The notes under the pieces: model-generated | Database searches by the model: none | The model's input: the letters and a program-made list of their open reading frames with translations, nothing else | Told to the model about the DNA's origin: nothing | Shown: in pieces, positions 1 to 51,554 of the stretch | Layout: every line of letters starts with the position of its first letter | How positions within the stretch are numbered: position 1 is the stretch's first letter | Assembly (NCBI GenBank): GCA_040390045.1 | Contig: JAZJZC010000003.1 | Coordinates: forward strand, 66,115 to 117,668 | Source of the DNA: Patescibacteria group bacterium | GTDB taxonomy: Bacteria; Patescibacteriota; Minisyncoccia; Phycocordibacterales; SIBU01 | Direction: 5' to 3' | DNA length: 51,554 nucleotides | Made by a program: the position numbers and the translations under genes

Positions 1-2
1 TG

Positions 3-323
3 GCGGACGCCCTAGGTGAGAGGAATAAAAAAAAGTTGTGGGTTCTGTACCAGAAGGCTGTGCGGGAGGATGCATCTTCCGAAGAATTGTCGGGGATTTT
101 GTTTTGGCAGTTGAAAAATTTGATATTGGCGCAGGAGGTGGCGACGGCTGGGGAAGCGGGGGTTTCTCCTTTCGTGTTTAGTAAGTCTAAGCGTTTTAGT
201 CACAATTTTTCATTGGAAGAGTTACAGGGTATGTCCCTCAAGATTATCGAGTTGTACCATGACGCGCACCGTGGGAAACGAGATTTTGATTCGGGACTTG
301 AGACCTTCGTCTTAAACGTGTAA
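3..323 (+). CDS. holA: DNA polymerase III delta subunit (HolA), C-terminal part; 5' end outside the window
   Basis: Frame 3 is open from the window edge to the stop at 321-323. The tail GVSPFVFSKSKRFSHNFSLEELQGMSLKIIELYHDAHRGKRDFDSGLETFVL fits the usual HolA C-terminal domain pattern. Confidence 0.6.
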   Translation, partial: ADALGERNKKKLWVLYQKAVREDASSEELSGILFWQLKNLILAQEVATAGEAGVSPFVFSKSKRFSHNFSLEELQGMSLKIIELYHDAHRGKRDFDSGLETFVLNV

Positions 324-332
324 GATATTTCA

Positions 333-746
333 ATGGAAAAGATTAGGTTTTTTTGGAACATAGCCTATCGGGTTTGGCCACCATGTATTCGCACGGCCGA
401 AAAACTCGGATTTCATAATTTCAGGCAGAAATTTTTACTTGGAAGGCTGAATTCTCAATTTAATAAAAGTGAGCTCGCTAAGCTATTATACGCCGCTGGT
501 TTTGAGGCCGCGGTTATTGCATGGCACGACCCTGGACAAGTTTTGAGTATGAGAAAAATTGATAGTGAAATTTATCAATACCACTTGAGACTTTTTGTTG
601 ATGGGGAAATTCGCGCTCACTACGAGTATTCTCCTGAGTCCCACCCACTGAGCCATTTTTTGGAGGCACGGTTTGAACCCCGTACAGAAATTTTCAAGGA
701 ATTTTTAGGGAATTATCTTGTCGCTGAGGAATCAAAAACCGACTAG
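333..746 (+). CDS. hypothetical protein (137 aa)
   Basis: Clean ORF filling the gap between holA and tRNA-Lys. No recognisable motif. Confidence 0.5.
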   Translation: MEKIRFFWNIAYRVWPPCIRTAEKLGFHNFRQKFLLGRLNSQFNKSELAKLLYAAGFEAAVIAWHDPGQVLSMRKIDSEIYQYHLRLFVDGEIRAHYEYSPESHPLSHFLEARFEPRTEIFKEFLGNYLVAEESKTD

Positions 747-798
747 CTTTTTGGTAGCCCTTGAATAAAAAACTTTTTTCAAGTATCGTATCCCCCAT

Positions 799-871
799 GC
801 GCTCGTAGCTCAGTTGGTAGAGCAGCTCCCTTTTAAGGAGATGGTCGAGGGTTCGATTCCCCCCGAGCGCA
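799..871 (+). tRNA. tRNA-Lys(TTT)
   Basis: Acceptor GCGCTCG/CGAGCGC is perfect. D arm is GCTC..GAGC, anticodon loop CTTTTAA, T loop TTCGATT, discriminator A. No encoded CCA; the gene is followed by CAA. Confidence 0.9.
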
Positions 872-1140
872 CAACAAACAAGCGAAGCGCCGTTAGCTGT
901 GCGCTCGGAGCAAGCTCTAAACGAGCTTGCGTGGGGAATCGAACAGCGGAGTGTTGTTTTGCGAGCACGCAAAACCGCGAGCTGGTGCTCGACTTATTTT
1001 TATTTATAAAAATAGAAGTCCCCTTGTGGGACAGACAAACCTTTGCGACGGCGAAACTTGAGTCGCGGGCGATTCCAAAAATGGGAAAGGTATACTGTCC
1101 ATGTAATGGAAGATTCCCCCCCCCGAGAAGAGTACTTCTC
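872..1140 (+). repeat. tRNA 3'-flank structured element, Lys copy
   Basis: Linker caacaaacaagcgaagcg. tgtgcgctcgg (898-908) is the exact reverse complement of tRNA 863-873. Inserted hairpin at 909-932. ggggaatcgaac (933-944) is the exact reverse complement of tRNA 851-862. Several internal hairpins follow. gaaaggtatactg (1085-1097) precedes tcca-tgtaa-tgga (1098-1110). A degenerate sense copy agattcccccccccgag lies at 1111-1127. Confidence 0.65.
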
Positions 1141-1158
1141 GTCTACAACAAAAAAGTT

Positions 1159-1560
1159 TTAAATCGGCAAATCCAAGGAGTAAAACCCCGGCCCAAGAAA
1201 TAGAAGGGAAATTGTAATAAGAGTTAGAAGTAACAAAATATTTTGTTCGGGCGACACATCGCTACCTTTCCTGTAGGAGCGAGCGATTGACGCTACAATA
1301 ATAAGTGAAAGAACGATTGCTGTTATTTGAGTAAACAAACCGGCTAGAAGGAGTACTCCACCGAGCACTTCAAGTATGGCAATGCTCCAGAGCCACATTT
1401 TTGTAAGGTTTGTAAATCGGATACTCAGAGTTGAGTTTTTTGAATTTGCTGGAGAAAAATTTTTATACCCGGACCAAATAAAAATCAGGCCAACAACAAC
1501 CCGGAAAATAAAAGGAACGGCAAACTGGTATGACAGAAGTAGAGGAAATGTGCTTAACAT
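1159..1560 (-). CDS. DoxX family membrane protein
   Basis: Start trimmed to the ATG at 1560, because the longer ORF overlaps the TrmH gene. There are four hydrophobic segments, and the C-terminal GPGFYSLD is typical of DoxX. Confidence 0.65.
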   Translation of the reverse strand: MLSTFPLLLSYQFAVPFIFRVVVGLIFIWSGYKNFSPANSKNSTLSIRFTNLTKMWLWSIAILEVLGGVLLLAGLFTQITAIVLSLIIVASIARSYRKGSDVSPEQNILLLLTLITISLLFLGPGFYSLDLPI

Positions 1561-1582
1561 GCCAATATGGTAGCATACTGAA

Positions 1583-2095
1583 ATGAAAATTCGAAATGTA
1601 CAGCGTGAGGCACAAAAAGAAGCTGAAAAACAAAGAGTGTATCTTGTTCTCGATAATATAAGAAGTGTCCACAACGTAGGCTCGATTTTTCGGACGGCGG
1701 ATTGTTTGGGTGTGTCCAAAATATTTTTGGTAGGTGTTACCCCAACACCGAAAGATCGTTTTGACCGTGTGCGGAAAGACTTCGCCAAGGTTTCACTTGG
1801 AGCGGAAAATTTGGTAGCGTGGGAGCATGTGTCGGATCTTTCAAAACTTTTAAGCAAATTCAAAAAACAAAACGTTAGTGTTGTGGCCGTTGAGCAGGCT
1901 TCAAATTCAAAGGACTACCGAAAAATAGAAATTTCTTACCCAGTGGCTTTTATTTTTGGAAACGAAGTTGAGGGGGTTTCTGAAAAAATTTTAAAGAGGA
2001 GCGACATCATCGCTGAAATCCCAATGAAAGGAAGCAAGGAATCGCTGAACGTTTCTGTTGCTGTCGGGATTGCGCTCGCGCAGTTTTTGGATTAA
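1583..2095 (+). CDS. SpoU/TrmH family RNA 2'-O-methyltransferase
   Basis: Motifs LDNIRSVHNVGSIFRTAD, FIFGNEVEGVS and IPMKGSKESLNVSVAVGIAL match the SPOUT class. Confidence 0.85.
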   Translation: MKIRNVQREAQKEAEKQRVYLVLDNIRSVHNVGSIFRTADCLGVSKIFLVGVTPTPKDRFDRVRKDFAKVSLGAENLVAWEHVSDLSKLLSKFKKQNVSVVAVEQASNSKDYRKIEISYPVAFIFGNEVEGVSEKILKRSDIIAEIPMKGSKESLNVSVAVGIALAQFLD

Positions 2096-3048
2096 TAGGT
2101 GATGGCGTCAATGGTTTTTCCATTTTGGTCCAACAGTTTAATGAGCTCTCTCCGGTCTTTCCACAAAACAGAACTTCGGTTGAGATAGACTCTCCAATCA
2201 GGATCATAGAAATCAGGATCGTTTTTATATCTGTTGACGCATTTTGTATAGCTCAACTCTTCAGTGACAAATTTTTGGCATTCAGGTGAAATGTCGTTCG
2301 GTGGGTCAGTGATGACGTAACACCCTGGAAGTGAACTAATGTAGTCTCGACACGCATCGTTAAATTGATATGGCCCGTTTGGTAGATCTGATTCACGAGG
2401 TCCGGGACAGCGACTTGGAAGGCCTGGATAAAACGATTGGTATTGATTGAAAAAACCTGTACACATGTTTGGTTTGAACGAAATGCCAAGCGGAGATCCT
2501 CCCGTAATGATGTAAGCCATTTCTCCTGGTTTTAGATAGATTGGTTCCTCTACGTTGAGCTGATTTTGAAATGGTAATTTTGCTCCTCTGGGAATAGTAA
2601 CACCCGCACCACTTGCCGAACTTTGAAGTCTAAGACCGGTAAGCAAAACTTGGCTTGTGTTTGCGGTACTTGCTTGTACGACTACGTATTCACTACCGAC
2701 TGCCCCAGTGCCTTCACTGACGCCAGCGATGGAAAGTTTGCCAGTTAGTGGGGAAGCTTGGCTTGCCTGTTGCAAGGCGTCGATTTCGGCCTGAATTTCA
2801 TTAGCTTTGAGGCCGGCATCCTGCAAATTTTGCTGAATTTCGTTGGCGTTGAGTTGGTTGCCGTACACGCTGGAAGAGTTGGAGCCGACATGTTGAATGT
2901 CCGCCGTATTAGTTGATTCCTGAGTAGTATTTTGATTTGAAACTCCTGAATTACTGGTTGGACCACCTGAGACAAACCAAAAGAAAAAGAAAAGCACGAC
3001 AATTCCTAATAACCATTTAACATCTTCGTTCATAGGCGAATTATACAC
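2092..3048 (-). CDS. membrane-anchored extracytoplasmic protein, function unknown (possible lamin-tail-like beta domain plus Cys-rich C-terminus)
   Basis: N-terminal TM helix LLGIVVLFFFFWFV, then a low-complexity S/N/Q linker. The central segment EYVVVQASTANTSQVLLTGLRLQS resembles LTD domains. Six Cys in the last 110 aa. Confidence 0.55.
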   Translation of the reverse strand: MYNSPMNEDVKWLLGIVVLFFFFWFVSGGPTSNSGVSNQNTTQESTNTADIQHVGSNSSSVYGNQLNANEIQQNLQDAGLKANEIQAEIDALQQASQASPLTGKLSIAGVSEGTGAVGSEYVVVQASTANTSQVLLTGLRLQSSASGAGVTIPRGAKLPFQNQLNVEEPIYLKPGEMAYIITGGSPLGISFKPNMCTGFFNQYQSFYPGLPSRCPGPRESDLPNGPYQFNDACRDYISSLPGCYVITDPPNDISPECQKFVTEELSYTKCVNRYKNDPDFYDPDWRVYLNRSSVLWKDRRELIKLLDQNGKTIDAITY

Positions 3049-3089
3049 GACAGAAATTACAAAGGAAAACGACCGAGGAAAGGAAAATT

Positions 3090-4037
3090 TTAGTATTGAA
3101 TTTGATGCCTATCGCAAAAATGAGCGCTTCGGCCACCGAGTTTTATTTTTCTAATCGTTCCCCCGCAGTTTTTCTTTTCGCAAGGCTGGCCGGTTTTTCG
3201 GTAGGCGCTGTGGTGATGGTGGAATTTGCCGAATTCTCCTAACGGGTTGCGATAGTCGGAAGTAGAGTCTCCGCCAAAATCGATACCTTTTTCGAGGACA
3301 AGCTTCATCGCATCGAAAAGTTTTTCCAAAGATTTTTGGGGCACTTTTTTAACAGTACTTAGTGGGTGAATTCCTGCAAGATAGAGCATTTCATCCGAGT
3401 AAATATTTCCAATGCCGGCGACTACTTCGGGGTTCATTAACACTTGTTTGATTTTTCCCGTTGGTTTGCAGAGGAGGCGCTCAGTGAACCTTGCGAGGTT
3501 GAAACTTTTTTCAAGAGGCTCGGGGCCAATGCTTTCGAGGTGTGATGAAGTGGCGATTTCGCTTGTGGAAATGAGTGTTACCTTGGCGAATTTTCTCATA
3601 TCAGAAAGCGCCAGATGTTTGCCATCTGAAAGTGTAAAAACTAAATGAAGGAATTGGTTTCTGAAATCTCCGAGTGGTCCCGCCTCTGCCGATTTCCAGC
3701 GCTCCTTTGATTTGGTTTTGTTTCGAATTTCGGATTTCGTGCTTCGAATTTTCCTATATGTTCCATATAGGATGTGTCCAGTCATTTTCATGTGAATCAG
3801 TATTGTTTGATTGTTGTCGAGTTCAAGGAGGACGTTTTTCCCACGGCGATAAATTTTAGTGAATGTGGTGTCTGAAACTTTTTTGGCAAAGTCCGCGAAA
3901 AATTTTGGGTTTTTAATATCGTCTTTACCAGCATGACTCGGACTTTTGTAATCGGTCCACGTAGAAACAATTCGCAAACCCTTAATGAGCGAATTGAGCA
4001 TGGTGGCTGTGGTGTGGACTTCAGGTAGTTCGGGCAT
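3090..4037 (-). CDS. mutM: formamidopyrimidine-DNA glycosylase (Fpg/MutM)
   Basis: N-terminal MPELPEV and a C-terminal zinc finger CEKKNCGGTIRKIKLGGRSAHFCDRHQ. It carries an extra basic insert of about 24 aa (RKIRSTKSEIRNKTKSKERWKS). Confidence 0.9.
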   Translation of the reverse strand: MPELPEVHTTATMLNSLIKGLRIVSTWTDYKSPSHAGKDDIKNPKFFADFAKKVSDTTFTKIYRRGKNVLLELDNNQTILIHMKMTGHILYGTYRKIRSTKSEIRNKTKSKERWKSAEAGPLGDFRNQFLHLVFTLSDGKHLALSDMRKFAKVTLISTSEIATSSHLESIGPEPLEKSFNLARFTERLLCKPTGKIKQVLMNPEVVAGIGNIYSDEMLYLAGIHPLSTVKKVPQKSLEKLFDAMKLVLEKGIDFGGDSTSDYRNPLGEFGKFHHHHSAYRKTGQPCEKKNCGGTIRKIKLGGRSAHFCDRHQIQY

Positions 4038-4250
4038 GGCTGATTTTTAAGAAGCGAAGCGACTATAAAAATCGCCACCCCGTATTATTTTTGCAGCAAT
4101 CATGTTGTAATTTGTAACACAAAACCACTTTAAGCGTATTGAAAACACAAAGCGCGGGCGCGAATAGCGCAACCCTTGCCGGGCGAAGCGCTTTGTTTGT
4201 AAAGATACTACACAAAAATAATACTGGGGTAAAGAAATGCAAAATAGTTT

Positions 4251-5537
4251 TTAACTTTTGATTTTTGCCAACTCTTCCTTTGCAACATCAACGTCGCTCC
4301 ACGGTAATTTTTTACCATTCGGACCCATAAGGAAGGGGTCGGTACCTTTACCGGTGATTAAGACCACTGAGCCTGGGGCCGCCGCGCGGAGCGCGGCGGC
4401 AATCGCCTCTCTTCGATCAACAATAATTTTAGGAAGTTTTTTGGTTATGCCTTCGGCGATTTCTTTGGCGATTTTTTCAGGATCTTCGTCATAGGCGTCG
4501 TCATCAGTTAGGATAATTTCATCACAGTAGGTGTCAGCCACGCGTCCCATTTCTTTTCGTTTCCAGGTGTCTCTTCCGCCGCCAGTGGCGCCAAATACAC
4601 AAATCTTTTTCTTGCCATCAAAAATTTGGTAAAACTTTTCCATGGAATCTGCTGTATGCGCGTAATCAACAACAACTTCAAAATCCTGTTTACCCCGAGC
4701 TGGGTCGAGTGGGCCGAGCACAACGTGCTCAACTCGTCCCTTTATAATTTCCACTTTCTCTAACGCATTTTTAATTGTGTCAGTTGAAATGTTTTGACTT
4801 TTGGCGAACGTGGCCGCGGCGAGGCAATTATAAATGTTGAAAATACCTTTCAGGTGGGTGTTGATTTTTTTACCATCAAGCATAAATGACATTTTGCCAT
4901 CGTCAACGCCATAGGGAACAGCGTCTTTGAGTCCGTAGCTTAGCTTTTTTGGTATGTCGAGTGCCAAAAATCGCATCGATTCTTTTTCGTCACCATTAAC
5001 CACAAGCACTCGATCTTTTTTCGAAGATTTTTCCAAGGCTTTTCCGATTGAGAGTTTTGCTTCGACATATTTTTCATAGGAACCGTGGGATTCGATGTGC
5101 TCCGGAGAAAGATTGGTGAAAATGAGGGCGTCGAAGGCAATAAATTTGTGACGGAATTGTCGCGCAGCTTCTGATGTCATTTCAACAACGGCATAATCGC
5201 ATTTAGCGGTGACTGCATCACGTAAAAATTTCTGAACAAAAAATCTTCCCGGCGTTGTCATTTTATGAAGGTTCGGCTTGCTTCGCTCGCCGATTTTAAA
5301 TCGGATTGTTCCAAGCACCGCGGTTTTAAATCCCGCTTCTTCCAAAATGGCGTTAGTTAGTTCAACCACCGAACTTTTGCCCTTGGTTCCTGTCACCGCA
5401 ATAACCTTGGTGTGCTGGGCGGGGAAGTGGTACATCATTGCACCCAACAAGGCGAGCAAATAGTGATAGGCCGGTTGAAACAGTTTAAAAATTTTTACAG
5501 GGATGATTTTTTTAGCGATTCGAAAGACTTTTTCCAT
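4251..5537 (-). CDS. murE: Mur ligase family protein (MurE-like UDP-MurNAc-tripeptide synthetase)
   Basis: Motifs VTGTKGKSS (P-loop), DYAHTADSMEKF and ITGKGTDP. Start set at MEKVF (ATG at 5537). The 176-aa N-terminal extension in the ORF track is antisense to a G+C-rich gene. Confidence 0.8.
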   Translation of the reverse strand: MEKVFRIAKKIIPVKIFKLFQPAYHYLLALLGAMMYHFPAQHTKVIAVTGTKGKSSVVELTNAILEEAGFKTAVLGTIRFKIGERSKPNLHKMTTPGRFFVQKFLRDAVTAKCDYAVVEMTSEAARQFRHKFIAFDALIFTNLSPEHIESHGSYEKYVEAKLSIGKALEKSSKKDRVLVVNGDEKESMRFLALDIPKKLSYGLKDAVPYGVDDGKMSFMLDGKKINTHLKGIFNIYNCLAAATFAKSQNISTDTIKNALEKVEIIKGRVEHVVLGPLDPARGKQDFEVVVDYAHTADSMEKFYQIFDGKKKICVFGATGGGRDTWKRKEMGRVADTYCDEIILTDDDAYDEDPEKIAKEIAEGITKKLPKIIVDRREAIAAALRAAAPGSVVLITGKGTDPFLMGPNGKKLPWSDVDVAKEELAKIKS

Positions 5538-5697
5538 GTCGATATCATACCGCCATACCAATAAAACACGACTATTGACACTCTCTGTATTTAGTGCTAA
5601 TTTGTGGCCTGCAACAGAACCGCTCTCAAGCAAAAAACAGCTAACCCTAGTCTGGGCAAGTTGTTTTGTGCATAGGGAGCCAACACAAAGAAATAAA

Positions 5698-6099
5698 ATG
5701 AGTACAAGAGGAGATATGATGCGAGCAAACGCGGAGGCGGATAAGCAAACGACGAAGGCCCATCTTCGGAAGGAAATCCAGCGCTTATTGGGCCTCGTGA
5801 AGGAAGGTGGGCATTTGCGCGAGGCCAACGAAGAACTCAAGCGAAGCTGGAATGACGCTGAAGCTCGCGCCAGCCAGTCCATGCAAGAGTGCCGACAAGC
5901 GCAGAGTAACTTGACCGCCGTCACGACACGTTGCCAGGAGCTCGAAAAGGAACTCGAGCACCTCAAGGCAACGACCGCTGGCGAAATTCGGGGCCTGAGC
6001 AAAGCTCTGAGTATCGCCGTCGGCGCCGAAAAAGCATCGCCTTTTGCGAGCATTATTTCCGACATCCTGGGCGGTCTCAGAGATACATCCGGGGAGTAG
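5698..6099 (+). CDS. coiled-coil protein, function unknown (133 aa)
   Basis: ATG at 5698. The heptad-rich sequence EELKRSWNDAEARASQSMQECRQAQSNLTAVTTRCQELEKELEHLK is followed by an intrinsic terminator. It is visibly G+C-richer than its neighbours. Confidence 0.55.
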   Translation: MSTRGDMMRANAEADKQTTKAHLRKEIQRLLGLVKEGGHLREANEELKRSWNDAEARASQSMQECRQAQSNLTAVTTRCQELEKELEHLKATTAGEIRGLSKALSIAVGAEKASPFASIISDILGGLRDTSGE

Positions 6100-6127
6100 T
6101 TGGGTCAGATTTCCGTTAGTTTTATAC

Positions 6128-6160
6128 AACCACAGTTACATGCTGTGGTTTTTTGTTTTT
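6128..6160 (+). terminator. intrinsic terminator
   Basis: aaccacag-ttacatg-ctgtggtt followed by ttttttgtttttt. Confidence 0.7.
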
Positions 6161-6233
6161 TATAAGCCTCTCTAGACATTTACAAAAATCCAATTTTTGT
6201 GGTATTTATGTGGGTTAGTTACGGTTGAAAATT

Positions 6234-6437
6234 ATGAACTTTTTTAGTCGGCTAAGCATTGTTGGTTGGGCCATGATGCTCTTTGTCCCTTCGCTCTTTC
6301 TGGCGAACATTGTTCCTGCCATTGATCGATGGCTCGGACATCCAAACTATGCCGAGCAGTATGTGATGCTGTTTTTGGCGGCTTTGTTCTCTGGTCTTTT
6401 TGGTTTCGAAAAAGGTTCGAGTGATCCCCTGGGGTAG
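6234..6437 (+). CDS. small membrane protein (67 aa)
   Basis: ATG at 6234 and two hydrophobic helices. No homolog recognised. Confidence 0.4.
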   Translation: MNFFSRLSIVGWAMMLFVPSLFLANIVPAIDRWLGHPNYAEQYVMLFLAALFSGLFGFEKGSSDPLG

Positions 6438-6468
6438 TTTTCAAACTACTCCTTTTTCTTTTCACTAA

Positions 6469-7044
6469 TTACTTTCCAAGCAATTTCAACGCCTGTTTAA
6501 TTTTGTCACTTGGTTTCGTAATTTCTTTCGGCAGTTTTTTCAAAGCTTCACGAGCTTCACGTTCTTGGTAGCCCAGCGCCATAAGACCTTCAATGGCATC
6601 TGATTCGTCACGCATTACGCCGGCATCTTTTTCACTATCCAGAAAATCAATTTTGTCTCGGAGTTCTAGCACAATTTTCTCAGCAATTTTTTTACCGATG
6701 CCGGAAATTTTTGTCAGGTGCGCGGTTTCGCCCGTGCCAATCGCTTGTCTGAGGTTTTTAACCGTCGTGACACTCAAAATGCCGATAGCGGTTTTAGGAC
6801 CGATGCCGGAAATGGTAATAAGGAGTTCAAAAAAGTCGAGTTCAGTTTTTTCGATAAAGCCATACAGATCAAGCGCGTTTTCTCGGACGGCGAGATAGGT
6901 CCAGAGACTTACCCGCTCGGGATTTTTTCCGATGTTGTGTAAGGTTTCAGAAGAAGTGAAGACTTTATAGCCAACGCCGGCCGTTTCTAGGATAACGAAT
7001 CGTTCGTCGATATGGATTACTTTTCCGGTTAAGTGAGAAATCAT
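6469..7044 (-). CDS. ruvA: Holliday junction branch migration protein RuvA
   Basis: N-terminal MISHLTGKV..VILETAGVGYKV, HhH motifs ISGIGPKTA and ISGIGKKIAEKI, and a C-terminal domain III. Confidence 0.9.
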   Translation of the reverse strand: MISHLTGKVIHIDERFVILETAGVGYKVFTSSETLHNIGKNPERVSLWTYLAVRENALDLYGFIEKTELDFFELLITISGIGPKTAIGILSVTTVKNLRQAIGTGETAHLTKISGIGKKIAEKIVLELRDKIDFLDSEKDAGVMRDESDAIEGLMALGYQEREAREALKKLPKEITKPSDKIKQALKLLGK

Positions 7045-7164
7045 CGGCTAAGTATAAGGTATATTGTATTAAGTATAAAGTATTGAGATTGCCTTTTTCT
7101 CCGATATTTGTTAGTGTGTTTGAGCTAACAGCTACAAGCTAACAGCTGAAAGCCTCTTTAAACA

Positions 7165-7428
7165 ATGGCCATTACATCTTCAGCAAAAAAAGCCCACCGA
7201 GTATCGCTTAGAAAGCGAGTATTCAACACGCGTCGCGCTGATGCCGTCCGAAAAATTATCAAGGAAATCAAGACTCTTATCGGAGCTAAGAAAATTGCTG
7301 AAGCTCAGAAACTTGTACCGAAAGCGTATCAAGCAATCGACAAGGCAACCAAGATGAACACTCTCCACCGAAATACTGCTTCACGAAAGAAGTCTCAGGT
7401 GGCACGATGGTTTGCAGCAGCGAAATAA
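7165..7428 (+). CDS. rpsT: 30S ribosomal protein S20
   Basis: SAKKAHRVSLRKRVFNTRR...KAYQAIDKATKMNTLHRNTASRKKS. Confidence 0.9.
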   Translation: MAITSSAKKAHRVSLRKRVFNTRRADAVRKIIKEIKTLIGAKKIAEAQKLVPKAYQAIDKATKMNTLHRNTASRKKSQVARWFAAAK

Positions 7429-7562
7429 GGGGTAAGGACGGGAGGGGGATTACCCCTTGTTGCGACTTCGACTCGGACGCTGTGTGAAATCTGAATTTTC
7501 CACGCGCTCCTCGCTTGTCGCAATAATTAAAAAAAGACGGCATCCGAGAGGGTGCCGTTTTA

Positions 7563-7787
7563 CTATCTGCGAAGAGACGTTATCTGACCCCTTGTTCTGT
7601 GTGCGGGGATAGACTGACTGCCTTGGTCTGAGTGTCTCTCCCAGTATAACCAGTCACAGTTGGCACCGCAGAACAGGAAGTTCCCATTTTGATGGCCAGC
7701 ATCCGTTTCCGGAATAATCATTCCGCAACGATCACAGGTCACTACAACTTGTGATGGGCCAAGTGAAAAGTTTCTTATTGGTTCCAT
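7563..7787 (-). CDS. small zinc-ribbon-like protein, hypothetical
   Basis: CDRCG...FCGANC Cys pairs. Start trimmed to MEPIRNF. Confidence 0.4.
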   Translation of the reverse strand: MEPIRNFSLGPSQVVVTCDRCGMIIPETDAGHQNGNFLFCGANCDWLYWERHSDQGSQSIPAHRTRGQITSLRR

Positions 7788-7871
7788 ACACACGCCTTCG
7801 TTTAGTTTCCTATTTAATAGTATCACTCACTATCTACGAAGCAACTCTGAAACTCTTGACGTCCATGAACT

Positions 7872-8468
7872 TTAATTCTGTTTTGTTGTTTTCGCCACGA
7901 AGTAGGTGCCTTTGTTTGCGAGCAGTTCGTAATTTCCAAAAATTTTATTGAAATTTTTCTCGATAAATCGGCTGAGACCAGAAATAGTCACAACGTAAAA
8001 TTCTCCGCCGGGCAATAAGTGCTGATGCGCTTCTTCAAAAAGGATCCAGAAAAATTCTTTGCTGATTTTGGCGGGGAGGTTGGAGACAATGGTTTGGAAC
8101 TGAATGTTTTTTGGCACTTGGTCAAAGCCGTTGCTGAGATAGGTTTGTGTATTTGTTGCGCTGTTTTGCACAGCATTCTTTTTGGCGTATGCAATTGCCA
8201 CGAAATCTTTATCAATCATGTGGACGGTTGTGTTCGGGTAAAGTTTGGCGAGAGGAATGCCGAGTGGACCGTAGCCACAGCCGAGATCAAGAATTTCGCC
8301 GGTTTGGTTTTCTTTCAAGTCAATTTTCTCCAGAAGTACTTTTGTACCCTCATCAATTTTTTCAGGGCTAAAGAGTCCCCAAGTGGTGGCAAAAGTAAAA
8401 GGCAGACCGCGGAGCGTGGCGTTGAATATAAGATCTTTTTTTAGGTCGGTGATGGGGATGGTGGGCAT
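7872..8468 (-). CDS. class I SAM-dependent methyltransferase (RsmC/RlmG-like small domain)
   Basis: ILDLGCGYGPLGIPLA (motif I), HMIDKDFVAI and VSNLPA (NPPF-like position). Confidence 0.75.
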   Translation of the reverse strand: MPTIPITDLKKDLIFNATLRGLPFTFATTWGLFSPEKIDEGTKVLLEKIDLKENQTGEILDLGCGYGPLGIPLAKLYPNTTVHMIDKDFVAIAYAKKNAVQNSATNTQTYLSNGFDQVPKNIQFQTIVSNLPAKISKEFFWILFEEAHQHLLPGGEFYVVTISGLSRFIEKNFNKIFGNYELLANKGTYFVAKTTKQN

Positions 8469-8514
8469 GGGGAAAGCAATTTTATTATAAGGTATTTTGA
8501 CAACGACTTAATTC

Positions 8515-8769
8515 ACGGGCTCTCCGGCCAGACGCTTCGCTATCGAACTCTTTGCAAAGAATCTTCTTTGGCAGGAGTATCTCCCTCGGCAGGAAATCTT
8601 CCGTTACACGGACGGTCTCCTCGTTGAAACTTTATGGCAGGAGTATCTCCCTCGGCTAAAACTTTTCCGTCGAAAAGTTTTGCCTGGGCACCGGCTCGAA
8701 AAATTTTCTGCTGAAAATTTTATACTCCGCCGTTCGATTCCTGCCGGGAGCCACTCTCTGGCGTTCGTG
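8515..8769 (-). repeat. tRNA 3'-flank structured element, Arg(GCG) copy
   Basis: On the + strand, gttcgattcctgccgggagc (8732-8751) is the exact inverted copy of tRNA 8771-8790. The gcggagt box lies at 8724-8730 on the minus strand. The tccg-tgtaa-cgga hairpin (minus strand) lies at 8600-8612. A degenerate sense copy lies at 8578-8600. A 21-nt direct repeat ggcaggagtatctccctcggc occurs at 8570-8590 and 8636-8656. Confidence 0.65.
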
Positions 8770-8841
8770 TGCTCCCGGCAGGAATCGAACCTGCATTTCT
8801 CCCTTCGCAGGGGAGTGTCCTATCCATTGAACGACGGGAGC
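8770..8841 (-). tRNA. tRNA-Arg(GCG)
   Basis: Minus strand sequence is GCTCCCG..CGGGAGC-A. Anticodon stem CTCCC/GGGAG, loop CTGCGAA, T arm GCAGG-TTCGATT-CCTGC. No CCA. Confidence 0.9.
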
Positions 8842-8849
8842 GTCGGTGA

Positions 8850-8878
8850 AGTGTAAAACGAAAAGCAAAAAATGTAAA
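8850..8878 (-). promoter_or_regulatory. sigma70-like promoter of tRNA-Arg(GCG)
   Basis: On the minus strand: TTTACA, 17 nt, TACACT, then 8 nt to the tRNA 5' end. It is nearly identical to the promoter of tRNA-Arg(TCT). Confidence 0.6.
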
Positions 8879-8924
8879 ATTCCGCGTCTTCCGCGTTTGT
8901 TCTGCGAAGTTCCGCGTGGCTTCA

Positions 8925-9392
8925 CTAAAAACCCAAATATTCTAAAACTCTTTTGGCGAGCGGCTCACTATGCTCTTCTTCTGGAAGATATTTTTTAAGG
9001 TGGTCATGTACTGTGTCGGCAGGAATGTCTCGAATCGGAATTACGATGTAGGGTAATAATTTCTTTTTTGATTTTAAAATAATTTTATGTTCAACGTGTT
9101 GATCTTCAACACAAAAAGATTCTATCGATGAATAGAGATAGCGAATTTTACCCTCTTGAATGCCTCGGTTGTCGAGTTTAATTGGTAAAAGATTTGGCTT
9201 GCGGTTGGCGTAGAGCATCAGGGTACACAAACTCAGAATAATAAAGATGGCAAATAGCACATTGTTAAAAAGAACGGCGGTGATTGCGACAGAGACGGCG
9301 ATGATTCCGACTGCCCAATACCAATCAGCACTTTTTTCCGTGTAGTTGTACTCGTAGGCTTCCCACTCGAGAACACCTTTTTTATTTTCCAT
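8925..9392 (-). CDS. hypothetical membrane protein (155 aa)
   Basis: Two adjacent TM helices (WYWAVGIIAVSVAITAVLF, AIFIILSLCTLMLY) followed by a soluble C-terminal domain. Confidence 0.55.
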   Translation of the reverse strand: MENKKGVLEWEAYEYNYTEKSADWYWAVGIIAVSVAITAVLFNNVLFAIFIILSLCTLMLYANRKPNLLPIKLDNRGIQEGKIRYLYSSIESFCVEDQHVEHKIILKSKKKLLPYIVIPIRDIPADTVHDHLKKYLPEEEHSEPLAKRVLEYLGF

Positions 9393-9438
9393 CTCTTTAT
9401 TTTACCTTGTTTTAAGAAAGTTGAGAAGTTGAGTAGGG

Positions 9439-10533
9439 TTAGAGAATGAGCAATTTTTTGCTTAAGCTCGCGCTTAGATTGATTACTCCTTTTTTGGTGA
9501 GCACCAAATCATCTTCAATGCGAACTCCGCCAATGTTGGGAATGTATATTCCAGGTTCGCAGGTTACTACAGCGCCTACTGGAAGCGGATCGGCTTGCTT
9601 TTGAGAAATAATTGGAAGTTCGTGAACTTCTAACCCGATGCCGTGGCCAGTGGCGTGGATGAAATATTTCCCGAAGCCACGCTTCGTTAAAAAAACTCGA
9701 CAGATTGCATCAAGTTTCTCTCCTGTTATTCCAGCGCGGGCTTTTGAGCACGCCAACTCTTGAGATTTCAAAACTGTCTCGTAGATGGTTTTTAGGCGTG
9801 GGGAAATTTTTCCCATGGCGAGGGTTCTCGTGAGGTCAGAACAATAGCCTTTATATTTCACACCCCAGTCGATGAGGACCAAGTCGCCAGTCTGCAATTT
9901 TTTGTCTGAAGGAGATGAGTGGGGAAGCGCGGTGTTTTTTCCGGAAGCTATGATGGTGTCGAATGACATGCTGTCGGCACCTTCTTCCCTGCAAAGAACT
10001 TCCAATCGCGCCGCGAGATATTTTTCTGACGAACCAATTTTAATTTCGGGAATTAAACGTAGGAAGCCTTTCACGGCGATTTCAGCGGCTTTTCGGATGA
10101 GTGCAATTTCCCGGGAGTCTTTGACGATTCGCAATTTTTGAAAAATTCCTTTTTTAGAAATTACTTCAATTTCCGGAATGCCAGTTTTGATATTCTCAAC
10201 GGAACTATAAAAAGTTTCTGAACCGTCAATCAAAACTTTCTGTATGTTTAATTTTCTGACGAGAGTTTTTAAGATTCCGCTCAGTGTGTCACCTGATTTG
10301 AAAATTATAACGGTAAAGCCCGCAGCTTCTTTTTGCGCTCGGCCATCATACCGCGAGTCTGTTGTGAGAAAGTTTTTTTTACTCGACATCAACAAGACTG
10401 AAGAGGAGCCCGAAAAGCCCGACAGATATTGGGTTGTCGGTTGCCCGCTTTCTTCGGAGTTTATGACAAGAAGAGCGTCGCAGGCTTCTTCCGTAAGAAG
10501 TTTTTTGATTTTTTGCTGGTGAGTCGACATCAT
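9439..10533 (-). CDS. pepP: M24 family Xaa-Pro aminopeptidase
   Basis: DLVLIDWGVKYKGYCSDLTRT, HATGHGIGLEVHE and GGVRIEDD metal-ligand motifs. The start among the clustered Met codons is uncertain. Confidence 0.85.
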   Translation of the reverse strand: MMSTHQQKIKKLLTEEACDALLVINSEESGQPTTQYLSGFSGSSSVLLMSSKKNFLTTDSRYDGRAQKEAAGFTVIIFKSGDTLSGILKTLVRKLNIQKVLIDGSETFYSSVENIKTGIPEIEVISKKGIFQKLRIVKDSREIALIRKAAEIAVKGFLRLIPEIKIGSSEKYLAARLEVLCREEGADSMSFDTIIASGKNTALPHSSPSDKKLQTGDLVLIDWGVKYKGYCSDLTRTLAMGKISPRLKTIYETVLKSQELACSKARAGITGEKLDAICRVFLTKRGFGKYFIHATGHGIGLEVHELPIISQKQADPLPVGAVVTCEPGIYIPNIGGVRIEDDLVLTKKGVINLSASLSKKLLIL

Positions 10534-10604
10534 CCCGTTACAATAACACATTCTATTTTTCTTACATTTCATTTAAGAAAAATCGCCGTCACAAAGACGC
10601 GCGA

Positions 10605-10796
10605 TTTTGTTGCGGAGGAGGTGAGAGTTTCTCCTACAATTTTTTTCGCCGTCGCTCAAAAAATCCTAGGCGCCGGATTTCCGACACTCGCTGGTGCGAG
10701 CGTAGACCGGAAAACCCGTTCGAATCTCCCACGAAAAATCTTTGATTTTTCTTTCCTCTCGCAAATTAAAACCGCCCATAAAGGCGGTTTTATTTG
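10605..10796 (-). repeat. tRNA 3'-flank structured element, Ser copy
   Basis: In minus-strand order: terminator aaaaccgcc-tttatg-ggcggtttt (10769-10792); tgcgagagga (anti-acceptor-like); inserted hairpin gaaaaatc-aaa-gatttttc; gtgggagattcgaacggg (antisense T arm); degenerate tgtaggagaaac box. A 17-nt exact direct copy of the tRNA 3' end lies at 10610-10626. Confidence 0.6.
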
Positions 10797-10883
10797 CGGA
10801 GGAGGTGAGATTCGAACTCACGACACCCTTTCGGATGTGACAGTTTTCAAGACTGTTCCGTTAGACCGCTCCGGCACTCCTCC
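10797..10883 (-). tRNA. tRNA-Ser(TGA)
   Basis: Acceptor GGAGGAG/CTCCTCC, discriminator G, anticodon loop CTTGAAA, long variable arm CACATCCGAAAGGGTGTC, T loop TTCGAAT. 87 nt. Confidence 0.9.
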
Positions 10884-10999
10884 CCGCTACCAATTCAGGC
10901 ATGATAGCCAAAAAACCCTCGATTTGCAATTTTAATTAATGTTACGTATCCCAGCTCCATGTTCTATGCTACGTGCTCCCGCCGTGTATAATGTTCTGT

Positions 11000-11383
11000 A
11001 TGGCTTTTCTAGGAATTGATTATGGAAGTAAGCGAGTCGGAATTGCGTATTCTGACGAAACGGGGAAGGTGGCATTTCCACTCGCCATTTTGCCTAACAA
11101 CAAAAGCTTGCTGCCATCAGTTGTAGGTATTATCGCGGATAAAAAAATTGAAAAAATTATTCTGGGCGAATCCAATAATCTCGACGGCACGCCAAATGCC
11201 ATCATGAAAGACATCGAGATTTTTAAAAAAAATCTTTCAGAAGCTACCGGAATTGAAATTCATTTTGAACCCGAATTCTGGACATCGTTTCAAGCTGAGC
11301 GCTGGCAGGGGAAAACGGAACTAGTGGATGCTTCTGCAGCGGCGATTATTTTACAATCATTTTTAGATAGAAATATTAAATAA
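11000..11383 (+). CDS. ruvX: Holliday junction resolvase-like RuvX (YqgF)
   Basis: MAFLGIDYGSKRVGIAYSD, GESNNLDGT and DASAAAIILQSFL. Confidence 0.85.
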   Translation: MAFLGIDYGSKRVGIAYSDETGKVAFPLAILPNNKSLLPSVVGIIADKKIEKIILGESNNLDGTPNAIMKDIEIFKKNLSEATGIEIHFEPEFWTSFQAERWQGKTELVDASAAAIILQSFLDRNIK

Positions 11384-11477
11384 CGATACTACCAATAGCG
11401 AATCACTTACGAATTTACAAATCAAAATCCATTCGTATATTTGTACAGATTTGTTATAGGTAATAAAATTGAAACGT

Positions 11478-11855
11478 ATGATCACATTTGAAGACTTTAA
11501 AAAAGTGGAGATAACTGTCGGCAAGATTTTATCTGCAGAAAAAATTCCGGATACCGACAAGTTGTTAAAGTTGTCGGTTGATTTTGGTAACACCATCAGT
11601 AGCGATTCGGGCACGAGTGTACTAACGGGGGCAGAGGTGCGGGATATTCGTCAAATTGTTTCTGGGATTTCGGCCTATTTTCCTGACCCGGCTGTTTTGG
11701 TAGGGAAGCAGTGCATGTTTGTTACCAATCTTGAACCAAGAAAAATTCGAGGTTTTGATAGCAACGGCATGCTGTTTGCGGTTTCTACTCCAGATGGAAA
11801 GTTTTCATTACTCGAACCTTCGGGCGACATCCCACCCGGAACTAAGGCGAAATAG
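11478..11855 (+). CDS. tRNA-binding domain protein (CsaA/EMAP-like)
   Basis: FKKVEITVGKILSAEKIPDTDKLLKLSVDFG...IVSGI...LVGKQCMFVTNLEPRKIRGFDSNGMLFAV. Confidence 0.75.
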   Translation: MITFEDFKKVEITVGKILSAEKIPDTDKLLKLSVDFGNTISSDSGTSVLTGAEVRDIRQIVSGISAYFPDPAVLVGKQCMFVTNLEPRKIRGFDSNGMLFAVSTPDGKFSLLEPSGDIPPGTKAK

Positions 11856-11943
11856 TATAAGTAGCAGGTAGTAAGTAGTGGGTAGATGTGAAATAATTCG
11901 CCTAGCCTATTTACTACTAACTACTCACTGTCGACTAATTACT

Positions 11944-12537
11944 ATGCTTGATTTACTCGAACCTATTTTTTTGATCAAAACCCTCGGCGCTATCGGCATC
12001 ATCACGATTGCCTTCGCCGAGTCCGGATTGTTTTTCGGATTTTTTCTTCCGGGCGATTCCTTGTTGTTCACGGCCGGTCTTGTGGCATCGCAAGGCTATT
12101 TACATTTTTGGGTAATTTTATTTGGCACGGTGCTTGCCGCAATCGCGGGGGATTCGGTTGGGTATGCTTTTGGCCGGAAGGTGGGGCCGAAACTTTTCAC
12201 ACGCGAGGATTCTTGGCTGTTTAAAAAATCCCATCTTGAACACACGAAAAATTTTTATGAAAAGTACGGCAAAAAAACTATTATTTTGGCTCGCTTCGTC
12301 CCGATCGTTCGAACCTTCGCCCCGATTTTAGCTGGTGTTGGTGGCATGGATTATAAAACCTTTATTTCATATAACATTATTGGCGGCGTGGCTTGGGCGG
12401 GAGGTATGGTAACTCTAGGCTTCACGCTTGGAAAAACTATTCCAAGCATTGACCGGTATATTCTGCCGATCGTCTTGGGGATCATTGTTGTGTCCCTTCT
12501 TCCTACGCTATTTGAATACCTCCGTAAAAAATCTTAG
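11944..12537 (+). CDS. DedA family membrane protein
   Basis: FAESGLFFGFFLPGDSLLFTAG, YGKKTIILARFVPIVRTFAPILAG. Start set at the ATG at 11944, after a word-repeat palindrome. Confidence 0.8.
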   Translation: MLDLLEPIFLIKTLGAIGIITIAFAESGLFFGFFLPGDSLLFTAGLVASQGYLHFWVILFGTVLAAIAGDSVGYAFGRKVGPKLFTREDSWLFKKSHLEHTKNFYEKYGKKTIILARFVPIVRTFAPILAGVGGMDYKTFISYNIIGGVAWAGGMVTLGFTLGKTIPSIDRYILPIVLGIIVVSLLPTLFEYLRKKS

Positions 12538-12620
12538 TAGTCACAGCTTGCCTTTCTGCCAGACACCGTAACGTAGTATACTATTGGTAAAGTTTCAAAA
12601 TGATCGTCATTTGATTTACC

Positions 12621-13712
12621 ATGAAAAAAAGTTTCTCAGAATTTTTTCCGATACCAAAATTTCTAGAAATGAGATCGGTGGGTCTCGCTATTTCTGAGCG
12701 TTCTGTCCACGCTATTGAATTTGTGAAAGGCCCCAAGGGTTTGAGGGTAGGGCGTTTTGGTCTTTGGAAAATTCCTGCCGGCGCTATTAAGGGCGGGTAT
12801 GTCAACGACAAAAAAGTGGTCACTGATGTCTTGCGCAAATTACAGAAAGACCTTTCGATTGAGTTTGTCAGCGCTTCACTTCCTGAAGAAAAAGCCTATT
12901 TGTTCAAAACAGAATTTCCTAAAGCTGGAGTGACTGATTTGCGAGAAACGATCGAATTTCGCTTGGAGGACAACGCTCCCGTGTCCGCTCGTGACTCTTT
13001 ATTTGATTTTGCGGTAATTCCCGGACAGCCGGACTCAGATCATGTCGACGTTAGCGTGTCGGTCTTGCCTACTAAGGTTGTCGAAGTGTATCTTGAAATT
13101 ATAAAAGACGCGGGATTGAAACCTGTTTCCCTTGAAGTTGAGGCCACGGCTATTAGTCGCGCTGTTGTTCCCGCAAAAAATCTCGGAACTTTTTTGATTG
13201 TAAACGTTGGCAAAGTCAGTACCTACCTTTCTATTGTCAGTCGTGGCGTTGTGCAATTTAGCATCACGATACCTATCGGCGCCGATAGCTTAACGGCTGG
13301 TATCGCTAAACATTTTGCTGTTGATATGCCGGCGGCCAAAAAAATAAAAGAGGAGCGCGGGTTTGTTAAGGCCAAAGAAAATACTGAAGTATTTTTGTCT
13401 CTCGTAGACGCAGTATCCGGCATACGAGATGAAGTGAACAAGCTTTCGGTGTACTGGCAAACTCATCGAAATTCTCCGGGGGCTACTGGCAAAAAAATCG
13501 AAAAAATAATTTTGTGTGGTCGCGACACCAGTTTGGTTGGCTTCAGTGAATATTTGTCGACCTCAGTAAAAATTCCAGTTGAACTCGCCAATGTTTGGCA
13601 GAACGCATTTTCATTCGATGATTTCACACCATCTATCAGTTTTAGAGATTCACTCAATTATGCCAGCGCCATTGGGCTAGCCTTACCAGACGAAATTAAC
13701 ATGCATGTTTAA
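12621..13712 (+). CDS. pilM: type IV pilus assembly protein PilM
   Basis: Actin-like ATPase fold pattern (GLAISERSVHAIEF, LIVNVGKVSTYLSIV, ILCGRDTSLVGFSEYL). It is followed by PilN/O-like genes. Confidence 0.8.
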   Translation: MKKSFSEFFPIPKFLEMRSVGLAISERSVHAIEFVKGPKGLRVGRFGLWKIPAGAIKGGYVNDKKVVTDVLRKLQKDLSIEFVSASLPEEKAYLFKTEFPKAGVTDLRETIEFRLEDNAPVSARDSLFDFAVIPGQPDSDHVDVSVSVLPTKVVEVYLEIIKDAGLKPVSLEVEATAISRAVVPAKNLGTFLIVNVGKVSTYLSIVSRGVVQFSITIPIGADSLTAGIAKHFAVDMPAAKKIKEERGFVKAKENTEVFLSLVDAVSGIRDEVNKLSVYWQTHRNSPGATGKKIEKIILCGRDTSLVGFSEYLSTSVKIPVELANVWQNAFSFDDFTPSISFRDSLNYASAIGLALPDEINMHV

Positions 13713-14241
13713 TCTTTTACCAACAGAGGAAAAAGAAGGATTGGCGTATGAATACAACCTGAGGCTCGTTGTGGTTGTTTTGGTTTTTTTAATGATGCTG
13801 GGCGGAGTCGCACTCATTTCTCTTGTGCCATCGTTTTTCATTTTATATCAAAAAGAGAATTTTCTCACTAATAGGGAAGCCGATTTGAAAAAAGTGGCCA
13901 CTTCGGTTTCTGGCGATAATCAGGCCACCGTCTTGAAGTTGGTGCGAGAGAAAATTACAGTGCTTGATGCTGAAAAGCTACCAACATATTTATATGAACT
14001 ACTTGGCAAAATTTTGGATAACAAGATTGCCGGAATTAGGTTGAGTGGTGTCGAAATGAGCGAGGCCAACAAAGGCATTCGGCGCATCTCTATTTTAGGC
14101 AAAGCGAAAAATAGAGACGTGTTGTTTTCTTTTAAGCAGACGTTAGAGCGTGAGCCAAGGCTGTCTGCGGTCGAAGTTCCACCCTCAAATTTTGCCTCTT
14201 CGGCTGATATAAACTTTTCTATTTTAGCCAACACAAAGTAG
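13705..14241 (+). CDS. pilN: PilN-like pilus assembly protein
   Basis: N-terminal FNLLPTEEK followed by a single TM helix. Overlaps the pilM stop by 8 nt. Confidence 0.6.
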   Translation: MFNLLPTEEKEGLAYEYNLRLVVVVLVFLMMLGGVALISLVPSFFILYQKENFLTNREADLKKVATSVSGDNQATVLKLVREKITVLDAEKLPTYLYELLGKILDNKIAGIRLSGVEMSEANKGIRRISILGKAKNRDVLFSFKQTLEREPRLSAVEVPPSNFASSADINFSILANTK

Positions 14242-14242
14242 T

Positions 14243-14827
14243 ATGAAAATATCAGATATTTCAAAAATAGGAAAAGTTTGGAAGCTTTTTTCAGTAGCAT
14301 TGCTCGGTACGGTTTTGGTGATAGCATTATACGTTTTTGTGTTTTCACAAATCTCTCAAAAAAAACAGCACATTGAAGCGTTGGCCAACTCTATTCAAAC
14401 TTTGGAGGAACAAAATCAAGCTGTTGTGTCGGCCAAGGATAGCATTTCTGAAACCATTGATCTGCGAAATAAAATTGATGAATATTTCGTCGCTAAAGAT
14501 GGTGAAGTTAATTTTTTAAATTTTTTACAAACTCTTGGTACCGAAGAAGGCCTATCGCTTGAAGTTTCTTCGGTGAGCATTGACCCTTCACCTGCAGCTT
14601 CCGGTGTTTTTGAGCTTTTAAATTTAGAGGTGCAGGTGCAGGGTCCGTGGTCAAATGTATCCCGATTTCTTGCTCTGTTAGAGCTTCTCCCATATAAAAT
14701 TTCTATGGGTGATGTCGCTATACGCAAACAGTCTGATGCTGAACTTTCTGGAAATCAAAAAAAATCTACAGGCACAGGTCCGCAGTGGGTGGGGGATTTT
14801 AAAATGAGCCTTTTAAAATTTAAATAA
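14243..14827 (+). CDS. pilO: PilO-like pilus assembly protein
   Basis: A single TM helix, then a coiled coil QKKQHIEALANSIQTLEEQN. Position in the pilMNO operon supports the call. Confidence 0.5.
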   Translation: MKISDISKIGKVWKLFSVALLGTVLVIALYVFVFSQISQKKQHIEALANSIQTLEEQNQAVVSAKDSISETIDLRNKIDEYFVAKDGEVNFLNFLQTLGTEEGLSLEVSSVSIDPSPAASGVFELLNLEVQVQGPWSNVSRFLALLELLPYKISMGDVAIRKQSDAELSGNQKKSTGTGPQWVGDFKMSLLKFK

Positions 14828-14830
14828 ATT

Positions 14831-15172
14831 ATGAAATTGAGCAACGATATCAAGGGTTTTTATGGAAAATTTTTTGGAGCCACTCAAAAAAAGGCGGTTC
14901 CTCTTTCTCGTAGCGCCAAGACCTTGTTGCACTGGAAAATTATAGTAATTTCTTTTTTAGTGGCCGTGCTTTTGATTTTTGCGTACAGTTACTTTTTTTA
15001 CGACGACGTTGTGAGTGGTGATTTGCCACAAAATGACAAGAAAGTGACGGCGAAGTCTGCTCAAACTCTCAGCAAACAACTTGGGGCAGTGGTCAACTAT
15101 TTTGAAGTTAAAGGTGGTACTTTCCAAATTTTTAGAAATGATCGGTCAGTTCTGCCGGATCCTTCGTTGTAG
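14831..15172 (+). CDS. hypothetical single-pass membrane protein in pilus operon
   Basis: TM helix WKIIVISFLVAVLLIFAYSYFFY. It starts 4 nt after the pilO stop. Confidence 0.45.
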   Translation: MKLSNDIKGFYGKFFGATQKKAVPLSRSAKTLLHWKIIVISFLVAVLLIFAYSYFFYDDVVSGDLPQNDKKVTAKSAQTLSKQLGAVVNYFEVKGGTFQIFRNDRSVLPDPSL

Positions 15173-15188
15173 GTTTCTGGTTGTTGGT

Positions 15189-15217
15189 TTTACATTTTTC
15201 AATTTTAGCTTTACACT
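15189..15217 (+). promoter_or_regulatory. sigma70-like promoter of tRNA-Arg(TCT)
   Basis: TTTACA (15189-15194), 17 nt, TACACT (15212-15217), then 8 nt to the tRNA 5' end. Confidence 0.6.
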
Positions 15218-15225
15218 TCACCAAC

Positions 15226-15300
15226 GCCCTCGTAGCTCAATGGATAGAGCAGTGCTCTTCTAAGGCATTGATGCGGGTTCGATTCCCTCCGAGGGCACCA
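15226..15300 (+). tRNA. tRNA-Arg(TCT), CCA encoded
   Basis: Acceptor GCCCTCG/CGAGGGC, anticodon loop CTTCTAA, T loop TTCGATT, then A-CCA. Confidence 0.9.
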
Positions 15301-15414
15301 AATAAAAAATTCCCGGAAGGGAATTTTTTATTTGGTGCCCGAGAGGAGCCAACGATTTGGCTCCGTGAGGAAATTGGGGTACTGCTTTTGTAAGGGGAGA
15401 TTCGCTCGCGACTC
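15301..15414 (+). repeat. tRNA 3'-flank structured element, Arg(TCT) copy (compact)
   Basis: A 21-bp perfect hairpin (15294-15339) uses the tRNA GGCACCA end. Then come tggtgcccgaga (anti-acceptor), the inserted hairpin ggagccaa-cga-ttggctcc (15347-15365), and gtgaggaaattg. ggggtactg precedes cttt-tgtaa-gggg (15385-15397). The element ends with agattcgctcgcgactc. Confidence 0.6.
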
Positions 15415-15420
15415 AAATTT

Positions 15421-15539
15421 TGCGGTCAGGACTTTTTGTTCGGCCGTCGCCTCACAAAAGTCACGAAAGAAAGACTCGTTGTGGTCAGGAATAATTTTGT
15501 TTTCGTCAAAACAAAATTTTCACGAAGTCTCTCGACACT
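15421..15539 (+). repeat. two tandem degenerate ~59-nt units
   Basis: tgcggtcagga... (15421) and tgtggtcagga... (15480). Each unit contains a hairpin on a TTTTGT/ACAAAA core and ends in tcacgaa(a)g. Confidence 0.5.
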
Positions 15540-15638
15540 CACTACTGTTCGCCTGCCTCGACTGTTTTGTCTGCTGACGAAACATGTCTCAGGCTCGCAC
15601 AAGTCCGAAAAAATCTCCAGTCATGGAGATTTTTTGGC

Positions 15639-15792
15639 TTGTGCGCGCTGAGAGATTTCGAAACTTACAGTTTCAGTACCCGCGATTGGATTTTTTCTAC
15701 GTTCAGAAACTAGAAAAAATGCTCAATCGGGCTTCGAATCTCTCACGGAAGCGTCCCACGCTTCCTAGCGCCACAACTCACTTCGTTCGTTG
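15639..15792 (-). repeat. tRNA 3'-flank structured element, Val copy
   Basis: In minus-strand order: linker caacgaacgaagtgag; tgtggcgct (anti-acceptor); inserted hairpin ggaagcg-tggga-cgcttcc; gtgagagattcgaagccc (antisense T arm); gggtactg followed by aaac-tgtaa-gttt (15661-15681). A 19-nt exact direct copy of the tRNA 3' end lies at 15639-15657. Confidence 0.7.
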
Positions 15793-15866
15793 TGCGCGCT
15801 GAGAGATTCGAACTCCCGACCCTCGCAGTGTAAATGCGATGCTCTAACCAACTGAGCTAAGCGCGC
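15793..15866 (-). tRNA. tRNA-Val(TAC)
   Basis: Acceptor GCGCGCT/AGCGCGC, anticodon stem TCGCA/TGCGA, loop TTTACAC, T arm GGGAG-TTCGAAT-CTCTC, discriminator A. No CCA. Confidence 0.9.
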
Positions 15867-15925
15867 GGATAACAATAGATTATAGCATTACTGAGTAATT
15901 ATCAAATTTTGCTATACTATGAGTT

Positions 15926-16222
15926 ATGATTCGTCAGATTGAATGTGTGGTATCAGGAAAAGTTCAGGGTGTTCTCTATCGAGATTTTACACGCCGAAAA
16001 GCGCGGAGACTCGAACTTACCGGCATCGTAGAAAACGTGCCAAATGGCACGGTATATGTTTTAGCGCAAGGTGAAGAAGAATTGCTTAAAAAATTTATCA
16101 CCGATTTAGAACAGGGCAGCATTTTTTCAAAGGTGGATGCGGTGCGTGTGTCGTGGTCAGAAGTCAGGCAAGTTTTTAAGGACTTTAGAATTCAATATAG
16201 AAATATATCTGATTGGTTTTAA
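15926..16222 (+). CDS. acyP: acylphosphatase
   Basis: VSGKVQGVLYRDFTRRKA...GIVENVPNGTVYVLAQGEEE. Confidence 0.85.
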   Translation: MIRQIECVVSGKVQGVLYRDFTRRKARRLELTGIVENVPNGTVYVLAQGEEELLKKFITDLEQGSIFSKVDAVRVSWSEVRQVFKDFRIQYRNISDWF

Positions 16223-16225
16223 GTC

Positions 16226-16912
16226 ATGAATCTTACATCTACCCCAAAATGTGTCGGCATCATCATGGACGGAAATCGTCGGTGGGCTAAAGCTCGTGGG
16301 TTACCAACTCTCGAAGGTCATAGGCGAGGATATGAAAAATTGAAAGATGTTTTAAGGTGGGCAAAAAGTTTAGGCGTCGAGCACGTGATTGTCTTTGCTT
16401 TTTCAACCGAAAATTGGAATCGATCTGAAACGGAAGTTTCCTACCTATTAGATTTATTTAAGATGGTACTTACTTCGGAATTAGAAACATTAAAAAAGCA
16501 GGGCATTAGGGTACGCTGTGTCGGTGCGCTTTCGCGTTTTTCATCAGACCTGCAATTGCTTATGGCCAAGGCGGAAAAAGAAACGCTGTCTCTCGCTGGG
16601 CCAACTCTTGTCTTGGCACTGTCCTACGGTGGGCGCGCCGAGATTGTGCAGGCTACTCAGAGGCTCATCGATTCAGGAGCAAAATCAGTCAGTGAAGAAA
16701 CTTTTGGTAAAAATCTTTGGACTTCTGGTATTGCTGATCCCGATATCATAATCCGCACCGGAGGAGAGATGCGACTTTCAGGTTTCCTGCCTTGGCAGTC
16801 CGTTTACAGCGAATTGTTTTTCACGGAAACTTTTTGGCCAGATTTTTCTGAAGCAGAATTTAAAAAAGTAATTGAGGAATTTTCAGAGCGCGAGCGACGA
16901 ATGGGGCGCTAA
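16226..16912 (+). CDS. uppS: undecaprenyl diphosphate synthase
   Basis: GIIMDGNRRWAK, FAFSTENWNR and IRTGGEMRLSGFLPWQSVYSELFF. Confidence 0.9.
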   Translation: MNLTSTPKCVGIIMDGNRRWAKARGLPTLEGHRRGYEKLKDVLRWAKSLGVEHVIVFAFSTENWNRSETEVSYLLDLFKMVLTSELETLKKQGIRVRCVGALSRFSSDLQLLMAKAEKETLSLAGPTLVLALSYGGRAEIVQATQRLIDSGAKSVSEETFGKNLWTSGIADPDIIIRTGGEMRLSGFLPWQSVYSELFFTETFWPDFSEAEFKKVIEEFSERERRMGR

Positions 16913-16987
16913 ATCACAGAGCATGTAACACGTAGCATGCAGCAAGGGGTTGCAGAAAAGTCCCTAATGCTCTATGTTTTATGTTAC

Positions 16988-17836
16988 ATGTTACATGTTT
17001 CCATTCTCTACGAAGACAAGGACGTATTGGTTATAAACAAGCCGGCTGGTCTTGTAGTACACGCAGACGGTAGAACTACGGAACCAACCCTGGTGGATTG
17101 GATTTTAGAGCACTATCCGAAAATTAAAGAAGTGGGAGAGCCGTTGAAAGTAGATTCAAGATTTAAGATTCAAGATTCAGGAGAAGGGAAGGCTCAAGGT
17201 GTTCCCGATTCTATTCCTGAATCCAAAATCTTGAATCCTGAATCTGTTATCTACCGTCCCGGCATTGTTCACCGCATTGACCGCGACACATCGGGCGCTT
17301 TAGTGATTGCAAAAAATCAGAAAACCTTTTTGTTTTTAAAACAGCAATTCCAAGATCGAGAAGTCGAAAAATCTTACCGAGCATTTGTGTACGGTGTGGT
17401 CAAGGCAGACGAAGGTGTTATTGACCGGCCAATTTCCCGAAGCCGTAAAGATTTTAGAATGTGGTCGGCGCAACGTGGAGGCAAGGGTGCAGAGCGTGAG
17501 GCTGTGACTGAATATAAAGTCTTGGCGAGAATTCCTGTTGCTGCGGGAAAGATTGGCGGGGACAGTGAAGGTTTTTCTTTTTTGGAATTAAAACCAAAAA
17601 CTGGCCGTACGCATCAAATTCGTGTTCACCTCAAAGCTATCAATCACCCGGTTGTTTGTGACACTCTGTATGCACCCAAGAGAGAAGCGGCTTTTGGTTT
17701 TACTCGATTGGCACTTCACGCGTTTTCTATAAAATTTATTTTACCAAAAGGTAAACAAGTCAGTGTTGAGGCACCCTATCCTAAAGATTTTATCAATGCT
17801 CTTGAGCAAATTGGTTTAGCTTTAAAATCTGCATAA
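16988..17836 (+). CDS. RluA-family pseudouridine synthase (RluD-like, no S4 domain)
   Basis: VINKPAGLVVH, RPGIVHRIDRDTSG (catalytic Asp) and TGRTHQIRVHL. Start set at the ATG at 16988, after a word-repeat palindrome. It contains an in-frame palindromic insert. Confidence 0.85.
   Translation: MLHVSILYEDKDVLVINKPAGLVVHADGRTTEPTLVDWILEHYPKIKEVGEPLKVDSRFKIQDSGEGKAQGVPDSIPESKILNPESVIYRPGIVHRIDRDTSGALVIAKNQKTFLFLKQQFQDREVEKSYRAFVYGVVKADEGVIDRPISRSRKDFRMWSAQRGGKGAEREAVTEYKVLARIPVAAGKIGGDSEGFSFLELKPKTGRTHQIRVHLKAINHPVVCDTLYAPKREAAFGFTRLALHAFSIKFILPKGKQVSVEAPYPKDFINALEQIGLALKSA
17152..17245 (+). repeat. in-frame imperfect palindrome of (AGATTYAR)n words inside the pseudouridine synthase CDS
   Basis: The 30-nt arms at 17152-17181 and 17216-17245 match in 25 of 30 positions when one is reverse-complemented, with a 34-nt loop. 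The insert encodes DSRFKIQDSGEGKAQGVPDSIPESKILNPES just upstream of the catalytic HRIDRDTSG motif. Confidence 0.7.
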
Positions 17837-17908
17837 AGACCGGCTCAGTAGGAGGAAGAAAGCCCGGGTCTTGAGTCTTAAATCTACCTGTGATAGAGTA
17901 CTGCAACT

Positions 17909-18352
17909 ATGGCAACCAACGATTTTACCATTTCACCGATCGACGTTGAGGCTCGAAAGAAGCTTGATATTCGCGCTGGAGACACTGTCCGCGTCTGGCA
18001 GAAATTCACTGAAAAGGTGATGGAAAAGGATAAAATGAAAGAAAAAACTCGCACCCAAGCGTTTGAAGGTTTGGTGTTGGCCCGAAAGCACGGCAAGGAA
18101 TCTGGCGGTACATTTACGGTACGAAAAGTTATTGACGGAATTGGAGTTGAAAAAATATTCCCTGTTTTTGCGCCATCGATTGAAAAAGTAGAAGTGTTGC
18201 GCCGCTCTAAAGTTCGACGAGCTAAGCTCTATCACATTCGTGATAAGGCCGCTAAAGAAATTCGCAGACAAATGAGAAATACCAGAATGATGCCGACAGT
18301 GGAAGAGGTCTCAGTAGTTCCAGAAAAGGCTGCAGAAGAAACAAAAGCTTAA
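17909..18352 (+). CDS. rplS: 50S ribosomal protein L19
   Basis: [10 protein letters not shown]...[45 protein letters not shown]. Confidence 0.9.
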
Positions 18353-18360
18353 CAGAAAAA

Positions 18361-18394
18361 ATCCCCGATTCGCTCTGCGAATCGGGGATTTTTT
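18361..18394 (+). terminator. intrinsic terminator of rplS
   Basis: atccccgattcgc-tct-gcgaatcggggat followed by tttttt. Confidence 0.8.
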
Positions 18395-18445
18395 AAAAAG
18401 TTGAAACTGTGGCAAGTTTTGTGCCATAATGAGCCGGTGACATTT

Positions 18446-18527
18446 GCCCAGGTGGAGAAATTGGTAGACTTACTACCTTGAGGTGGTAGCGCCGTAAGGC
18501 ATGCAGGTTCGAGTCCTGTCCTGGGCA
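18446..18527 (+). tRNA. tRNA-Leu(GAG)
   Basis: Acceptor GCCCAGG/CCTGGGC, anticodon stem CTACC/GGTAG, loop TTGAGGT, long variable arm, T arm GCAGG-TTCGAGT-CCTGT. No CCA. Confidence 0.9.
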
Positions 18528-18680
18528 CAAACGAGCGAAGCGAGTATGGCCGGGATGTAAGCTCTGGGAGAGCTTACATAAGGACTCGAAGACCTTTGAT
18601 AGTTTTCTGGAGTGTAATCACGAACAGAAAACAGAAAAGGTGTACTGAAACTGTAAGTTTCGAGATTCCTGTCCTAGGCA
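18528..18680 (+). repeat. tRNA 3'-flank structured element, Leu copy
   Basis: Linker caaacgagcgaagcgagta, then tggccggga. Inserted hairpin tgtaagctc-tggga-gagcttaca (18556-18578). taaggactcgaag is the antisense T arm. gaaaaggtgtactg precedes aaac-tgtaa-gttt (18648-18660). Sense copy cgagattcctgtcctaggca at 18661-18680. Confidence 0.7.
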
Positions 18681-18716
18681 ATAACTTTCGTTACTCTAAT
18701 AATTTATTCTACTTTA

Positions 18717-19292
18717 ATGCTCTACACTCGCGCTGGAGACAAAGGAACCACTAAAACTTTTGCCTGCGATCAAAGAATTAGTAAGAGTTCTGCCGTGGCA
18801 GAGGCGCTCGGCTCGCTCGACGAAGTCAATTCTTTTTTAGGTTTGTGCAAGGTGCGTTCGGAAGCTTTAAGCTACAAGCTTAAAGCTGTCAGCTTCCCGA
18901 AAATTGTTCACGGTATTCAGCAAAACCTTTTTATTGTTCAAGCCGAATTGGCAGGTTCGCCAAAAAAAATTGAAAAGAAAAAAGTAAAAGAAGTCGAAGC
19001 CTTTGTTGATGCAGCTGAGAAAGAATTACCCCCAATCAAAACTTTTTTTATTTCAGGGGGCACTGAGCTTGCATCGTTTTTTGATGTTTCTCGTACTCTC
19101 GCCCGACGAGCGGAAAGGCGAGTGGTGGCAGTTTCTGAATCTTTCAACATGCCTTTAGACAAGGAGGGAAAGCAAAAAATTGGACCTGAAACTTTGGCCT
19201 ATCTCAACCGGCTCTCGTCACTTTTGTATGCCTTGGCAAGATTAAGTAATCACTTCGGAGGAATTAAAGAGCAGCCACCTAATTACAAATAA
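18717..19292 (+). CDS. PduO-type ATP:cob(I)alamin adenosyltransferase family protein
   Basis: N-terminal YTRAGDKGTT, then a helical bundle with LARRAERRVV and LNRLSSLLYALAR. Confidence 0.8.
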   Translation: MLYTRAGDKGTTKTFACDQRISKSSAVAEALGSLDEVNSFLGLCKVRSEALSYKLKAVSFPKIVHGIQQNLFIVQAELAGSPKKIEKKKVKEVEAFVDAAEKELPPIKTFFISGGTELASFFDVSRTLARRAERRVVAVSESFNMPLDKEGKQKIGPETLAYLNRLSSLLYALARLSNHFGGIKEQPPNYK

Positions 19293-19333
19293 GCTTGAAG
19301 CTTTTAGCTTTTAGCTGTAAGCTTCCTCATGAT

Positions 19334-19405
19334 GGTGACTATGGTGTAGCGGTAGCACAGTTCCCTGTGGAGGAATAAGTTCGGGTTCAACTCCCGATAG
19401 TCACC
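19334..19405 (+). tRNA. tRNA-His(GTG) with encoded G-1
   Basis: G-1 plus GTGACTA/TAGTCAC, discriminator C, anticodon loop CTGTGGA, T arm TCGGG-TTCAACT-CCCGA. Confidence 0.9.
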
Positions 19406-19595
19406 CACGATAAAAGCGGCGCGAGCCGCTTTTTGAGTGTGTGACTAAGGAAGTCGGCGACCCGACTTCCGGTCGGGAGTTGAAAACCTTCTCCTAAATT
19501 TCTGAGACATTCTCATGACGAAGAAATAGGAAAGGTGTACTGCTCCTGTAAGGAGAAACTCCCGAAAAATTTCGAGGGAAGCTCCCGATAGTCAC
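19406..19595 (+). repeat. tRNA 3'-flank structured element, His copy
   Basis: Terminator aaaagcggc-gcga-gccgcttttt. tgtgacta is the anti-acceptor. Inserted hairpin ggaagtcgg-cgac-ccgacttcc. cgggagttgaaaacc is the antisense T arm. ggaaaggtgtactg (19529-19542) precedes ctcc-tgtaa-ggag (19543-19555). ctcccgatagtcac (19582-19595) is an exact 14-nt direct copy of tRNA 19391-19404. Confidence 0.7.
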
Positions 19596-21932
19596 TTAAA
19601 TTTTAGATCCAAAATATTTCGCAAGACCGTATTGAACAACTAAAAGCGGAGAAATAATGCCCAAAATGATACCTAGATTAGCGAGGGAAATGTTTGGTGT
19701 GGCAACAGTGAAGAATATCGTAAGCCATGGAATATTGAAGACTGCCAGTAACAACAAAAACTCGGCCATACCAAGGAAAAGGATTTCCACTTTTTGCGAT
19801 CTTGTCACCGTTTCTTGGAAAACTTTTGGCGCGAAGACGAAGAAACTGAAACCAAAAATAATAAAGGCGAAGGAGACGAGGGTGTTCGGCTCTGCTAATT
19901 TCAAAAAATTTTGATTTAAGAAAAATATCGCGGCCACCCCAATAGTTTGAATGACTGATGAGGCAAAAGCAAAAGGCAGAACTCGTTTCAAAAACAAACC
20001 GCCGCTTGCTCTGCGAACTTTTGCCGGAGAGCGAACAACCCAATACGAAATAAGTGCTCCAGGTAAACCGATGACGCAGTAGTTGATCAGTGTGACGTTG
20101 AAAGGCGTGAGTGGGTAGGATATGTTTGCGATGCTGGTGATTATGAAAAACAAAAGGCCAATGAAGGTTTGGCTGAGAAACATACTTGAAAACATTTCAA
20201 GGTAGCGAATGATGTTGTCTGCCAATTCAACTCCTCCGGGGAGCGCGGAAAAACTGTTGTTGGTGAGAACAACTGACGCGAGACTTCGTATGGCTGGCGC
20301 GCCATCAAACATAGCAATGCCGAGGTCGGCGCTTTTGATGGCAAGCGCGTCGTTAGCGCCGTCGCCAATCATGGCCGTGAAGCCGTCTTTCTTAAAAGCT
20401 TCAATAATTTGGCGTTTTTGTTCTGGCAAAATACCAGCGAAGATGGCGTAGGATTTTACCTTTGTTTCGAAGTCTCGCTCGTTCCACAATTTCAATTCTT
20501 TACCACTGATTACGGTGTCGCTATTTTTCACTCCCGCCGCCGCGGCAACCGCGGCGGCCGTTTCCGGATTATCTCCCGAAATAATTCTAATATTCACACC
20601 TCGATTTTGGAAAAAATCGATAGTTTCGCGAATGCCTGGGCGAAGATCGCTATGAAATACAAAAACAGCGACTACGGAAAGTTTTGTTTGGTCCAAACTC
20701 TCAAGAGGCGTTTCTTCGGAGGCTCGGAAAAAACATAGACTGCGTTCTCCTTTGGTGGCCAGGGCAGCTAAAAGTTTTTCCAGCCAGAGTTTTTCTTCTT
20801 CACGTTCCATGTGCGGCAAGAAAATCTGTGCAGGCCCCGCGAAAATAACTTCTCCTTTCCCTGAACTATTTTTCAGAAGTGTCGCACCATATTGTCGCCA
20901 TGAGGAAAAGGGAAGCGCTTTTAAGATTGTGCCACCGTAACTTTTAGTGAGAAACTTTTTAATGGCATCGACTGTTTGTGATGAGTCGCCCGAACCTTCA
21001 AGGTATCCTGCAGAAAGCTCCTGTGCTTCTTCTTTTGTCACGCCGTCGGGGACTGAAATATCTTTGACCGACAAAATATTTTCGGTGATGGTGCCGGTTT
21101 TATCCATGCAAAGATTTTTGATGCGCCCGAGTTTCTCTGTGGCGTTGACCTCTTGAAGCAAGACGTGCTTGCGGAACAGGTTGGCCGCTCCGTAGGCAAA
21201 AAACAACGTGACAGCAAACACCAAACCTTGTGGCACCAAAATACTGGTTAAGGTTCCGATTTCCAGAACGACGTTTACTGCCGATTCATGGAGGATGATT
21301 CCACGCGTAACGACAAAGGCTAAAGAGATAATCAGAATGTAACTGAAAACTTTTATAATTTTCTCAGATGATTTTTGAATTAAACTCGCGTTCGTGGAAT
21401 ATTTTTTAATACCCTCAGTCATTCGAGCAATTCGGCTTTCAGTAAACGGAGTTTCGATTTCGATAGTGCTCGAGCCTGATGTGATAACCGAGCCGGCAAG
21501 AAGCGAGTCGGAATCTTTTTTGTTAATGGAGTCCGATTCTCCGGTTATCAAACCCTCGTTTACTTCTAGGTTGAAAGCATTGAGGACCCTGCTATCACAA
21601 GGGACCTGATCGCCGATTTTTAGTTTAATGACATCTCCTTTTTTAATCTGCTCCACCAAAATCAATTCCTCCGTTTTATCTTTCTTCACTCGCAATACTC
21701 GTGGCGCGGTCAAGAGTTGCAATTTCTGAAGTGCTCTCCATGCGCTGATGTCTTGAATTAAACCGAGAGAGGAGTTTATAACAACGATGATGCCAAGAAA
21801 AATTCCCGCGCGGACGTTACCAAAAGCGATAAGTAAAATTACGACTGCAATAATAATGGCATGCGTCATGAGAAATACATTCCGGTAGATGATGTATCCC
21901 AAATCACGAAGGTTGAGCGAATCTAATTTCAT
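19596..21932 (-). CDS. cation-transporting P-type ATPase
   Basis: DKTGTITEN phosphorylation motif, TGES, GDGANDALAIKSADLGIAM, and about 8 TM segments. Start set at MKLDS to avoid overlapping the divergent helicase gene. Confidence 0.85.
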   Translation of the reverse strand: MKLDSLNLRDLGYIIYRNVFLMTHAIIIAVVILLIAFGNVRAGIFLGIIVVINSSLGLIQDISAWRALQKLQLLTAPRVLRVKKDKTEELILVEQIKKGDVIKLKIGDQVPCDSRVLNAFNLEVNEGLITGESDSINKKDSDSLLAGSVITSGSSTIEIETPFTESRIARMTEGIKKYSTNASLIQKSSEKIIKVFSYILIISLAFVVTRGIILHESAVNVVLEIGTLTSILVPQGLVFAVTLFFAYGAANLFRKHVLLQEVNATEKLGRIKNLCMDKTGTITENILSVKDISVPDGVTKEEAQELSAGYLEGSGDSSQTVDAIKKFLTKSYGGTILKALPFSSWRQYGATLLKNSSGKGEVIFAGPAQIFLPHMEREEEKLWLEKLLAALATKGERSLCFFRASEETPLESLDQTKLSVVAVFVFHSDLRPGIRETIDFFQNRGVNIRIISGDNPETAAAVAAAAGVKNSDTVISGKELKLWNERDFETKVKSYAIFAGILPEQKRQIIEAFKKDGFTAMIGDGANDALAIKSADLGIAMFDGAPAIRSLASVVLTNNSFSALPGGVELADNIIRYLEMFSSMFLSQTFIGLLFFIITSIANISYPLTPFNVTLINYCVIGLPGALISYWVVRSPAKVRRASGGLFLKRVLPFAFASSVIQTIGVAAIFFLNQNFLKLAEPNTLVSFAFIIFGFSFFVFAPKVFQETVTRSQKVEILFLGMAEFLLLLAVFNIPWLTIFFTVATPNISLANLGIILGIISPLLVVQYGLAKYFGSKI

Positions 21933-22010
21933 TCTGGAATTATAGCAGAGAGTGGCATTGGCAAAAGCTCCAAAGCCCAAGTGCACCATTAAATTTGCTA
22001 CAATACCCCC

Positions 22011-23693
22011 ATGACTCAAGAGGCGGCTTTCACAATTTTAAAAACCGGGGCCAACGTTTTTTTGACGGGGGAGCCCGGCTCCGGAAAAACGCATAGCGTT
22101 AATCGCTACGTGGAATATTTGCGTGAACATGACATTGAACCAGCCATTACCGCTTCAACTGGCATTGCTGCGACGCATATTGGAGGTGTGACTATTCACT
22201 CATGGTCCGGCATCGGCATTGCCAAAGTTTTGTCGGAACAAGATCTCGATAAAATGGGAACCAACGAACGATTGACCAGGCGTGTTTCTCGCGCCAAAGT
22301 TTTGATCATTGATGAGATTTCAATGCTCGATGCTTTAACACTGACCGCGGTTGATCAGGCGTGTCGCGCACTCAGAAGAAATCAAGAAGTTTTTGGCGGA
22401 CTTCAGGTGGTGTTTGTGGGAGATTTTTTTCAGTTACCGCCAATCTCGAGAATGGGTGAGCCACCATCGAAGTTTGCCTTTATGTCGCCATCGTGGAAGG
22501 ATGCGTCGCCACTTATTTGTTATCTCACCGAGCAACACCGTCAGGATGACGAACAATTTATTTCCTTTTTATCGAGTCTTCGCAGTGGGGATGTGGATGA
22601 GGGTGCTCATTTAGCGCTCACCGAGAGAAGAATTGAACCAAAAGCCGGAGCGGCGCATACCCATACGCGATTGTATTCGCATAATATTGATGTCGACAAA
22701 GTGAATAATCAAAAATTAGCCGCCATTGCGAGCGACGTTCGTGAGTTTATTATGGATTCAGTTGGGCCGGAGAGATTATTACTCGGACTTAAAAAAGGCT
22801 GTTTGTCGCCGGAACGATTGTTGCTTAAAGTTGGCGCGCGAGTGATGTTTACCAAAAATAATTTTGAAGAAGGTTTTGCCAATGGAACACTCGGAGAAAT
22901 TTCCGGCTTTAGTGACACTGGCGCTCCAATAGTCGCGACGCTCGGCAGCGCTAAAATTGCAGTTGAGCCGATGGAGTGGACGATTACTGATGGTTCAAAA
23001 ACTTTGGCTAAAATTACCCAAGTGCCGCTTCGACTTGCCTGGGCCATAACGGTGCACAAAAGCCAAGGTATGACACTCGATGCGGCGGTGATTGATCTTT
23101 CTCAGGCGTTTGAATACGGCCAAGGCTACGTAGCGCTTTCACGAGTCCGTTCATTTTCGGGTTTGTTTTTACTCGGGTACAACCAGCGCGCGCTTGAAGT
23201 CCACCCAGACATTTTAGTTGTTGACAGTAAGTTTAAGGAGCAGTCGGAAGAGGCGGGCGATGCTTTTGAAAAATTGTCCCCAGCAGAACTTCAAAAAATG
23301 GAGAAAAATTTTATTCGAGCTTGTGGAGGAACTCCTGAGAAGATACAACCTAAGAAACTTAAAAGTTTAAAAAAGAAAATTCCTGGCGTGACAACATACG
23401 ACGAAACCTTTGACTTGTGGAAGGCGGGGAAGTCAATCGCCGAGATTGCAACGTTGCGTGAGATCGGCACGCGAACGGTCACTGCTCATTTTGAGGAACT
23501 TTTCATGCGAGGAAAAGTCACTACAGACGATTTGCGGAAAATTATTTCAATCGAGGCCGAAAAAAATTTAACCGAAATTAGAGCAGTGTTTAAAGAACTG
23601 GGCTCTGAAAAATTGGCACCGGTGTTTGAGGCACTCGGCAAAAAATATTCATACGATGATCTCAATCTCATTCGCGCCGCATTTTTGAAATAG
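22011..23693 (+). CDS. PIF1/RecD-like SF1 DNA helicase with C-terminal HTH domain
   Basis: Walker A GEPGSGKTH, VLIIDEISML, VGDFFQLPPI and AITVHKSQGMTLD. The C-terminal segment KSIAEIATLREIGTRTVTAHFEEL is HTH-like. Confidence 0.8.
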   Translation: MTQEAAFTILKTGANVFLTGEPGSGKTHSVNRYVEYLREHDIEPAITASTGIAATHIGGVTIHSWSGIGIAKVLSEQDLDKMGTNERLTRRVSRAKVLIIDEISMLDALTLTAVDQACRALRRNQEVFGGLQVVFVGDFFQLPPISRMGEPPSKFAFMSPSWKDASPLICYLTEQHRQDDEQFISFLSSLRSGDVDEGAHLALTERRIEPKAGAAHTHTRLYSHNIDVDKVNNQKLAAIASDVREFIMDSVGPERLLLGLKKGCLSPERLLLKVGARVMFTKNNFEEGFANGTLGEISGFSDTGAPIVATLGSAKIAVEPMEWTITDGSKTLAKITQVPLRLAWAITVHKSQGMTLDAAVIDLSQAFEYGQGYVALSRVRSFSGLFLLGYNQRALEVHPDILVVDSKFKEQSEEAGDAFEKLSPAELQKMEKNFIRACGGTPEKIQPKKLKSLKKKIPGVTTYDETFDLWKAGKSIAEIATLREIGTRTVTAHFEELFMRGKVTTDDLRKIISIEAEKNLTEIRAVFKELGSEKLAPVFEALGKKYSYDDLNLIRAAFLK

Positions 23694-23857
23694 ATTTCAT
23701 TCCTCCTTTCCTAAAGGAGGTGGCCGAGTCTTCGAGGTCGGAGGATTTTTAAATCCCTCGTCTCATAAGAATGAGCCACTCCTTTTAAGAAAGGGAGAAT
23801 TAAAAAACTTGTGAAGCCACATTTCGCCCACATTTTTACTGTTGTATACTTATAGTA

Positions 23858-24421
23858 ATGAAACAGAAAAAAAATGTAAAAAATTATCGCTTTGCCAATG
23901 ACATATCGATCATTCTTTTGAGTGCTGTGGTGGCCTACGGGCTCGTGCGATCAGGTGTGGTCAGTCATTTTTTGTCAGCCACAGAAGGCTACAAAGTCAT
24001 CGGTAGTTTCATTGCAGGTATTTTTTTCACCTCGGCCTTTACCATTGCACCAGCCTCGGTAGCTCTAGCTGGGTTAGCCGCTTCAGGCCCCATGTTTGTC
24101 GTAGCTTTTTGGGGCGCGCTCGGCGCGGTCTTTGGTGATCTCCTTTTATTTTTCTTTATTCGCGATGTGTTCGCCGATGACTTAATAAAAGTCTTGCGAA
24201 AGTTTTGGCGCAAGCATTTTTTCGCTTCGTTTCATTTAGGATTCTTGAAGTGGCTTTTGCCGGTACTCGGGGGAATTATTATCGCGTCGCCACTGCCCGA
24301 TGAACTGGGCCTCGCCTTGATGGGCGTTTCAAAAACCCGATTGATTTTTTTAATTCCTATTTCTTTCGTATTTAACTTTTTTGGCATTCTGCTACTTGCA
24401 ATGATTGTTCGAACGGTTTAG
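23858..24421 (+). CDS. hypothetical multi-pass membrane protein
   Basis: Five to six hydrophobic segments. No catalytic motif recognised. Confidence 0.5.
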   Translation: MKQKKNVKNYRFANDISIILLSAVVAYGLVRSGVVSHFLSATEGYKVIGSFIAGIFFTSAFTIAPASVALAGLAASGPMFVVAFWGALGAVFGDLLLFFFIRDVFADDLIKVLRKFWRKHFFASFHLGFLKWLLPVLGGIIIASPLPDELGLALMGVSKTRLIFLIPISFVFNFFGILLLAMIVRTV

Positions 24422-24432
24422 TTTTTCTGATT

Positions 24433-25290
24433 ATGACTGAACCGGAAATTATTATCGATGGAAAAAAATTTAAAATCGTCCGACAGAGTCGCCGAGGCGA
24501 GGTTACCGTTTACACCTCTGGAAAGTTTTATGCTCGGGTGGGGAAGCCAGAAGTGGTGGCGGCAATGTTGTCGCTTCATAAAAAATTCGATTCATTTGGT
24601 TTTCCAGTTGCGCCTACTGTAGGTTCTGGCGAATTTGAATCGCAAGCCTATTTTATTGAAGAGTCACTTGGTGATGAGTGTTTTAGTTTTCTGTTCAAAC
24701 ATGACTTTGACAAGGACGGGGTGATTTCGCCTGAGTTGTTCGAGCGGTTTATTTCAGTTTCCGAAAAATTTGCGCGTGCCCAACTTCGCTCCGCCACCGT
24801 AGACATGACAGATGTCTCTTTCACCAAGCTTGTCGGGCCGGATGATTTGAAAGATGAATTGCCGGAATTTTCGCAAAGAATTTCTGAGCGTTATCAGCAA
24901 GCTCTCACAGGGCTCAAAGTTTTCCCTCAAGTTTTAACACAGGGTGATTTTAACCCTCACAATATTTTTCCTAAAGGTGTTATTGATTTTGAGGAAACCT
25001 ATTATGGACCGGCCGGATATGACCTCGTAACCAACATTTTTAGCAACGAGTATTTTCCAAGTGTTACTGGTTATGAATACATTCGCCTCAGTTCTTTTAC
25101 TGATGAGCAGAAAGCCCTGTACTACAAGAGGCTCGACGCAATTTACATAGCGGCAGGGTTGCCGAAAATTTCTGATTATCTTCAGCATTTTGAATTTCTC
25201 CGAGCCATCTGGCTTGTGAAAAGGAATCATCGGATGCCCAAGCTCCAACAATGGCGCTACGAGCTTTTTAAGAAAAATTATCTGTTGTAA
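24433..25290 (+). CDS. phosphotransferase-family (APH/choline-kinase-like) protein
   Basis: TQGDFNPHNIF (HxDxxxxN-like catalytic loop with Q for H) and GVIDFEETYYGPAGYDL (DFE metal site). Confidence 0.6.
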   Translation: MTEPEIIIDGKKFKIVRQSRRGEVTVYTSGKFYARVGKPEVVAAMLSLHKKFDSFGFPVAPTVGSGEFESQAYFIEESLGDECFSFLFKHDFDKDGVISPELFERFISVSEKFARAQLRSATVDMTDVSFTKLVGPDDLKDELPEFSQRISERYQQALTGLKVFPQVLTQGDFNPHNIFPKGVIDFEETYYGPAGYDLVTNIFSNEYFPSVTGYEYIRLSSFTDEQKALYYKRLDAIYIAAGLPKISDYLQHFEFLRAIWLVKRNHRMPKLQQWRYELFKKNYLL

Positions 25291-25462
25291 TTTTTCGACG
25301 ATTTCCCAACCTTGACCTTTTAGATTTTGTAGGCCAGTATTAGATTTGGACATACTTTTGCGCACGCAAAAGACTTTTGATGTCCTAGTTTTTCCCCCGC
25401 GGGGAACGGCTAAAACCTGGGAGACCTCCTCGAGGTTTCTCGCTTCAGAAGTGATCAGTACC

Positions 25463-26557
25463 ATGAAAATAAAAGATCGAGTGCCTGAAGCCATACCTTG
25501 CTCGGATGAGCAAAGAGCGTGGCTTGTTTCTAAGTTGGCGACCAGCAAGGCCTTCAGGGTTTGTCGCGGCCAGTTCGACAGAAGCCCCGTGGATTTTATC
25601 GATGACATTCGCAGGGAGTTCCCTGGTTTAACGAAGAGTCAGTTTTCGGCGAAACTTCATGCACGTTTAGGTGCAGTTCGAATCATGGCGGAGTTGTACA
25701 ACTCGCTTATGGAAAAATATTGGAATGTTGCCGCTGATGACTTGCGCAACGCGTTACTCAACCGCTCTTACTTCCTTGTTGGGGAAACAGTTCCAATTCA
25801 CGAAACTACGCCGATGACACTCGTGGTTTTTGATCCCGAGAAAACGTTCGCCATGCTTCACTGGCTTTTTGTTAACTCTATAGTGGAGCTTGGTTCGTTT
25901 GCCGGTGTTTCAATGTACAGGCATCAGGCGGTATTGGAATTAAGCGAACCTACCAGAAAACTAGGCGCTCTTTTCCCTAGCTTGTGTGCCGATTGCAAAC
26001 ATCAACAACGACAAGGTGACGACCTGACTGCCGCTTTGTGGGTAGTTCACGCGAGGGAAGTTTTGAATTTATTTAATATTCCCAAATCCGCCATGTCGTT
26101 GGCTATTCATCACGAGTATCACATGCCAATGCTACGGGAAGCTGGTGGTTCCAACTTTGGTTTTTGGCATCCGTTCGCTTTTCTCTTTGTTGGGAAAGAG
26201 CAAGGTGAGGTGCTCGAAGGCTACAGCAGACTGCAGCAAGGAAAAATTGCCTCCTGGCAGTTTCGGATTCCAGCGGTTTATAGGAATTGGACCCCGACAA
26301 AGTTTGAGTTCGGTTTCCATCCCGAAGTCCAACACGAGCTTTGGGAAAGGAAATTTCCAGCCTTTGTCAGCAAAAAGGTTTCAGCTGGCCATGGCGTAGT
26401 TTTGTTCCCACCTCGCGGGCCAATTGACGAGAAAACAGCGTATTGTGGACGATTCGAAGAATATTTGCAAAATCGGACCGGCCGATTTTTACTCAAACAC
26501 GTTACCGGTGATGGTCAATGGAGGTGGGAGCCAGAGGAATATTTTTGTTATCAGTGA
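25463..26557 (+). CDS. hypothetical protein (364 aa), orphan
   Basis: ATG at 25463 and a strong terminator downstream. Trp/His/Phe-rich. No motif recognised. Visibly G+C-richer than its flanks. Confidence 0.55.
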   Translation: MKIKDRVPEAIPCSDEQRAWLVSKLATSKAFRVCRGQFDRSPVDFIDDIRREFPGLTKSQFSAKLHARLGAVRIMAELYNSLMEKYWNVAADDLRNALLNRSYFLVGETVPIHETTPMTLVVFDPEKTFAMLHWLFVNSIVELGSFAGVSMYRHQAVLELSEPTRKLGALFPSLCADCKHQQRQGDDLTAALWVVHAREVLNLFNIPKSAMSLAIHHEYHMPMLREAGGSNFGFWHPFAFLFVGKEQGEVLEGYSRLQQGKIASWQFRIPAVYRNWTPTKFEFGFHPEVQHELWERKFPAFVSKKVSAGHGVVLFPPRGPIDEKTAYCGRFEEYLQNRTGRFLLKHVTGDGQWRWEPEEYFCYQ

Positions 26558-26569
26558 AAGTTTTTGTGT

Positions 26570-26600
26570 ATGCCACCACCTTGGTGGCATTTTTTATTTT
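26570..26600 (+). terminator. intrinsic terminator
   Basis: atgccacca-cct-tggtggcat followed by tttttatttt. Confidence 0.8.
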
Positions 26601-26696
26601 TCCAACAGTTTCTAGACACTAAGTGTCTAGCTTTTGTAATAACTTCCTCTCTTCGAGGTTACATTTAATATAAGTTTTGCTATACTCCTTTTACTT

Positions 26697-27569
26697 ATGC
26701 CCTCAAAAATCACCAAAGCCTTACTTCCAGTCGCCGGTCTTGGGACCCGTTTTTTGCCAGCGACCAAGGTCATGCCAAAGGAAATGCTTCCTGTGGTTGA
26801 TAAACCAGTCGTCCAATATCTTGTAGAAGACGTCGTGGCCTCAGGCATAAAGGAAATTATTTTTATCACCGGACGTGAGAAGCGAACTATCGAAGATCAT
26901 TTTGATGTGGCGCCAGGACTTGAGGGTACACTCGAAGCAAAGGGGAAACCTGAGCAAGCGAAGCTGATTCGGGACATTTCAAATCTCGCTGAATTTTCCT
27001 ACGTTCGCCAGAAGGATGCTCGTGGAGATGGACACGCCTTATTGCAAGCACGGAGACTTATCGGAGACGAACCGGTGCTCGTAGTTTTTGGCGATTGTTT
27101 GTACGACAGCGACGTGCCAACCTGCAAACAACTTTTGGATTCCTATGAAAAATTTAACGCGCCGATTCTTGGTCTTGCCGAAATTCCGAAAGATGAGGTT
27201 TCAAAGTTCGGCGTTATCGATGGCACAAAAATTGATGACAAGCACTGGGAAATAAAATCTTTTGTGGAAAAGCCAAGTGTGGAAACTGCGCCGACCAACA
27301 TTGTGGTGCCCGGGAAATATATTATTACGCCGCAAGTTTTTGATGCACTCGAGGAGTTAAATAAAAAAGGCGGATTTTCTGGTGAACTTCGACTGGCGAA
27401 CGCATTTGAGCTCATGCTCTCCCGCGGTGAAAAAATTTACGGACGAATGCTGGAAGGTGAATGGCTCGACACGGGAGATAAATTTAATTTCATGAAAGCC
27501 AACATTCATTTTGGTTTGAAACATCCAGAACTGGGCCCAAAACTCAAGGCCTATCTTAAAAATCTATAG
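26697..27569 (+). CDS. galU: UTP--glucose-1-phosphate uridylyltransferase
   Basis: KALLPVAGLGTRFLPATKVMPKEMLPVVDKP, YVRQKDARGDGHA and VEKP. Confidence 0.9.
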   Translation: MPSKITKALLPVAGLGTRFLPATKVMPKEMLPVVDKPVVQYLVEDVVASGIKEIIFITGREKRTIEDHFDVAPGLEGTLEAKGKPEQAKLIRDISNLAEFSYVRQKDARGDGHALLQARRLIGDEPVLVVFGDCLYDSDVPTCKQLLDSYEKFNAPILGLAEIPKDEVSKFGVIDGTKIDDKHWEIKSFVEKPSVETAPTNIVVPGKYIITPQVFDALEELNKKGGFSGELRLANAFELMLSRGEKIYGRMLEGEWLDTGDKFNFMKANIHFGLKHPELGPKLKAYLKNL

Positions 27570-27630
27570 CGTACTAATTTAAAGTGGCTCAGGTTACTCC
27601 AAATTAGTTTAAAATAACCAAAAACCCAAT

Positions 27631-27662
27631 ACCTGTTACTTTAGTCAACTAAAGTAACAGGT
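27631..27662. promoter_or_regulatory. 14-bp-arm perfect palindrome containing the ACTTTAG-TCAA-CTAAAGT operator core
   Basis: acctgttactttag-tcaa-ctaaagtaacaggt. It may double as the galU terminator stem, although no T-run follows. Confidence 0.6.
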
Positions 27663-27663
27663 A

Positions 27664-27691
27664 TTGACAAAAAATTCTGTTTTGCTACACT
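27664..27691 (+). promoter_or_regulatory. sigma70-like promoter of the TrpR-like gene
   Basis: TTGACA (27664-27669), 16 nt, TACACT (27686-27691). The -10 overlaps operator copy 2. Confidence 0.6.
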
Positions 27692-27706
27692 TTAGTCAAC
27701 TAAAGT
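27689..27706. promoter_or_regulatory. operator palindrome copy 2
   Basis: actttag-tcaa-ctaaagt, a perfect 7-bp-arm palindrome. Confidence 0.6.
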
Positions 27707-27768
27707 AATTAGTTTGTGAGAATTTGAAGAAGAGAAGAACAAGCTGAATTTAGTTACACAGACACCAC

Positions 27769-28083
27769 ATGAAAAAAACCAGAGGCAAAGTTAAAAAAAC
27801 ATGGGACAATGCTCGCACCGAGGCTCTGGTAAAGGCATTTTCAGTTTTGCGAAACGGTTCCGAAATCAAAGCCTTTTTGCGAGATTTACTTACGGAAGCG
27901 GAACTGGTTGAGTTTGGCCATCGTTTTTATGTGGCTCAAATGCTCGATAAAAAGGTGCATTACAACGCTATTAGCGAAACAACCGGTTTGAGTTCAACGA
28001 CTATCGCTCGGGTAAAGAAGTGGGTGAAAGGCGGAATGGGAGGGTATCGTATCGCACTCTCACGGTTCCCAAAAAAGAAATAG
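27769..28083 (+). CDS. TrpR-like (YerC/YecD family) DNA-binding protein
   Basis: LRDLLTEAELVEFGHRFYVAQML...ISETTGLSSTTIARVKKW is the typical Trp-repressor-fold HTH. Confidence 0.75.
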   Translation: MKKTRGKVKKTWDNARTEALVKAFSVLRNGSEIKAFLRDLLTEAELVEFGHRFYVAQMLDKKVHYNAISETTGLSSTTIARVKKWVKGGMGGYRIALSRFPKKK

Positions 28084-28123
28084 ATGAAGAAATAGAAGTT
28101 TACCGAATTTTTTTAAAATAATT

Positions 28124-28141
28124 ACTTTAGTTAACTAAAGT
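28124..28141. promoter_or_regulatory. operator palindrome copy 3, upstream of the LOG-like gene
   Basis: actttag-ttaa-ctaaagt, perfect. It lies 23 nt upstream of the ATG at 28164. Confidence 0.6.
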
Positions 28142-28163
28142 GCAGAGAAAATATATTACGTGT

Positions 28164-28742
28164 ATGAAAAAGAAACAACTAACAAAAATAAAAGCAGAAA
28201 AACCATTAGACCAAAAAAGAAAATTACAAATTGGTGTTATCGGGTCTGCGTCGCAAACCGAATATCCTGGGAAAGGTGGGGCGTCACAAGCTATGGAGAA
28301 AGCGGCCGAAGATATCGGTTTTCTTTTGGCGCAGCGGGGAGCTGTTGTCGTGACTGGTGGTAAAGGTGGGATTATGGAAGCGGCTGCTCGTGGCGCCAAG
28401 AGGGGTGGAGGAGTAACCGTTGGAATAATTAAAGGAAATCGTCGTCGAACATCGAACAAATTTACTGACGTTGAAGTGCTGACGGGTATGGAGGCGGACG
28501 GTATGGATGAACTTTTTCTTGTTTTAATGTCGGATGCACTTATCGTACTTGGCGGTGGCGCCGGGACGCTTCAAGAGATTGCAATTGCCTATCGCAACAA
28601 AAAGCCGGTCGTCGTTTTGGGTGGCATGGGCGGATGGGGCGAGAAGTTGGTAGGGAAATTTGTTGATGAGCGTCAATTAGTCAAGCTCATCAGAGCCAAA
28701 ACACCAAAGGACGCAGTTACTAAAGTTTTATCTCTAGTTTAA
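28164..28742 (+). CDS. TIGR00725 / LOG-like (SLOG superfamily) Rossmann protein
   Basis: IGVIGSAS..., VVTGGKGGIMEAAARGA and LGGGAGTLQEIAIAY. Start set at the ATG at 28164. Confidence 0.7.
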   Translation: MKKKQLTKIKAEKPLDQKRKLQIGVIGSASQTEYPGKGGASQAMEKAAEDIGFLLAQRGAVVVTGGKGGIMEAAARGAKRGGGVTVGIIKGNRRRTSNKFTDVEVLTGMEADGMDELFLVLMSDALIVLGGGAGTLQEIAIAYRNKKPVVVLGGMGGWGEKLVGKFVDERQLVKLIRAKTPKDAVTKVLSLV

Positions 28743-28933
28743 ATTTATGAAGAGCCAACGAAACAAAAATTTTAATATCACTCATCATTCCCTCAATTTT
28801 CTTATGAAAAGAGATTGGGTGTGATTTTTATTTTCAAGGTGCTCACCATCAATCCCTTTTCAGAAGGGATTTTTCTTTTGGAAAGAGTGTGCTCTTTGTA
28901 AACCTAATCACGATCGCTTGAAGAAAGTTAAAA

Positions 28934-29686
28934 ATGAAAATCAAATATAGAATTAACGAGACGGTTTCGACTAACGGCCTTGTTCTCATCGCTCCAACTT
29001 GTATCAGTTCAAAAAGTCTCAGTGTGTTACAGGAAATTGCTTGGGAGGATGGGAAAAAACTTCTCTCATTTTATGAATCCACTCTTGCTGAGAGTCTAGA
29101 TCAACTGCTCTGCACATTTTGCGATCTCAACGGAGTTAAGAAAGAGGAGGCCTTACTTGTGTTTCCTGGCGCGAGTGCGGTTGATGTTTGTAGAGGCTCA
29201 GTCTTTAAAGATTCGTATACGTACAAACATGTCTACGCCAAACGTTTTTGGTTTCCCGATCAAGATCCCGTAGTTACAGTTGGAGAAATTTACACGAGAA
29301 GGTTTATCAATTCCGGAATTAGAGCGATTCTTGTTTTGGACGATGTTATTAGTTCTGGTCAAACTCTCGTTAAACTTCGTGAGCGCAATGCTTGGAAGTT
29401 TCCTAATGCGGTTTGGCATGCTGGTAGCTGGATAACCAGAAAGAACAGCCTTAAGGGTTATGAGACCCTCTATTCCTCACTGCTTGTTGCGCATTCTTCC
29501 GATAAGGGCTTGAAGGTTCCTATCAATTCTTTGAGCACTCTCTGTGAGTGTGGCGGAGAAGACGTGAGACGGGCGTACGCCACAAAACACTTCAAAAGAT
29601 TGTCAGAAGACTTTTTGAAGTTTTTCGAGAAAGTAGTTGTTAAAGAGTGGATCACAAGACCCGGGATTAGCGATTCTTGTTATTGA
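28934..29686 (+). CDS. hypothetical protein with phosphoribosyltransferase-like PRPP loop
   Basis: AILVLDDVISSGQTLVKL matches the type I PRTase PRPP-binding motif. The rest is unrecognised. Confidence 0.5.
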   Translation: MKIKYRINETVSTNGLVLIAPTCISSKSLSVLQEIAWEDGKKLLSFYESTLAESLDQLLCTFCDLNGVKKEEALLVFPGASAVDVCRGSVFKDSYTYKHVYAKRFWFPDQDPVVTVGEIYTRRFINSGIRAILVLDDVISSGQTLVKLRERNAWKFPNAVWHAGSWITRKNSLKGYETLYSSLLVAHSSDKGLKVPINSLSTLCECGGEDVRRAYATKHFKRLSEDFLKFFEKVVVKEWITRPGISDSCY

Positions 29687-29703
29687 GTTAGATACGTTTC
29701 AAG

Positions 29704-29729
29704 CCAGCAAAACCATTGCTGGTTTTTTT
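29704..29729. terminator. bidirectional intrinsic terminator between convergent genes
   Basis: ccagcaa-aacca-ttgctgg followed by ttttttt. Confidence 0.75.
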
Positions 29730-29731
29730 AT

Positions 29732-30970
29732 TTATTCATACCTCAGTGCCTCCATAGGACTTTTTTCAGCGGCTTTTTTGGCAGGGTAGATACCGAAGAC
29801 AAGTCCAATCGTAGCCGAAACACCGAGACCGAGCAGGGCACCGAGCCATGGGAAACTAAATGACCAATCGATAGCGGCAAATTTCGTGAGGAGTTGAGCG
29901 ATAATAAACGAGAGTCCTGTTCCAATTAAAATTCCGATGAACCCTCCTAACACCGTGAGTACTGTTGCCTCGATTAAAAATTGGGTCAGGATATCTTTAT
30001 TAGTAGCGCCGATTGATTTTCGCAAACCAATTTCTTTGGTGCGTTCAGTTACTGAAACGAGCATGATGTTCATGATGCCAACACCACCAACAAAAAGGGA
30101 AATCGATGCCATGGCAACGAGAAATAAGGTAAGAGCGGTCGTGATTGATCCGAGTCTACTCGCAAGGTCAGCTTGGGTTTGAACAAAGAAATCGTCCTTT
30201 TCAGGGTCGGTAATGCCGTGGGAATTTCGTAAAGTGATGCGAACATCTTCTGCCACGTTGTCGATATTTTTTTCGCTGTCGGCTTCAACGATCAATCGAT
30301 GAAAATATTTAATACCGAAAATATATTCTTGGGCAGTGGTGTAGGGAATCATGGCGATTTCGTCAAAGTTGAAAAATGACACCTGGCCTTTTTTGGGCAG
30401 AACACCGATGACTCGTAGATTTAAATTTTTGATTCTAATTTTTTGACCAACGGCTTCGCTCGATCCGAAAAGTTCTTCTTTAACTTTTGAGCCGATAACC
30501 ACGACATTTGCCCGGGCTTTGACATCATCCTCGGTGAAAAATTGCCCCTCTTCAGGTTCAAGATCAAAAATACTCGACATGAGTTCGGTGCCTCCGAAGA
30601 CCGTTAGTCGGTAGGTATTACTTTCGTAGAGTCCGGTTTCTCCGCCGAAAACTACGGGCATCACTTTAGAAAGATTGGGCACATTTTGTTTTTTATTCAA
30701 TTCAATCAAATCTTTTTCCTTGAGTGAGTCGCTAAAAAGTTGGGCGGAATCCGACGGTCCCTTGGGTTCGCGTCCCGGAATGACCGCTACGGTTTTGGTG
30801 CCGAGACCTTGGACTTGAGAGAGAATAAAATTCTGGGCTCCCGCTCCGAGTGACATAACCAGAATGATCGAGGTGATACCGATGACAATACCGAAGATCG
30901 TCAAAAAGGAACGAGTTTTGTTCGTCTTAAGTCCGGTGACGGCATTTTTTACACTATAGGTAAGTTTCAT
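29732..30970 (-). CDS. ABC transporter permease (MacB/FtsX family)
   Basis: N-terminal TM helix, a large periplasmic domain and a C-terminal FtsX 3-TM module with ERTKEIGLRKSIGA. Confidence 0.85.
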   Translation of the reverse strand: MKLTYSVKNAVTGLKTNKTRSFLTIFGIVIGITSIILVMSLGAGAQNFILSQVQGLGTKTVAVIPGREPKGPSDSAQLFSDSLKEKDLIELNKKQNVPNLSKVMPVVFGGETGLYESNTYRLTVFGGTELMSSIFDLEPEEGQFFTEDDVKARANVVVIGSKVKEELFGSSEAVGQKIRIKNLNLRVIGVLPKKGQVSFFNFDEIAMIPYTTAQEYIFGIKYFHRLIVEADSEKNIDNVAEDVRITLRNSHGITDPEKDDFFVQTQADLASRLGSITTALTLFLVAMASISLFVGGVGIMNIMLVSVTERTKEIGLRKSIGATNKDILTQFLIEATVLTVLGGFIGILIGTGLSFIIAQLLTKFAAIDWSFSFPWLGALLGLGVSATIGLVFGIYPAKKAAEKSPMEALRYE

Positions 30971-30973
30971 AAA

Positions 30974-31690
30974 TTATTTTACAAATTTTTCAAACGCCTT
31001 TCTTCGATTGGAAACGATTTCATCGCTCTGAATCAAGCCGTCAGACAGGCGGATGATTCTTTTGGCATTTTCCGCGGTGTAGGTTTCGTGGGTGATAAGA
31101 ATGACGGTGTGTCCGTTATCATTAAGTTTTTGAATGAGCTCCATAACAATTTGGCCCGATTTTGAGTCGAGGTTTCCGGTTGGTTCGTCTGCGAAAATAA
31201 TTTTCGGTTTATTAATGAGAGACCGAGCGATAGCGACGCGCTGGCGTTCACCTCCTGAAAGTTCCGAAGGTTCATGCGTCAATCGGTGTGACATGCCGAC
31301 GGATTCAATCGCTTCACGGGCCAGTCTATCCCAATCTTTTTCTGGAACACGAGAGTAGAGAAGGGGAAGTTTTACGTTCTCGAGTACTGTGGTGCGGGCC
31401 AGGAGGTTGAAAGTTTGGAAAATAAATCCCACTTCTTCGTTACGCATTCTCGCCAATTCAAGATCGCTGTACAGCGCCACATTTTTTCCTTGGAAAAAAT
31501 AATCACCGTCGCTGTGTTTGTCGAGAAGGCCTAAGATGTGGAGCAGGGTGGATTTTCCTGATCCCGATGGTCCCATGATCGCCACAAAGTCACCTTCGTT
31601 TATGGAAAAGGAAACATCCTTAAGTGCCGTGGTTGAGACACCTTCGTCGCTATAGGTTTTGTTTAGATTTTTTACTTCAATTAGGGGCAT
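30974..31690 (-). CDS. ABC transporter ATP-binding protein (MacB/LolD-like)
   Basis: GPSGSGKST, LSGGERQRVAIARSL and IIFADEPTGNLD. Confidence 0.9.
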   Translation of the reverse strand: MPLIEVKNLNKTYSDEGVSTTALKDVSFSINEGDFVAIMGPSGSGKSTLLHILGLLDKHSDGDYFFQGKNVALYSDLELARMRNEEVGFIFQTFNLLARTTVLENVKLPLLYSRVPEKDWDRLAREAIESVGMSHRLTHEPSELSGGERQRVAIARSLINKPKIIFADEPTGNLDSKSGQIVMELIQKLNDNGHTVILITHETYTAENAKRIIRLSDGLIQSDEIVSNRRKAFEKFVK

Positions 31691-31692
31691 TT

Positions 31693-33237
31693 TTATTTTC
31701 CGGTGGCCATTACAGTTTCTCCGGCTTCAAGCCCACTCAAAATTTCAATGTCTCCATTTGATCCTCTGATTCCGACAGTTACTTCTCGCTCTTCAAGATT
31801 TTTTCCATCCGTGGTTACTCGAACAAATTTCTTGCCGAGTTTTTCGTAAACAGCGCGTTGTGGAAGGGAGAGTGCATTTTTACGTTCGGCTGTTTGGATG
31901 TCGGTGTTGGCAGTCATGCCCGATCGGATTCGCGCGTCATCTTTATCAAATTCTAGCGTGGCTTTGTAGGTCGACACATTATCAATAATAGTTTCCGCGG
32001 GATCAACTTTGACTACATGACTACTAAACACCACATCGCTTCCATAGGCATCGAGTGTAATGTCAGCCGGATTGCCCACAGCGATTTTTGCTACATCAAC
32101 TTCAGGTACGAAGGCTTCCACTTTAAAATTTCCGCTCATTACAGCAACGATAGGGGAGTTGCCACTGGCGATTTGACCGATCTTTCCATCTTGCTTGGTG
32201 ATAACTCCGGAAATAGGACTGACAATATAGGTTTTAAGAAGAAGGGCTTGAGCATTTCTGACGTTAGCTTTGGCGCTGTCGATATCTGCTGTCGCACCCG
32301 CCAATACTTCTACCGTTGCAGGAGCCTTGGTCAGTTCGAGATCATTTTTTGATGTTTGTACTGTAATTTTTTGAGTGGCGATGGTTTGAATTTGGTCGTT
32401 AATGTTGGTGAGCGCTGTGTTGATATTGGTTCGAGCGGTACTGAGCGCATCTTTGTCCGTCGCGAGCGTACTTTCTGAAAGATTGATAGCGGCGTTCAAT
32501 ACTCGGCTGGTTTTTATTAAAAAGTCATTGGCTGCGAGCAAGTAATCTTTTGCCTGCGACAAAGCCTTTTCGGTTTCGAGGGTAGTGGTGAGCGGTGTTT
32601 GAATTAAATTTTTAAAATTACTGAGCATACCTTGCATACTGAAACGCGCCGCCTGGGCATCAATAACAGCTTGCTGGTCTCCTGAGTTAAAATTAATTTG
32701 AGGATTTGAAGACGAGGTATTTCCGAAAAGAATATCAGCCTGGCGGTGTATGGCGTTGTCAGTTTTGTTGTAGGCGTCGAGAATAATATTTGGCGCTTGT
32801 GAATAATCGGTTGCCAAATCTGATTCAGCTTTTGCTAACCCAGATTCTTTTAGGGCGATTTCTTCGGGGCGGCCACCGGCTTTAAGGTCGTCAAAGTGGG
32901 CTTGTTTTGAAGCCAGTTTAGCTTGAGCATCTTCGACGGCAGAAATTTCAACACCATTTTCAAGCGCCAGGACAATGCTTCCGGCGGTTACATGATCACC
33001 AACATTGGCGTTAATTGATCTGATTCGGCCTCCTTTTTCAAAGGCCAATTCCACCGCTTCTTTGGCTTTAACCGCACCAGAGACAGTAACCTCCTGTGAC
33101 AGATTTTCTAGTTTTGCCACGACGGTAGTAGTAAGAGTTGGTTTTCTGTTTCCGAAGTAGGTTAGGAGAAGCACCACAAAAACTACAATTGCAATGGGGA
33201 TGTATACACTTTTTTTCTTGAGGAAATCTAATTTCAT
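31693..33237 (-). CDS. efflux transporter periplasmic adaptor (HlyD/MacA family) with long coiled coil
   Basis: N-terminal TM helix, a lipoyl-like half VSGAVKAKEAVELAFEKGGRI..VGDHVTAG, a long alpha-hairpin and a beta-barrel C-terminus. Confidence 0.8.
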   Translation of the reverse strand: MKLDFLKKKSVYIPIAIVVFVVLLLTYFGNRKPTLTTTVVAKLENLSQEVTVSGAVKAKEAVELAFEKGGRIRSINANVGDHVTAGSIVLALENGVEISAVEDAQAKLASKQAHFDDLKAGGRPEEIALKESGLAKAESDLATDYSQAPNIILDAYNKTDNAIHRQADILFGNTSSSNPQINFNSGDQQAVIDAQAARFSMQGMLSNFKNLIQTPLTTTLETEKALSQAKDYLLAANDFLIKTSRVLNAAINLSESTLATDKDALSTARTNINTALTNINDQIQTIATQKITVQTSKNDLELTKAPATVEVLAGATADIDSAKANVRNAQALLLKTYIVSPISGVITKQDGKIGQIASGNSPIVAVMSGNFKVEAFVPEVDVAKIAVGNPADITLDAYGSDVVFSSHVVKVDPAETIIDNVSTYKATLEFDKDDARIRSGMTANTDIQTAERKNALSLPQRAVYEKLGKKFVRVTTDGKNLEEREVTVGIRGSNGDIEILSGLEAGETVMATGK

Positions 33238-33467
33238 TTTTTTGTTTTAAGTTTCTGAATAATATTTTGAATCGTGGAGAGATGCGATGCAAATTTTTCA
33301 AGGTTGGATACTTTTGCTATGCCGATCATGTCTTCATCTTTAGCAAACACGATCAGTTTGTCGCCCTTTTTCAACTTAAGATTATTTCGTATTTCAGAGG
33401 GAATGACAACCTGCCCCTTTTCTCCAAGAGTGGTGATACCGATAGAATGTTTGTTTGGTTTTAACAT
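33234..33467 (-). CDS. AbrB/SpoVT-type DNA-binding protein
   Basis: TLGEKGQVVIPSEIRNNLKLKKGDKLIVF. Its stop overlaps the adaptor gene start by 4 nt. Confidence 0.7.
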   Translation of the reverse strand: MLKPNKHSIGITTLGEKGQVVIPSEIRNNLKLKKGDKLIVFAKDEDMIGIAKVSNLEKFASHLSTIQNIIQKLKTKK

Positions 33468-33567
33468 AGTTTTTTGTGAAGAAGTATGAAATGTAGGATT
33501 TATCATACACCCTACAAAACCTCTGTCAACCAACTGGGCTCTTCACGTGTCACCGTGATATACTCGA

Positions 33568-34509
33568 TTGGCAATGGCTCGCATACATTTCAACGACAAC
33601 GAAATAAAATCAGAGGGAGTGACCATTCTTAACGGCCGTGTGTTGCGCGACCAAGGTGTGGATAGGTTAAAAACCGCCATTGTGCAAAGCGGCAGGAAAC
33701 CGACCTTGGCCATCATACAGGTGGGGGATCTCGCTGAATCCAAAGCCTACATTGAGCAAAAAAGAAAATTTGCTGAGAAAATTGGCGCAGGTTTTTTTCA
33801 TACCCAATTTCCGAATGATGTTTCTCAGGCTGATCTCGAAAACGCTATTGAAAAACTAAATGTTGATCCGGGCATCCACGGTATTATTGTTCAGTTGCCG
33901 ATTCCAGAATCTTTCAACAAACAAAAAGTGATCGACACTATTAGTGTTTCGAAGGACACTGACGGACTCACATCAGAAAATAAAAAATTGCTTGAGTCTG
34001 GAAATTCCAAAGCGGTAATTCCCGCAACTGCACGAGGGGTTTTATCACTTCTGCGCGGATACGATGTTTCCGTTTCTGGGAAAAAAGTGACGGTAATAGG
34101 AAGATCGGCGTTAGTCGGCGCCCCGATTGCAACACTGTTGGCGCGAGAGGGGGCGGAAGTTACGGTTTGTCATCGGGAAACCAATAATGTTCCTGAAAAA
34201 AGTAGAAACGCTGAGATTCTGATTGTCGCCGTTGGCCACCCCCATTTTGTAACTGTCGAATACGTTTCGAAGGGTCAGGTGGTGGTTGACGTCGGTATCA
34301 ACTCAGTGGCTAGCAGCACGTTCAAACAAGAAAGTGTTGAAAAATTGGAGTATGAAATCCCAAAGCGGCAATTGGTAGGGGATGTCGATTTTGAAGCTGT
34401 TAAAAATATTGTCGCCGCCATTTCACCAGTTCCCGGCGGAGTGGGGCCGATGACAGTGCTTTCTTTATTCGAGAATCTGATTGAGGCAGCAGCGGTTGAC
34501 AATAGGTAA
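33568..34509 (+). CDS. folD: bifunctional methylene-THF dehydrogenase / methenyl-THF cyclohydrolase
   Basis: KPTLAIIQVGDLAESKAYIEQKRK, GIIVQLPIP, VIGRSALVGAPIA and PVPGGVGPMT. Confidence 0.9.
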   Translation: MAMARIHFNDNEIKSEGVTILNGRVLRDQGVDRLKTAIVQSGRKPTLAIIQVGDLAESKAYIEQKRKFAEKIGAGFFHTQFPNDVSQADLENAIEKLNVDPGIHGIIVQLPIPESFNKQKVIDTISVSKDTDGLTSENKKLLESGNSKAVIPATARGVLSLLRGYDVSVSGKKVTVIGRSALVGAPIATLLAREGAEVTVCHRETNNVPEKSRNAEILIVAVGHPHFVTVEYVSKGQVVVDVGINSVASSTFKQESVEKLEYEIPKRQLVGDVDFEAVKNIVAAISPVPGGVGPMTVLSLFENLIEAAAVDNR

Positions 34510-34613
34510 ATATTTGTGTCAGTATTCCATTTAGATTTTTGAAAAAGATTGTTTTGTTAAACATCAAAACCGCCCGCTGTTTTTAGCGTCGGGCAGAAAC
34601 AAAGGAAATTGTT

Positions 34614-35216
34614 ATGACCAGTAGTAGGGTTGCTATCGACGATCGTCGGAAACTAAGTGCGGAACAAACCTCCACCTATACTCGGTACGAAAGCCAGCTC
34701 CGTCGCCAACTCCTAAAGGGGGTGCTCGACACTGAGGCCGTTCTTGCTGGTTTGCAGGAGCTAACGCAGATGACAATAGGTTCCTTCAGCTGCAACGGTC
34801 AGCCAGAAATTCCAGGTTGGGCGAAGCAGGAAAAACCAATTATCCAACATCTTCCGTGTGGGTGGGTCAATCCTTCGAAGTTCGCTCTCACTGATGTTCT
34901 AAAAGACGGAGAAAAGGTTATTGACGGCGATGATTTTCTGCTAAGGGCGCAAGCAGTGCCCGGTTCAATGAACGCCTGCGCGTTCGATTTTTATGCCAAG
35001 GAGCAGAATTGGAAATATTTGCCCAGGAATGTCGAAGTTGTTGTGTTTCCTAACACCGTGTTTTGCCATTGGGATGGCGATCGGCATGTGGCGTGTCTCT
35101 TTCGGAAAGGCGTGGAGTGGGAGCGTGTCCCCCATTGCCTTAAATCTAAGGTCGATCGTGAATTCCTTGTAGCTTCGTTTGTAAATCCCGAGCCTTTGGA
35201 AGCTAGGGTTTCTTAA
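34614..35216 (+). CDS. hypothetical protein (200 aa), orphan
   Basis: Clean ORF with a terminator at about 35245-35280. Cys/Trp/His-rich C-terminal half. Visibly G+C-richer than its flanks. Confidence 0.5.
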   Translation: MTSSRVAIDDRRKLSAEQTSTYTRYESQLRRQLLKGVLDTEAVLAGLQELTQMTIGSFSCNGQPEIPGWAKQEKPIIQHLPCGWVNPSKFALTDVLKDGEKVIDGDDFLLRAQAVPGSMNACAFDFYAKEQNWKYLPRNVEVVVFPNTVFCHWDGDRHVACLFRKGVEWERVPHCLKSKVDREFLVASFVNPEPLEARVS

Positions 35217-35322
35217 CCCCTCGACTTTAGTACTTTCGCTTTACCAGTATCGCTCAGAAATGTGCGATGCTGTTTTTTTGTGTTAGAATTGAAACGTTAG
35301 CAGTTAATCAATCAATAAAATT

Positions 35323-36129
35323 ATGGAAAACGAAAAAAATACATGTAATTGCTCTCATTGGGTAGACGGTAGACTTCACAAAGCGGGGATTGCCGCCTTG
35401 GTTTTGTTAACAGTTTTTTTGGTGGCGAAATCGGTCACTGAAGTAAAGGGTTGGTCTTTGATTGGCAAGGACATTCCGCCACAAACAACTATCACGGTTT
35501 CTGGAAAGGGTGATGTAGTTGTTAAGCCTGACATCGCAACATTTACGTTTAGCATCACCGAGGAATCGTTGGTGGTTGCTACAGCTCAGGATGAGGTTGC
35601 CAAAAAAGAAAAAGAGGTTTTGGCATTCATTGAGAAAGCCGGTGTTTCTAAGGATGACGTAAAAGTTTCTGGATACAATTTGTATCCTCGTTATGAATAT
35701 CAGAACGCTAGCATCTACGGTCCAAATGGCAAACAAATTCTCGCAGGATATGTTGTGACTGAATCCGTGGAAGTGAAGGTTCGAAAAATTGCTGATGCCG
35801 GAAAAATTATCGGCAGTCTCGGTGAGCTCGGTGTCACCGACTTGAGCGGTCTCACTTTCAGTGTTGATGGGCAGGAGCAAGTTGCAAAACAAGCTCGCGT
35901 GATAGCTATAAAAGACGCTCAAACAAGTGCCAAAAGTTTGGCCAACGACCTCGGCGTTTCCCTCGTAAGAATTGTCAGTTTCTCTGAAAGCGGTTCCTAT
36001 CCAATGCCAATGTATTATGCCAAATCACAAGCTTTGGGCATGGGCGGGGCTGATATGGCAACACCAGAGCTACCGGGGGGAACAAACAAAATCACTTCAA
36101 ACGTTAGCATTACCTACGAGATTCGGTAA
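35323..36129 (+). CDS. SIMPL (DUF541) domain protein
   Basis: TM anchor, then ITVSGKGDVVVKPDIATFTFSI...AKQARVIAIKDAQTSAKSLA... Confidence 0.8.
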   Translation: MENEKNTCNCSHWVDGRLHKAGIAALVLLTVFLVAKSVTEVKGWSLIGKDIPPQTTITVSGKGDVVVKPDIATFTFSITEESLVVATAQDEVAKKEKEVLAFIEKAGVSKDDVKVSGYNLYPRYEYQNASIYGPNGKQILAGYVVTESVEVKVRKIADAGKIIGSLGELGVTDLSGLTFSVDGQEQVAKQARVIAIKDAQTSAKSLANDLGVSLVRIVSFSESGSYPMPMYYAKSQALGMGGADMATPELPGGTNKITSNVSITYEIR

Positions 36130-36160
36130 ATCGAGTTTTGGAAGACAAAATTTAACAAAA

Positions 36161-36196
36161 ATCCCCGTCCCGATGTACATCGGGACGGGGATTTTA
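36161..36196 (+). terminator. intrinsic terminator
   Basis: atccccgtcccgatg-ta-catcgggacggggat followed by tttt. Confidence 0.8.
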
Positions 36197-36284
36197 CTTG
36201 ACATTTCAAACGAAAGGAGTATTGTATTGGGGTAACCCCGAGCGGGGTTTTTTGATACAATAAAGAGTAATAAGCAAACAAAAC

Positions 36285-36464
36285 ATGAAATTAGGACAAT
36301 ATTTACAGGAAACAAAAGCCGAACTCGCCCATGTCAGTTGGCCAACCAGAAGCCAAGCGATTATCTACAGTATCGTGGTAGTTGTTATTTCTTTTGCCAC
36401 AGCATTCTATCTCGGTGGACTCGATTTTATTTTTTCTACGTTATTGCAAAAATTTGTACTTTAA
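36285..36464 (+). CDS. secE: preprotein translocase subunit SecE (59 aa; below the ORF-track cut-off)
   Basis: My own translation is MKLGQYLQETKAELAHVSWPTRSQAIIYSIVVVVISFATAFYLGGLDFIFSTLLQKFVL. It has the E..KV.WP motif plus a single TM helix and lies directly upstream of nusG. Confidence 0.8.
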   Translation: MKLGQYLQETKAELAHVSWPTRSQAIIYSIVVVVISFATAFYLGGLDFIFSTLLQKFVL

Positions 36465-36470
36465 TTTTTT

Positions 36471-37016
36471 ATGTCAAAACAAAAAATTCAAGAAGGAAGA
36501 AATTGGTATGCTATTCATACCTACGCAGGATATGAAAACGCGGTGGCGCGAAATCTAAAACAGCGTATCGAATCTCTGGGAATGGAAGACCGCATTTTTA
36601 ATGTGCTCGTGCCCGTTGAAAAGAAAATTAAGATCAAGGGAGGCAAGCGAGTAGAGGAGGAGGAAAAAATTTATCCCGGGTATGTGCTCGTTGATATGAC
36701 CGTTACGGATGACTCTTGGTATGTGGTGCGAAATACGCCACGAGTAACCGGGTTCGTAGGTTCCGGAGTTTTTCCGGTGCCACTTGATAAGGCCGAAGTG
36801 GAAACACTCTTTAGTAGAATGAATTCCGATGTGGTCAAACACAATATTGATTTGGAAGTAGAAGACGCAGTAACCATTGTTGACGGCCCATTTAAAGATT
36901 TGGAAGGAAAAGTGGGTGAAGTCGATAGTGAGCGTGGCAAGGTAAAGGTTTTGGTCAGCATGTTCGGTCGGGAAACACCAGTCGAATTAGATTTTCTTCA
37001 GGTGAAGAAAATCTAA
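36471..37016 (+). CDS. nusG: transcription termination/antitermination factor NusG
   Basis: [20 protein letters not shown] and the KOW motif [15 protein letters not shown]. Confidence 0.9.
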
Positions 37017-37110
37017 TTCGACAGTTGTCAGATTTAAGATTATAGATTAAAGTAGTGTTTCTCCGACTTTTTCTTACTTAAATCTTTAATCTTTTAACTT
37101 TAATCTATAT

Positions 37111-37536
37111 ATGGCCAAAAAAGCAGTAAAAAAACTTAAACTCTTGATTGAAGGTGGAAAAGCCAACCCGGCACCGCCGATTGGACCCGCGCTCGGTCAA
37201 GCTAAAGTAAACATTGGTGAATTTGTCACACGTTTTAACGCTGGGACCAAGGATATGAAAGGGGATATTGTTCCTGTAGAAATTTCTGTATACGAAGATC
37301 GAACTTTTGATTTAGTTTTCAAAACTCCTCCGGCTACGTCGCTTATTCTCAAGGCTGCCGGAAAGGAGAAGGGTTCAGGCAAAAATGTGGTCAGTAAAGC
37401 CGGAACGATTACCAAAGCTAAAGTTCGCGAAATTGCTGAGAAAAAACTAAAAGATTTAAATGCTAATACCGTTGAGGCTGCTATGAAGATTATCGAAGGT
37501 TCATGCCGATCGATGGGGATAGAAGTTAAGGGTTAG
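37111..37536 (+). CDS. rplK: 50S ribosomal protein L11
   Basis: [42 protein letters not shown]. Confidence 0.95.
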
Positions 37537-37546
37537 AAGCGCTCAA

Positions 37547-37722
37547 ACTATCCTTATGCGGAACGCAAAAGCCCTCTCCTGCGGAGGGCTTTTTAGTACT
37601 CGGCGGTTTCCGATACTGAATATTTTTTCTCAAAAATATTCAGTATCGGACCAAGCAAACCGCCTGCGAACATTCCGCACAAGGATAGTTCTCGCTAGGA
37701 TTTCGCGATAAGAATCGCGAAA
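37547..37722. repeat. nested palindromic element downstream of rplK
   Basis: Outer 17-bp arms at 37547-37563 and 37673-37689 (1 mismatch) enclose a terminator hairpin (37568-37592) and an 18-bp perfect hairpin (37610-37649). The latter is itself flanked by cggcggttt/aaaccgcct. A third hairpin tttcgcgat-aaga-atcgcgaaa lies at 37701-37722. Confidence 0.7.
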
Positions 37723-37791
37723 GAATGAGTTAGCAAAACTACTACGTGATAGTGGGGGTTTTGTGGTAAAATTGCTTTAAATAAAAAATAT

Positions 37792-38207
37792 ATGAAAACT
37801 AAACTATACGTCGGTTGCGCCCTAGGAGGACTGACCGAAGACAATAAAAAAGAATTTCTTGAAAAGATTGTTCGGGTTAAAAATATTTTGAGAGGTCAAG
37901 GATTTGAAGTTTTAGAATTTGTGGGATTGGGAGAACACACACCTGCCGAGATTTACCAGCACGATATTTTGGGCTGTGTTGCCGCCTGCGATGCCATGCT
38001 TGCGATTTGTGATTATCCCTCCACGGGGATGGGCTATGACTAGCGACTGTTATTGAGAAGCGTGGCTTGCCAGTGCTCGCTGTGGCTCACACAGACTCAT
38101 TTGTTTCCAAAATTGTTCGCGGTATCTCTAAACCAAATTTTCATTTCGAGCGATACACGGATTTTGAAAAGGAAGTTCCGGCGCTAGTGGAAAAATATTT
38201 AAAATAA
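37792..38207 (+). pseudogene. nucleoside 2-deoxyribosyltransferase-like gene interrupted by a frameshift
   Basis: The first frame ends ...CDYPSTGMGYD-stop at 38041-38043. The reading continues from 38043 in another frame as ATVIEKRGLPVLAVAHTDSF...EKYLK, with the stop at 38205-38207. Restoring one nt in tatga-ctagcg would give GMGYELATVIEK. Confidence 0.65.
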
Positions 38208-38243
38208 GTAAAAATTTGTACGATATATCGTACAAATTTTTAC
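38208..38243. terminator. perfect 36-nt palindrome between convergent genes
   Basis: gtaaaaatttgtacgatat/atcgtacaaatttttac. Confidence 0.7.
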
Positions 38244-38297
38244 TTTTCCTTCTGCGTCTGTTCCGCGTACTTCAGCGTTCGTTCCGCACGGTCTCGC

Positions 38298-38951
38298 TTA
38301 TTTTTTCTCCTCAGGTGACTTGAGTACCGCGAAATCTGCTTTTAGTTTTCGAATTTGGCCTTTCATAATGAGTGTGGCTTCGTCGCGTTTTTCCCGACCG
38401 ACGCCATCGACGATGTCTTTTTTGTGGTATTTACTTTTACGTGCGTTGACTGCTTCAGTTAGTTCTTCAAAAACAATTTGGCAGACGCGCTCTCCAGGAT
38501 AGAGCCTGACCGCTTGCGAATGAGTGTTATTACGAAGAGGAAGAGTGAGTTGTCCCTCGTACCCTGAATCGATAATACCGGTAAGATCGAGAGAAAGTCC
38601 TTTGCGGTTGGTGGATGATCTTGGGTAGAGCACCGCCATCAAATCTTTAGGAATTTTAATAGTTTCAAGTGTTGAAACCAATACGTATTCGTGAGGCAAC
38701 AGTTCAAAATATTGTCCCTCTTCAAGTTCCACAACATCGAAAAAGCCGCTGTTATTTTTATCGAAGTGGGTGTTGTCGAGCGACTCTCTGCCGTTCGCAG
38801 TCAGGTGCCAAATTTTAGGAATAAGAAATGTAAATCCCAATCGAAGGTCAACGGCGTGTTCCTGCAGTTGCATGCTGTCGAGGTTTGGGCTAAAAGTGAT
38901 TTCACCTTTCTCGACGCGTTCGATAATTTGTTTTTTGGTTATGACGCTCAT
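38298..38951 (-). CDS. dCTP deaminase (Dcd) family protein lacking the catalytic Glu
   Basis: AVDLRLG, PRSSTNRKGL and GIIDSGYEGQLTLPLRN. An ungapped local match to E. coli IDPGWSGCIVLEFYN places Pro138 (codon 38538-38540) at Glu138. Confidence 0.75.
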   Translation of the reverse strand: MSVITKKQIIERVEKGEITFSPNLDSMQLQEHAVDLRLGFTFLIPKIWHLTANGRESLDNTHFDKNNSGFFDVVELEEGQYFELLPHEYVLVSTLETIKIPKDLMAVLYPRSSTNRKGLSLDLTGIIDSGYEGQLTLPLRNNTHSQAVRLYPGERVCQIVFEELTEAVNARKSKYHKKDIVDGVGREKRDEATLIMKGQIRKLKADFAVLKSPEEKK

Positions 38952-38998
38952 GGGAAGGGTGTAGGGGTTAGGGTTTAGTTAGACCGGTTTATTTTATA

Positions 38999-39496
38999 CT
39001 AAGATTTGCGGATGTAAACTTGATAATCAGCGTCAAATGGGTTTTTATCATCCTTCGCTTCAAATTTTGATTCGGTAAGTTTCCAGATTGTTGGATCAAG
39101 GGGAGGGAAGAAGGCGTCACCTTCAATCGTTGTGTGAATGAGTGTTCGGTATACCTTGTCGGTTTTTGGAAAAGCCTCAGCATACAAGTGAGCTCCACCA
39201 ATATTAAATACCTCTGTTTCGGCTGAGGTTTTTTCAAGGGCTTCTTCAAAAGAATGAACAACGATACATCCAGGCGCTTTGAAATCCGCATTACGTGTTA
39301 CGACAATATTAACTCGATCGGGAAGGGGTTTGCCCAAACTATTCATGATGGATTCGTACGTATTTCGGCCCATAATCACCGTATGGCCTTTTGTTATTGC
39401 GGCAAAATGTTTTTGATCGCTAGGCATTCGCCAAGGGATTTTATTACCTTGTCCGATGACGTTATTTTCTGACGTGGCGACAATTATCGATAGCAT
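38999..39496 (-). CDS. folA: dihydrofolate reductase
   Basis: IIVATSENNVIGQGNKIPWRMPSDQKHF, IMGRNTYESI and FNIGGAHLY. Confidence 0.9.
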   Translation of the reverse strand: MLSIIVATSENNVIGQGNKIPWRMPSDQKHFAAITKGHTVIMGRNTYESIMNSLGKPLPDRVNIVVTRNADFKAPGCIVVHSFEEALEKTSAETEVFNIGGAHLYAEAFPKTDKVYRTLIHTTIEGDAFFPPLDPTIWKLTESKFEAKDDKNPFDADYQVYIRKS

Positions 39497-39498
39497 AG

Positions 39499-40335
39499 TT
39501 ATAAAGCGATTTTGAGGCCTTTAATGGCTTCGTGTGGTTTGTATTGATTAGTTAGATTTTCTACAATTTCTTCCACCAATTTTTTATCTTGTTTTTCAGC
39601 ACGGTCGAAGGCATTTTTTGGCAAGCTTAAAACAATTTTTGGATGATTGTTTTCGCGTTTGATCATTTCGTCAGCTGCAAAATAGTGATTGTCGTAAATG
39701 TGCGCGTTGGAAATTGAATGCGAGTAAATTCCGGGACGAACTCCTAATTTTTGCGCCAGAATGTGAGCGAGTAGAGCAAAACCGGCGACGTCAGAGGGAA
39801 ATCCCAGAACGATATCGTTTGATCGGACGATGTTGTGAAAATTTAGTCGTCCGCCAATAATATTTACGGTAAATGTATATGGGCAGGGAACATTTTTTTT
39901 CACAGCTCCACCAAGCCCATCTTGCGCCGGATCCCAAGTCACCACCACGCCGTGTCGGGAGCTCGGTTCTTTTTGCAAAAGTTTAATGAGTAATCCAAGC
40001 TGGTCGCGACCGAAGTGTTTCCGCCATCGATAGCCATAGGCAACAGTGACCACATCTCCCGGGTTGGTAAACATGTCCCAAATTTTTGTAAATTGTCGCA
40101 GGAAAATTTCGGGCTTCCTTGCGCCGGTAATAAACCAAACTTGTTCGGCCACAAACATTGGTATTGGAATTTTCCGCAAGGTCAAAAGAGGGAAGCCATC
40201 TTTTTCAAGATCAATGGAAAAATGCATGCCGGGAATAGCTTTGGTTTCGTGTCCGGTGCGCTCGTTCATCTCAGAGATACCCTTGGTTTGGATATCTTTC
40301 AGGATGTTTTTATAGACTTCATCGAATATTGCCAT
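39499..40335 (-). CDS. thymidylate synthase (ThyA) family enzyme with dCMP-type specificity residue
   Basis: RTGHET, EQVWF, AYGYRWR, nucleophile Cys151 (codon 39883-39885), RSND and LGFPSDVAGFALL. Asp182 (codon 39790-39792) aligns without gaps to E. coli Asn177. The C-terminal IKGLKIAL is TS-like. Confidence 0.8.
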   Translation of the reverse strand: MAIFDEVYKNILKDIQTKGISEMNERTGHETKAIPGMHFSIDLEKDGFPLLTLRKIPIPMFVAEQVWFITGARKPEIFLRQFTKIWDMFTNPGDVVTVAYGYRWRKHFGRDQLGLLIKLLQKEPSSRHGVVVTWDPAQDGLGGAVKKNVPCPYTFTVNIIGGRLNFHNIVRSNDIVLGFPSDVAGFALLAHILAQKLGVRPGIYSHSISNAHIYDNHYFAADEMIKRENNHPKIVLSLPKNAFDRAEKQDKKLVEEIVENLTNQYKPHEAIKGLKIAL

Positions 40336-40407
40336 GATTTGTTGAATTGAATTATAGTGCCTTTATGTTGCTCTCGCAATCAAAAAACGTTTTGCTATAA
40401 TGGGCCC

Positions 40408-40911
40408 ATGAATATTCCTTTTCCCTACATGCCCGAAGGACGAACCGTTAAATTTGTCCCTGCTCATGATCGATTTATGCGCGCGGCTGAAACAGCGTGC
40501 AGGGAACTTTCGACAGATTATAACCATCCGAATGGCGCAGTCTTGGTTAAAGACGGAACGGTAATTGCTCGCGCCGCAAATCAGTCTGGTTTGAAGAATA
40601 AAAAAATGCTTCAACTTCATAAAGCCGGTTGGTGTGTGCGCCGCATTTTAAAAATTCCTTCAGGGCAAAAATATTGGCTTTGCCCGGGATGCGCGTCATC
40701 AAAAAATCATTCCGAAACGCGTGTCGTCAAAACTGCTCAAAAACAAGGGCTGGATACTACAGGGGCTGATGTCTATCTGTGGGGACACTGGTGGTGTTGT
40801 GAACCGTGTTGGAATTCGATGATCGCCGGCGGTATCAAAGATGTCTATCTTCTTGAGGGCAGTGATAAGCTTTTTAATCCTAAATTTCCGGAAAATATAA
40901 TTGGAAAGTAG
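40408..40911 (+). CDS. CMP/dCMP-type zinc deaminase with Cys-rich insert
   Basis: HSE (HxE) and CCEPCWNSM (PCxxC-like) zinc motifs. There is an extra CVRR...CPGC segment between them. Start set at the ATG at 40408. Confidence 0.7.
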   Translation: MNIPFPYMPEGRTVKFVPAHDRFMRAAETACRELSTDYNHPNGAVLVKDGTVIARAANQSGLKNKKMLQLHKAGWCVRRILKIPSGQKYWLCPGCASSKNHSETRVVKTAQKQGLDTTGADVYLWGHWWCCEPCWNSMIAGGIKDVYLLEGSDKLFNPKFPENIIGK

Positions 40912-41079
40912 GAAAAGGGCCCGTCTAGGGTCCTTTTTCTTTTGCCAAAAGGCTGTGTTAGAATGGTTTTACTATGGTATAAGTTTTTCCAAATCTGATT
41001 TTATTTCCCGATGCTCCGTACTCGGAGTTCGGGATCCCGATCGCTTCGCATCGGGACTTAATTCTTTTAATCTATCCAC

Positions 41080-42252
41080 ATGAAAGACAAACAAATTGAA
41101 AAACTTATAAAACTCGAAGAAGCTCGGCAGAAGAAGGTGATCAATCTTATCGCTTCGGAAAATTATGTTTCAAAAGATGTGTTGACAGCACTCGGTTCAA
41201 AACTGACCGACAAGTATGGGGAAGGGTATCCAGGAAAAAGATATTATCGCGGTACAAAGGTTGTCGATGAGGTTGAATTGCTCGCGCAAAAACGCGCGTT
41301 GGAACTTTTTGATCTTGATCCGCAACGGTGGAGTGTCAACGTCCAGCCGCTTTCAGGTTCGCCTGCCAACTTCGCAGTGTATTCCGCGCTTGTGCCACCA
41401 GGAGGGAAAATTATGGGTATGACACTCTCGCATGGAGGACATCTCACTCACGGTCAACCAGTTTCTATGACTGGAAAATTTTGGATGCAAGTGCCGTATG
41501 GACTTTCAAAAGAAACTGAACAACTTGATTATGAAGAAGTAAAAAAAATTGCTGTTGCTGAAAAGCCCAACATTATCGTTGCGGGTTTTACCGCCTACGC
41601 GCACGTGGTAGATTTCAAAAAGTTTCGAGAAATTGCAGACGCTTCAGGAGCAATTCTCATGGTAGACATGTCGCATTTCGCGGGACTTGTAGCAGGAAAA
41701 GTGTATCTGTCACCATTTTTGTATGCTGACATAGTGACTACTACTACGCACAAAACACTTCGCGGTCCGCGTTCGGCCATGATTTTTTCCAAAATTGACG
41801 AACGCGAGTTTAACAAAAAAATAGACAAAATTATTATTCCAGGTCTTCAAGGTGGCCCACACTTCAATCAAATTGCCGCGGTGGCTGTTGCTCTCAAAGA
41901 AGCCAATACGCCCGCATTCAAAAAGTACGCGTCCCAAATAATTAAAAATGCGAAAGTGCTAGCGGACGAACTTGCCAAACTTGGCTGGAGAATTGTTGAA
42001 GGTGGGACAGAAACCCATTTGTTGCGCGTTGATGTTTGGCAAGACGGGAAAGGAATTAGCGGGCGAGAAGCGGCAGATAAACTGGAAGCGGCGGGAATTA
42101 TTGTTAACGAAAATACGATTCCTTTCGATACTAGAAAACCCATGGATCCATCGGGCATTCGTCTCGGTACGCCAGCAGAAACGACACGCGGAAAAAAAGA
42201 AAAAGATTTTCGCAAGATTGCGCAGAAAATAGATGAAGTTTTGAGAAAATAA
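41080..42252 (+). CDS. glyA: serine hydroxymethyltransferase
   Basis: LIASENYVS, GYPGKRYY, LSHGGHLTHG and TTTTHKTLRGPR (PLP lysine). Confidence 0.95.
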   Translation: MKDKQIEKLIKLEEARQKKVINLIASENYVSKDVLTALGSKLTDKYGEGYPGKRYYRGTKVVDEVELLAQKRALELFDLDPQRWSVNVQPLSGSPANFAVYSALVPPGGKIMGMTLSHGGHLTHGQPVSMTGKFWMQVPYGLSKETEQLDYEEVKKIAVAEKPNIIVAGFTAYAHVVDFKKFREIADASGAILMVDMSHFAGLVAGKVYLSPFLYADIVTTTTHKTLRGPRSAMIFSKIDEREFNKKIDKIIIPGLQGGPHFNQIAAVAVALKEANTPAFKKYASQIIKNAKVLADELAKLGWRIVEGGTETHLLRVDVWQDGKGISGREAADKLEAAGIIVNENTIPFDTRKPMDPSGIRLGTPAETTRGKKEKDFRKIAQKIDEVLRK

Positions 42253-42254
42253 CT

Positions 42255-42647
42255 ATGAATGAAATTCCCCAAAATGTTCCGGAACAACCTATCAATGTAT
42301 ATCTTACACAACTTCGTAAAGCCCTCGACTCAAAGGACGCAACGCTTCTTGGGTCAGTCATAAATGGAATTCAGAGAAATGTTCAAGGGACAGATAGGAC
42401 AAGTTTTTCACCTTTGGATGATGAGGATATCCGTACGCTACTGGAAACCGGAAGAGCAGAGATAAACGTAGGTACTGGAACACATGGTCAGCGTATCTAT
42501 ATTAAGGATGCGGAATTACATATGCCTCCTGGCGGCCCTAGGGTTGAAAAGGCAAAAGTTGTAATCGAACAGAGGATGAACTTCAAACGTTTATTTGATT
42601 TGCCTCTTGATTTATCCGACACTGAAGACTTGCGGGTTAGATTTTAA
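42255..42647 (+). CDS. hypothetical protein (130 aa), orphan
   Basis: The ATG lies 2 nt after the glyA stop, which suggests translational coupling. No motif recognised. Confidence 0.5.
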   Translation: MNEIPQNVPEQPINVYLTQLRKALDSKDATLLGSVINGIQRNVQGTDRTSFSPLDDEDIRTLLETGRAEINVGTGTHGQRIYIKDAELHMPPGGPRVEKAKVVIEQRMNFKRLFDLPLDLSDTEDLRVRF

Positions 42648-42694
42648 TTACGTGAAAAGCATGAAAAAAGTAAATATATAATTATCGAAATAAT

Positions 42695-43015
42695 ATGAAT
42701 CCAGAACAGCCTGAAAATTTGGGCAAGGTTTCTAAGAGTGCTATGTTTCATTCCCAAGAGGATTTTCAAAAGGATGAAGCCATGCGTGAATCGGCGTATA
42801 GGAAAATGGAAAAATATGCCACTGATCTGGGTTGCCAATTTAGTAGCTACAATGGTTCTCGTTATATTGAATTTAAAACCTGGCAGGAAGCATTAGATTT
42901 TCAGGAGTTCTGCGATACAGAATTCGGTTTTAAGGTTAAGGTGAATGACCCAGCAAAAACTGACGGTAGGTTTTTAAAGCCAGGATACAAAGTGTTTCCT
43001 GTGTTTGAGAGTTAA
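42695..43015 (+). CDS. hypothetical protein (106 aa), orphan
   Basis: Clean ORF, acidic/aromatic. No motif recognised. Confidence 0.45.
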   Translation: MNPEQPENLGKVSKSAMFHSQEDFQKDEAMRESAYRKMEKYATDLGCQFSSYNGSRYIEFKTWQEALDFQEFCDTEFGFKVKVNDPAKTDGRFLKPGYKVFPVFES

Positions 43016-43101
43016 ACAAAAAAACCAAATTTTGAGCAAAATCCTAAGAAATTGCGAAAAAAATAGAAGAGGGTATGATGGATGAAGTCGAAATTTGACC
43101 T

Positions 43102-43311
43102 ATGATTATTGATTTTTTGATTGATCTTCCAGGGAAAATTTTCAATTTTCTTTGGACTTGTGGCGCGCCCAAACCTCCGAGCTCGCGCCCGCTTTGGCAG
43201 GTTTTGGAAGATGAAGGTTCTGGACAATCTCTCAACCTGACTGGGTTTACTGAAGGCGACCGTCAAAAGGCGGGCGAGATAGCTCGCGAAAGAGCCCGCT
43301 CGGCAAAGTAA
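43102..43311 (+). CDS. small hypothetical protein (69 aa)
   Basis: It ends in the same taa-plus-terminator module as the next gene (taattttcaaagacgcactccgtt at 43309-43332 and 43781-43804). Confidence 0.35.
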   Translation: MIIDFLIDLPGKIFNFLWTCGAPKPPSSRPLWQVLEDEGSGQSLNLTGFTEGDRQKAGEIARERARSAK

Positions 43312-43316
43312 TTTTC

Positions 43317-43360
43317 AAAGACGCACTCCGTTCACGGTTCGGTTCGCGTCTTTTTCTTTT
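43317..43360 (+). terminator. intrinsic terminator, module copy 1
   Basis: aaagacgc...gcgtcttt followed by a T-run. Confidence 0.7.
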
Positions 43361-43420
43361 GATTTTTTTCAAGGTGGATACATCTTCGTGATATAGTTTT
43401 GTTAGATTTTTTAGTTTTTT

Positions 43421-43783
43421 ATGAGCAAAAGAAGATGGCGGAGGTACAGCGAATGTGATTTGGGGAAGGAGTTTATGGAGCTTGCTGAGAAATTAGGTTT
43501 GACCAAAACAAAACTAGCAAAGGCCCTTGGAGTTACTCCAAATTGTATTTTTAAGATTTTTCGTGGTGATCAACCAAGTATCCGACTCGTCGTTTCTTTA
43601 AGGGCGCTGGTACTTTTACACGAATCTTCACAGCCGGTTGCTATCGCTCGACTGCTCACAAACCTTTCACATGAAGGCCGAGTCCAGGTCGGAGGACAAC
43701 TCACCGGAAGTGGGATGCAACTTTTGGAATTATTCGATCCAACGACTCTGAGCCCGAGCGCGGAAGACGATTACCAAATTTAA
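43421..43783 (+). CDS. XRE-like helix-turn-helix protein
   Basis: LAEKLGLTKTKLAKALGVTPNCIFKIFRGDQ. Confidence 0.6.
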   Translation: MSKRRWRRYSECDLGKEFMELAEKLGLTKTKLAKALGVTPNCIFKIFRGDQPSIRLVVSLRALVLLHESSQPVAIARLLTNLSHEGRVQVGGQLTGSGMQLLELFDPTTLSPSAEDDYQI

Positions 43784-43788
43784 TTTTC

Positions 43789-43830
43789 AAAGACGCACTC
43801 CGTTTATGGTTCGCGTCTTTTTTCTTTTTT
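43789..43830 (+). terminator. intrinsic terminator, module copy 2
   Basis: aaagacgc-actccgtttatggttc-gcgtcttt followed by a T-run. Confidence 0.75.
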
Positions 43831-43894
43831 AAACTTGAGGAAGTTTAGGTCGCGTGGTAGTGTTCAAACAGCTTACAGAACAACTCATGCGTTT

Positions 43895-44215
43895 ATGGCA
43901 AAACACAGGATTGATATTGAGTTAGCAGGGCTCGCCAGGGAGTTTCAGCAACTTTTTCTCATGAGCGGGTGGAATCAAAGAGAGTGCGCCCAGCATCTTG
44001 GGGTATCCTTTACCCACATTAATGGAATTCTTAATGGTGGCGGCCAACCATCCGTAACTCTGGTTAAGTTAATTAAGTTGATGGTTGAAGGACCGACAAA
44101 AACAGACTACAGATCACTAATTCTAGTTCTTGAAAAGTTTCCTGTCGCAACTCGTGCAGAAATAATAGGGTCACTTGAGACTTTACTTCGCAGTAGTCTC
44201 GCTCGAAAGTTTTGA
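43895..44215 (+). CDS. XRE-like helix-turn-helix protein (paralog of 43421-43783)
   Basis: SGWNQRECAQHLGVSFTHINGILNGGGQPSVTLVKLIKL has the same layout as RGDQPSIRLVVSLRAL in the upstream gene. ATG at 43895. Confidence 0.6.
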   Translation: MAKHRIDIELAGLAREFQQLFLMSGWNQRECAQHLGVSFTHINGILNGGGQPSVTLVKLIKLMVEGPTKTDYRSLILVLEKFPVATRAEIIGSLETLLRSSLARKF

Positions 44216-44219
44216 TTTG

Positions 44220-44247
44220 AAAGACGCCACCTCGCGTCTTTTTTCTT
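44220..44247 (+). terminator. intrinsic terminator, module copy 3
   Basis: aaagacgc-cacctc-gcgtcttt followed by a T-run. Confidence 0.75.
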
Positions 44248-44258
44248 TGTCGGTTACA

Positions 44259-44915
44259 ATGTCGTGTATGACGCAGAAAGGAAAATTTATTGTGATCGAT
44301 GGTGGGGAAGGGGCAGGGAAAAGTACCCTGATGGGTTTTTTGCCGGAAATTTTTCCCTCGACGCCGAGCTCGGGACAAGCCACATTTCTAGCTACACGCG
44401 AGCCTGGAGGTTCTCCGTTTGCTGAAGAAATTCGCAATTTGATGCTTTCTCGTCCCGAATCAAAAAATGCTTCGCCTGAAACTCAGTTTGGTCTTGTGTG
44501 GGCCGCGCGACACGACCACCTTCAGAAAAAAATTATTCCAGCACTTAATGAGGGAGTTCATGTTATTTCTGATCGCTTCGATTCTTCAACCTACGCCTAT
44601 CAAATTTTTGGCCAAGAGGCGCCGCAATTAGAAAAACTTTTTTGGGATATTCGTAATATTTACTTACGTGATGCGCAGCCTGACCTCTATATTTTTCTCG
44701 ATATCGATCCTGCGATTGGCCTCAAGCGTGTGGCAGAACGTCGCAAGGAGACAGACCATTTTGATCAGCGGAAATTGGATTTTCACCAGAGAATTCGCGA
44801 AGGCTATTTAGAATTTCTAAAAAAAGTACCAAGCGTGATTATTGATTCGAGTGGCACAATTCCGGAGGGGAAGGAAAAGTTTTTTGAGGCAATAAAAAGC
44901 GCCCTATTAAAATAA
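44259..44915 (+). CDS. tmk: thymidylate (dNMP) kinase
   Basis: FIVIDGGEGAGKST, TREPGG, DRFDSSTYAYQ. Start moved to the ATG at 44259 (or 44268), downstream of the terminator. Confidence 0.85.
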   Translation: MSCMTQKGKFIVIDGGEGAGKSTLMGFLPEIFPSTPSSGQATFLATREPGGSPFAEEIRNLMLSRPESKNASPETQFGLVWAARHDHLQKKIIPALNEGVHVISDRFDSSTYAYQIFGQEAPQLEKLFWDIRNIYLRDAQPDLYIFLDIDPAIGLKRVAERRKETDHFDQRKLDFHQRIREGYLEFLKKVPSVIIDSSGTIPEGKEKFFEAIKSALLK

Positions 44916-44919
44916 TTGT

Positions 44920-45342
44920 ATGGAAATTAAAATTAAACGATTACACCCCGACGCCAAATTGCCGAGTTACGCTCATCCGGGAGACGTGGGGCTTGATCTG
45001 TTTTCGTTGGAGGAGGTGACGGTAGCTCCCGGAGCGCACCATCGTTTTGCTAACGGTTTCGCTTTAGAATTTCCAGAGGGTTACGCCGCTATCGTCAAAG
45101 ACAAGGGAGGTATTTCAAAAGCAGGACTTCATTGTATGGGCGGAGTGTTTGATGCAGGATTTCGTGGCGAGTACAATGTGCATCTGGTAAATTTAGGTGA
45201 CAAAGCGTACACCTTTGAAAAAGGTGATAAAGTGGCACAACTCGTGATTTTTCCGGTGGCAATTGCTAAGCTTGTTGAGGCGAAGGAACTTTCAGATAGC
45301 AGTAGGGGGATGGGGCAGTTTGGGAGCACTGGAAGAAAGTAG
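44920..45342 (+). CDS. dut: trimeric dUTPase
   Basis: GDVGLDL, GGVFDAGFRGEY and RGMGQFGSTG. Motif 2 is atypical (KDKGG instead of PRSG). Confidence 0.8.
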   Translation: MEIKIKRLHPDAKLPSYAHPGDVGLDLFSLEEVTVAPGAHHRFANGFALEFPEGYAAIVKDKGGISKAGLHCMGGVFDAGFRGEYNVHLVNLGDKAYTFEKGDKVAQLVIFPVAIAKLVEAKELSDSSRGMGQFGSTGRK

Positions 45343-45387
45343 ATTAGTTGGTAGACAGTAGTATGTAGACAAGAGGAGAAAATAATT

Positions 45388-47100
45388 ATGATTGAGGAAA
45401 AAATAAAAAAATTAATACAGGAAAGTCTAAAAAAAATCGGCATTGAGTCGGCCGAGGTAGTTCTCGAGCACCCAGCCGAAATTACTAACGGAGATTTTTC
45501 GACGAATATCGCTCTGGCTTTGGCAAAAAGTTTAAAAATGAAACCGCGAGAGTTAGCGGGAAAAATTCTAGTTGAATTGGAGAAAAGTAAACCTCGCGAT
45601 TTCGAGCGGCTCGAAATCGCCGGCCCGGGCTTCATTAATTTTTATCTTGCCAAAACTTTCTTTACGGAAAATGTTGCGACTGTTTTAAAGGAGGGCGGAA
45701 ATTTTGGAAAAAATTCGACACGGAAGGGCGAAAAAATCATTGTTGAATACACCAACACCAACCTTTTCAAGGAACTCCATATCGGCCACATGATGAGTAA
45801 CAATATCGGTGAATCGCTTTCTCGTATTTGGGAATTTCAAGCGGCAGAAGTAAAACGAGATACGTATCAGGGTGATGTCGGCCTTCACGTGGCGAAAGCC
45901 ATTTTCGGTATGCAAAAGTTGGTTTCAGAAATGCCAAAAGAAAGCGCTAGTTTGCATGAAAAAATTGTGTTTCTTGGAAAGGCGTACGCAGCCGGCTCTG
46001 TGGCATACGACGAAGATAAAACTTCCGAAGCCCGCATTAAGGAATTAAACAAAATCATTTTTGAAAAAAGTGATTCTGAAATAAACCAATTGTACGCCTG
46101 GGGCAGGGAGGTGAGTCTTGCTCATTTTGAAATTCTCTACAAAAAACTTGATACAAAGTTTGATTATTATTTCTTCGAGACCGAAGTGGCTGAGAAAGCC
46201 CTTGCTATCGTAACTGATAATCTCAAAACTGGAATTTTTGAAAAAAGTGATGGCGCGGTGGTGTTTAAGGGAGAACAATACGGACTTCACACTCGAGTTT
46301 TTATAAATTCCATGGGACTTCCAACCTACGAAGCTAAAGATATCGGTTTGGCCTTTGTGAAGTATGAAAAATATCCGTTTGATCGAGCGGTTATTATTAC
46401 GGCGAACGAGCAGAACGATTATTTTAAGGTTGTCTTAAAAGCTTTGAGTCTCATTGATGCCAAGCTCGCCGGCAAAATTAAACACCTCTCGCACGGCATG
46501 CTTAAACTTTCTACTGGAAAGATGTCGTCACGTACGGGGAATGTCATAACCGGCGAAGCGCTTATCGATTCTGTCGAGGCTATGGTGCACAAAAAAATCG
46601 AAGATCGAGAGCTCGAGACCTTTGAAAGAAATAAAATTGCCGAGGCGGTTGCGATTGGAGCCATTAAATATTCCATTCTTCGCCAAGCTATTGGCGGCGA
46701 CATTATTTTTGATTTCGACAAATCAATTTCTTTTGAGGGAGATTCGGGCCCGTACTTGCAGTATTCTTTCGTGCGAGCCAATTCCATTTTAGCGAAAGCC
46801 GCGGCGGAAAAAATTCTGCCTGATTTTAAACATGTGCCCGATGAAATATTTTTGATTGAACGAATGCTCACTCGTTTCCCGGAAGTAGTGGTTCGCGCCG
46901 GCGCTGATTTCGCTCCGCATCTTATCGCCACCTACCTCATCGAACTTTCCTCATCCTTTAATAGTTACTACGCTCAAAATCAAATTGTGAATTCCGGTGA
47001 CCCGACTTCTTCTTACAAGGTGGCTCTTACCTCGGCTTTTGCGCAGGTTATGAAAAATGGGTTGTGGCTTCTAGGGATCCCGGTCCCTTCGAAAATGTAG
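45388..47100 (+). CDS. argS: arginine--tRNA ligase
   Basis: NLFKELHIGHMMSN (HIGH), GKMSSRTG (KMSKS), and a C-terminal DALR anticodon-binding pattern. Confidence 0.9.
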   Translation: MIEEKIKKLIQESLKKIGIESAEVVLEHPAEITNGDFSTNIALALAKSLKMKPRELAGKILVELEKSKPRDFERLEIAGPGFINFYLAKTFFTENVATVLKEGGNFGKNSTRKGEKIIVEYTNTNLFKELHIGHMMSNNIGESLSRIWEFQAAEVKRDTYQGDVGLHVAKAIFGMQKLVSEMPKESASLHEKIVFLGKAYAAGSVAYDEDKTSEARIKELNKIIFEKSDSEINQLYAWGREVSLAHFEILYKKLDTKFDYYFFETEVAEKALAIVTDNLKTGIFEKSDGAVVFKGEQYGLHTRVFINSMGLPTYEAKDIGLAFVKYEKYPFDRAVIITANEQNDYFKVVLKALSLIDAKLAGKIKHLSHGMLKLSTGKMSSRTGNVITGEALIDSVEAMVHKKIEDRELETFERNKIAEAVAIGAIKYSILRQAIGGDIIFDFDKSISFEGDSGPYLQYSFVRANSILAKAAAEKILPDFKHVPDEIFLIERMLTRFPEVVVRAGADFAPHLIATYLIELSSSFNSYYAQNQIVNSGDPTSSYKVALTSAFAQVMKNGLWLLGIPVPSKM

Positions 47101-47177
47101 AGCACAAAGTAAAACTTGCTTTTCTTTTTTTAATTTAATAAGGTATGGTCAGTTTGATTTTTTCAGCACACTGAATT

Positions 47178-47447
47178 ATGAAAGTGTCATCTACGCTTGA
47201 TTGTCCAAAGGGTATTTTAGAAACCCTTGTTGTATTCATTTTAGGGTTGGGTTTTCTCTTCGTCCTGCTCCTTAACCTCTCTGTCGCCATTTTCGCTGGG
47301 TGGGTTGTGTCTCATGTGACACACAACTTATTTCTCGGCGCGTTAGCTTCTGGGGCCGTGGCGCTCTTTATCATCGCGGAAACACTATCCCCAGGCTGTT
47401 TCATTGACCAAGATGAAGATGGAGGTCCGTGCGACGAAGGGATGTAG
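47178..47447 (+). CDS. small membrane protein (89 aa)
   Basis: Three hydrophobic helices and an acidic tail DQDEDGGPCDEGM. Confidence 0.4.
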   Translation: MKVSSTLDCPKGILETLVVFILGLGFLFVLLLNLSVAIFAGWVVSHVTHNLFLGALASGAVALFIIAETLSPGCFIDQDEDGGPCDEGM

Positions 47448-47478
47448 CTTATTACAGCGCTTTTAGAACATCGGTTCC

Positions 47479-47515
47479 AATGCTAGAATGACAACGTTCT
47501 AGCATTTTTTATTTT
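47479..47515 (+). terminator. intrinsic terminator
   Basis: aatgctagaa-tgacaacg-ttctagcatt followed by a T-run. Confidence 0.75.
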
Positions 47516-47517
47516 AT

Positions 47518-50500
47518 ATGGACGAAAATCTCAAGAAAAATCCACTAGTGGAAAACGAAGAAAAAACTCTGAAATTTTGGCGTGAAAATAGTATTTTCGA
47601 GAAATCTTTGGCCAAAGAGTCGCCAAAAGGTGAGTTTGTTTTCTATGAAGGCCCCCCAACAGCCAACGGTCGCCCCGGTATTCATCATCTCGAGGCGAGA
47701 GCTTTTAAAGATGCCATTCCTCGATACAAAACCATGCAAGGGTTCCATGTTCGTCGCAAAGGCGGTTGGGATACGCACGGGCTTCCCGTTGAGTTGGCGG
47801 TTGAAAAAGAACTTGGCCTTAAATCAAAAAAAGAAATTGAAGTATACGGCATCGAGGCTTTTAATAAAAAATGCAAAGAAAGTGTTTGGAAATTTGTCAG
47901 TGAGTGGGAAGAATTTACCCAGCGCATCGGCTACTGGGTTGATCTGAAAAATCCTTATGTTACTTACAAACCAGAGTACATTGAATCGGTCTGGAATATT
48001 GTTAGTAAAATAAACGAACAGGGACTTTTGTATAAAGATTACAAGGTGGTGCCGTGGTGTCCGAGGTGTGGCACCGGGCTTTCGAGCCACGAACTGGCAC
48101 AGGGGTATGAGGATGTGAAGGATTTGTCGGTTACAACTAAGTTCAAAGTTAAAAGTGAAAAGTTTAAAAGTAAAGACGGGGAGGAAACCTATTTGTTGGC
48201 ATGGACGACTACGCCGTGGACACTTCCTGGAAATGTCGGACTAGCTGTTGGAGAAAAAATTACCTACCAGCTCGTTGTATCGGAAGGGTTACAGTATATC
48301 GTTGCCAAGGAGCGAGCAGCAACAGTTTTCAAAGAAAAAACTTTTGAAGTAGTTCAAGATATTTCAGGCAAAGAACTTATTGGTTTGGAATACGAACCAC
48401 TGTACCCATTTCTCAAAGATAATCTTTCCGAGACTGAAAAACCAAAATTGGCCAATGCGTTTAAGGTTTATCCTGCGAATTTTGTAACCACAACCGATGG
48501 AACTGGAATTGTGCACACTGCAGTGATGTATGGAACGGATGACTTTGAGCTTGGCAATAAAGTTGGCTTACCGAAACATCACCTGGTCAAAGAAGACGGA
48601 ACCTTTAAAGAAGAAGTTGGTTTTTTGGCGGGGAAATTTGTGAAGCCCGCCCGAACGACTGAAGCCAGTGTTCAGTCGGGCGGGGATGAAGGCGTCGACA
48701 TTTTGATTATAAAAGATTTAGCCGGACGTGGGTTGTTATTCTCAAAGGAAAAATATTCTCACAGTTATCCGCACTGTTGGCGCTGTCACACCCCACTTAT
48801 CTATTTCGCCCGAGATTCTTGGTACATCAAGATGTCTGCGCTTCGCGAAAAATTACTTTCAGAAAATGAAAAAATAAATTGGGAACCCGATTATATTAAG
48901 CATGGCCGGTTTGGTGAATGGTTGAAGGACGTAAAGGATTGGGCAATTTCCCGAGAGCGATATTGGGGAACGCCGTTACCTGTTTGGAAAACTTCAGCTA
49001 CTTCGGGAAACGCCGAAAAATATGTCGTAATCGGATCAATTGCTGATCTCAAAAAGTATGCCAAAAAATCTGGCAATACCTATTTCGTAATGCGTCACGG
49101 CGAGTCGGTTCACAATCTTGAGTGGAGGATCAGTACTACGCACGACAATCGTGAGGATTGTCTGACTGAAAAAGGTAAAGCTCAGGCTTTAGCTTCAGCG
49201 CAAACCCTCAAGGATAAAAAAATCGATATGATCGTAGTTTCGCCGTTCAAAAGAACCAGAGAAACTAGTGAAATTGTGCGAGAGGCTTTGGGTTTGTCAC
49301 CAGAAAAAGTAACCCTCGATGAACGATTGCATGAGATCGGGGTGTATTCCTTTGAAGGAAAAACATGGGAAGAGTACCATGAGGTTTTTCCTAAAACTGA
49401 AGAATATTTTACCGCCAAGCGTGACGGTGACGAATCATATCTTGATGCGAAGATAAGAATGATGAAAGTTCTGTACGAGTACGAATCTAAATACCAAGGA
49501 AAAAATATTCTGTTTGTCACTCATGGAGGCCCAGGCTGGCTTCTTAATGCCGGTTCCCATGGACTATCACTATCTGAAACCTACAGTGCGATTAGTTCAA
49601 TTGATAACGCTCGACAGGATGGAATTAAAAACGCTGAAATTCGAGAGCTTGATTTTGTTCCTCTGCCACATAATGAAAATTATGAACTCGATCTCCATCG
49701 ACCGTTCATCGACGCAATCGAACTTATCGATGAAAATGGCGCGCCTATGACTCGCGCTAAAGAAGTGATGGATGTTTGGTTTGATTCAGGGGCAATGCCG
49801 TTTGCTCAGGACGCGGATCTACGCCGAACAGACGCAGAATCCGCCGCGGCGGACGGAAAAAAATCGTGGGACGATATTTCTTACCCTGCGGATTTTATTT
49901 CTGAGGCCATCGACCAGACTCGCGGTTGGTTTTATACGTTGCACGCAATTGGCGTACTGACCGGGAAGGGAAGAGCCTACAAAAATGTTATTTGCCTTGG
50001 ACATATTTTGGATGCCGAAGGCAAGAAGATGTCGAAATCTGTCGGGAACGTGGTTGACCCGCACAAAATGATTGAAAAGTATGGCGCAGACCCATTACGA
50101 TTTTGGATGTACAGTGTTAATCAACCCGGAGAGCCAAAAAATTTTGACGAAAAAACGGTAGATGAGATCGTGAAAAAGGTTTTTAATCTCACATCGAACG
50201 TTCTCACTTTCTACCAGTTGTATGCAGAAACAGAACACGGATCACAGAACACAGAACACGAAAAGCAAATCAGTAACAACGTTTTAGACCAATGGATACT
50301 CACTCGACTCAATCAACTCGTTGCCGAAGTTACAACCTCTCTCAATTCTTATAAATTACTCGAACCAACTCGGGCGATCCGTGATTTTATCGCCGACCTA
50401 TCGCAGTGGTATTTGCGGCGATCGCGCGACAGATTTAAGGGGGAAGATGAAGCGGATAAAAATTCTGCTCTACAAACTACAAATTACGTACTGCTGACTC

Positions 50501-51123
50501 TTGCGAAAGTCATGGCTCCATTTACTCCATTTTTTGCTGATTTCTTGTACAAAGGAGTTGAGGGAAAAGAGCAAAGTGTTCATTTGGAGAAATGGCCCGA
50601 AGAAAGTTTAAAGTTTAAAGTTGAAGGTTTAAAAGTTCTGGAGCAAATGGAAGAAGTGAGAAAAATTGTTTCGCTTGGATTAGAACAACGAGCAAAGGCT
50701 GGGATAAAAGTTCGACAACCGCTCCAAAAATTAAAAATTAAAAGTGAAAAGTTAAAAATTTCTGACAAGGATTTTCTCGGGCTCGTGAAAGATGAAGTGA
50801 ACGTCAAAGAAGTCGTCATTGATCTCAGTCTGTCGACCGAAGTAGAACTCGATCTCAACATCACTCCCGAACTTAAAGAAGAGGGAAGTGTTCGAGAATT
50901 TGTTCGCGCGATACAGGATTTGAGAAAGACCAGTGGATTTAATCCAGGTGAATTAGCTGAGCTTACTGTTGATGCGGACGAAAAAACTTTACAATTTTTA
51001 CAGAAATACGAGAAAGATCTCATCAAATCGACTCAATTAAAGAAAATTCAATATGCCTCTGTGTCAGGCGGGACAGAAGTTTCTCTCGAGGAAGCAAAGG
51101 TAAAAATTTCTATTTCTAAATAA
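47518..51123 (+). CDS. ileS: isoleucine--tRNA ligase (type 2) with inserted histidine-phosphatase domain
   Basis: PPTANGRPGIHH (HIGH), WTTTPWTLPGN, WAISRERYWGTPLPVW, DVWFDSGAMPF and KMSKSVGN. At 1201 aa it is long for IleS. Confidence 0.9.
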   Translation: MDENLKKNPLVENEEKTLKFWRENSIFEKSLAKESPKGEFVFYEGPPTANGRPGIHHLEARAFKDAIPRYKTMQGFHVRRKGGWDTHGLPVELAVEKELGLKSKKEIEVYGIEAFNKKCKESVWKFVSEWEEFTQRIGYWVDLKNPYVTYKPEYIESVWNIVSKINEQGLLYKDYKVVPWCPRCGTGLSSHELAQGYEDVKDLSVTTKFKVKSEKFKSKDGEETYLLAWTTTPWTLPGNVGLAVGEKITYQLVVSEGLQYIVAKERAATVFKEKTFEVVQDISGKELIGLEYEPLYPFLKDNLSETEKPKLANAFKVYPANFVTTTDGTGIVHTAVMYGTDDFELGNKVGLPKHHLVKEDGTFKEEVGFLAGKFVKPARTTEASVQSGGDEGVDILIIKDLAGRGLLFSKEKYSHSYPHCWRCHTPLIYFARDSWYIKMSALREKLLSENEKINWEPDYIKHGRFGEWLKDVKDWAISRERYWGTPLPVWKTSATSGNAEKYVVIGSIADLKKYAKKSGNTYFVMRHGESVHNLEWRISTTHDNREDCLTEKGKAQALASAQTLKDKKIDMIVVSPFKRTRETSEIVREALGLSPEKVTLDERLHEIGVYSFEGKTWEEYHEVFPKTEEYFTAKRDGDESYLDAKIRMMKVLYEYESKYQGKNILFVTHGGPGWLLNAGSHGLSLSETYSAISSIDNARQDGIKNAEIRELDFVPLPHNENYELDLHRPFIDAIELIDENGAPMTRAKEVMDVWFDSGAMPFAQDADLRRTDAESAAADGKKSWDDISYPADFISEAIDQTRGWFYTLHAIGVLTGKGRAYKNVICLGHILDAEGKKMSKSVGNVVDPHKMIEKYGADPLRFWMYSVNQPGEPKNFDEKTVDEIVKKVFNLTSNVLTFYQLYAETEHGSQNTEHEKQISNNVLDQWILTRLNQLVAEVTTSLNSYKLLEPTRAIRDFIADLSQWYLRRSRDRFKGEDEADKNSALQTTNYVLLTLAKVMAPFTPFFADFLYKGVEGKEQSVHLEKWPEESLKFKVEGLKVLEQMEEVRKIVSLGLEQRAKAGIKVRQPLQKLKIKSEKLKISDKDFLGLVKDEVNVKEVVIDLSLSTEVELDLNITPELKEEGSVREFVRAIQDLRKTSGFNPGELAELTVDADEKTLQFLQKYEKDLIKSTQLKKIQYASVSGGTEVSLEEAKVKISISK
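49081..49620 (+). other. histidine phosphatase (PGAM/CobC-like) domain embedded in IleS
   Basis: YFVMRHGESVHN (RHGxxxxN), SPFKRTRETS, LHEIGVYSFEGKTW and FVTHGG. It lies between the conserved WGTPLPVW and DLHRPFID segments. Confidence 0.7.
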
Positions 51124-51336
51124 GTGTGGTCTAGTGTGAAATTGGGGATAACTTTTTCATTATTCGTTGTGTTTGATAAAGGAGAAAGGTATAATTACAC
51201 CAGTAGCGCGAGCTCTTTAAAAGAAGTCGAGATTGTTTGTGATAGTTGTAGTTTTGGAACAGGAAGGATTCATGCTTCAAAACTACAACTATCCGGGTAC
51301 ATTGTAGACTCAGTCTTCCCCTCACAAGGAAAACAA

Positions 51337-51554
51337 ATGTCGCAACGACACCCACAAAAAACAAACAAACAAAACAAAAAAATCCCTCCAACTTCCACAC
51401 CCACTTTCCACAAATCCCAAACAACCAAACCAACCCTTCCCCAATCACCAATTCCAAAACCCACCAAACCCACCTCCAACCCCACCCGCAAAACTCCACA
51501 CTCCACACTCCACACTCCACACTCCACACTCCACACTCCACACTCCACACTCCA
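51337..51554 (+). CDS. 5' part of a Pro/Thr/Lys-rich low-complexity ORF running off the window
   Basis: ATG at 51337, with aaggaaa 7 nt upstream. It is open to the window end: MSQRHPQKTNKQNKKIPPTSTPTFHKSQTTKPTLPQSPIPKPTKPTSNPTRKTPHSTLHTPHSTLH... Confidence 0.35.
   Translation, partial: MSQRHPQKTNKQNKKIPPTSTPTFHKSQTTKPTLPQSPIPKPTKPTSNPTRKTPHSTLHTPHSTLHTPHSTL
51493..51554 (+). repeat. (ACTCCAC)n heptanucleotide tandem repeat, 8.9 copies up to the window edge
   Basis: Perfect 7-nt periodicity from 51493 to the last base. Confidence 0.9.

Follow-up and report, generated by a model that had tools for sequence, protein, structure and literature searches.

Folded non-coding units behind the tRNA genes of a Patescibacteria genome: covarying core helices and a possible mobile origin

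Why should a short hairpin with a constant loop recur behind tRNA genes with a different stem from copy to copy? In the stretch of DNA analysed here (51,554 nt from a Patescibacteria group bacterium, hereafter the window), a sequence-only reading had described a GGTRTACTG box followed by a hairpin with a TGTAA loop, and had proposed that its compensatory stem changes reflect selection on a folded RNA or single-stranded DNA (ssDNA). All six TGTAA hairpins exist, each at its coordinate (P4 in Table 1), the boxes lie where they had been placed, and the tRNA-Ser copy is degenerate, as claimed (10630-10640, ending in TTGTAGGAGA). GGTRTACTG occurs four times in the window (0.14 expected), a count reached by no shuffle; the occurrence at 13448, inside a coding ORF, is considered unrelated because the covariance model gives no match there.

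Two elements of that description stand only in part. The GTAC(Y)G joiner of the box is constant, but the first bases are a helix strand (P2) rather than a primary-sequence box: GGT, GGG and CCT covary with ACC, CCC and AGG located ~40–70 nt upstream. The box is thus a composite of the 3′ strand of the covarying helix P2 and the invariant joiner. Likewise, the GUA triloop is invariant, but the outer bases of the TGTAA loop form a pair (U:A in 20 copies, C:G in one and U:G in one) and do not belong to the loop. P4 consists of a variable 4–5 bp stem, this U:A closing pair and the invariant GUA triloop. GNA triloops (GTA and GAA among them) are stable in DNA. Missed in the earlier reading were the larger three-way junction to which the hairpin contributes one arm, the dual make-up of the box, one half helix and the other joiner, and the fact that the whole unit acts like an insertion element.

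Anatomy of the tRNA-associated unit

A non-coding unit of 110–260 nt is found behind all seven tRNA genes of the window, with two copies being degenerate (Table 1). It starts with the tRNA 3′ end, followed by a loop that is either an intrinsic terminator or a minihairpin with a GNA triloop, and by the acceptor 3′ strand copied in antisense. These are followed by an optional hairpin (H1), an antisense T-arm and a core containing P2, P3, the GUACYG joiner and P4, after which a sense copy runs from the T-loop through just beyond the tRNA end. Cores of at least two structural classes, A and B/C, share this common frame, as do rarer types; the box and hairpin described above constitute the 3′ half of a class A core. 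In the tRNA-Arg(TCT) unit, P3 and the 5′ strand of P2 are deleted. The predicted helix closing the unit mirrors the acceptor and T-stem, with H1 at their junction; the T-loop is either base-paired or has the core in its place, and a CCA is not encoded. Sense copies are 9–24 nt long, some of them reaching 3–16 nt into the trailer.

In ~2/3 of the units (counted by eye), an intrinsic terminator is located between the tRNA and the antisense copy, and terminator and acceptor form one long perfect palindrome (tRNA-Leu in L002, tRNA-Arg in L076 and tRNA-Arg(TCT) in the window; L numbers denote comparison sequences). A simple terminator scan misses these tRNA-adjacent terminators, as A and T tracts lengthen the stem, and they were read by eye. 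The units also yield spurious ORF calls (e.g. 814-1203, 15332-15577 and 8656-8925).

Table 1. Units behind the seven tRNA genes of the window and their parts
Feature	Position	Strand	Remarks
Lys: whole unit, tRNA-Lys (799-872)	872-1127	+	class B core plus 3′ part of class A core
Lys: trailer	872-897	+	GCGAAGC minihairpin
Lys: antisense acceptor	898-908	+	
Lys: H1	910-930	+	
Lys: antisense T-arm	931-944	+	
Lys: class B core	945-1076	+	
Lys: covariance-model match	1029-1120	+	34.7 bits
Lys: box	1085-1097	+	GAAAGGTATACTG; P2 3′ strand (AAAGGT) plus joiner; TA insertion variant
Lys: P4	1098-1110	+	TCCA-TGTAA-TGGA
Lys: tRNA 3′-end sense copy	1111-1127	+	AGATTCCCCCCCCCGAG; truncated within acceptor strand
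Arg(GCG): unit	8581-8768	-	
Arg(GCG): antisense copy	8732-8753	-	20 nt exact
Arg(GCG): class B core	8648-8731	-	
Arg(GCG): pseudo-sense	8636-8647	-	
Arg(GCG): box	8613-8620	-	degenerate
Arg(GCG): P4	8600-8612	-	TCCG/CGGA
Arg(GCG): sense copy	8581-8599	-	
Ser: unit	10609-10795	-	
Ser: terminator hairpin	10763-10795	-	
Ser: antisense acceptor	10754-10762	-	
Ser: H1	10733-10751	-	
Ser: antisense T-arm	10718-10732	-	
Ser: B-like core	10630-10717	-	with degenerate hairpin
Ser: sense copy	10609-10629	-	
Arg(TCT): truncated class A unit	15298-15411	+	covariance-model match E = 0.11
Arg(TCT): acceptor/terminator palindrome	15296-15337	+	
Arg(TCT): antisense acceptor	15334-15346	+	
Arg(TCT): H1	15346-15363	+	
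Arg(TCT): box	15377-15384	+	GGGTACTG
Arg(TCT): P4	15385-15397	+	CTTT/GGGG, three G-T pairs
Arg(TCT): sense copy	15398-15411	+	decayed
Val: complete class A unit	15639-15791	-	covariance-model match, 70.2 bits
Val: minihairpin trailer	15776-15792	-	
Val: antisense acceptor	15766-15775	-	
Val: H1	15747-15765	-	
Val: antisense T-arm	15733-15746	-	
Val: P2	15724-15731 with 15680-15688	-	
Val: P3	15688-15723	-	
Val: box	15674-15681	-	GGGTACTG
Val: joiner	15674-15679	-	GTACTG
Val: P4	15661-15673	-	AAAC/GTTT
Val: sense copy	15639-15660	-	
Leu: complete class A unit	18529-18680	+	covariance-model match, 82.7 bits
Leu: minihairpin trailer	18528-18545	+	
Leu: antisense acceptor	18546-18555	+	
Leu: H1	18556-18578	+	
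Leu: antisense T-arm	18579-18590	+	
Leu: P2	18592-18597 with 18636-18641	+	
Leu: P3	18598-18635	+	
Leu: box	18634-18647	+	
Leu: joiner	18642-18647	+	
Leu: P4	18648-18660	+	AAAC/GTTT
Leu: sense copy	18661-18680	+	
His: complete class A unit	19407-19595	+	covariance-model match, 71 bits
His: terminator	19409-19437	+	
His: antisense acceptor	19438-19448	+	
His: H1	19449-19470	+	
His: antisense T-arm	19471-19484	+	
His: P2	19486-19490 with 19532-19536	+	
His: P3	19491-19531	+	
His: box	19529-19542	+	
His: joiner	19537-19542	+	
His: P4	19543-19555	+	CTCC/GGAG
His: sense copy	19556-19595	+	broken by small hairpin

Covariation and folding of the core

The compensatory stem changes hold beyond the window, in 36 further copies from related genomes. 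Over the 11 pairs of P2 and P4, 94.2% are paired in 22 copies from 15 sources, compared to 56.5% in shuffles, and none of 500 shuffles equals the observed level. Ten of these 11 pairs show two-sided change, sliding the partner column by 1–3 positions lowers pairing to 22–56%, and unguided RNAalifold recovers both helices. Among 15 further metagenome matches to the model, pairing is 95.7% versus 66%, the alignment itself being model-fitted. The two independent sets, both showing covariation, support the earlier proposal that the folded RNA or ssDNA, rather than its sequence, is under selection.

The helices P2, P3 (a variable hairpin) and P4 meet in a three-way junction whose strands are GAAN, GUACYG and 0–1 nt, and which the antisense and sense tRNA-end copies can close. 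In predicted folds, the antisense:sense helix closes the unit, with z-scores of −2.8 to −5.4 using RNA parameters and −4.3 to −7.4 using DNA parameters. Folding energies were rejected as a means of discriminating RNA from DNA, as both are significant and the complementary strand is too. Strand asymmetry appears elsewhere: interior non-Watson–Crick pairs in P2 and P4 are G-U on the tRNA-sense strand, never A-C, and in 17 of 24 cores it is this strand that gives the better fold of the two (Wilcoxon p = 0.005), which supports selection at the level of structure. The G-U share is low (22 of 566 predicted pairs). On the tRNA-sense strand, compensatory change maintains the core helices.

Several simpler or additional interpretations were discarded. 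Chance origin of motif and structure is rejected on the motif counts and shuffles. The P4 covariation is no artefact of the tRNA T-stem, since the P4 3′ strand overlaps positions 52–56 and its complement is absent from the tRNA. The GUA loop and the joiner's UAC cannot form a pseudoknot for steric reasons, as the two segments directly abut.

Distribution, gain and loss across genomes

The motif is not similarly frequent away from tRNA genes: 26 of 27 interpretable covariance-model matches lie downstream of a same-strand tRNA, 25 of them within ~450 nt and one 1.3 kb away, as the most distant unit of an array that bears cargo. The frame is patchily distributed and carried by 63 of 329 tRNAs. 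In L002, all seven tRNAs carry a unit (read by eye); in L008, L012 and L013, none do. At orthologous tRNAs of related Paceibacteria, the unit is present in some and absent in others, and at empty sites only a short spacer separates the tRNA from the next gene. One metagenome scan for same-species genomes, which would fix insertion boundaries exactly, returned no relatives closer than 78% protein identity.

Cores and tRNAs are combined in different ways. In L002, the units behind tRNA-Leu and tRNA-His have an identical 61-nt core and tRNA-specific arms; the same P3 subfamily is found behind different tRNAs in different genomes, and the same tRNA is followed by different core classes in different genomes. 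Units form tandem arrays in L075, L049, L317 and L341, and cargo between units comprises an unannotated ORF (L025) and a SocA/Panacea toxin–antitoxin pair (L317). One ectopic copy is located behind rplK, with arms that replicate the last 14 nt of this gene; the target, GGGGATCGACG, resembles a T-loop. This copy came from a motif scan and not from the search for X / anti-X / X triples, which as a general class away from tRNAs are mostly chance or unrelated repeats.

The arms themselves are not uniform. In L317, both tandem units bear the antisense AATTGCA, matching the unusual T-loop TGCAATT of that tRNA, together with a canonical-like sense copy in each. Irrespective of the tRNA, sense copies frequently contain a generic AGATTCC or have 2 nt inserted at T-loop position 59/60. 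Units occur on both strands of the window, where GC skew indicates a single replication direction; hence there is no bias towards the lagging-strand template.

In the window, only tRNA reaches the gathering score of Rfam 15, and permissive Rfam scans of class A, B, C and E regions returned noise, with no family at E ≤ 10. Hammerhead-like or HDV-like cores and group II domain V were rejected for classes A and B because the motifs do not fit; the hammerhead core (CUGANGA...GAAA, three helices) is absent from the junction strands, and no small-ribozyme covariance model matches. A viral origin was likewise rejected: IMG/VR pattern scans gave >200 loci, of which just four have the complementary stem and none the element context. 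Full-text literature searches did not find the element described, and this folded, non-coding, tRNA-associated module is apparently new to the literature.

Possible origins and means of spread

We tentatively favor the reading that the units are non-autonomous, site-specific insertion elements that recombine at the T-loop of the tRNA in the form of a folded single strand. On this view, they would make up a family of miniature non-coding elements located behind tRNA genes of Paceibacteria (Patescibacteria/CPR). The element would move as a folded single strand, in which sense arm, loop and antisense arm would form a hairpin, a duplex image of the attachment site from the T-loop to the tRNA 3′ end. 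The three-way junction would then be the arm that is read by shape by a hypothetical trans-acting recombinase, probably a tyrosine recombinase. Were one strand to be exchanged in the T-loop and the product then replicated, in the manner of CTX-phage attP(+) at dif or integron attC at attI, the resulting order would be tRNA 5′ part with element-borne 3′ end, loop, antisense arm, core and displaced host 3′ end; the tRNA would be functional again, and in many cases equipped with a terminator of its own. The predicted product order is the observed one, which fits recombination at a hairpin attachment site, as do the direct repeat from the T-loop to just past the tRNA end, the scarcity of G-U pairs and the GNA triloops. 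Mobility itself is supported by the patchy occurrence, the empty orthologous sites, the cores shared between tRNAs, the tandem arrays, the cargo and the copy behind rplK. The enzyme is termed hypothetical because none was found in the window or adjoining any unit examined: Pfam scans of the 57 ORFs in the 51.5-kb window returned housekeeping functions only, with no recombinase, transposase or reverse transcriptase and no match to Phage_integrase, and none of these enzymes adjoins any unit examined. A PIF1-type helicase with an HTH_40 domain is encoded at 22011-23693; it lacks an HUH domain.

A close parallel is offered by CTX-phage attP(+) and other Xer-exploiting integrative elements (IMEX), where inverted target copies around a short loop fold a single strand into a duplex-like site, the integrated order is target, loop, inverted copy, body and direct copy (read here at seven of seven window tRNAs and in 63 units overall), and the enzyme acts in trans, so that the element can be tiny. 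Unlike these, the target here is the tRNA T-loop and 3′ end instead of dif, and the units are 110–260 nt long and geneless, with tRNA-specific arms and a conserved three-way junction between them. Integron attC sites are recognized by their folded single-strand structure over their sequence, with one strand being active (PMC3458562, PMC5027507). The units similarly conserve structure over sequence and fold strand-specifically, grow into arrays at one anchor with small cargo between sites (including toxin–antitoxin genes), and show the homology break ...GAA/C, G/TTC (slash marking the break) at the same relative place as the crossover RYYYAA/C, G/TTRRRY. In contrast to attC, the T-loop boxes of the units (NTYGAAC and GTTCRAN) have a pyrimidine/C at the fourth position that departs from the R-box consensus (RYYYAAC and GTTRRRY), GTTCRAN having C in place of the attC purine, the R-like boxes adjoin the core inside the antisense:sense helix rather than the stem base, and the anchor is a tRNA gene, with no integron integrase found (57 window ORFs).

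Integrase-borne islands share the target. Williams reportedly described, in 2002, the repeat from T-loop to 3′ end as the classical sublocation of tyrosine integrases. As in attL/attR of such islands, the direct repeat extends from the T-loop to a few nt past the tRNA 3′ end, and as in islands and cis-mobilisable elements, the intact tRNA is regenerated and tandem accretion occurs. Such a direct repeat is the usual mark of integration into tRNA genes (PMC9897764), and tandem accretion is known for cis-mobilisable elements (PMC5704250). Such elements are, however, ~100 times larger, carry an integrase or derive from carriers of one, and lack the antisense copy and the covarying core, whereas the inserts here are non-coding and the cargo seen holds no integrase.

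Several observations do not sit easily with strand exchange. A new tRNA target would need a new 3′ end and its complement simultaneously, leaving retargeting unaccounted for; the lack of lagging-strand-template bias counts against the model; and the generic AGATTCC and position 59/60 insertion in sense copies are not predicted by its simple form. The antisense arms in L317 that match the unusual T-loop make target templating or concerted evolution likelier than element-carried arms.

It is possible, if doubtful, that the units instead operate at the RNA level, as part of a tRNA read-through transcript in which a tRNA-like closing helix would surround a catalytic or protein-binding three-way junction. 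H1 would replace the D and anticodon arms, excision would be due either to RNase P and RNase Z or to self-cleavage, and spread would involve an RNA intermediate (reverse transcription or reverse splicing), with flank pairing comparable to the R2 5′ ribozyme. The units owe their RNA-like look to the position of H1 exactly at the acceptor/T-stem junction, to GA-rich internal loops and to the GNRA loop of P3, and the restriction of G-U pairs to the sense strand, a possible loop-E-like GUA/GAA pairing between the joiner and the GAA of the antisense T-loop, and the ~1/3 of units without a terminator between tRNA and unit point the same way. Unrelated cores (A, B/C, D and E) are interchangeable in one frame, like self-cleaving ribozyme classes. 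Similarly, tRNA-like domains (tmRNA, viral tRNA-like structures and mascRNA) have a closing helix that mimics the acceptor and T-stem stack with one side arm, and in R2 retrotransposon 5′ ribozymes an internal segment pairs with host-gene sequence; unlike tRNA-like domains, the units have no T-loop elbow, CCA or covariance-model match. The canonical terminators upstream of the antisense arm in ~2/3 of units argue against obligatory co-transcription and fit the apical hairpin loop of the strand-exchange model. A simple sigma-70 scan listed no promoter-like site in any unit, no reverse transcriptase is encoded nearby, the sense copies match the gene including its trailer rather than the mature CCA-ended tRNA, and the lack of any Rfam ribozyme or other family match at E ≤ 10 and the low G-U fraction also speak against an RNA-level element.

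Rather unlikely, in our estimate, is a mobile element whose arms are templated on the target, with antisense and sense copies made at each insertion by fold-back or guide-like copying. Such an element could land behind any tRNA 3′ end or, rarely, a T-loop-like end of a protein gene, and the covarying class A and B/C junctions would represent RNA or ssDNA folds of a new type, either catalytic or serving to recruit a recombinase. If true, it would be naturally reprogrammable.

We consider it distinctly unlikely that the units are host-beneficial tRNA accessories, in which the antisense arm would control termination, 3′ processing, folding or turnover, the sense arm would act as anti-antisense, and loci would be homogenised by gene conversion rather than transposition. 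Their fixed orientation at seven of seven tRNAs in both the window and L002, an antisense arm that follows the tRNA even in the lineage-specific T-loop of L317, and a structure conserved across distant genomes would suit this function. Against it stand the many close relatives without a unit at the same tRNAs, the differing core classes at one tRNA between genomes, the decayed or truncated window copies (Arg(TCT), Ser and Lys), the tandem and duplicated units, the copy behind rplK and the usual position of the terminator upstream of the unit.

An HUH-type single-strand transposon (IS200/IS605-like palindrome-associated or REP/RAYT-like), whose transposase would read hairpins and whose short guide would pair with the target, is improbable. 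Strand-specific hairpins, a GTAC(Y)G adjoining a hairpin (recalling the GTAG/CGTC of REP heads) and an internal segment complementary to the upstream flank are reminiscent of these families. Like MITEs, REPs and IS200/IS605 palindrome-associated elements, the units are short, non-coding, hairpin-rich, repeated and non-autonomous, but terminal repeats in those families are family-specific rather than target-specific, and their copies are near-identical, whereas the stems here covary. MITEs have family-specific terminal inverted repeats and a short target duplication, and the arms here are the local tRNA end and differ between tRNA-Leu and tRNA-His in L002. IS200/IS605 and REP/RAYT elements lack a 15–40 nt target direct repeat, use guides of 4–5 nt instead of a 12–25 nt antisense arm and have family-conserved instead of variable hairpin stems; no transposase, Y1 included, is encoded in the window. 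Inert scars (attR remnants of repeated integration and deletion of integrase-bearing islands or prophages) were already very unlikely, close to negligible: they would share the direct repeat and tandem accretion cited above, but a three-way junction conserved across dozens of genomes, compensatory changes included, an antisense tRNA-end copy and recurrence at seven of seven tRNAs without an integrase remnant would all be unexpected.

For genome annotation, palindromes beside tRNAs may disturb assembly and the calling of tRNA fragments. The shared core with target-specific arms raises the question of how targeting is reset, which is relevant to programmable insertion. If the insertion-element reading is confirmed, CPR genomes (~0.6–1 Mb, with few recognisable mobile elements) hold a prolific family of 110–260 nt elements that restore the tRNA gene they invade and are recognized by shape. 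This would extend folded-single-strand recombination, as in integrons and CTX phage, to tRNA genes; alternatively, the units would represent new classes of structured RNA.

Structured units behind tRNA genes

The window is gene-dense Patescibacteria (CPR) DNA with ORFs of a housekeeping type (Fpg, MurE, RuvA, PilM, UppS, RluD, L19, L11, S20, NusG, ThyA, FolA, SHMT, ArgRS and IleRS), and its nearest syntenic loci are found in Paceibacteria metagenome-assembled genomes named Kaiser-, Taylor-, Yonath- and Nomurabacteria. It was compared with 80 syntenic loci from species-representative genomes and 80 loci from metagenomes (L-numbers). Each of its seven tRNA genes (Lys, Arg-GCG, Ser, Arg-TCT, Val, Leu and His) is followed, on the same strand, by one unit of 110–260 nt with a fixed internal order. 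A unit starts with a loop: either an intrinsic terminator, its stem prolonged by A and T tracts, or a minihairpin of the GAGCGAAGCGAG type. Next come the acceptor 3′ strand of the tRNA in antisense, often with a few trailer bases, and the T-stem 3′ strand and T-loop in antisense, ending in ...TYGAA; between them, exactly at the acceptor/T-stem boundary, some units have a hairpin (H1), whose loop is usually YUGGGR. The conserved core is followed by a sense copy of the tRNA, running from inside the T-loop to slightly beyond the 3′ end.

In the class A core, found in the complete window copies at Val, Leu and His, one base is followed by the 5′ strand of helix P2, a variable hairpin (P3), the P2 3′ strand, GTAC(Y)G and the hairpin P4. 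The sequence-only reading had described a GGTRTACTG box and a TGTAA-loop hairpin, and every copy that it listed is present in the window at its position. Given the order of the core, the box therefore consists of the last P2 bases plus the joiner, and the hairpin is P4; the finding is real and larger than reported, as box and hairpin mark a single arm of a three-way junction that covariation supports. The box occurs four times in the window against 0.14 expected; one of the four, at 13448 within an ORF, is a chance match at which the covariance model finds nothing. The other four copies deviate from class A. The Lys unit combines a class B core with a class A core's 3′ part, and at Arg-GCG a 3′ remnant of class A comes after a class B core. 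From the class A unit at Arg-TCT, the P2 5′ strand and P3 have been lost; in the Ser copy, already called degenerate, the core is B-like and its hairpin degenerate.

A covariance model built from the MAFFT/RNAalifold alignment of class A copies was searched against 1.14 Mb (E < 1e-4). This resulted in 32 matches, which by our own tally comprise 26 downstream of an annotated same-strand tRNA, five at contig edges that cut off the upstream sequence, and one elsewhere. All but one of the 26 lie within ~450 nt of the tRNA; the other ends a cargo-bearing array, 1.3 kb away. The 700-nt stretches 3′ of tRNAs make up just ~6% of the strand space searched, so the motif is not equally frequent away from tRNA genes.

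Several further features were observed in the window and its relatives (see table). None of the six window tRNAs read at the 3′ end encodes a 3′ CCA. The GCG anticodon of tRNA-Arg, where ACG is usual in bacteria, recurs in L002, L039, L040 and L076. A minihairpin GA-(GC or AC)-GAA-(GC or GT)-GAG, a GNA triloop between GA dinucleotides, recurs as the loop between tRNA and antisense arm, and also at the P3 tip in one class A subfamily (L049, L076, L078). Mechanical ORFs of 72–129 aa run across units and tRNAs, and could be reported as hypothetical proteins by gene callers.

Coordinates of features in the window and in related loci
Locus	Position	Feature	Remarks
Window	814-1203, 8656-8925, 15332-15577, 15584-15802	Mechanical ORFs	
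Window	872-897, 15776-15792, 18528-18545	GA-flanked minihairpins	
Window	945-1076, 8648-8731, 10630-10717	Class B/C cores	also in L042, L043, L049, L375 and others
Window	8769-8841	tRNA-Arg	anticodon GCG
Window	8850-8878 (-), 15189-15217 (+)	Near-identical stretch upstream of both tRNA-Arg genes	TTTACACTTCACC(G/A)ACGC, containing a promoter-like TTTACA...TACACT pair
Window	22011-23693	PIF1/RecD-family helicase, C-terminal HTH_40	HUH or Rep domain absent; only notable DNA-transaction enzyme near the tRNA cluster
Window	47518-51123	IleRS ORF (1201 aa)	His_Phos_1 (histidine-phosphatase) domain, residues 523-689, inserted in the class I catalytic domain
L023	16860-16990	Ectopic class A core	directly 3′ of the rplK stop codon
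L025	801-1427	Unannotated ORF	between class E and class A units
L317	1291-1700	tRNA-Leu and units	T-loop TGCAATT
L317	1731-2577, 4424-5471	SocA/Panacea antitoxin and partner ORF; two small zinc-ribbon HNH endonuclease genes	HNH genes directly upstream of tRNA-His
L341	1607-1880	Two class A units behind tRNA-Leu	

Covariation and the strand of folding

Compensatory change, proposed for the hairpin stem from the window alone, is borne out for both P2 and P4 in larger alignments from relatives. In 22 class A copies, with P3 excised from the alignment, pairing over the 11 base pairs of P2 and P4 is 94.2%, versus 56.5% in column shuffles (0/500 as high). Both partners vary in ten of these 11 pairs, and shifting the 3′ partner by 1–3 columns lowers pairing to 22–56%. 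Fifteen further copies, found by the covariance model in metagenome loci, are 95.7% versus 66% paired in an alignment fitted to the model. Both helices are also predicted by RNAalifold without guidance from the unedited MAFFT alignment, P3 included, which adds a loop-closing U:A pair to P4 (C:G once, U:G once), leaving an invariant GUA triloop. Interior exceptions to pairing are G-U only and never A-C, and in 17 of 24 copies the core folds better on the sense strand than on the complementary one (p = 0.005). This places the structure on the tRNA-sense strand, either as RNA or as ssDNA of the top strand.

Whole units are predicted to be closed by an antisense:sense helix, and H1, P2-P3 and P4 form the arms (z from -2.8 to -5.4 with RNA parameters and from -4.3 to -7.4 with DNA parameters). 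The complementary strand folds well too, so fold energies cannot separate RNA from DNA.

A second fold, class B/C, is present in ~30 units: RNC-CGGAG-(hairpin, often loop AGCA)-CGAG-GN'Y-GGKG...-(hairpin)-...GTGAC or AGYCGAGGG. Its RNC/GN'Y triplets covary in 18/18 copies in an alignment read by eye, its 3′ hairpin covaries as well, and it matches no Rfam family. A class B 5′ part is joined to class A in hybrids (L340, L356 and window Lys). One frame is thus served by several unrelated structured cores.

Distribution and apparent mobility of the units

Several observations speak for units that insert and move. The antisense-plus-sense frame is present at 63 of the 329 tRNAs with enough downstream sequence, and its distribution is patchy: 7/7 tRNAs in L002 (by eye) and 5/6 in L039, and none in L008, L012 and L013. 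At empty orthologous sites, just a short spacer or a simple terminator separates the tRNA from the same next gene. The core class at one tRNA differs among genomes (Val A, C or E; Leu A, B or C; His A, B, C or D), P3 subfamilies reappear at different tRNAs of different genomes, and the units at tRNA-Leu and tRNA-His of L002 share 61 identical nt of core, with arms fitting the respective tRNA.

Units also occur in tandem, as A, C and a class A-like match in L075 or as two class A units in L317. Cargo genes sometimes lie between or beside units, as with a SocA/Panacea toxin-antitoxin pair in L317 and an ORF in L025. The two near-identical 135-nt units of L341 (trailer included) differ by a 1-nt insertion and look like a recent duplication via recombination between direct repeats. 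In L025, the class E and class A units share one tRNA-Leu(CAG) repeat, and the translation of the ORF between them suggests a DUF218/YdcF-like protein. The ectopic L023 core has arms derived from the end of rplK (ribosomal protein L11; antisense ACGTCGAT, sense TTGACGTGAAGTAA), both copies of the last codons differing at synonymous positions and the stop codon only; the target, GGGGATCGACG, is similar to a T-loop.

A hairpin attachment site as candidate mechanism

In CTX phage, a single strand with two inverted half-sites folds into a duplex-like site; after the exchange of one strand, the product is resolved by replication. The attC sites of integrons operate in the same manner (PMC3458562, PMC5027507). 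Tentatively, and by analogy, the units may be elements integrated via such a hairpin attachment site. An element would fold as a single strand, with inverted half-sites giving a duplex-like site at the tRNA target; one strand would be exchanged, and the product subsequently resolved by replication. The expected order is the tRNA 5′ part with an element-borne 3′ end, loop, antisense arm, body and displaced host 3′ end, and this order matches all seven window loci. The antisense copy, parted from the tRNA end by a hairpin loop alone, is as expected for an integrated hairpin attachment site. A terminator at the hairpin apex would serve the regenerated tRNA, and the model would account for the frequent apical terminator, the tiny gene-free size, arrays at one anchor and recognition by shape. 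A weak leaning towards DNA comes from the low G-U share (22/566 predicted pairs) and from the GNA triloops, a stable loop type in DNA. Williams is said to have described, in 2002, a direct repeat from T-loop to tRNA end as a footprint of tyrosine-recombinase integration. The direct repeat of the units, extending from the T-loop to just beyond the tRNA end, is the standard footprint of such integration at tRNA genes (PMC9897764).

Because several features do not fit integration via a hairpin attachment site, the rival readings keep some weight. H1 position and GA-rich loops look RNA-like, in line with an RNA-level element, a somewhat unlikely reading. A change of target would need sense and antisense arms to be renewed together. 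In L317, the T-loop of tRNA-Leu carries G instead of the nearly universal U at position 55; the antisense arms of both units are the exact complement of this T-loop (AATTGCA) and the sense copies read TTTCAAATTTCC, canonical-looking, which points to concerted evolution or to arms templated on the target. In sense copies, a generic AGATTCC or 2 extra nt at position 59/60 are frequent, and units lie on both strands, though GC skew is uniform across the region. An accessory role for host tRNAs seems unlikely. Finally, no recombining enzyme was found in the window, where genes for an integrase, a transposase, an HUH enzyme and a reverse transcriptase are all absent; the missing HUH enzyme also counts against an HUH-type ssDNA transposon, which is improbable. 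That the units are inert scars is barely credible.

No Rfam family fits the units at gathering score or at E <= 10, the element was not found in IMG/VR viral contigs, and a full-text literature search returned no description of such units behind tRNAs. Compared with each known family tested, the present one lacks one or more defining features; by architecture, it is closest to hairpin-attachment-site elements. The covarying three-way junction belongs to a family, for which we found no earlier description, of tRNA-gene-associated insertion modules in CPR bacteria.

Follow-up and report, generated by a model that had tools for sequence, protein, structure and literature searches.

The described systems closest to the DNA considered here are the integrative elements of the T-loop class, which use tRNA genes, and CIMEs, the remnants of such elements that lack an integrase. 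In mycobacteriophage Ms6, as the account of its attP and attB sites has it (PMC1762012), a direct repeat extends from the T loop to the 3' end of tRNA-Ala, and the tRNA is restored. The protein-less cassettes that follow about half of the tRNA genes in the genome (G000) of an ultra-small Patescibacteria member share with these elements the direct repeat from T loop to 3' end, the re-supply of the tRNA by the insert, tandem accretion, and small cargo islands with the same ends. They differ in carrying no integrase of their own, in forming one family at 37 different tails, in the size of the insert (only about 130-260 bp), in its obligatory inverted copy of the target and in its conserved, covarying core. 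Elements of the T-loop class have a cognate integrase, in the element or in the genome, and use one attB or a few tRNAs; the complete cassette-rich relatives of G000 have only Xer, and the cassettes are found at 37 isoacceptors.

The CTX-phage attP(+), IMEX and the integron attC site provide a second comparison. The order direct, inverted, loop, direct, as from integration of a folded single strand, is common to them and to the cassette, whose stem consists of two inverted copies of the target, whose folding is strand-specific, and for which Xer is the only tyrosine recombinase at hand. A folded attP is a single strand that rebuilds a duplex target, and so is the cassette in its predicted RNA and DNA folds. 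Unlike these systems, the cassette has a tRNA tail as its target rather than dif or attI, its stem differs at every tRNA, and no integron integrase, conserved R/L boxes, single-stranded replicon or phage carrier has been found for it.

MITEs, REP/BIME/REPIN with RAYT, and the PATEs of IS200/IS605 are, like the cassette, short, non-coding, hairpin-rich and multi-copy, and their number varies among relatives. Unlike them, the cassette resides in a genome (G000) that has no Y1/RAYT or DDE transposase; its ends are copied from the target instead of being fixed terminal repeats, and its duplication, of 17-22 nt or more, is set by tRNA structure. The bridge RNA of IS110/IS1111 is structured, about 150-190 nt long, and carries sequence complementary to its target, as the cassette does, but the cassette has no DEDD recombinase, its complement is a full copy of 20-25 nt rather than split short guides, and it is itself the inserted DNA. 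Tandem inversion duplications, known from work with Salmonella, have a forward-backward-forward geometry. Produced by snap-back at quasi-palindromes, they are like the cassette in that order and in placing junctions at hairpins; they differ in that the cassette junctions have conserved foreign cores and loops, and in that the cassette arrangement recurs as a family. A full-text literature search turned up no description of this family, which is apparently undescribed.

The tRNA genes and their cassettes

The window, that is, the whole stretch of 51,554 nucleotides that was analysed, belongs to a genome of 952,680 bp in 8 contigs, rated 99.9% complete, with 45 tRNA genes, seven of them in the window (ARAGORN and Rfam in agreement). 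A preliminary description had reported exact direct repeats of three tRNA tails, and all three are present where it placed them: TTGTGCGCGCTGAGAGATT at 15639-15657 and 15790-15808 for tRNA-Val(tac) (15792-15866, minus strand), whose last 19 nt plus CAA (15790-15808) constitute the proximal repeat; TTGCGGAGGAGGTGAGA at 10610-10626 and 10794-10810 for tRNA-Ser(tga) (10796-10883, minus strand); and CTCCCGATAGTCAC at 19391-19404 and 19582-19595 for tRNA-His(gtg) (19335-19406, plus strand). Each repeat has two copies in the window, against the 0.00-0.01 expected from 100 dinucleotide-preserving shuffles. One copy of each pair is the segment of the tRNA from T loop to 3' end; the other lies downstream on the tRNA strand, and the DNA between them amounts to 132 bp (Val), 167 bp (Ser) and 177 bp (His).

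Between the two direct copies sits a third, inverted copy of the tail, which the preliminary description had not mentioned: the tail of the tRNA gene is present three times, forward, backward and forward again, and the direct repeats are the outer two copies. The design is present not only at these three but at all seven tRNA genes of the window. Read along the tRNA strand, a turn-around spacer is followed by the inverted tail copy, a conserved folded core and the direct tail copy. The whole can be written as tRNA(1-56)+X, turn-around loop, complement of X, folded core, X, in which X starts in the T loop, at about position 57, and ends 1-4 nt beyond the discriminator. With one complete X behind the tRNA body, the tRNA gene is kept intact. 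The inverted arm is the complement of tRNA positions about 54-76 (CA, discriminator, acceptor 3' strand, T-stem 3' strand and T loop) and is usually split, where acceptor and T stem meet, by a hairpin of about 18 nt; the direct arm corresponds to positions about 57-76 plus CA(A). Might the inverted arm be simply the tRNA's own 5' strands, the cassette being a tRNA copy with an insert? This is ruled out by its complementarity to non-palindromic T loops (Lys and His in the window, Gly-ccc and Leu-caa outside it) and to the discriminator plus C. At sites at which the sense arm and the tRNA mismatch, the inverted arm follows one partner at 15 and the other at 9, with no clear preference.

The cores are of three types, A, B and a third, and all lie in one slot, from the complement of position 54 to position 57. 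Since different cores occupy exactly one slot, it is the arm frame, and not the core, that defines the site. Core A comprises stem P1 (8 bp), hairpin P2, a GGTAC(T)G box that is invariant, and hairpin P3, with 5 bp and TGTAA as its loop. The notion that the core is flanked by a TTCGA target duplication was discarded; it is true only where the last core stem happens to end in TTC.

At tRNA-Val the parts, all on the minus strand, are a spacer (AACGAACGAAGTGAG, 15777-15791) with a motif that also lies behind 13 other isoacceptors; the inverted tail copy (15733-15776), running from the complement of CAA to that of the T loop and holding a 17-nt hairpin between its acceptor and T-stem parts; a type A core (15660-15732) with P1 stem, P2 hairpin, GGTACTG box and P3 hairpin with its TGTAA loop; and the direct ("sense") copy of positions about 57-76 plus CAA (15639-15659), which is the distal repeat and is followed by a hairpin plus T run resembling an intrinsic terminator (15608-15635). 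The His cassette (19407-19595, plus strand) has a terminator-like spacer hairpin (19407-19440), an inverted arm with its hairpin (19441-19484), a type A core (19485-19555) and a direct copy with an extra hairpin (19556-19595). The Ser cassette (10610-10795, minus strand) consists of a spacer hairpin (10763-10795), an inverted arm with hairpin (10719-10762), a core of the third type (10629-10718) and the direct copy (10610-10628). The bracketed DNA had been taken for one family at all three tRNAs: this is so for Val and His, with their type A cores, but Ser has a different core in the same frame.

The other four cassettes vary more. That of Leu(gag) (18529-18681, plus strand) has spacer, inverted arm, type A core and a direct copy with one mismatch and a 2-nt insert. 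At Lys(ttt) (873-1127, plus strand) the spacer and the inverted arm with its hairpin are followed by a type B core, then an A-type 3' box and a partial direct copy. At Arg(gcg) (8570-8768, minus strand) spacer and inverted arm, the latter a hairpin-free 20/20 complement, precede a type B core and a nested A-type piece in a 21-nt duplication. The Arg(tct) cassette (15301-15398, plus strand) is degenerate: a perfectly palindromic spacer/terminator, an inverted arm with hairpin, and only the A-type 3' box. Between it and the Val(tac) cassette, at 15400-15600 of the window, lie minus-strand remnants of a type B cassette (the CATGTTTCGTCAGCAGACAAAACAG hairpin and GAGTCGCGAGCGAATCTCCCC); these overlap the A-type box that the Arg cassette has on the plus strand.

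The CA after the discriminator, which had been noticed as part of the repeated unit, is there in the window tRNAs but is not specific to the repeats. It is a genome-wide trait: the base after the discriminator is C in 45 of the 45 tRNA genes of G000, with CA (mostly CAA) in 30 and CCA in eight. The cassette arms reproduce this genomic CAA and not the mature CCA. That the full CCA is mostly absent suggests an unusual route of 3'-end maturation or CCA completion in this lineage.

Distribution of the family

In G000 at least 24 of the 45 tRNA genes have the cassette frame, as counted with conservative census thresholds. Beyond it, the exact 22-nt core A box occurs in more than 120 contigs of species-representative genomes and in more than 120 metagenome contigs. 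Those with names are nearly all Patescibacteria, mostly of Paceibacteria/Parcubacteria lineages, apart from a few records whose labels are only generic and a single contig (L062) that was binned as Nitrospira. A same-strand tRNA gene lies no more than 450 nt upstream in 179 of 241 distinct public loci, 37 isoacceptors being represented, and in these 179 loci the distance from tRNA end to core box has a median of 124 nt. The direct arm scores a median of 36 against its own tRNA and 13 against other tRNAs, and 79% of the scores exceed the 95th centile of the null.

A covariance model of core A finds from 0 to 41 copies per genome in 41 relatives, 29 of which are positive and 12 without, and has no match, under the strict filters of the run, in a sample of 150 genomes drawn from elsewhere in the phylum. 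With Rfam 15 the cassettes are unmatched at gathering or at permissive thresholds (E up to 5), only the tRNAs being recognised. The core has no match in collections of phages, plasmids and viral contigs, which accordingly offer no vector candidate, and the exact 39-nt tRNA-Val pattern has none in metagenome contigs. Exact-protein look-ups beside tRNA-Val and tRNA-Arg retrieve only Logan contigs, and these end at cassettes. In two Logan contigs (L013 and L014, run SRR26324623) it can be seen that independent assemblies of the organism break exactly at tRNA cassettes, as they would at dispersed repeats.

Traces of probable insertion

Empty and occupied sites can be compared among close relatives. 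In G001, of the same genus, tRNA-Arg(tct) and tRNA-Val(tac) converge 50 nt apart over one terminator and are free of cassettes, so that both sites are empty; in G003 both of these tRNA genes have cassettes. Elsewhere cassettes have accumulated in tandem (L040, L054, L060), the repeated unit being spacer, inverted arm, core and direct arm. One cassette can also be nested in another: the A-type piece with its 21-nt duplication in the Arg(gcg) cassette is missing from the Arg(ccg) paralogue. Near-identical cores with different arms (Val-tac and Gly-ccc, as well as other pairs) show that exchange or homogenisation of cores goes on independently of the arms.

The ends of the cassette do not coincide exactly with those of the tRNA. 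The repeat usually terminates 1-4 nt past the discriminator, and reaches 8-40 nt into trailer and terminator in 13% of cases, most of which are tandem arrays; the inverted copy also takes in trailer bases. At Gly-ccc, Arg-tct, three Ser loci and L047, inverted copy and tRNA end make up an almost perfect palindrome with a loop of 4-5 nt. A conserved spacer motif (CGAACGAAGTGAG-like) begins directly after the tRNA end at 13 isoacceptors, which suggests that what follows the tRNA is element DNA, the native trailer coming only after the distal copy, as it does at Val (15608-15635).

The preliminary description had proposed a search for longer elements with the same ends at other tRNA genes, and such elements exist. 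At tRNA-Gln(ttg), which lies outside the window, tail plus trailer recur 1.47 kb downstream as an exact repeat of 30 nt (G000:C1:216002-217475). This island contains a complete A cassette, a DpnI-like gene of 145 aa, an ORF of 167 aa and the right half of a B cassette. At two further loci (L066 and L035) islands of 1.8-3.4 kb lie between a tRNA-Ser gene and a cassette with matching arm: one holds Shedu SduA and a 469-aa ORF, the other a DUF6671 gene and a zinc-ribbon gene. No recombinase gene occurs in any of the three islands.

How are these observations best accounted for? We lean, with rather modest confidence, towards a non-autonomous, homology-targeted DNA insertion cassette that re-supplies the tRNA 3' end and relies on host enzymes rather than on an integrase of its own. 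The cassette is, then, probably a mobile element and not the scar of an ordinary integrase-borne island. As a selfish element at the level of DNA, it would use its arms to supply homology to the target. The transferred form may be a single strand, of tRNA sense, folded as a dumbbell, with X and anti-X paired as the stem, the spacer as the small loop and the core as the large one. The element would enter and leave where the tail sequence is shared, through recombination or template switching, with RecA, replication or the single Xer, all of them host functions, presumably doing the work. The order direct, loop, inverted, loop, direct is the product that would be expected of integration of such a folded strand, or of snap-back copying. 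Counting against insertion, loop and junction bases are highly conserved throughout a clade at the level of an order, a pattern that a functional RNA would explain equally well.

Folding of the core and the possibility of a functional RNA

The structure of core A is borne out by covariation. In 56 sequences, 94% of the cells are paired (27-57% with slid partners), double-sided changes number 142 (43 in shuffles), and all eight P1 pairs show compensatory change. With 148 sequences the picture is alike. G.T outnumbers A.C in the core stems (138 vs 53), and the tRNA-sense strand is therefore the folding strand. The fold of the Val cassette is much more stable than the folds of shuffles (RNA, z = -4.6; DNA, z = -7.0): the two arms are paired in both, and the arm hairpin makes a three-way junction. 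In the lowest-energy joint fold of tRNA-Val and its cassette, the inverted arm is paired to the 3' end of the tRNA, and the distal copy to the 5' acceptor strand of the tRNA. From sequence alone, a fold of RNA and one of single-stranded DNA are indistinguishable. A mini-hairpin motif of the GCGAAGC type (GAGCGAAGCGAA / CGAACGAAGTGAG) does occur in the terminal loops of type A P2 hairpins and in turn-around spacers (for example at 15777-15791); it is enriched in the cores (14 of 148, with 1.4 expected), yet only 10% of them have it, and as a sign of a DNA fold this stable DNA mini-hairpin is weak.

A functional RNA companion of the tRNA is a serious rival, although on balance we consider it unlikely. 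It would be appended to the tRNA transcript or be separate, its inverted arm pairing with the tRNA 3' end or with its own direct arm, and it might serve as a switch for each tRNA, as a chaperone or decoy for maturation, or as a mimic of a tRNA minihelix. The strong covariation of the core and the invariant bases of loops and junctions speak for it, as do the toleration of G.U pairs on the tRNA-sense strand, the minimum-energy fold in which tRNA-Val pairs with both arms, and the fact that arms track the local tRNA in 37 isoacceptors. The disposition of terminator-like signals bears on it from both sides. A hairpin plus T run lies between tRNA and core in 42% of 174 loci (and after the direct arm in 22%), so that co-transcription is not general; in the 58% of loci that have no such signal before the cassette, co-transcription is possible. 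Several other properties are not those of a tRNA companion: 1) the family is spread in patches, with empty sites in one sister species, between 0 and 41 copies in a genome, and no copy in 12 of the 41 relatives; 2) the arms hold trailer bases that are not tRNA, and their pairing takes in the discriminator and CA, which is not so in a tRNA acceptor end; 3) there are tandem and nested copies, and islands inside the frame; and 4) no Rfam family matches.

Recombinases

The repeats at Val, Ser and His had been interpreted at the outset as footprints of integrase-mediated insertion, and a search of the genome for tyrosine and serine recombinases had been suggested. One of each is found, a Xer-type tyrosine recombinase and a large serine recombinase, but no enzyme dedicated to the cassettes. 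The tyrosine recombinase, the only one in G000, is Xer-like by the XerD/XerC/XerA models and scores 124 bits against the integron integrase model (cut-off 265). The large serine recombinase, of 503 aa, is encoded at L258:463-1974 (G000:C1:150178-151689); its gene runs towards a tRNA-Asn gene (C1:150118-150192) and directly adjoins the 3' end of the latter. No second copy of the tRNA-Asn tail was found. Serine recombinase genes also face a tRNA 3' end or the distal repeat of a cassette at L198, L084 and L163. Y1 transposase (PF01797), reverse transcriptase (RVT_1), IS110 (PF01548), TnpB, rve and DDE_Tnp_1 are all absent from G000.

In nearly all of the 41 relatives there is exactly one Xer. The large serine recombinase was considered as the mobiliser and rejected, its counts over the 41 genomes running opposite to those of the cassettes: genomes free of serine recombinases can be rich in cassettes (41 copies in G031, 21 in G023, 19 in G019, 15 in G036 and 12 in G009), and G013, G016 and G025 have frequent serine recombinases and no cassettes. 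In about 1.5 Mb of cassette-bearing loci, the recombinases come to only five serine enzymes and one tyrosine enzyme other than Xer.

These results weigh on the proposal that the repeats are attL/attR footprints left by a tyrosine or serine integrase, the short DNA between them being what is left of larger islands, decayed or mobilisable in cis. We hold this to be improbable. What stands of it is the geometry, a repeat that spans T loop to 3' end and restores the tRNA, and behaviour that is insertion-like: the empty sites of G001, the tandem arrays, the longer bracketed islands (1.47 kb at Gln, and those with Shedu and DUF6671), and the large serine recombinase genes that abut tRNA 3' ends or cassettes in G000 and in five further loci. 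What does not stand is the enzyme and its specificity. A single family resides at 37 different tails, and no single site-specific integrase explains that; the three islands have no recombinase gene, the single Xer is all that almost every relative can offer, and the serine recombinases are distributed the wrong way. Nor are the inverted copy and the conserved, covarying, structured core explained. The preliminary description had itself named recombinase-free complete genomes that carry the elements as evidence against an integrase, and three complete, cassette-rich relatives (G019, G023 and G009, with 12-21 copies) have one Xer and zero serine recombinases; the integrase interpretation is contradicted by them unless Xer is the enzyme.

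Spontaneous rearrangement of the tandem-inversion-duplication type, by snap-back synthesis at T-arm or trailer hairpins with no dedicated element, has the expected geometry in its favour (forward-backward-forward order, turn-arounds with short loops, perfect palindromes reaching into the trailer), but it is most improbable in view of a second junction that always has one of a few conserved foreign cores, of the conserved spacer motif at many first junctions, and of a design that recurs hundreds of times in one orientation. The conserved cores largely rule it out as the sole cause; it is a possible step in the making of the arms. A retroelement primed by tRNA (with the arms as a PBS-like site) was rejected on two counts: there is no RVT_1, and the arms copy genomic CAA rather than CCA.

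Implications

If the cassettes are mobile, as we favour, DNA is inserted at chosen sites with no enzyme encoded by the element, and the targeted tRNA gene stays intact. This would bear on the tolerance of selfish DNA in streamlined, symbiotic bacteria, and possibly on programmable insertion. One can go a step further and think of a protein-less element that finds the tails of stable-RNA genes purely by its own forward and backward copies, as a folded strand, with host enzymes only and with its arms re-templated at each new site. This stronger version we regard as tentative and somewhat unlikely; if true, it would constitute a naturally programmable, nucleic acid-guided insertion system that dispenses with a dedicated recombinase. 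If, instead, the cassettes are RNAs, about half of the tRNAs of a whole bacterial order have an individual, sequence-matched companion, and that would be a new layer of tRNA biogenesis. The cassettes also account, in these genomes, for assembly breaks at tRNA loci and for att-like tRNA flanks that come without integrases.

Cassettes at other sites

Some cassettes appeared at first to be orphans. Most of these turned out to lie downstream of tRNA genes that ARAGORN had missed, or to be degenerate. L030 and L105 have, upstream of the core box, tRNA-Asn-like genes that ARAGORN does not call, apparently with a large insert in the tRNA body; the direct arms of these two cassettes are degenerate.

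One cassette of G000 has arms that are not derived from tRNA, and it is the only one. At L256 (G000:C2:168740-168900) both arms of a type A cassette match a non-tRNA sequence, GTCCGCCCAGCAAAAAAGC, located just before a terminator. This sequence lies upstream of an assembly gap of 10 N, which the cassette adjoins, and the site has no Rfam or tmRNA match. In the spacer between 16S and tRNA-Ile (L257; G000:C1:322750-323100, minus strand), a partial second copy of tRNA-Ile is situated upstream of the real one. It has a 34-nt hairpin inserted in its D loop and about 165 nt inserted before its T arm, and within the larger insert is a type A core with a duplicated hairpin of 28 nt on its flanks.

Follow-up and report, generated by a model that had tools for sequence, protein, structure and literature searches.

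Among casposons there are some that insert at the 3′ end of a tRNA or protein-coding gene with a long target duplication (14–15 bp), and CRISPR spacer integration leads to a duplication of repeat length. In IS608 a guide pairs with the target, and type V-K CASTs have a homing guide that matches a tRNA. TIGR and bridge-RNA guides consist of adjacent short spacers on opposite strands, located beside the gene for a Nop-domain or IS110 protein (PMC12045711). Here we describe elements from some Paceibacteria that are placed at tRNA 3′ ends, in the orientation of the tRNA and with the tRNA gene intact. They fit none of the catalogued repeats, RNA families and mobile-element classes that were tested.

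Elements adjoining the tRNA genes

The window, a 51.5-kb stretch of DNA from a Patescibacteria group bacterium, contains seven tRNA genes, all of which were found within 1 nt of the positions given in an earlier note on this DNA. Each of the seven is followed, on its downstream side only, by an antisense copy (A′) and a sense copy (S) of its own T-loop-to-3′-end segment (X). Read in tRNA sense, the order is a linker or terminator hairpin, A′, a structured core and S, and the resulting elements are non-coding, hairpin-rich and ∼110 to 260 bp in size (Table 1). They occur on both strands and track the orientation of the tRNA, not the direction of replication, with the replichore of the window assigned from GC skew alone (cumulative skew rises monotonically). 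A further 10 kb of upstream flank, reached via exact-protein matching, showed no tRNA and no element.

Table 1. Positions of the elements and their parts in the window. A′acc, A′ part antisense to the acceptor 3′ strand; A′T, A′ part antisense to the T arm; hp, inserted hairpin; rc, reverse complement.
Feature	Position	Strand	Description
Lys element	873..1127	+	behind tRNA-Lys (799-871); composite
Lys linker	873-897	+	
Lys A′acc	898-908	+	
Lys hp	909-932	+	
Lys A′T	933-944	+	
Lys type-C core	945-1069	+	AT-rich hairpin inside
Lys partial S	1070-1076	+	
Lys type-A 3′ half	1077-1110	+	GGTATACTG box and P3
Lys S	1112-1127	+	
Arg(GCG) element	8570..8768	-	behind tRNA-Arg(GCG) 8770-8841
Arg(GCG) linker	8754-8768	-	
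Arg(GCG) A′	8732-8753	-	uninterrupted, 22 nt
Arg(GCG) type-C core	8648-8731	-	
Arg(GCG) partial S	8636-8647	-	
Arg(GCG) TGTAA hairpin	8600-8614	-	
Arg(GCG) S	8581-8598	-	
Arg(GCG) further partial S	8570-8580	-	
Ser element	10609..10795	-	behind tRNA-Ser(TGA) 10797-10883
Ser terminator	10763-10795	-	
Ser A′acc	10754-10762	-	
Ser hp	10731-10753	-	
Ser A′T	10718-10730	-	
Ser B/C-like core	10631-10717	-	with GCGACGGC loop
Ser S	10609-10630	-	
Arg(TCT) element	15300..15412	+	behind tRNA-Arg(TCT) 15226-15297; most decayed copy; 19.4 bits; without P1/P2
Arg(TCT) palindrome	15293-15340	+	perfect, 22+22 nt; terminator with tRNA 3′ end and A′acc
Arg(TCT) hp	15345-15366	+	
Arg(TCT) A′T		+	degenerate
Arg(TCT) box and P3	15377-15397	+	
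Arg(TCT) S	15398-15412	+	degenerate
Val element	15608..15791	-	behind tRNA-Val(TAC) 15793-15866
Val linker	15775-15791	-	
Val A′acc	15766-15774	-	
Val hp	15745-15765	-	
Val A′T	15733-15744	-	
Val type-A core	15661-15732	-	
Val S	15639-15660	-	
Val terminator	15608-15635	-	
tRNA-Leu(GAG)	18446..18527	+	positions 54-76 (X, ∼18505-18530) are the segment copied downstream
Leu linker aaacgagcgaagcgagta	18529..18546	+	family-wide motif, includes GCGAAGC
Leu A′acc	18547..18555	+	antisense of acceptor 3′ strand and discriminator; partly decayed
Leu hp	18556..18578	+	CTGGGAG-loop sub-family; exactly between rc(66-73) and rc(54-65)
Leu A′T	18579..18590	+	antisense of T loop and T-stem 3′ strand; aggactcgaa exact
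Leu type-A core	18591..18641	+	stem P1 (ACCTTT/AAAGGT) around hairpin P2
Leu GTACTG joiner and P3	18642..18660	+	conserved; P3 is a 4-bp stem with TGTAA loop
Leu S	18661..18680	+	sense copy of T loop to 3′ end (cgagattcctgtcctaggca)
His element	19407..19595	+	behind tRNA-His 19335-19405
His terminator	19412-19434	+	
His A′acc	19439-19448	+	
His hp	19449-19470	+	
His A′T	19471-19484	+	
His type-A core	19485-19555	+	
His partial S	19556-19565	+	
His extra antisense copy	19570-19578	+	
His S	19582-19595	+	

The division of the seven copies into linker and terminator types was as the earlier note described it. The inserted hairpin, said to differ in every copy, was present in six of the seven (all except Arg-GCG), but its sequences are not all unrelated and include recurring sub-families with CTGGGAG or AACTGC loops. 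Similarly, the GTACTG-N4-TGTAA box occurs five times, always adjoining a tRNA (0.3 expected), but it is missing in Ser, and Arg-GCG has the TGTAA hairpin only. The part described as variable sequence is in fact a core of conserved structure that comes in at least three types. Type A is found at Val, Leu, His and Arg-TCT and type C at Arg-GCG, the Ser core is B/C-like, and Lys has a composite of a type-C core with the 3′ half of type A behind it. The idea of one homologous element is therefore only partly right.

An artefact of assembly had also been considered. In a separate assembly of run SRR26324623 (Logan), the sequence of 18499-23292 is identical to that of the window; the contig concerned starts inside tRNA-Leu and takes in the Leu element as well as tRNA-His and the element behind it. 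The Logan contig with the first genes of the window breaks off within tRNA-Lys, near window position 833, and the one with the cob gene starts within tRNA-Leu.

Specificity and origin of the arms

In order to examine the specificity of A′ and S, the last 25 nt of each tRNA was used as a probe of its own downstream 350 nt. The longest exact sense/antisense matches were 10/12 nt for Lys, 9/20 for Arg-GCG, 14/11 for Ser, 16/13 for Val, 9/10 for Leu and 14/12 for His, and just 6/7 for the degenerate Arg-TCT copy. Control flanks (upstream, or of the other tRNAs) and a probe from the 5′ part of the tRNA gave only background matches of 5 to 8 nt, confining long matches to the downstream flank of the cognate tRNA and arguing against chance similarity. 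Across 1.66 Mb of related loci, exact matches of at least 12 nt numbered 39 antisense and 49 sense downstream and 0 and 0 upstream. The two exact antisense copies reported at Lys were confirmed, 898-908 being the reverse complement of 863-873 (acceptor) and 933-944 being ggggaatcgaac (T arm).

A′ is the Watson-Crick antisense of gene positions 54-76, either uninterrupted or split at 65|66, the acceptor/T-stem junction, and S is a sense copy from position 54 or 56 to ∼76, giving a direct repeat of ∼21 to 23 nt. The 3 nt past the discriminator as implied by A′ were compared with the gene in 21 CCA-less genes; A′ continues exactly into the gene's own trailer in 10 of these and into CCA in none. 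This excludes cDNA of a mature tRNA, or a retroelement primer-binding site, as the source. Because arms enter the trailer and never the CCA, and one core in the related locus L002 carries two arm sets, comparison of the sequences indicates that the arms come from the local gene rather than from the mature tRNA.

Differences between A′ and S (45 found in S only, 44 in A′ only and three shared) point to independent drift, without compensatory changes. At Arg-GCG and Arg-TCT of L002, the S copies have a common 14-nt insertion that differs at 1/14 positions, so S moves together with the element instead of being the tRNA's original end in a displaced position. Small secondary sense-antisense-sense triplets and a duplicated partial S were found at His, Arg-GCG and Lys and at Leu of L002. 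In addition, the tRNA 3′ end, the terminator and A′ can form one continuous perfect palindrome, as at Arg-TCT, where it is intact although the remainder of the copy has decayed; such palindromes recur in L002, L043, L045 and L076. No pair of A′ and S without a core was found, their spacing being at least 56 nt.

Conserved structure of the cores

The cores, of which there are at least three types (A, B and C), covary strongly when read on the tRNA-sense strand and are conserved as structure on that strand. The type-A stems P1 and P3 are 94.9% paired, compared with at most 53% in slid controls, and have 103 double-sided changes versus 25.5 in shuffles. Over the five core P1 pairs and P3, the type-A sense strand has eight GU/UG pairs versus two non-pairing cells. 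In type B, all four Watson-Crick pairs occur at the middle position of stem Pa, and a G·T in GTCGNG/CNTGAC is conserved. The length of the hairpin insert is bimodal (0 or 24–25 nt), and its single fixed position, 65|66, corresponds to the point at which the D and anticodon arms of a tRNA branch off from the acceptor/T stack. The predicted folds of the elements are far stabler than those of shuffled sequence (z −3.3 to −5.0). The antisense strand is predicted to fold about as stably, so thermodynamics alone cannot settle the strand of the fold.

A search with the type-A model gave 47 hits, 34 of which have a same-strand tRNA no more than 300 nt upstream; the others are at contig edges or inside arrays, apart from one copy at rplK. 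Within the window, box and model searches found no type-A core away from tRNAs. An invertible promoter (inverton) between A′ and S was also considered and is disfavored by the common orientation of all 34 tRNA-proximal hits, in a scan for reversed cores that is not exhaustive because only same-strand tRNAs were scored.

Distribution and turnover in related genomes

The layout, scored by an A′T match of at least 10/12, was found at 80 of 332 tRNAs in 160 related Paceibacteria loci, compared with 10 of 321 when upstream flanks were scored as a control. The elements recur massively outside the window, with genome-wide behaviour an extrapolation, since one syntenic region was sampled per genome. 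The possibility that every tRNA has an element holds for the window (7/7) and nearly for L002 (6/7), but not for the clade, as 28 of 54 loci with at least three scorable tRNAs are without any copy. By the same scoring both the window and L002 have 6/7; the window's degenerate Arg-TCT copy is missed by the score and was seen otherwise.

The copies turn over. Orthologous tRNAs include both filled and empty sites, for example the identical tRNA-Leu of L082 and L083, which is filled in L082 and empty in L083. In L082, two elements share the array with a gene for a SocA/Panacea antitoxin, which has an unannotated ORF next to it, and with part of a third core. Tandem copies were found in L106, L005, L011 and L049 and a type-A copy nested within type B in L121 and L105, and arrays can hold cargo genes, which in L049 and L130 lie between tRNA-His and A′-core-S. 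Empty and filled pairs with identical tRNAs (L082/L083, L127/L136 and others) gave no base-level insertion boundaries, their downstream flanks not being alignable.

Cores are common to different tRNAs. In L002, tRNA-Leu and tRNA-His adjoin cores identical at 61/61 nt, and A′, hairpin and S differ and match each tRNA. Cores are 81 to 90% identical across genomes where different tRNAs adjoin them and the neighbouring Cob protein is only 61 to 78% identical. The earlier view that the non-tRNA parts are shared and the arms templated on, or co-evolving with, each tRNA is supported by the L002 copies and by the arms reaching their own trailers. The layout is not confined to tRNAs: in L023, one type-A copy adjoins the 3′ end of rplK, and the stop-codon region of that gene supplies its arms. 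At least 30 of the 80 copies have an intrinsic terminator between the tRNA and A′, which leaves no room for a separate promoter, and no consistent promoter was found within the cores.

Search for enzymes and described families

Pfam scans of essentially all window ORFs of at least 90 aa, together with the 10-kb upstream flank, revealed no integrase or other recombinase, transposase, HUH, RT, Cas1 or TnpB that could mobilize the elements. Only a PIF1-like helicase and the housekeeping proteins RuvA and RuvX turned up in the window. Likewise, no tyrosine recombinase or integrase adjoins the seven tRNAs or is found in the cargo-bearing arrays examined. In Rfam, the window matched tRNA only, and the element flanks remained unmatched at the gathering score and at E ≤ 5, including against small self-cleaving ribozymes; six loci with type-A and type-B copies also gave no match besides tRNA at E ≤ 1. 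A search of viral contigs for GGTGTACTG-N4-TGTAAG gave 24 hits, all chance matches inside coding sequence and without the layout, and hence no sign of phage-borne type-A cores. Full-text searches of the literature gave no description of such elements.

Possible origins of the elements

We see about an even chance that the copies are a non-autonomous insertion element with target-derived arms, moved by an enzyme supplied in trans. Insertion would duplicate the terminal ∼22 nt of the target, with S as the second copy, as in tRNA-targeting integrative elements or casposons. The single-stranded fold, in which A′ would pair with a tRNA-derived arm and close a three-way junction with the core, may be the substrate of a trans-acting recombinase, HUH nuclease or reverse transcriptase encoded in another part of the genome. 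Of the readings offered earlier, a miniature integrative element and a single-stranded DNA recombination substrate fit best, on the basis of the polymorphism, tandem and nested copies, cargo arrays and rplK copy. However, a decayed CIME is too narrow a description, as an att remnant explains neither the inverted copy nor the retargetable arms. Several observations weigh against an insertion element, namely that the window and its 10-kb upstream flank hold no candidate enzyme, that no free, circular or autonomous form was seen in the loci examined, that no close empty/filled pair has alignable flanks and that the conserved sense-strand G·U-type wobbles and strict co-orientation with the gene suit an RNA equally. 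Moreover, we know of no transposition chemistry that yields direct and inverted target copies interleaved with element sequence. A more tentative extension, which we consider somewhat unlikely, is a new programmable mobile element or guide system in which A′ is a ∼20-nt guide split around a scaffold hairpin. A′ would pair with a gene's 3′ end in single-stranded form, usually via the near-universal T-loop sequence of tRNAs, and a trans-acting enzyme would insert the core and re-synthesise both arms from the target. Such re-synthesis would yield a self-updating copy of the address in both orientations, a mechanism for which the literature searched gave no precedent.

The elements could instead encode a functional trailer RNA, co-transcribed or made by read-through, in which A′ pairs with the tRNA 3′ half or with S; this we regard as unlikely, and the roles that it might have (maturation, quality control, sensing or decoy of the cognate tRNA, or a processed RNA resembling the top half of a tRNA) as equally doubtful. 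The position is what such an RNA would have, always on the tRNA-sense strand and directly behind the gene, at all seven tRNAs of the window. The covariation with its sense-strand G·U pairs, the conserved G·T of type B, the stability relative to shuffled sequence and a hairpin placed precisely at the branch point of the D and anticodon arms also speak for an RNA, but the antisense strand folds about equally well. The earlier proposal of a trailer that controls maturation is further weakened by the frequent terminator ahead of A′, with no space for a separate promoter, by the absence of the element from most orthologous tRNAs and from whole genomes, and by A′ and S drifting independently, without compensation. 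Copies that are tandem, nested, decayed or cargo-bearing, the existence of three or more core types unrelated to one another, and the rplK copy, at a gene for a protein, are also difficult to reconcile with it. RNAs of the 3′ETS type, derived from tRNA trailers, are transcribed together with the tRNA and freed by processing; here a terminator precedes A′ in at least 30 of the 80 copies. Because A′ pairs through the discriminator and into the trailer, there is no free NCCA-like acceptor end. An exact tRNA mimic for RNase P or RNase Z was weakened on the same ground, as A′ pairs through the discriminator and further.

Hairpin-driven template switching, in which replication turns back twice, first at the hairpin of the terminator or linker and then at the T arm, would leave X, A′ and S as a sense-antisense-sense zigzag with the cores as hairpin modules at the second turn. 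DUP-TRP/INV-DUP and quasipalindrome extension are comparable rearrangements. We judge both the by-product and this role of the cores to be improbable. The order X-A′-S is a two-switch signature, and the continuous palindromes, small triplets with duplicated partial S, and copying of A′ from DNA-level sequence including the trailer all point in this direction. However, conserved covarying cores common to tRNAs and genomes, the fixed 24- to 25-nt hairpin at 65|66, a family-specific linker and the absence of core-less A′|S palindromes would be left unexplained, as would the cargo-gene arrays and the existence of both copy-rich and copy-free genomes. Remnants of classical site-specific integration (attL/attR or CIME-like scars of a T-loop crossover) would make S the displaced original end and the present tRNA 3′ end a part supplied by the element; we find either proposition very unlikely. 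The direct repeat does run from the T loop to the 3′ end, which we take to be the T-loop crossover among the integrase sublocation classes, the newest copy is nearest the tRNA, arrays carry cargo, and terminator-type copies bring their own terminator. Nevertheless, the inserts are only 0.1 to 0.3 kb, with no integrase in the window or the arrays examined, the inverted copy, hairpin and structured core are left without a role, and the common insertion in the two L002 Arg S copies does not agree with a displaced end. The same core is found at many tRNAs with matching arms, for which classical integration would need a new attP per tRNA.

If the elements are mobile, they would provide a route to colonize essential single-copy tRNA genes without harm. 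A conserved fold flanked by target-matched sequence of both orientations would then point to an undescribed structure- or guide-directed insertion enzyme in Patescibacteria. Enzymes of this kind have repeatedly been turned into genome-engineering tools. If the elements are RNAs instead, no antisense or mimic trailers specific to individual tRNAs would have been found systematically behind bacterial tRNA genes before them. Either way, they cause contig breaks, such as the Logan contig ends inside tRNA-Lys and tRNA-Leu, yield tRNA-fragment calls in metagenome-assembled genomes and flag accessory-gene hot spots, for example the antitoxin-gene cassette of L082.

Comparison with known systems

MITEs have family-conserved terminal inverted repeats and target duplications of 2 to 10 bp, whereas the edge repeats here (A′ and S) vary per copy, match the neighbouring tRNA and form a direct repeat of ∼21 to 23 nt. 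REP/BIME are fixed palindromes of 20 to 40 nt, scattered and RAYT-linked, and differ from type-A cores, which are confined to tRNA 3′ flanks, arrays, contig edges and rplK. The IS200/IS605 PATEs are similarly hairpin-rich with a strand-specific structure, and an element-borne sequence that adjoins a hairpin and is complementary to the flanking target conceptually resembles the guides of IS608 and type V-K CASTs. However, IS200/IS605 make no target duplication, insert 3′ of a fixed tetra- or pentanucleotide and are oriented by the lagging-strand template; the present elements have a long direct repeat and lie in both orientations on one replichore, as judged from GC skew. The window is also without the transposase, TnpB or Cas gene of PATEs, CASTs or IS110. 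In contrast to bridge-RNA and TIGR guides, the guide-like segment is ∼20 nt long with both halves on the same strand. A dual guide of either type was rejected, as neither opposite-strand spacers nor a Nop-domain or IS110 neighbour is present (PMC12045711).

The elements resemble attC sites and the CTX-phage attP hairpin (Xer) in that the A′/S or X/A′ inverted repeat can fold to mimic a duplex target, with an extrahelical feature near the centre of the hairpin and a variable terminal structure. Cassette-like arrays with small cargo genes, including an antitoxin gene, are a further likeness to attC systems. However, the arms are 20-nt target copies and not 7-nt R/L boxes. A′ ends in …TCGAA(C) or …TTGAA(C) and S starts with (G)TTCGA or (G)TTCAA, so that only GTT/AAC of the RYYYAAC/GTTRRRY core sites is matched. 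Additionally, no intI adjoins the arrays examined, the part corresponding to the variable terminal structure is the conserved core, and many tRNAs act as the attI-like site. Casposon and CRISPR integration share a long duplication, here of ∼21 to 23 nt, at tRNA 3′ ends and once at rplK. In contrast to casposons, the present copies are tiny and non-coding, have an antisense copy of the target and lack common terminal inverted repeats, and no Cas1 or PolB was found.

Finally, tRNA-targeting integrative elements and CIMEs insert at the tRNA 3′ end and leave the gene intact, as here, and the insert is likewise flanked by a direct repeat of the T-loop-to-3′-end segment. They also accumulate as arrays at one tRNA, sometimes with cargo. 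In a CIME the distal repeat is the displaced tRNA end and one attP serves one target, from which the S insertion and the core of L002 both depart. The present inserts are 0.1 to 0.3 kb, without an integrase in the window or arrays examined, and hold a full-length inverted att-like copy that is often split by a hairpin. Their cores are conserved structured modules, and one core family serves many tRNAs with arms re-matched to each.

Target-matched copies downstream of the tRNA genes

Behind the tRNA genes, an inverted and a direct copy of the gene's own end bracket a conserved, strand-specific fold. Read in tRNA sense, the last ~22 nt of the tRNA (X) are followed by an antisense copy (A′, with an acceptor part A′acc and a T-loop/T-stem part A′T), a structured core and a sense copy (S). 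ARAGORN and Rfam placed all seven tRNA genes, within 1 nt, where the earlier note had read them. When the final 25 nt of each tRNA were used as probe, long exact matches in both orientations were confined to the same tRNA's own downstream 350 nt; none were found upstream, in the flanks of other tRNAs or with the tRNA 5′ part as probe. Arg-TCT was the sole degenerate case among the seven. The reported box, GTACTG-N4-TGTAA, is real, occurring five times in the window versus 0.3 expected and each time behind a tRNA, and the exact Lys copies, the distinction of linker from terminator types and the hairpins in six of seven elements had all been described correctly.

A separate Logan assembly of the same run was identical to the window over a stretch that takes in tRNA-His and the elements of both Leu and His. 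The sequence there is therefore independent of any one assembler. One Logan contig stops inside tRNA-Lys and another starts inside tRNA-Leu, so the tRNA/element repeats fragment short-read assemblies. Encoded CCA is absent from most tRNA genes, both in the window and in most of the related loci; in nearly all, C-A follows the discriminator directly (CAA, CAT, CAG or CAC).

Anatomy of the element

Across 44 distinct well-preserved copies, A′ pairs in Watson-Crick fashion with gene positions 54-73, complementing the 3′ strand; a sense copy of the 5′ strand was rejected at tRNA-Leu, where the T stem is GGAGG/CCTCT and A′ reads AGAGG. The copy is uninterrupted in 12 cases and split by a 24-25-nt hairpin in 21, invariably between rc(66-73) and rc(54-65), the acceptor/T-stem junction. 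This hairpin has a covarying 9-bp stem and forms recurring sub-families. A core was present between A′ and S in all cases, with a spacing of at least 56 nt, and core-less palindromes of A′ and S were absent from the window and the 160 related loci.

Cores fall into three types. In type A, P1 encloses hairpin P2 and is followed by a conserved GGTACTG-like joiner and a 4-bp P3 with a TGTAA loop, abutting S. Type B reads AGNCGGAG, hairpin, GAGN'CGGGGTCGNG, hairpin, CNTGACC and meets S at position 56, and type C reads GGCGGAGT, hairpin, GAGCCGGTGCCCAG, hairpin with a CGACGG loop, AGYCGAGGG; several motifs are common to B and C. Of the seven window copies, type A is represented by Val, Leu, His and the decayed Arg-TCT, and type C by Arg-GCG; Ser is B/C-like, and in the Lys composite the 3′ half of a type-A core comes after a type-C core. 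The element alone is predicted to fold into the expected architecture, with A′acc paired to the acceptor part of S, the hairpin branching off, and A′T paired to the T part of S in a helix that closes a three-way junction with the core.

GCGAAGC or GCAAAGC recurs in the linkers and in several hairpin loops; GCGAAGC is the sequence of a DNA mini-hairpin, d(GCGAAGC), of unusual stability. GAGCRAAGCGA was matched seven times in the window and the first 80 loci, each time behind a tRNA. Two loci, L049 and L130, share a conserved non-coding segment of ~100 nt between a cargo gene and the terminator ahead of A′-core-S. Its terminal ACGGCACCC is similar to the 3′ end of tRNA-His, and the segment is possibly a core of a fourth type or else a different RNA; an Rfam search of the L130 segment gave no match.

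Selection on core structure, read on the tRNA-sense strand

Alignment of 35 type-A cores gave 94.9% pairing in P1 and P3, with 103 double-sided changes versus 25.5 in shuffles, while register-slid controls reached at most 53% pairing. Eight wobble pairs were present on the sense strand, and the five core P1 pairs plus P3 held two non-pairing cells, one of them C-A. All four Watson-Crick combinations occur at the central position of type-B stem Pa, and the type-B G.T in GTCGNG/CNTGAC is conserved where the opposite strand would have an A-C mismatch. The covariation, the wobbles and the conserved G.T therefore show that the fold of one strand, the tRNA-sense strand, matters and that core structure is under selection. 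Thermodynamic folding is alike for both strands. The strand-specific signal is compatible with RNA or single-stranded DNA alike and does not separate the two.

Distribution and turnover in related genomes

The elements recur outside the window, as the earlier note required. The sample comprised 160 loci around the orthologous Cob(I)alamin adenosyltransferase-like gene (cob) from species-representative genomes and metagenomes, giving 1.66 Mb and 354 tRNAs with the window. Exact matches of at least 12 nt to the tRNA's final 25 nt were found downstream of the 321 tRNAs with both flanks (39 antisense, 49 sense), and there were none in either orientation upstream of the same tRNAs. With a 12-nt probe, 80/332 tRNAs were A′T-positive versus 10/321 in the upstream control; positives include Arg (three anticodons), Ser (two), Leu (two), His, Val, Lys, Ile(TAT) and Asp. 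An element behind every tRNA gene is the rule in the window and nearly so in L002 (6/7 each by A′T scoring) but not across the clade, where 28 of the 54 loci with at least three scorable tRNAs have none. Filled and empty tRNAs also stand side by side within genomes, and orthologous tRNAs mostly lack the element.

At E <= 0.003, a covariance model of type A, as had been advised, returned 47 copies from the 1.66 Mb, 34 of which stand no more than 300 nt 3′ of a tRNA on the same strand (~4% expected from position alone). The others lie at contig edges or inside arrays, with one exception at rplK in L023. There, the core sits between the rplK stop codon and the rplK terminator, and the arms (A′ CGTCGATC, S TTGACGTGAAGTAA) are copies of the rplK end, stop codon included. 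The arms are therefore copies of whatever stands upstream. The site at rplK, GGGATCGACG, is similar to a T arm.

Arms come from the local gene; cores are common to different targets, and copies turn over. In L002, a 61-nt core is identical at tRNA-Leu and tRNA-His, with A′, hairpin and S differing and each matching its own tRNA. Core identity is 81-90% at different tRNAs of genomes in which Cob shares only 61-78% identity with the Cob of the window. In the suggested empty-site comparison, the tRNA-Leu genes of L082 and L083 proved identical and their upstream flanks similar, with different downstream content. The tRNA-Leu to cob distance is 166 nt in L083 and 1.65 kb in L082, where it holds two differing type-A elements, a third partial core, a SocA/Panacea antitoxin gene and an adjoining 112-aa ORF without Pfam match. 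Tandem copies, perfect or diverged, occur in L106, L005, L011, L049 and L082, type A is nested in type B in L121 and L105, and accessory genes (DUF6438, cupin, DUF218) separate the tRNA from a distal A′-core-S in L049, L130 and L025. Among the loci compared, there were no closely related empty/filled pairs with alignable flanks that would fix the boundaries.

A′ runs into the gene's own trailer, exactly over 3 nt in 10 of the 21 CCA-less genes (e.g. CAT, CAG, CAC), and reads CCA beyond the discriminator in none of the 21. The template is therefore the gene or the primary transcript, and the mature tRNA was rejected. In terminator-type copies, X, terminator and A′ form a single continuous perfect palindrome. 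A′ and S drift from the tRNA independently (45 S-only, 44 A′-only and 3 shared differences), with no sign that pairing between them is selected over and above the likeness of each to the tRNA. At Arg-GCG and Arg-TCT of L002, S carries the same 14-nt insertion (copies differing at 1/14 positions); S therefore travels with the element, and the idea that it is the displaced original tRNA end was rejected.

Genomic setting

The window is chromosomal, from a Paceibacteria/Parcubacteria-type genome with ordinary housekeeping content (fpg, Mur ligase, ruvA, ruvX, pilM, uppS, rplS, nusG, rplK, thyA, folA, glyA, argS, ileS) and a GC of ~43-45%. The nearest relatives of its Cob protein are all in metagenome-assembled Patescibacteria genomes. 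Cumulative GC skew climbs monotonically across it, which suggests a single replichore. The palindromes around the Trp-repressor-family gene are similar to E. coli trp operator half-sites and are likely its operators. The periodic repeats look like small low-complexity or hairpin inserts.

Positions of features in the window and related loci
Feature	Position	Description
Agreement of two assemblies	18499-23292	
Logan contig ends	~833; 18499	
Two Arg tRNA genes with promoters	8769-8879; 15188-15298	TTTACA-N17-TACACT; 111-nt inverted repeat, 77% identity, 6.3 kb apart
GCGAAGC/GCAAAGC	18533-18543; P2 loops/linkers of many copies, e.g. L018 8471, L076 6987	
~100-nt segment	L049 10900-11010; L130 ~2830-2930	
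ileS	47518-51123	isoleucyl-tRNA synthetase, 1201 aa; His_Phos_1 (histidine-phosphatase) domain, residues 523-689, interrupts catalytic domain
Palindrome ACTTTAGTCAACTAAAGT	27638-27657; 27689-27708; 28124-28143	three copies
Trp-repressor-family gene	27769-28083	
Short periodic repeats	7123-7156; 18863-18896; 19292-19325; 17150-17254; 48139/50604/50728	AGCTNNNAGCT, AAGATTC, AAGTTYAAAGT; intergenic and intragenic (cob adenosyltransferase, pseudouridine synthase, IleRS)
14-nt repeat ACTCCACACTCCAC	51479-51548	tandem; extreme end of window, probably a contig end
PIF1-like helicase	22011-23693	C-terminal HTH_40 domain, no Rep domain; sole non-obvious-housekeeping DNA-transaction gene of window

Mechanism and comparison with known systems

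We propose that the element would insert at a gene 3′ end, duplicating ~22 nt, and that a folded single strand, with A′ paired to the tRNA-derived arm, would be recognised by an enzyme acting in trans. No integrase, transposase, HUH protein, reverse transcriptase, Cas1 or TnpB was found in the 51.5 kb plus 10 kb of flank, so the search for mobilising genes that the earlier note had called for came back empty there. A′ is interleaved with element sequence (A′acc, hairpin, A′T). Possible routes by which it is remade for a new target are templated synthesis at insertion, guide-like targeting via the conserved T-loop part and subsequent correction of the palindrome to match the tRNA, or the spread of cores by recombination between pre-existing brackets. 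Two hairpin-mediated template switches would themselves yield the sense-antisense-sense order; they are kept as a rival, though a quite improbable one, or as a contributing process. That the mechanism is categorically new is conceivable but doubtful.

A functional RNA in tRNA maturation would fit the orientation, the wobbles on the sense strand and a hairpin placed at the tRNA junction, but the same signs would be expected of an RNA intermediate of a mobile element. At least 30 of 80 copies (strict criterion) have an intrinsic terminator between the tRNA and A′, where a separate promoter would have no space. The cores show no consistent promoter-like site. Moreover, the element is absent from most orthologous tRNAs, copies decay (Arg-TCT), pile up and nest, and the same bracket holds several unrelated cores. 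Pairing of A′ also spans the discriminator and trailer, so there would be no tRNA-like single-stranded 3′ end. A role in maturation is thus unlikely, and we favor an insertion element.

No Rfam family matches the elements, no copies with the exact type-A box were found in viral contigs, and the literature, within the terms used, holds no description of them. MITEs, IS200/605 miniatures, casposons, primer-binding sites, REP/BIME and classical one-attP integrative elements were each rejected on their tested defining features, as were the Rfam families. The elements are therefore filed as a previously undescribed variant of small non-autonomous insertion elements. No integron integrase adjoins the arrays examined, and of the attC core sites the arm ends match the AAC/GTT part only; the likeness to integron attC and the CTX attP hairpin is that of folded single-strand recombination sites. 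Closest in working are tRNA-targeting integrative elements and casposon- or CRISPR-type integration, each with a long target duplication at the gene 3′ end.

Follow-up and report, generated by a model that had tools for sequence, protein, structure and literature searches.

A conserved Parcubacterial gene cluster with a predicted route to thymidylate through 5-methyl-deoxycytidine nucleotides

How do bacteria make thymidylate when their thymidylate synthase (TS) homolog carries the signature of a dCMP methylase? This question is raised by a gene cluster at positions 37792-45342 of a 51,554-nt stretch (the window) of the Patescibacteria contig JAZJZC010000003.1 (GCA_040390045.1), flanked upstream by secE, nusG and rplK and downstream by argS. 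The initial annotation listed genes for an Ndt-like protein, a TS homolog, dihydrofolate reductase (DHFR), a Dcd-like protein (DcdL), a zinc deaminase, serine hydroxymethyltransferase (SHMT), Tmk and Dut, together with orphan and HTH genes, and all of them were confirmed at the reported positions (Table 1). FolD, one more one-carbon gene, lies outside the region covered by that annotation. In public annotation, the cluster genes appear as thymidylate synthase, dCTP deaminase and deoxycytidylate deaminase, and papers on CPR metabolism treat the TS gene as an ordinary thyA.

Table 1. Features of the cluster and its surroundings, in window positions
Feature	Position	Strand	Remarks
FolD (methylene-THF dehydrogenase/cyclohydrolase)	33568-34509	+	3 kb upstream of the cluster
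Nested palindromic spacer, rplK to cluster	37546-37722		Inverted repeats: outer 18-nt arms, 8-nt arms, perfect 19-nt arms
Terminator-like hairpin inside the spacer	37567-37593
Extra hairpin in the spacer	37701-37722
Ndt/DUF4406-like small gene	37792-38207	+	One-base frameshift near 38040
Bidirectional terminator-like hairpin	38206-38245		18-bp stem, between convergent Ndt-like and Dcd-like genes
DcdL (Dcd-like)	38298-38951	-	Pfam DCD PF22769, 1.5e-34
Dihydrofolate reductase, FolA type	38999-39496	-	Pfam DHFR_1, 1.2e-55
TS-family enzyme	39499-40335	-	Pfam Thymidylat_synt, 5.7e-52
Divergent control region, TS operon vs deaminase operon	40336-40407		72 nt
Zinc deaminase	40408-40911	+	Pfam dCMP_cyt_deam_1 (PF00383), 8.2e-10
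Serine hydroxymethyltransferase	41080-42252	+	Pfam SHMT, 3.6e-156
orf130	42255-42647	+	Strain-specific insert
orf106	42695-43015	+	Strain-specific insert
orf69	43102-43311	+	Strain-specific insert
HTH_3 protein, first	43421-43783	+	Pfam HTH_3; strain-specific insert
HTH_3 protein, second	43835-44215	+	Pfam HTH_3; strain-specific insert
Terminator-like hairpin 3' of the HTH pair	44219-44242
dTMP kinase (Tmk)	44259-44915	+	Pfam Thymidylate_kin, 6.3e-37; TIGR00041, 138.8 bits vs cut-off 83.25
Canonical trimeric dUTPase (Dut)	44920-45342	+	Pfam dUTPase, 9.1e-23; NF001862, 111 bits vs cut-off 103

A conserved core module and its strain-specific surroundings

We compared the locus with those of 80 related Parcubacteria genomes. 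The deaminase gene is divergently adjacent to the TS gene in 73 of 75 loci (the other two have no adjacent deaminase), and the DcdL gene comes after TS, in the same orientation, in all 61. A gene for DHFR, in some cases a divergent DHFR, is found within 6 kb of TS in 58 of 59 loci and SHMT within 5 kb in 49 of 51; Tmk is linked in 30 of 51 loci and Dut in 14 of 49. The core gene order is thus conserved across the whole class of these ultra-small CPR/Parcubacteria bacteria and is no chance juxtaposition. Because both the diagnostic residues described below and the linkages are kept across the 80 genomes, the cluster constitutes a core module inherited from the ancestor of the clade, and not an insertion downstream of rplK, a possibility raised in the initial annotation. 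The absence of rplA reflects the lack of L1 in the OD1-L1 group as a whole. The gene order is indeed widespread among relatives, but it always comes with Asp and not with the canonical Asn-type ThyA that, by the initial annotation, would have spoken against the alternative route. The gap between TS and deaminase has a median of 64 nt in 73 loci, against 72 nt here, and it holds a back-to-back pair of sigma-70-like matches, the best in the region (+ strand, 40329-40358; - strand, 40379-40351; 10/12 each, as consensus matches only).

The orphan and HTH genes, initially counted as part of the cluster, fall outside the conserved module. The five ORFs at 42255-44215 had no tblastn match among the 80 related loci and form a strain-specific insert; orf130, orf106 and orf69 matched no Pfam, NCBIfam, PADLOC or PHROGs family, and orf130 is absent from viral contigs. 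The two HTH proteins, described at first as paralogs, share only a distant likeness (33% identity over 54 aa, E=3e-5). At the other end of the cluster, the frameshift reported for the Ndt-like gene was found at about 38040, the reading frame running on to 38207, and the two frames jointly match an intact 134-aa ortholog at the same position of a related locus (L066:6488-6892), so that the gene is either a pseudogene or affected by an assembly error. Its Ndt label is weak, the Pfam DUF4406 match (E=0.0096) being below the curated cut-off, and the gene occurs in only about 11 of the 80 loci. The nested palindrome noted after rplK is real, with an RNA fold of -91.4 kcal/mol (z = -10.9). It is present as a single copy within the window, matched no Rfam family, is not conserved among the 80 related loci and, as a strain-specific element, probably serves transcription termination or insulation.

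Three enzymes with altered signatures

Comparison with solved TS structures and a MAFFT alignment both bear out the Asp-type TS recognized initially. The segment GFPSDVAGFALL of the TS homolog corresponds to VPFNIASYALL in those structures, and MAFFT places its Asp at E. coli Asn177; Pro occupies the position of His147 and a hydrophobic residue that of Q165, and the catalytic Cys151 is kept. Asp177 is invariant in 83 of 83 aligned sequences (the window, the 80 genomes and two phages) and present in 115 of 120 protein clusters, the motif search giving no match in the remaining 5. The clade also shares, without exception, Pro147 and a C-terminal tail of the TS type, all 83 sequences ending at one alignment column. 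Asp-type members make up 128 of the 150 nearest 50%-identity representatives and Asn-type members 16, the first of the latter at about rank 67. The homolog passes the TIGR03284 cut-off (126 vs 108 bits) and misses five NCBIfam ThyA equivalog cut-offs widely (e.g. 141 vs 327 bits). Its best matches in 4269 phage records are Xp12, PaMx74-like and RcRudolph proteins (35-39% identity, full length), and it is 35-37% identical to the Xp12 methyltransferase as compared to 22% for T4 dCMP hydroxymethylase (dCH). Neither ThyX, searched with an approximate query sequence, nor a second ThyA was found in 1.2 Mb comprising the window and the ±10 kb flanks.

Positions 177 and 147 are known to distinguish TS homologs of contigs with modified cytosine from those of unmodified contigs, and Asn-to-Asp exchange switches specificity from dUMP to dCMP (eLife PMC8670742; IUCrJ PMC6400193). 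Moreover, 5mdCMP production is reported for the Xp12 homolog and for 5 of 7 metagenomic homologs of the Asp type (bioRxiv 10.1101/2024.12.05.627091), while T4 dCMP hydroxymethylase has no TS-like C-terminal tail (IUCrJ PMC6400193). Because this tail is kept and DHFR is so consistently linked, we predict that the TS homolog is a methylase rather than a hydroxymethylase, namely a dCMP C5-methyltransferase yielding dihydrofolate.

The Dcd-like protein lacks its glutamate, as originally noticed. GQLTLPLRN aligns with GQITLELFN, Pro replacing the catalytic Glu, and this exchange is invariant in 73 of 73 sequences of the clade and found in 119 of 120 in a further count. The core segment aligns with the E. 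coli Dut motifs PRS, IDSxYxGQL and PGERxxQ, dUTPase motifs 2-4 being kept, and the AF2 model resembles Dcd and Dcd-dUTPase structures (TM 0.75-0.89, target-normalised). DcdL further carries a lysine-rich C-terminal extension of 40-50 residues, and no similarity to T4 gp56 was found. Judging from its residues, DcdL has lost the deaminase glutamate and cannot deaminate; it is probably a (d)NTP diphosphatase converting dCTP to dCMP, with dUTP and 5mdCTP as alternative candidate substrates. Of note, the Dcd-like proteins of archaea that lack this Glu act as dUTPases, which counts against the dCTP assignment.

The zinc deaminase starts at ATG 40408, as in its homologs, and its HxE and CxxC motifs and an extra CxGC insert are invariant in 77 of 77 sequences. 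Foldseek searches with the AF2 model (pLDDT 84.7) returned PBCV-1 dCMP/dCTP deaminase (7FH4), T4 Cd (1VQ2), the S. mutans enzyme and human DCTD as top matches. The nearest solved structures are thus mononucleotide dCMP/dCTP deaminases, and the catalytic motifs are intact. The protein shares only 18-21% identity with characterised dCMP deaminases and with those of Xp12 and RcRudolph, and BLAST gave no significant match to the latter two. In one phage contig, a homologous deaminase gene overlaps the start of a TS gene whose product is 59% identical to that of the window. Deaminases linked to phage Asp-type TS genes are 5mC-selective and have been proposed to supply dT nucleotides; one of them, mSCD-B5, uses 5mdCTP but not 5mdCMP, and linked phage deaminases are also active on 5hmdC (bioRxiv 10.1101/2024.12.05.627091). 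We predict that the Parcubacterial protein, a divergent enzyme of the dCMP deaminase fold, converts a 5-methyl-dC nucleotide to a dT nucleotide; given the low identity to characterised enzymes, we infer the 5-methyl preference purely by analogy.

The proposed pathway and competing readings

We consider it fairly likely that the core cluster of OD1-L1/Paceibacteria-type Parcubacteria is a housekeeping thymidylate pathway leading from dC through 5-methyl-dC to dT nucleotides. DcdL, with dUTPase-type hydrolytic residues and without the deaminase glutamate, would convert dCTP to dCMP, which the Asp-type TS homolog would methylate to 5-methyl-dCMP, methylene-THF donating both carbon and hydride and leaving as dihydrofolate. 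DHFR and SHMT would regenerate methylene-THF. The divergently transcribed zinc deaminase would then yield the dT nucleotide, Tmk would phosphorylate dTMP to dTDP, and Dut would be limited to dUTP sanitation. The module consists of TS-DHFR-DcdL, a divergently transcribed deaminase gene and SHMT, often joined by Tmk and Dut. For every substrate, and for the mono- or triphosphate level of deamination, we infer the assignment from sequence and comparative evidence. The comparative evidence supports the route sketched in the initial annotation, that is, methylation of a dC nucleotide with an SHMT/DHFR folate cycle, followed by deaminase or kinase. Since the cluster encodes a canonical Dut, complete with C-terminal motif 5 (RGMGQFGSTG), a dUTP/dUMP pool exists, and an Asp-type TS might still, or once more, accept dUMP; both points count against the proposed route.

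A classical dTMP regulon would use the same genes differently: the deaminase would convert dCMP to dUMP, DcdL and Dut would be two dUTPases, and the TS homolog, in spite of its Asp, would methylate dUMP or both dUMP and dCMP, with DHFR, SHMT and Tmk in their usual roles. Every gene does belong to a classical-pathway family, in agreement with public annotation, and the TIGR03284 score, the dUTPases among Glu-less archaeal Dcd-like proteins and the Dut gene all fit. Yet we regard this reading as unlikely, as the TS homolog groups with Asp-type relatives, has invariant Asp177 and Pro147 and misses the ThyA equivalog cut-offs, the characterised natural Asp-type members considered here (T4 dCH, Xp12 and MilA) use cytosine nucleotides, Asn-to-Asp mutants switch to dCMP, and the co-ordinated loss of the Dcd glutamate is left unexplained. 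The TS homolog might alternatively be a dCMP (or CMP) hydroxymethylase feeding a 5-hydroxymethyl pyrimidine pathway (e.g. 5hmdC, or 5hmdU once deaminated) or, together with the Ndt-like protein, base release of the MilA/MilB kind. T4 dCMP hydroxymethylase and MilA are Asp-type homologs, the adjoining Ndt-like gene recalls the MilA/MilB pair, and linked phage deaminases accept 5hmdC. But hydroxymethylases lack the tail kept here, the DHFR linkage implies dihydrofolate production, the homolog is closer to the Xp12 methyltransferase than to T4 dCH, the Ndt-like gene is rare and here broken, and the organism would be left without an evident dTMP source, which makes this the least probable reading, and a very improbable one.

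The module has, in addition, the composition of those of phages with fully 5-methylated cytosine (pyrophosphatase, Asp-type TS, deaminase, DHFR), and it could serve pre-replicative DNA modification as in Xp12. DcdL would then clear dCTP, 5-methyl-dCMP would become 5-methyl-dCTP and be incorporated, 5-methylcytosine would replace much or all genomic cytosine, and the deaminase would divert a part to dT. The preference of mSCD-B5 implies a 5mdCTP pool, and a nucleotide kinase lies within the cluster. Against this, the score of the kinase is that of an ordinary dTMP kinase, its gene is linked in only 30 of 51 loci, and no dedicated 5mdCMP kinase was identified. The papers retrieved on CPR bacteria or 5-methyl-dC nucleotides do not mention such CPR DNA, despite wide genome sequencing, and we know of no cellular organism with nucleotide-level replacement of cytosine. 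We therefore hold DNA modification to be quite improbable, less so than hydroxymethylation.

Relation to known systems

The closest counterparts are the Xp12/PaMx74 phage modules, in which pyrophosphatase, methylase, deaminase and DHFR are linked (in the phage order hydrolase-TS-dCMP deaminase-DHFR), the TS homolog is of the Asp177/Pro147 type with a C-terminal tail, and dT nucleotides have been proposed to arise from deaminated 5-methyl-dC nucleotides. The Xp12 enzyme shares the features AYGYRWRKHFGRDQL and WDPAxDGLG..KNVPCP. In contrast to the phage modules, the present one lies on a cellular chromosome, beside secE-nusG-rplK, and is ancestral within a bacterial class; its pyrophosphatase has a Dcd/dUTPase fold instead of MazG or HAD, its deaminase forms a separate, very divergent clade with the CxGC insert, and SHMT, Tmk and Dut are added. 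Phages with such modules have 5mC DNA; modified DNA in the bacteria is hypothetical. T4 also combines an Asp-type TS-fold enzyme acting on dCMP (gp42) with a dCTPase (gp56), dCMP deaminase (cd), DHFR (frd) and gp1, but its dCH is tailless, distant in sequence and releases THF rather than DHF. The fold and hydrolytic motifs of DcdL recur in archaeal Dcd-like dUTPases and in bifunctional Dcd-dUTPases (M. jannaschii, M. tuberculosis, B. halodurans, Thermococcus). The catalytic Glu is retained in the bifunctional enzymes, whereas DcdL has the invariant Pro and the lysine-rich extension, and its context beside an Asp-type TS is new. With classical Dcd, Dut, ThyA, FolA, GlyA and Tmk, the cluster has the protein families, the folate cycle and the thyA-folA linkage in common. 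It differs in the Asp of TS, in the Dcd without catalytic Glu and in an obligatorily linked extra zinc deaminase, and the predicted order is hydrolysis, methylation and deamination rather than deamination, hydrolysis and methylation.

For cellular organisms, we found no published description of dTMP formation via dCMP methylation. Given a TS homolog with a dCMP-methylase signature and a Dcd-like protein predicted to be unable to deaminate, thymidine nucleotides are probably made throughout this class via 5-methyl-dC, as in 5-methylcytosine phages, and not from dUMP.

Gene order and conservation of the cluster

The window represents a housekeeping stretch of a CPR/Parcubacteria genome, carrying tRNAs, ribosomal proteins, aminoacyl-tRNA synthetases, a Mur ligase, RuvA and Fpg, with an even GC content of about 43% and with Candidatus Taylorbacteria MAGs as its nearest relatives. 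Its pyrimidine-deoxynucleotide and one-carbon gene cluster, preceded by SIMPL-secE-nusG-rplK and followed by argS, had been considered in the initial annotation as a possible insertion downstream of rplK. One scan of species-representative genomes returned 80 related loci from Taylor-, Kaiser-, Adler-, Colwell-, Nomura-, Morani- and other Parcubacteria. The insertion model is contradicted by the rplK-cluster-argS order, which recurs across Taylor-, Kaiser-, Adler-, Colwell-, Nomura- and other Parcubacteria. The cluster, centred on a thymidylate-synthase-family protein (TS homolog), is thus a conserved module rather than an insertion. The lack of rplA after rplK is real, but as a sign of insertion it has to be discounted, given that 'OD1-L1' Parcubacteria are known to be devoid of ribosomal protein L1 (PMC5220378).

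Features of the cluster and its surroundings in the window
Feature	Position	Strand	Remark
FolD (methylene-THF dehydrogenase/cyclohydrolase)	33568-34509	+	3 kb upstream, just before SIMPL-secE-nusG-rplK
Nested palindrome	37546-37722		between rplK and the cluster
Small Ndt/DUF4406-like gene	37792-38207	+	split by one-base frameshift near 38040
Perfect hairpin	38206-38245		18-bp stem, T-runs on both strands
Dcd-like protein (DcdL)	38298-38951	-	
DHFR	38999-39496	-	
TS homolog	39499-40335	-	
Zinc deaminase	40408-40911	+	
SHMT	41080-42252	+	
Five small ORFs	42255-44215	+	three orphans, two HTH_3 genes
Tmk	44259-44915	+	
Dut	44920-45342	+	
Isoleucyl-tRNA-synthetase-like protein	47518-51123	+	1201 aa

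Linkage to the TS gene, counted only among loci with enough flank
Gene	Arrangement	Loci
Deaminase	divergently adjacent, always opposite strand, median gap 64 nt	73/75
DcdL	downstream, same strand	61/61
DHFR or divergent DHFR	within 6 kb	58/59
SHMT	within 5 kb	49/51
Tmk	within 5 kb	30/51
Dut	within 6.5 kb	14/49
argS	within 8 kb	32/48
rplK	within 6.5 kb	29/44

Because FolD lies upstream of SIMPL-secE-nusG-rplK, the one-carbon theme reaches past the limits originally drawn for the cluster. The 72-nt region between the two diverging operons contains the region's two best promoter-like matches, arranged back to back, which is compatible with co-regulation of both operons. The perfect hairpin located between the convergent Ndt-like and DcdL genes is likely a bidirectional terminator. 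Further downstream, the isoleucyl-tRNA-synthetase-like protein harbors a complete histidine-phosphatase domain (His_Phos_1, 2.4e-32; residues 523-689), with one half of the class-I catalytic domain on either side.

Several elements are particular to this strain or rare among its relatives. The interval from SHMT to Tmk and Dut is a hot spot of strain-specific inserts, the contents of which differ among relatives: at this site, the related locus L003 carries a CofD-family and a HAD-like gene (L003:4776-6259). The orphan and HTH genes of the window had been put forward as regulators of the cluster; they fall outside the conserved system, the five ORFs having no counterpart in any of the 80 related loci and no family match except HTH_3 for two of them. 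These two had also been described as paralogs; both indeed belong to HTH_3, but their likeness is slight (33% identity over 54 residues). That the Ndt-like gene is frameshifted was confirmed, and an intact 134-aa ortholog occupies the same position in the related locus L066 (L066:6488-6892); L003:12257-12685, initially considered a full-length version, proved to be the wrong ORF. At E<=1e-3 the intact protein has no Pfam match, and only some 11 of the 80 relatives have the gene between rplK and DcdL. Situated near an Asp-type TS, it brings to mind MilB/MilA, an N-glycosidase and a CMP hydroxymethylase. The nested palindrome reported between rplK and the cluster is likewise genuine (RNA fold z = -10.9). 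Its outer arms, 18 nt and 8 nt long, enclose a perfect 19-nt hairpin, and a terminator-like hairpin accompanies them. Having no Rfam match, being present in a single copy and not being found in the 80 related loci, it was rejected as a known RNA or repeat family.

Active-site residues of the TS homolog, DcdL and the deaminase

The TS homolog adopts the thymidylate synthase fold (Pfam PF00303, 176.9 bits), and its catalytic Cys151, invariant in the clade, aligns with C146 of E. coli. In E. coli ThyA, Asn177 reads O4 and N3 of uracil. HMMER alignments pair GFPSDVAGFALL of the TS homolog with 'VPFNIASYALL' of solved TS structures, placing an Asp at the position of Asn177, as the initial annotation had claimed. 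This residue, Asp182, is accompanied by Pro152 at the position of His147, both being invariant in the clade, and further changes introduce Val at Gln165 and His at Arg127 (E. coli numbering). The Asp is present in all 83 aligned sequences, comprising the window, 80 relatives and the Xp12 and RcRudolph phage proteins, and in 115 of 120 protein clusters at 90% identity, the other five having no motif match. Hence, the enzyme lacks the Asn177/His147 pair of ThyA and displays the combination of Asp177 and non-His147 typical of the Xp12-type dCMP C5-methyltransferase, with Xp12 and RcRudolph carrying the same pair (D, P). Against family models, it scores above the cut-off of TIGR03284 (126 vs 108 bits) and below that of NF002497 (141 vs 327 bits) and of four other ThyA equivalogs. 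Searched exhaustively with HMMER, a set of 1.84 billion representatives yielded 13,263 TS-family proteins, the nearest 150 of which include 128 Asp-type and 16 Asn-type members, the first Asn-type appearing at about rank 67; among these 150, a non-His residue at 147 goes together with Asp at 177. Positions 177 and 147 have been found to discriminate best between TS homologs of modified-cytosine and unmodified contigs (PMC8670742), and the Asn-to-Asp exchange is the classic switch from dUMP to dCMP (PMC8670742; PMC6400193).

A co-ordinated change is seen in DcdL. Since 'GQLTLPLRN' of DcdL pairs with 'GQITLELFN' of Dcd, a Pro replaces the catalytic Glu138 of the E. coli enzyme, a residue defining dCTP deaminases (EC 3.5.4.13). 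The Glu-less Dcd proposed earlier is therefore borne out, and the Pro recurs in 73 of 73 aligned sequences from the window and related loci and in 119 of 120 protein clusters at 90% identity. The Dcd fold itself is retained, as seen from PF22769 (119.7 bits), TIGR02274 (122 bits against a cut-off of 92.8) and an AF2 model (pLDDT 73) matching the E. coli and M. tuberculosis enzymes with Foldseek TM values of 0.75-0.89. E. coli dUTPase gives the second-best alignment of the catalytic core (PRS, G-I-IDS-x-Y-x-GQL, PGERxxQ), with dUTPase motifs 2-4 (PRS, G-x-ID-x-x-Y-x-G, PGxRxxQ) occurring as invariant residues within positions 100-170. Motif 5 (RGxxGFGS[TS]G) is absent from the DcdL C-terminus and present in the cluster's own Dut. 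A Dcd fold devoid of the Glu, combined with a dUTPase-like core lacking motif 5, points to an enzyme that should hydrolyse pyrimidine dNTPs to dNMPs without deaminating them. Conversion of dCTP to dCMP would fit the cluster context, and dUTP or 5mdCTP may be alternative substrates. DcdL and its orthologs also share a C-terminal extension, about 40 residues long (~175-217) and rich in lysine and glutamate, which has no counterpart in E. coli Dcd and is modelled at low confidence. T4 gp56 shows no similarity to DcdL and was ruled out as a homolog. A role as anti-phage dCTP-deaminase defence genes was also rejected, since neither DcdL nor the deaminase nor any of the orphans had a match in PADLOC.

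The deaminase preserves the zinc-site motifs HxE and PCxxC as invariant residues (H101-S-E103, C131-E-P-C134) and exceeds the PF00383 cut-off (38.9 vs 25 bits). It remains far below that of the dCMP-deaminase equivalog TIGR02571 ComEB (22.6 vs 219 bits) and thus falls outside this family. HxE, CxxC and an extra CxGC motif are common to all 77 aligned sequences of the window and related loci and to 117 of 120 protein clusters at 90% identity. The sequence is very divergent, with a PDB sequence search giving no more than weak similarity to guanine deaminase and RibD. Its AF2 model (pLDDT 84.7) is closest to mononucleotide deaminases, namely the PBCV-1 dCMP/dCTP deaminase 7FH4, T4 Cd, the S. mutans enzyme and human DCTD, although the similarity of the top Foldseek matches (7FH4, 1VQ2, 5C2O, 2W4L, 4P9E) is modest (E = 5e-6 to 1e-4, TM ~0.45-0.6). 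Homology to the Xp12 or RcRudolph deaminases was undetectable by BLAST, superfamily motifs being all they have in common. Linkage to the Asp-type TS suggests that the enzyme may prefer 5-methyl-dC over dC nucleotides.

A proposed dC-methylation route and its alternatives

Of the 4269 phage records that gave a TS-family hit, those closest to the TS homolog were Xp12 and its relatives, PaMx74-like phages and RcRudolph, which are 35-39% identical over the full length. In Xp12 DNA, 5mC replaces all C. Both AYGYRWRKHFGRDQL and 'WDPAxDGLG..KNVPCP' are common to the window protein and its Xp12 counterpart, and the gene content of the cluster resembles the hydrolase-TS-dCMP deaminase-DHFR modules of Xp12 and RcRudolph. 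According to a 2024 preprint on phages, the Xp12 TS homolog and five of seven metagenomic TS homologs predicted to act on dCMP produce 5mdCMP in vivo, and cis-linked enzymes of the dCMP-deaminase family prefer 5mC substrates, probably providing dT nucleotides from 5-methyl-dC nucleotides (10.1101/2024.12.05.627091). Closer relatives occur on two IMG/VR viral contigs, L083 and L084, where Asp-type TS homologs 59-61% identical to that of the window (~5600-7250 in each) are surrounded by phage-like genes (YqaJ recombinase, RNA ligase, PNKP, dUTPase). L084 also encodes a homolog of the Parcubacteria-type deaminase (34% identity, with the CPGC insert likewise present); its gene runs into the start codon of TS, and a HAD hydrolase comes next. 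These contigs suggest that the module has been exchanged between Parcubacteria and phages.

The residues, the modelled folds, the family placement and the linkage were observed directly. Given the phage analogy (10.1101/2024.12.05.627091) and the co-ordinated residue changes, we propose a route for which we infer the substrate of every enzyme. DcdL would convert dCTP to dCMP, which the TS homolog, by analogy to its phage homologs, would methylate to 5-methyl-dCMP, releasing DHF. DHFR and SHMT, with FolD nearby, would run the folate cycle, the deaminase would turn the 5-methyl-dC nucleotide into a dT nucleotide, Tmk would phosphorylate dTMP to dTDP, and Dut would sanitise dUTP. Whereas the classical dTMP route deaminates, hydrolyses and then methylates, the order proposed for this clade is to hydrolyse, methylate and then deaminate. 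Neither ThyX nor a second ThyA was detected in the 1.2 Mb of window and flanks searched.

An Asp-type enzyme might alternatively act as a hydroxymethylase of the T4 gp42 type, which lacks the C-terminal tail and releases THF. Three observations speak against this reading: the tail is present, DHFR is linked, and T4 dCMP hydroxymethylase resembles the window protein only weakly, being 22% identical to it and stopping about 45 residues earlier. In thymidylate synthases, the tail seals the active site for hydride transfer, and it is missing in hydroxymethylases; moreover, methylation generates DHF and needs DHFR, while the hydroxymethylase generates THF (PMC6400193). The tail motif 'YxPxxxIxGLxI(V/A)L' is conserved, with the window protein, its 80 relatives and the two phage proteins all stopping at one alignment column. 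Together with the near-universal DHFR linkage, the conserved tail favours the TS homolog as a putative reductive dCMP methyltransferase.

Taken at face value, the cluster could also be a classical regulon whose Asp-type enzyme still uses dUMP. We consider this unlikely, as it conflicts with everything known on position 177. Less probable still is an Xp12-like scenario, in which the clade would also incorporate 5-methyl-dCTP into its own DNA, with DcdL serving as a dCTP-clearing enzyme. It would be extraordinary, and it seems improbable that a free-living or episymbiotic lineage has its genomic cytosine largely or wholly replaced by 5-methylcytosine via the nucleotide pool.

Implications for thymidylate synthesis in Parcubacteria

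The chemistry of dC methylation and deamination is already known from phages. Our literature search found no paper describing the route in a cellular lineage or the CPR 'ThyA' as Asp-type, and recent CPR papers handle the gene as ordinary thyA. Under our proposal, a large bacterial clade would rely on a phage-type dC-methylation route, fixed on the chromosome as its housekeeping source of thymidylate and equipped with a Dcd-derived pyrophosphatase and a deaminase family of its own. At a minimum, the group comprises species-level genomes in the hundreds and protein clusters in the thousands.

If the proposal is true, an essential DNA-precursor step would run differently in a very large group of uncultured bacteria: the thymine methyl would be made on cytosine, not uracil, and dUMP would no longer be the precursor of dTMP. 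The annotations 'thymidylate synthase', 'dCTP deaminase' and 'deoxycytidylate deaminase' would be functionally wrong clade-wide, and CPR metabolic reconstructions would need correcting. The clade would also supply compact proteins as candidate 5mC-selective deaminases, which might serve in methylation sequencing. Moreover, the proposal raises the question of whether Parcubacteria cells of this clade contain 5-methyl-dC nucleotide pools, or even 5mC-substituted DNA, and it would tie the phage DNA-modification toolkit to a cellular housekeeping pathway, in either evolutionary direction.
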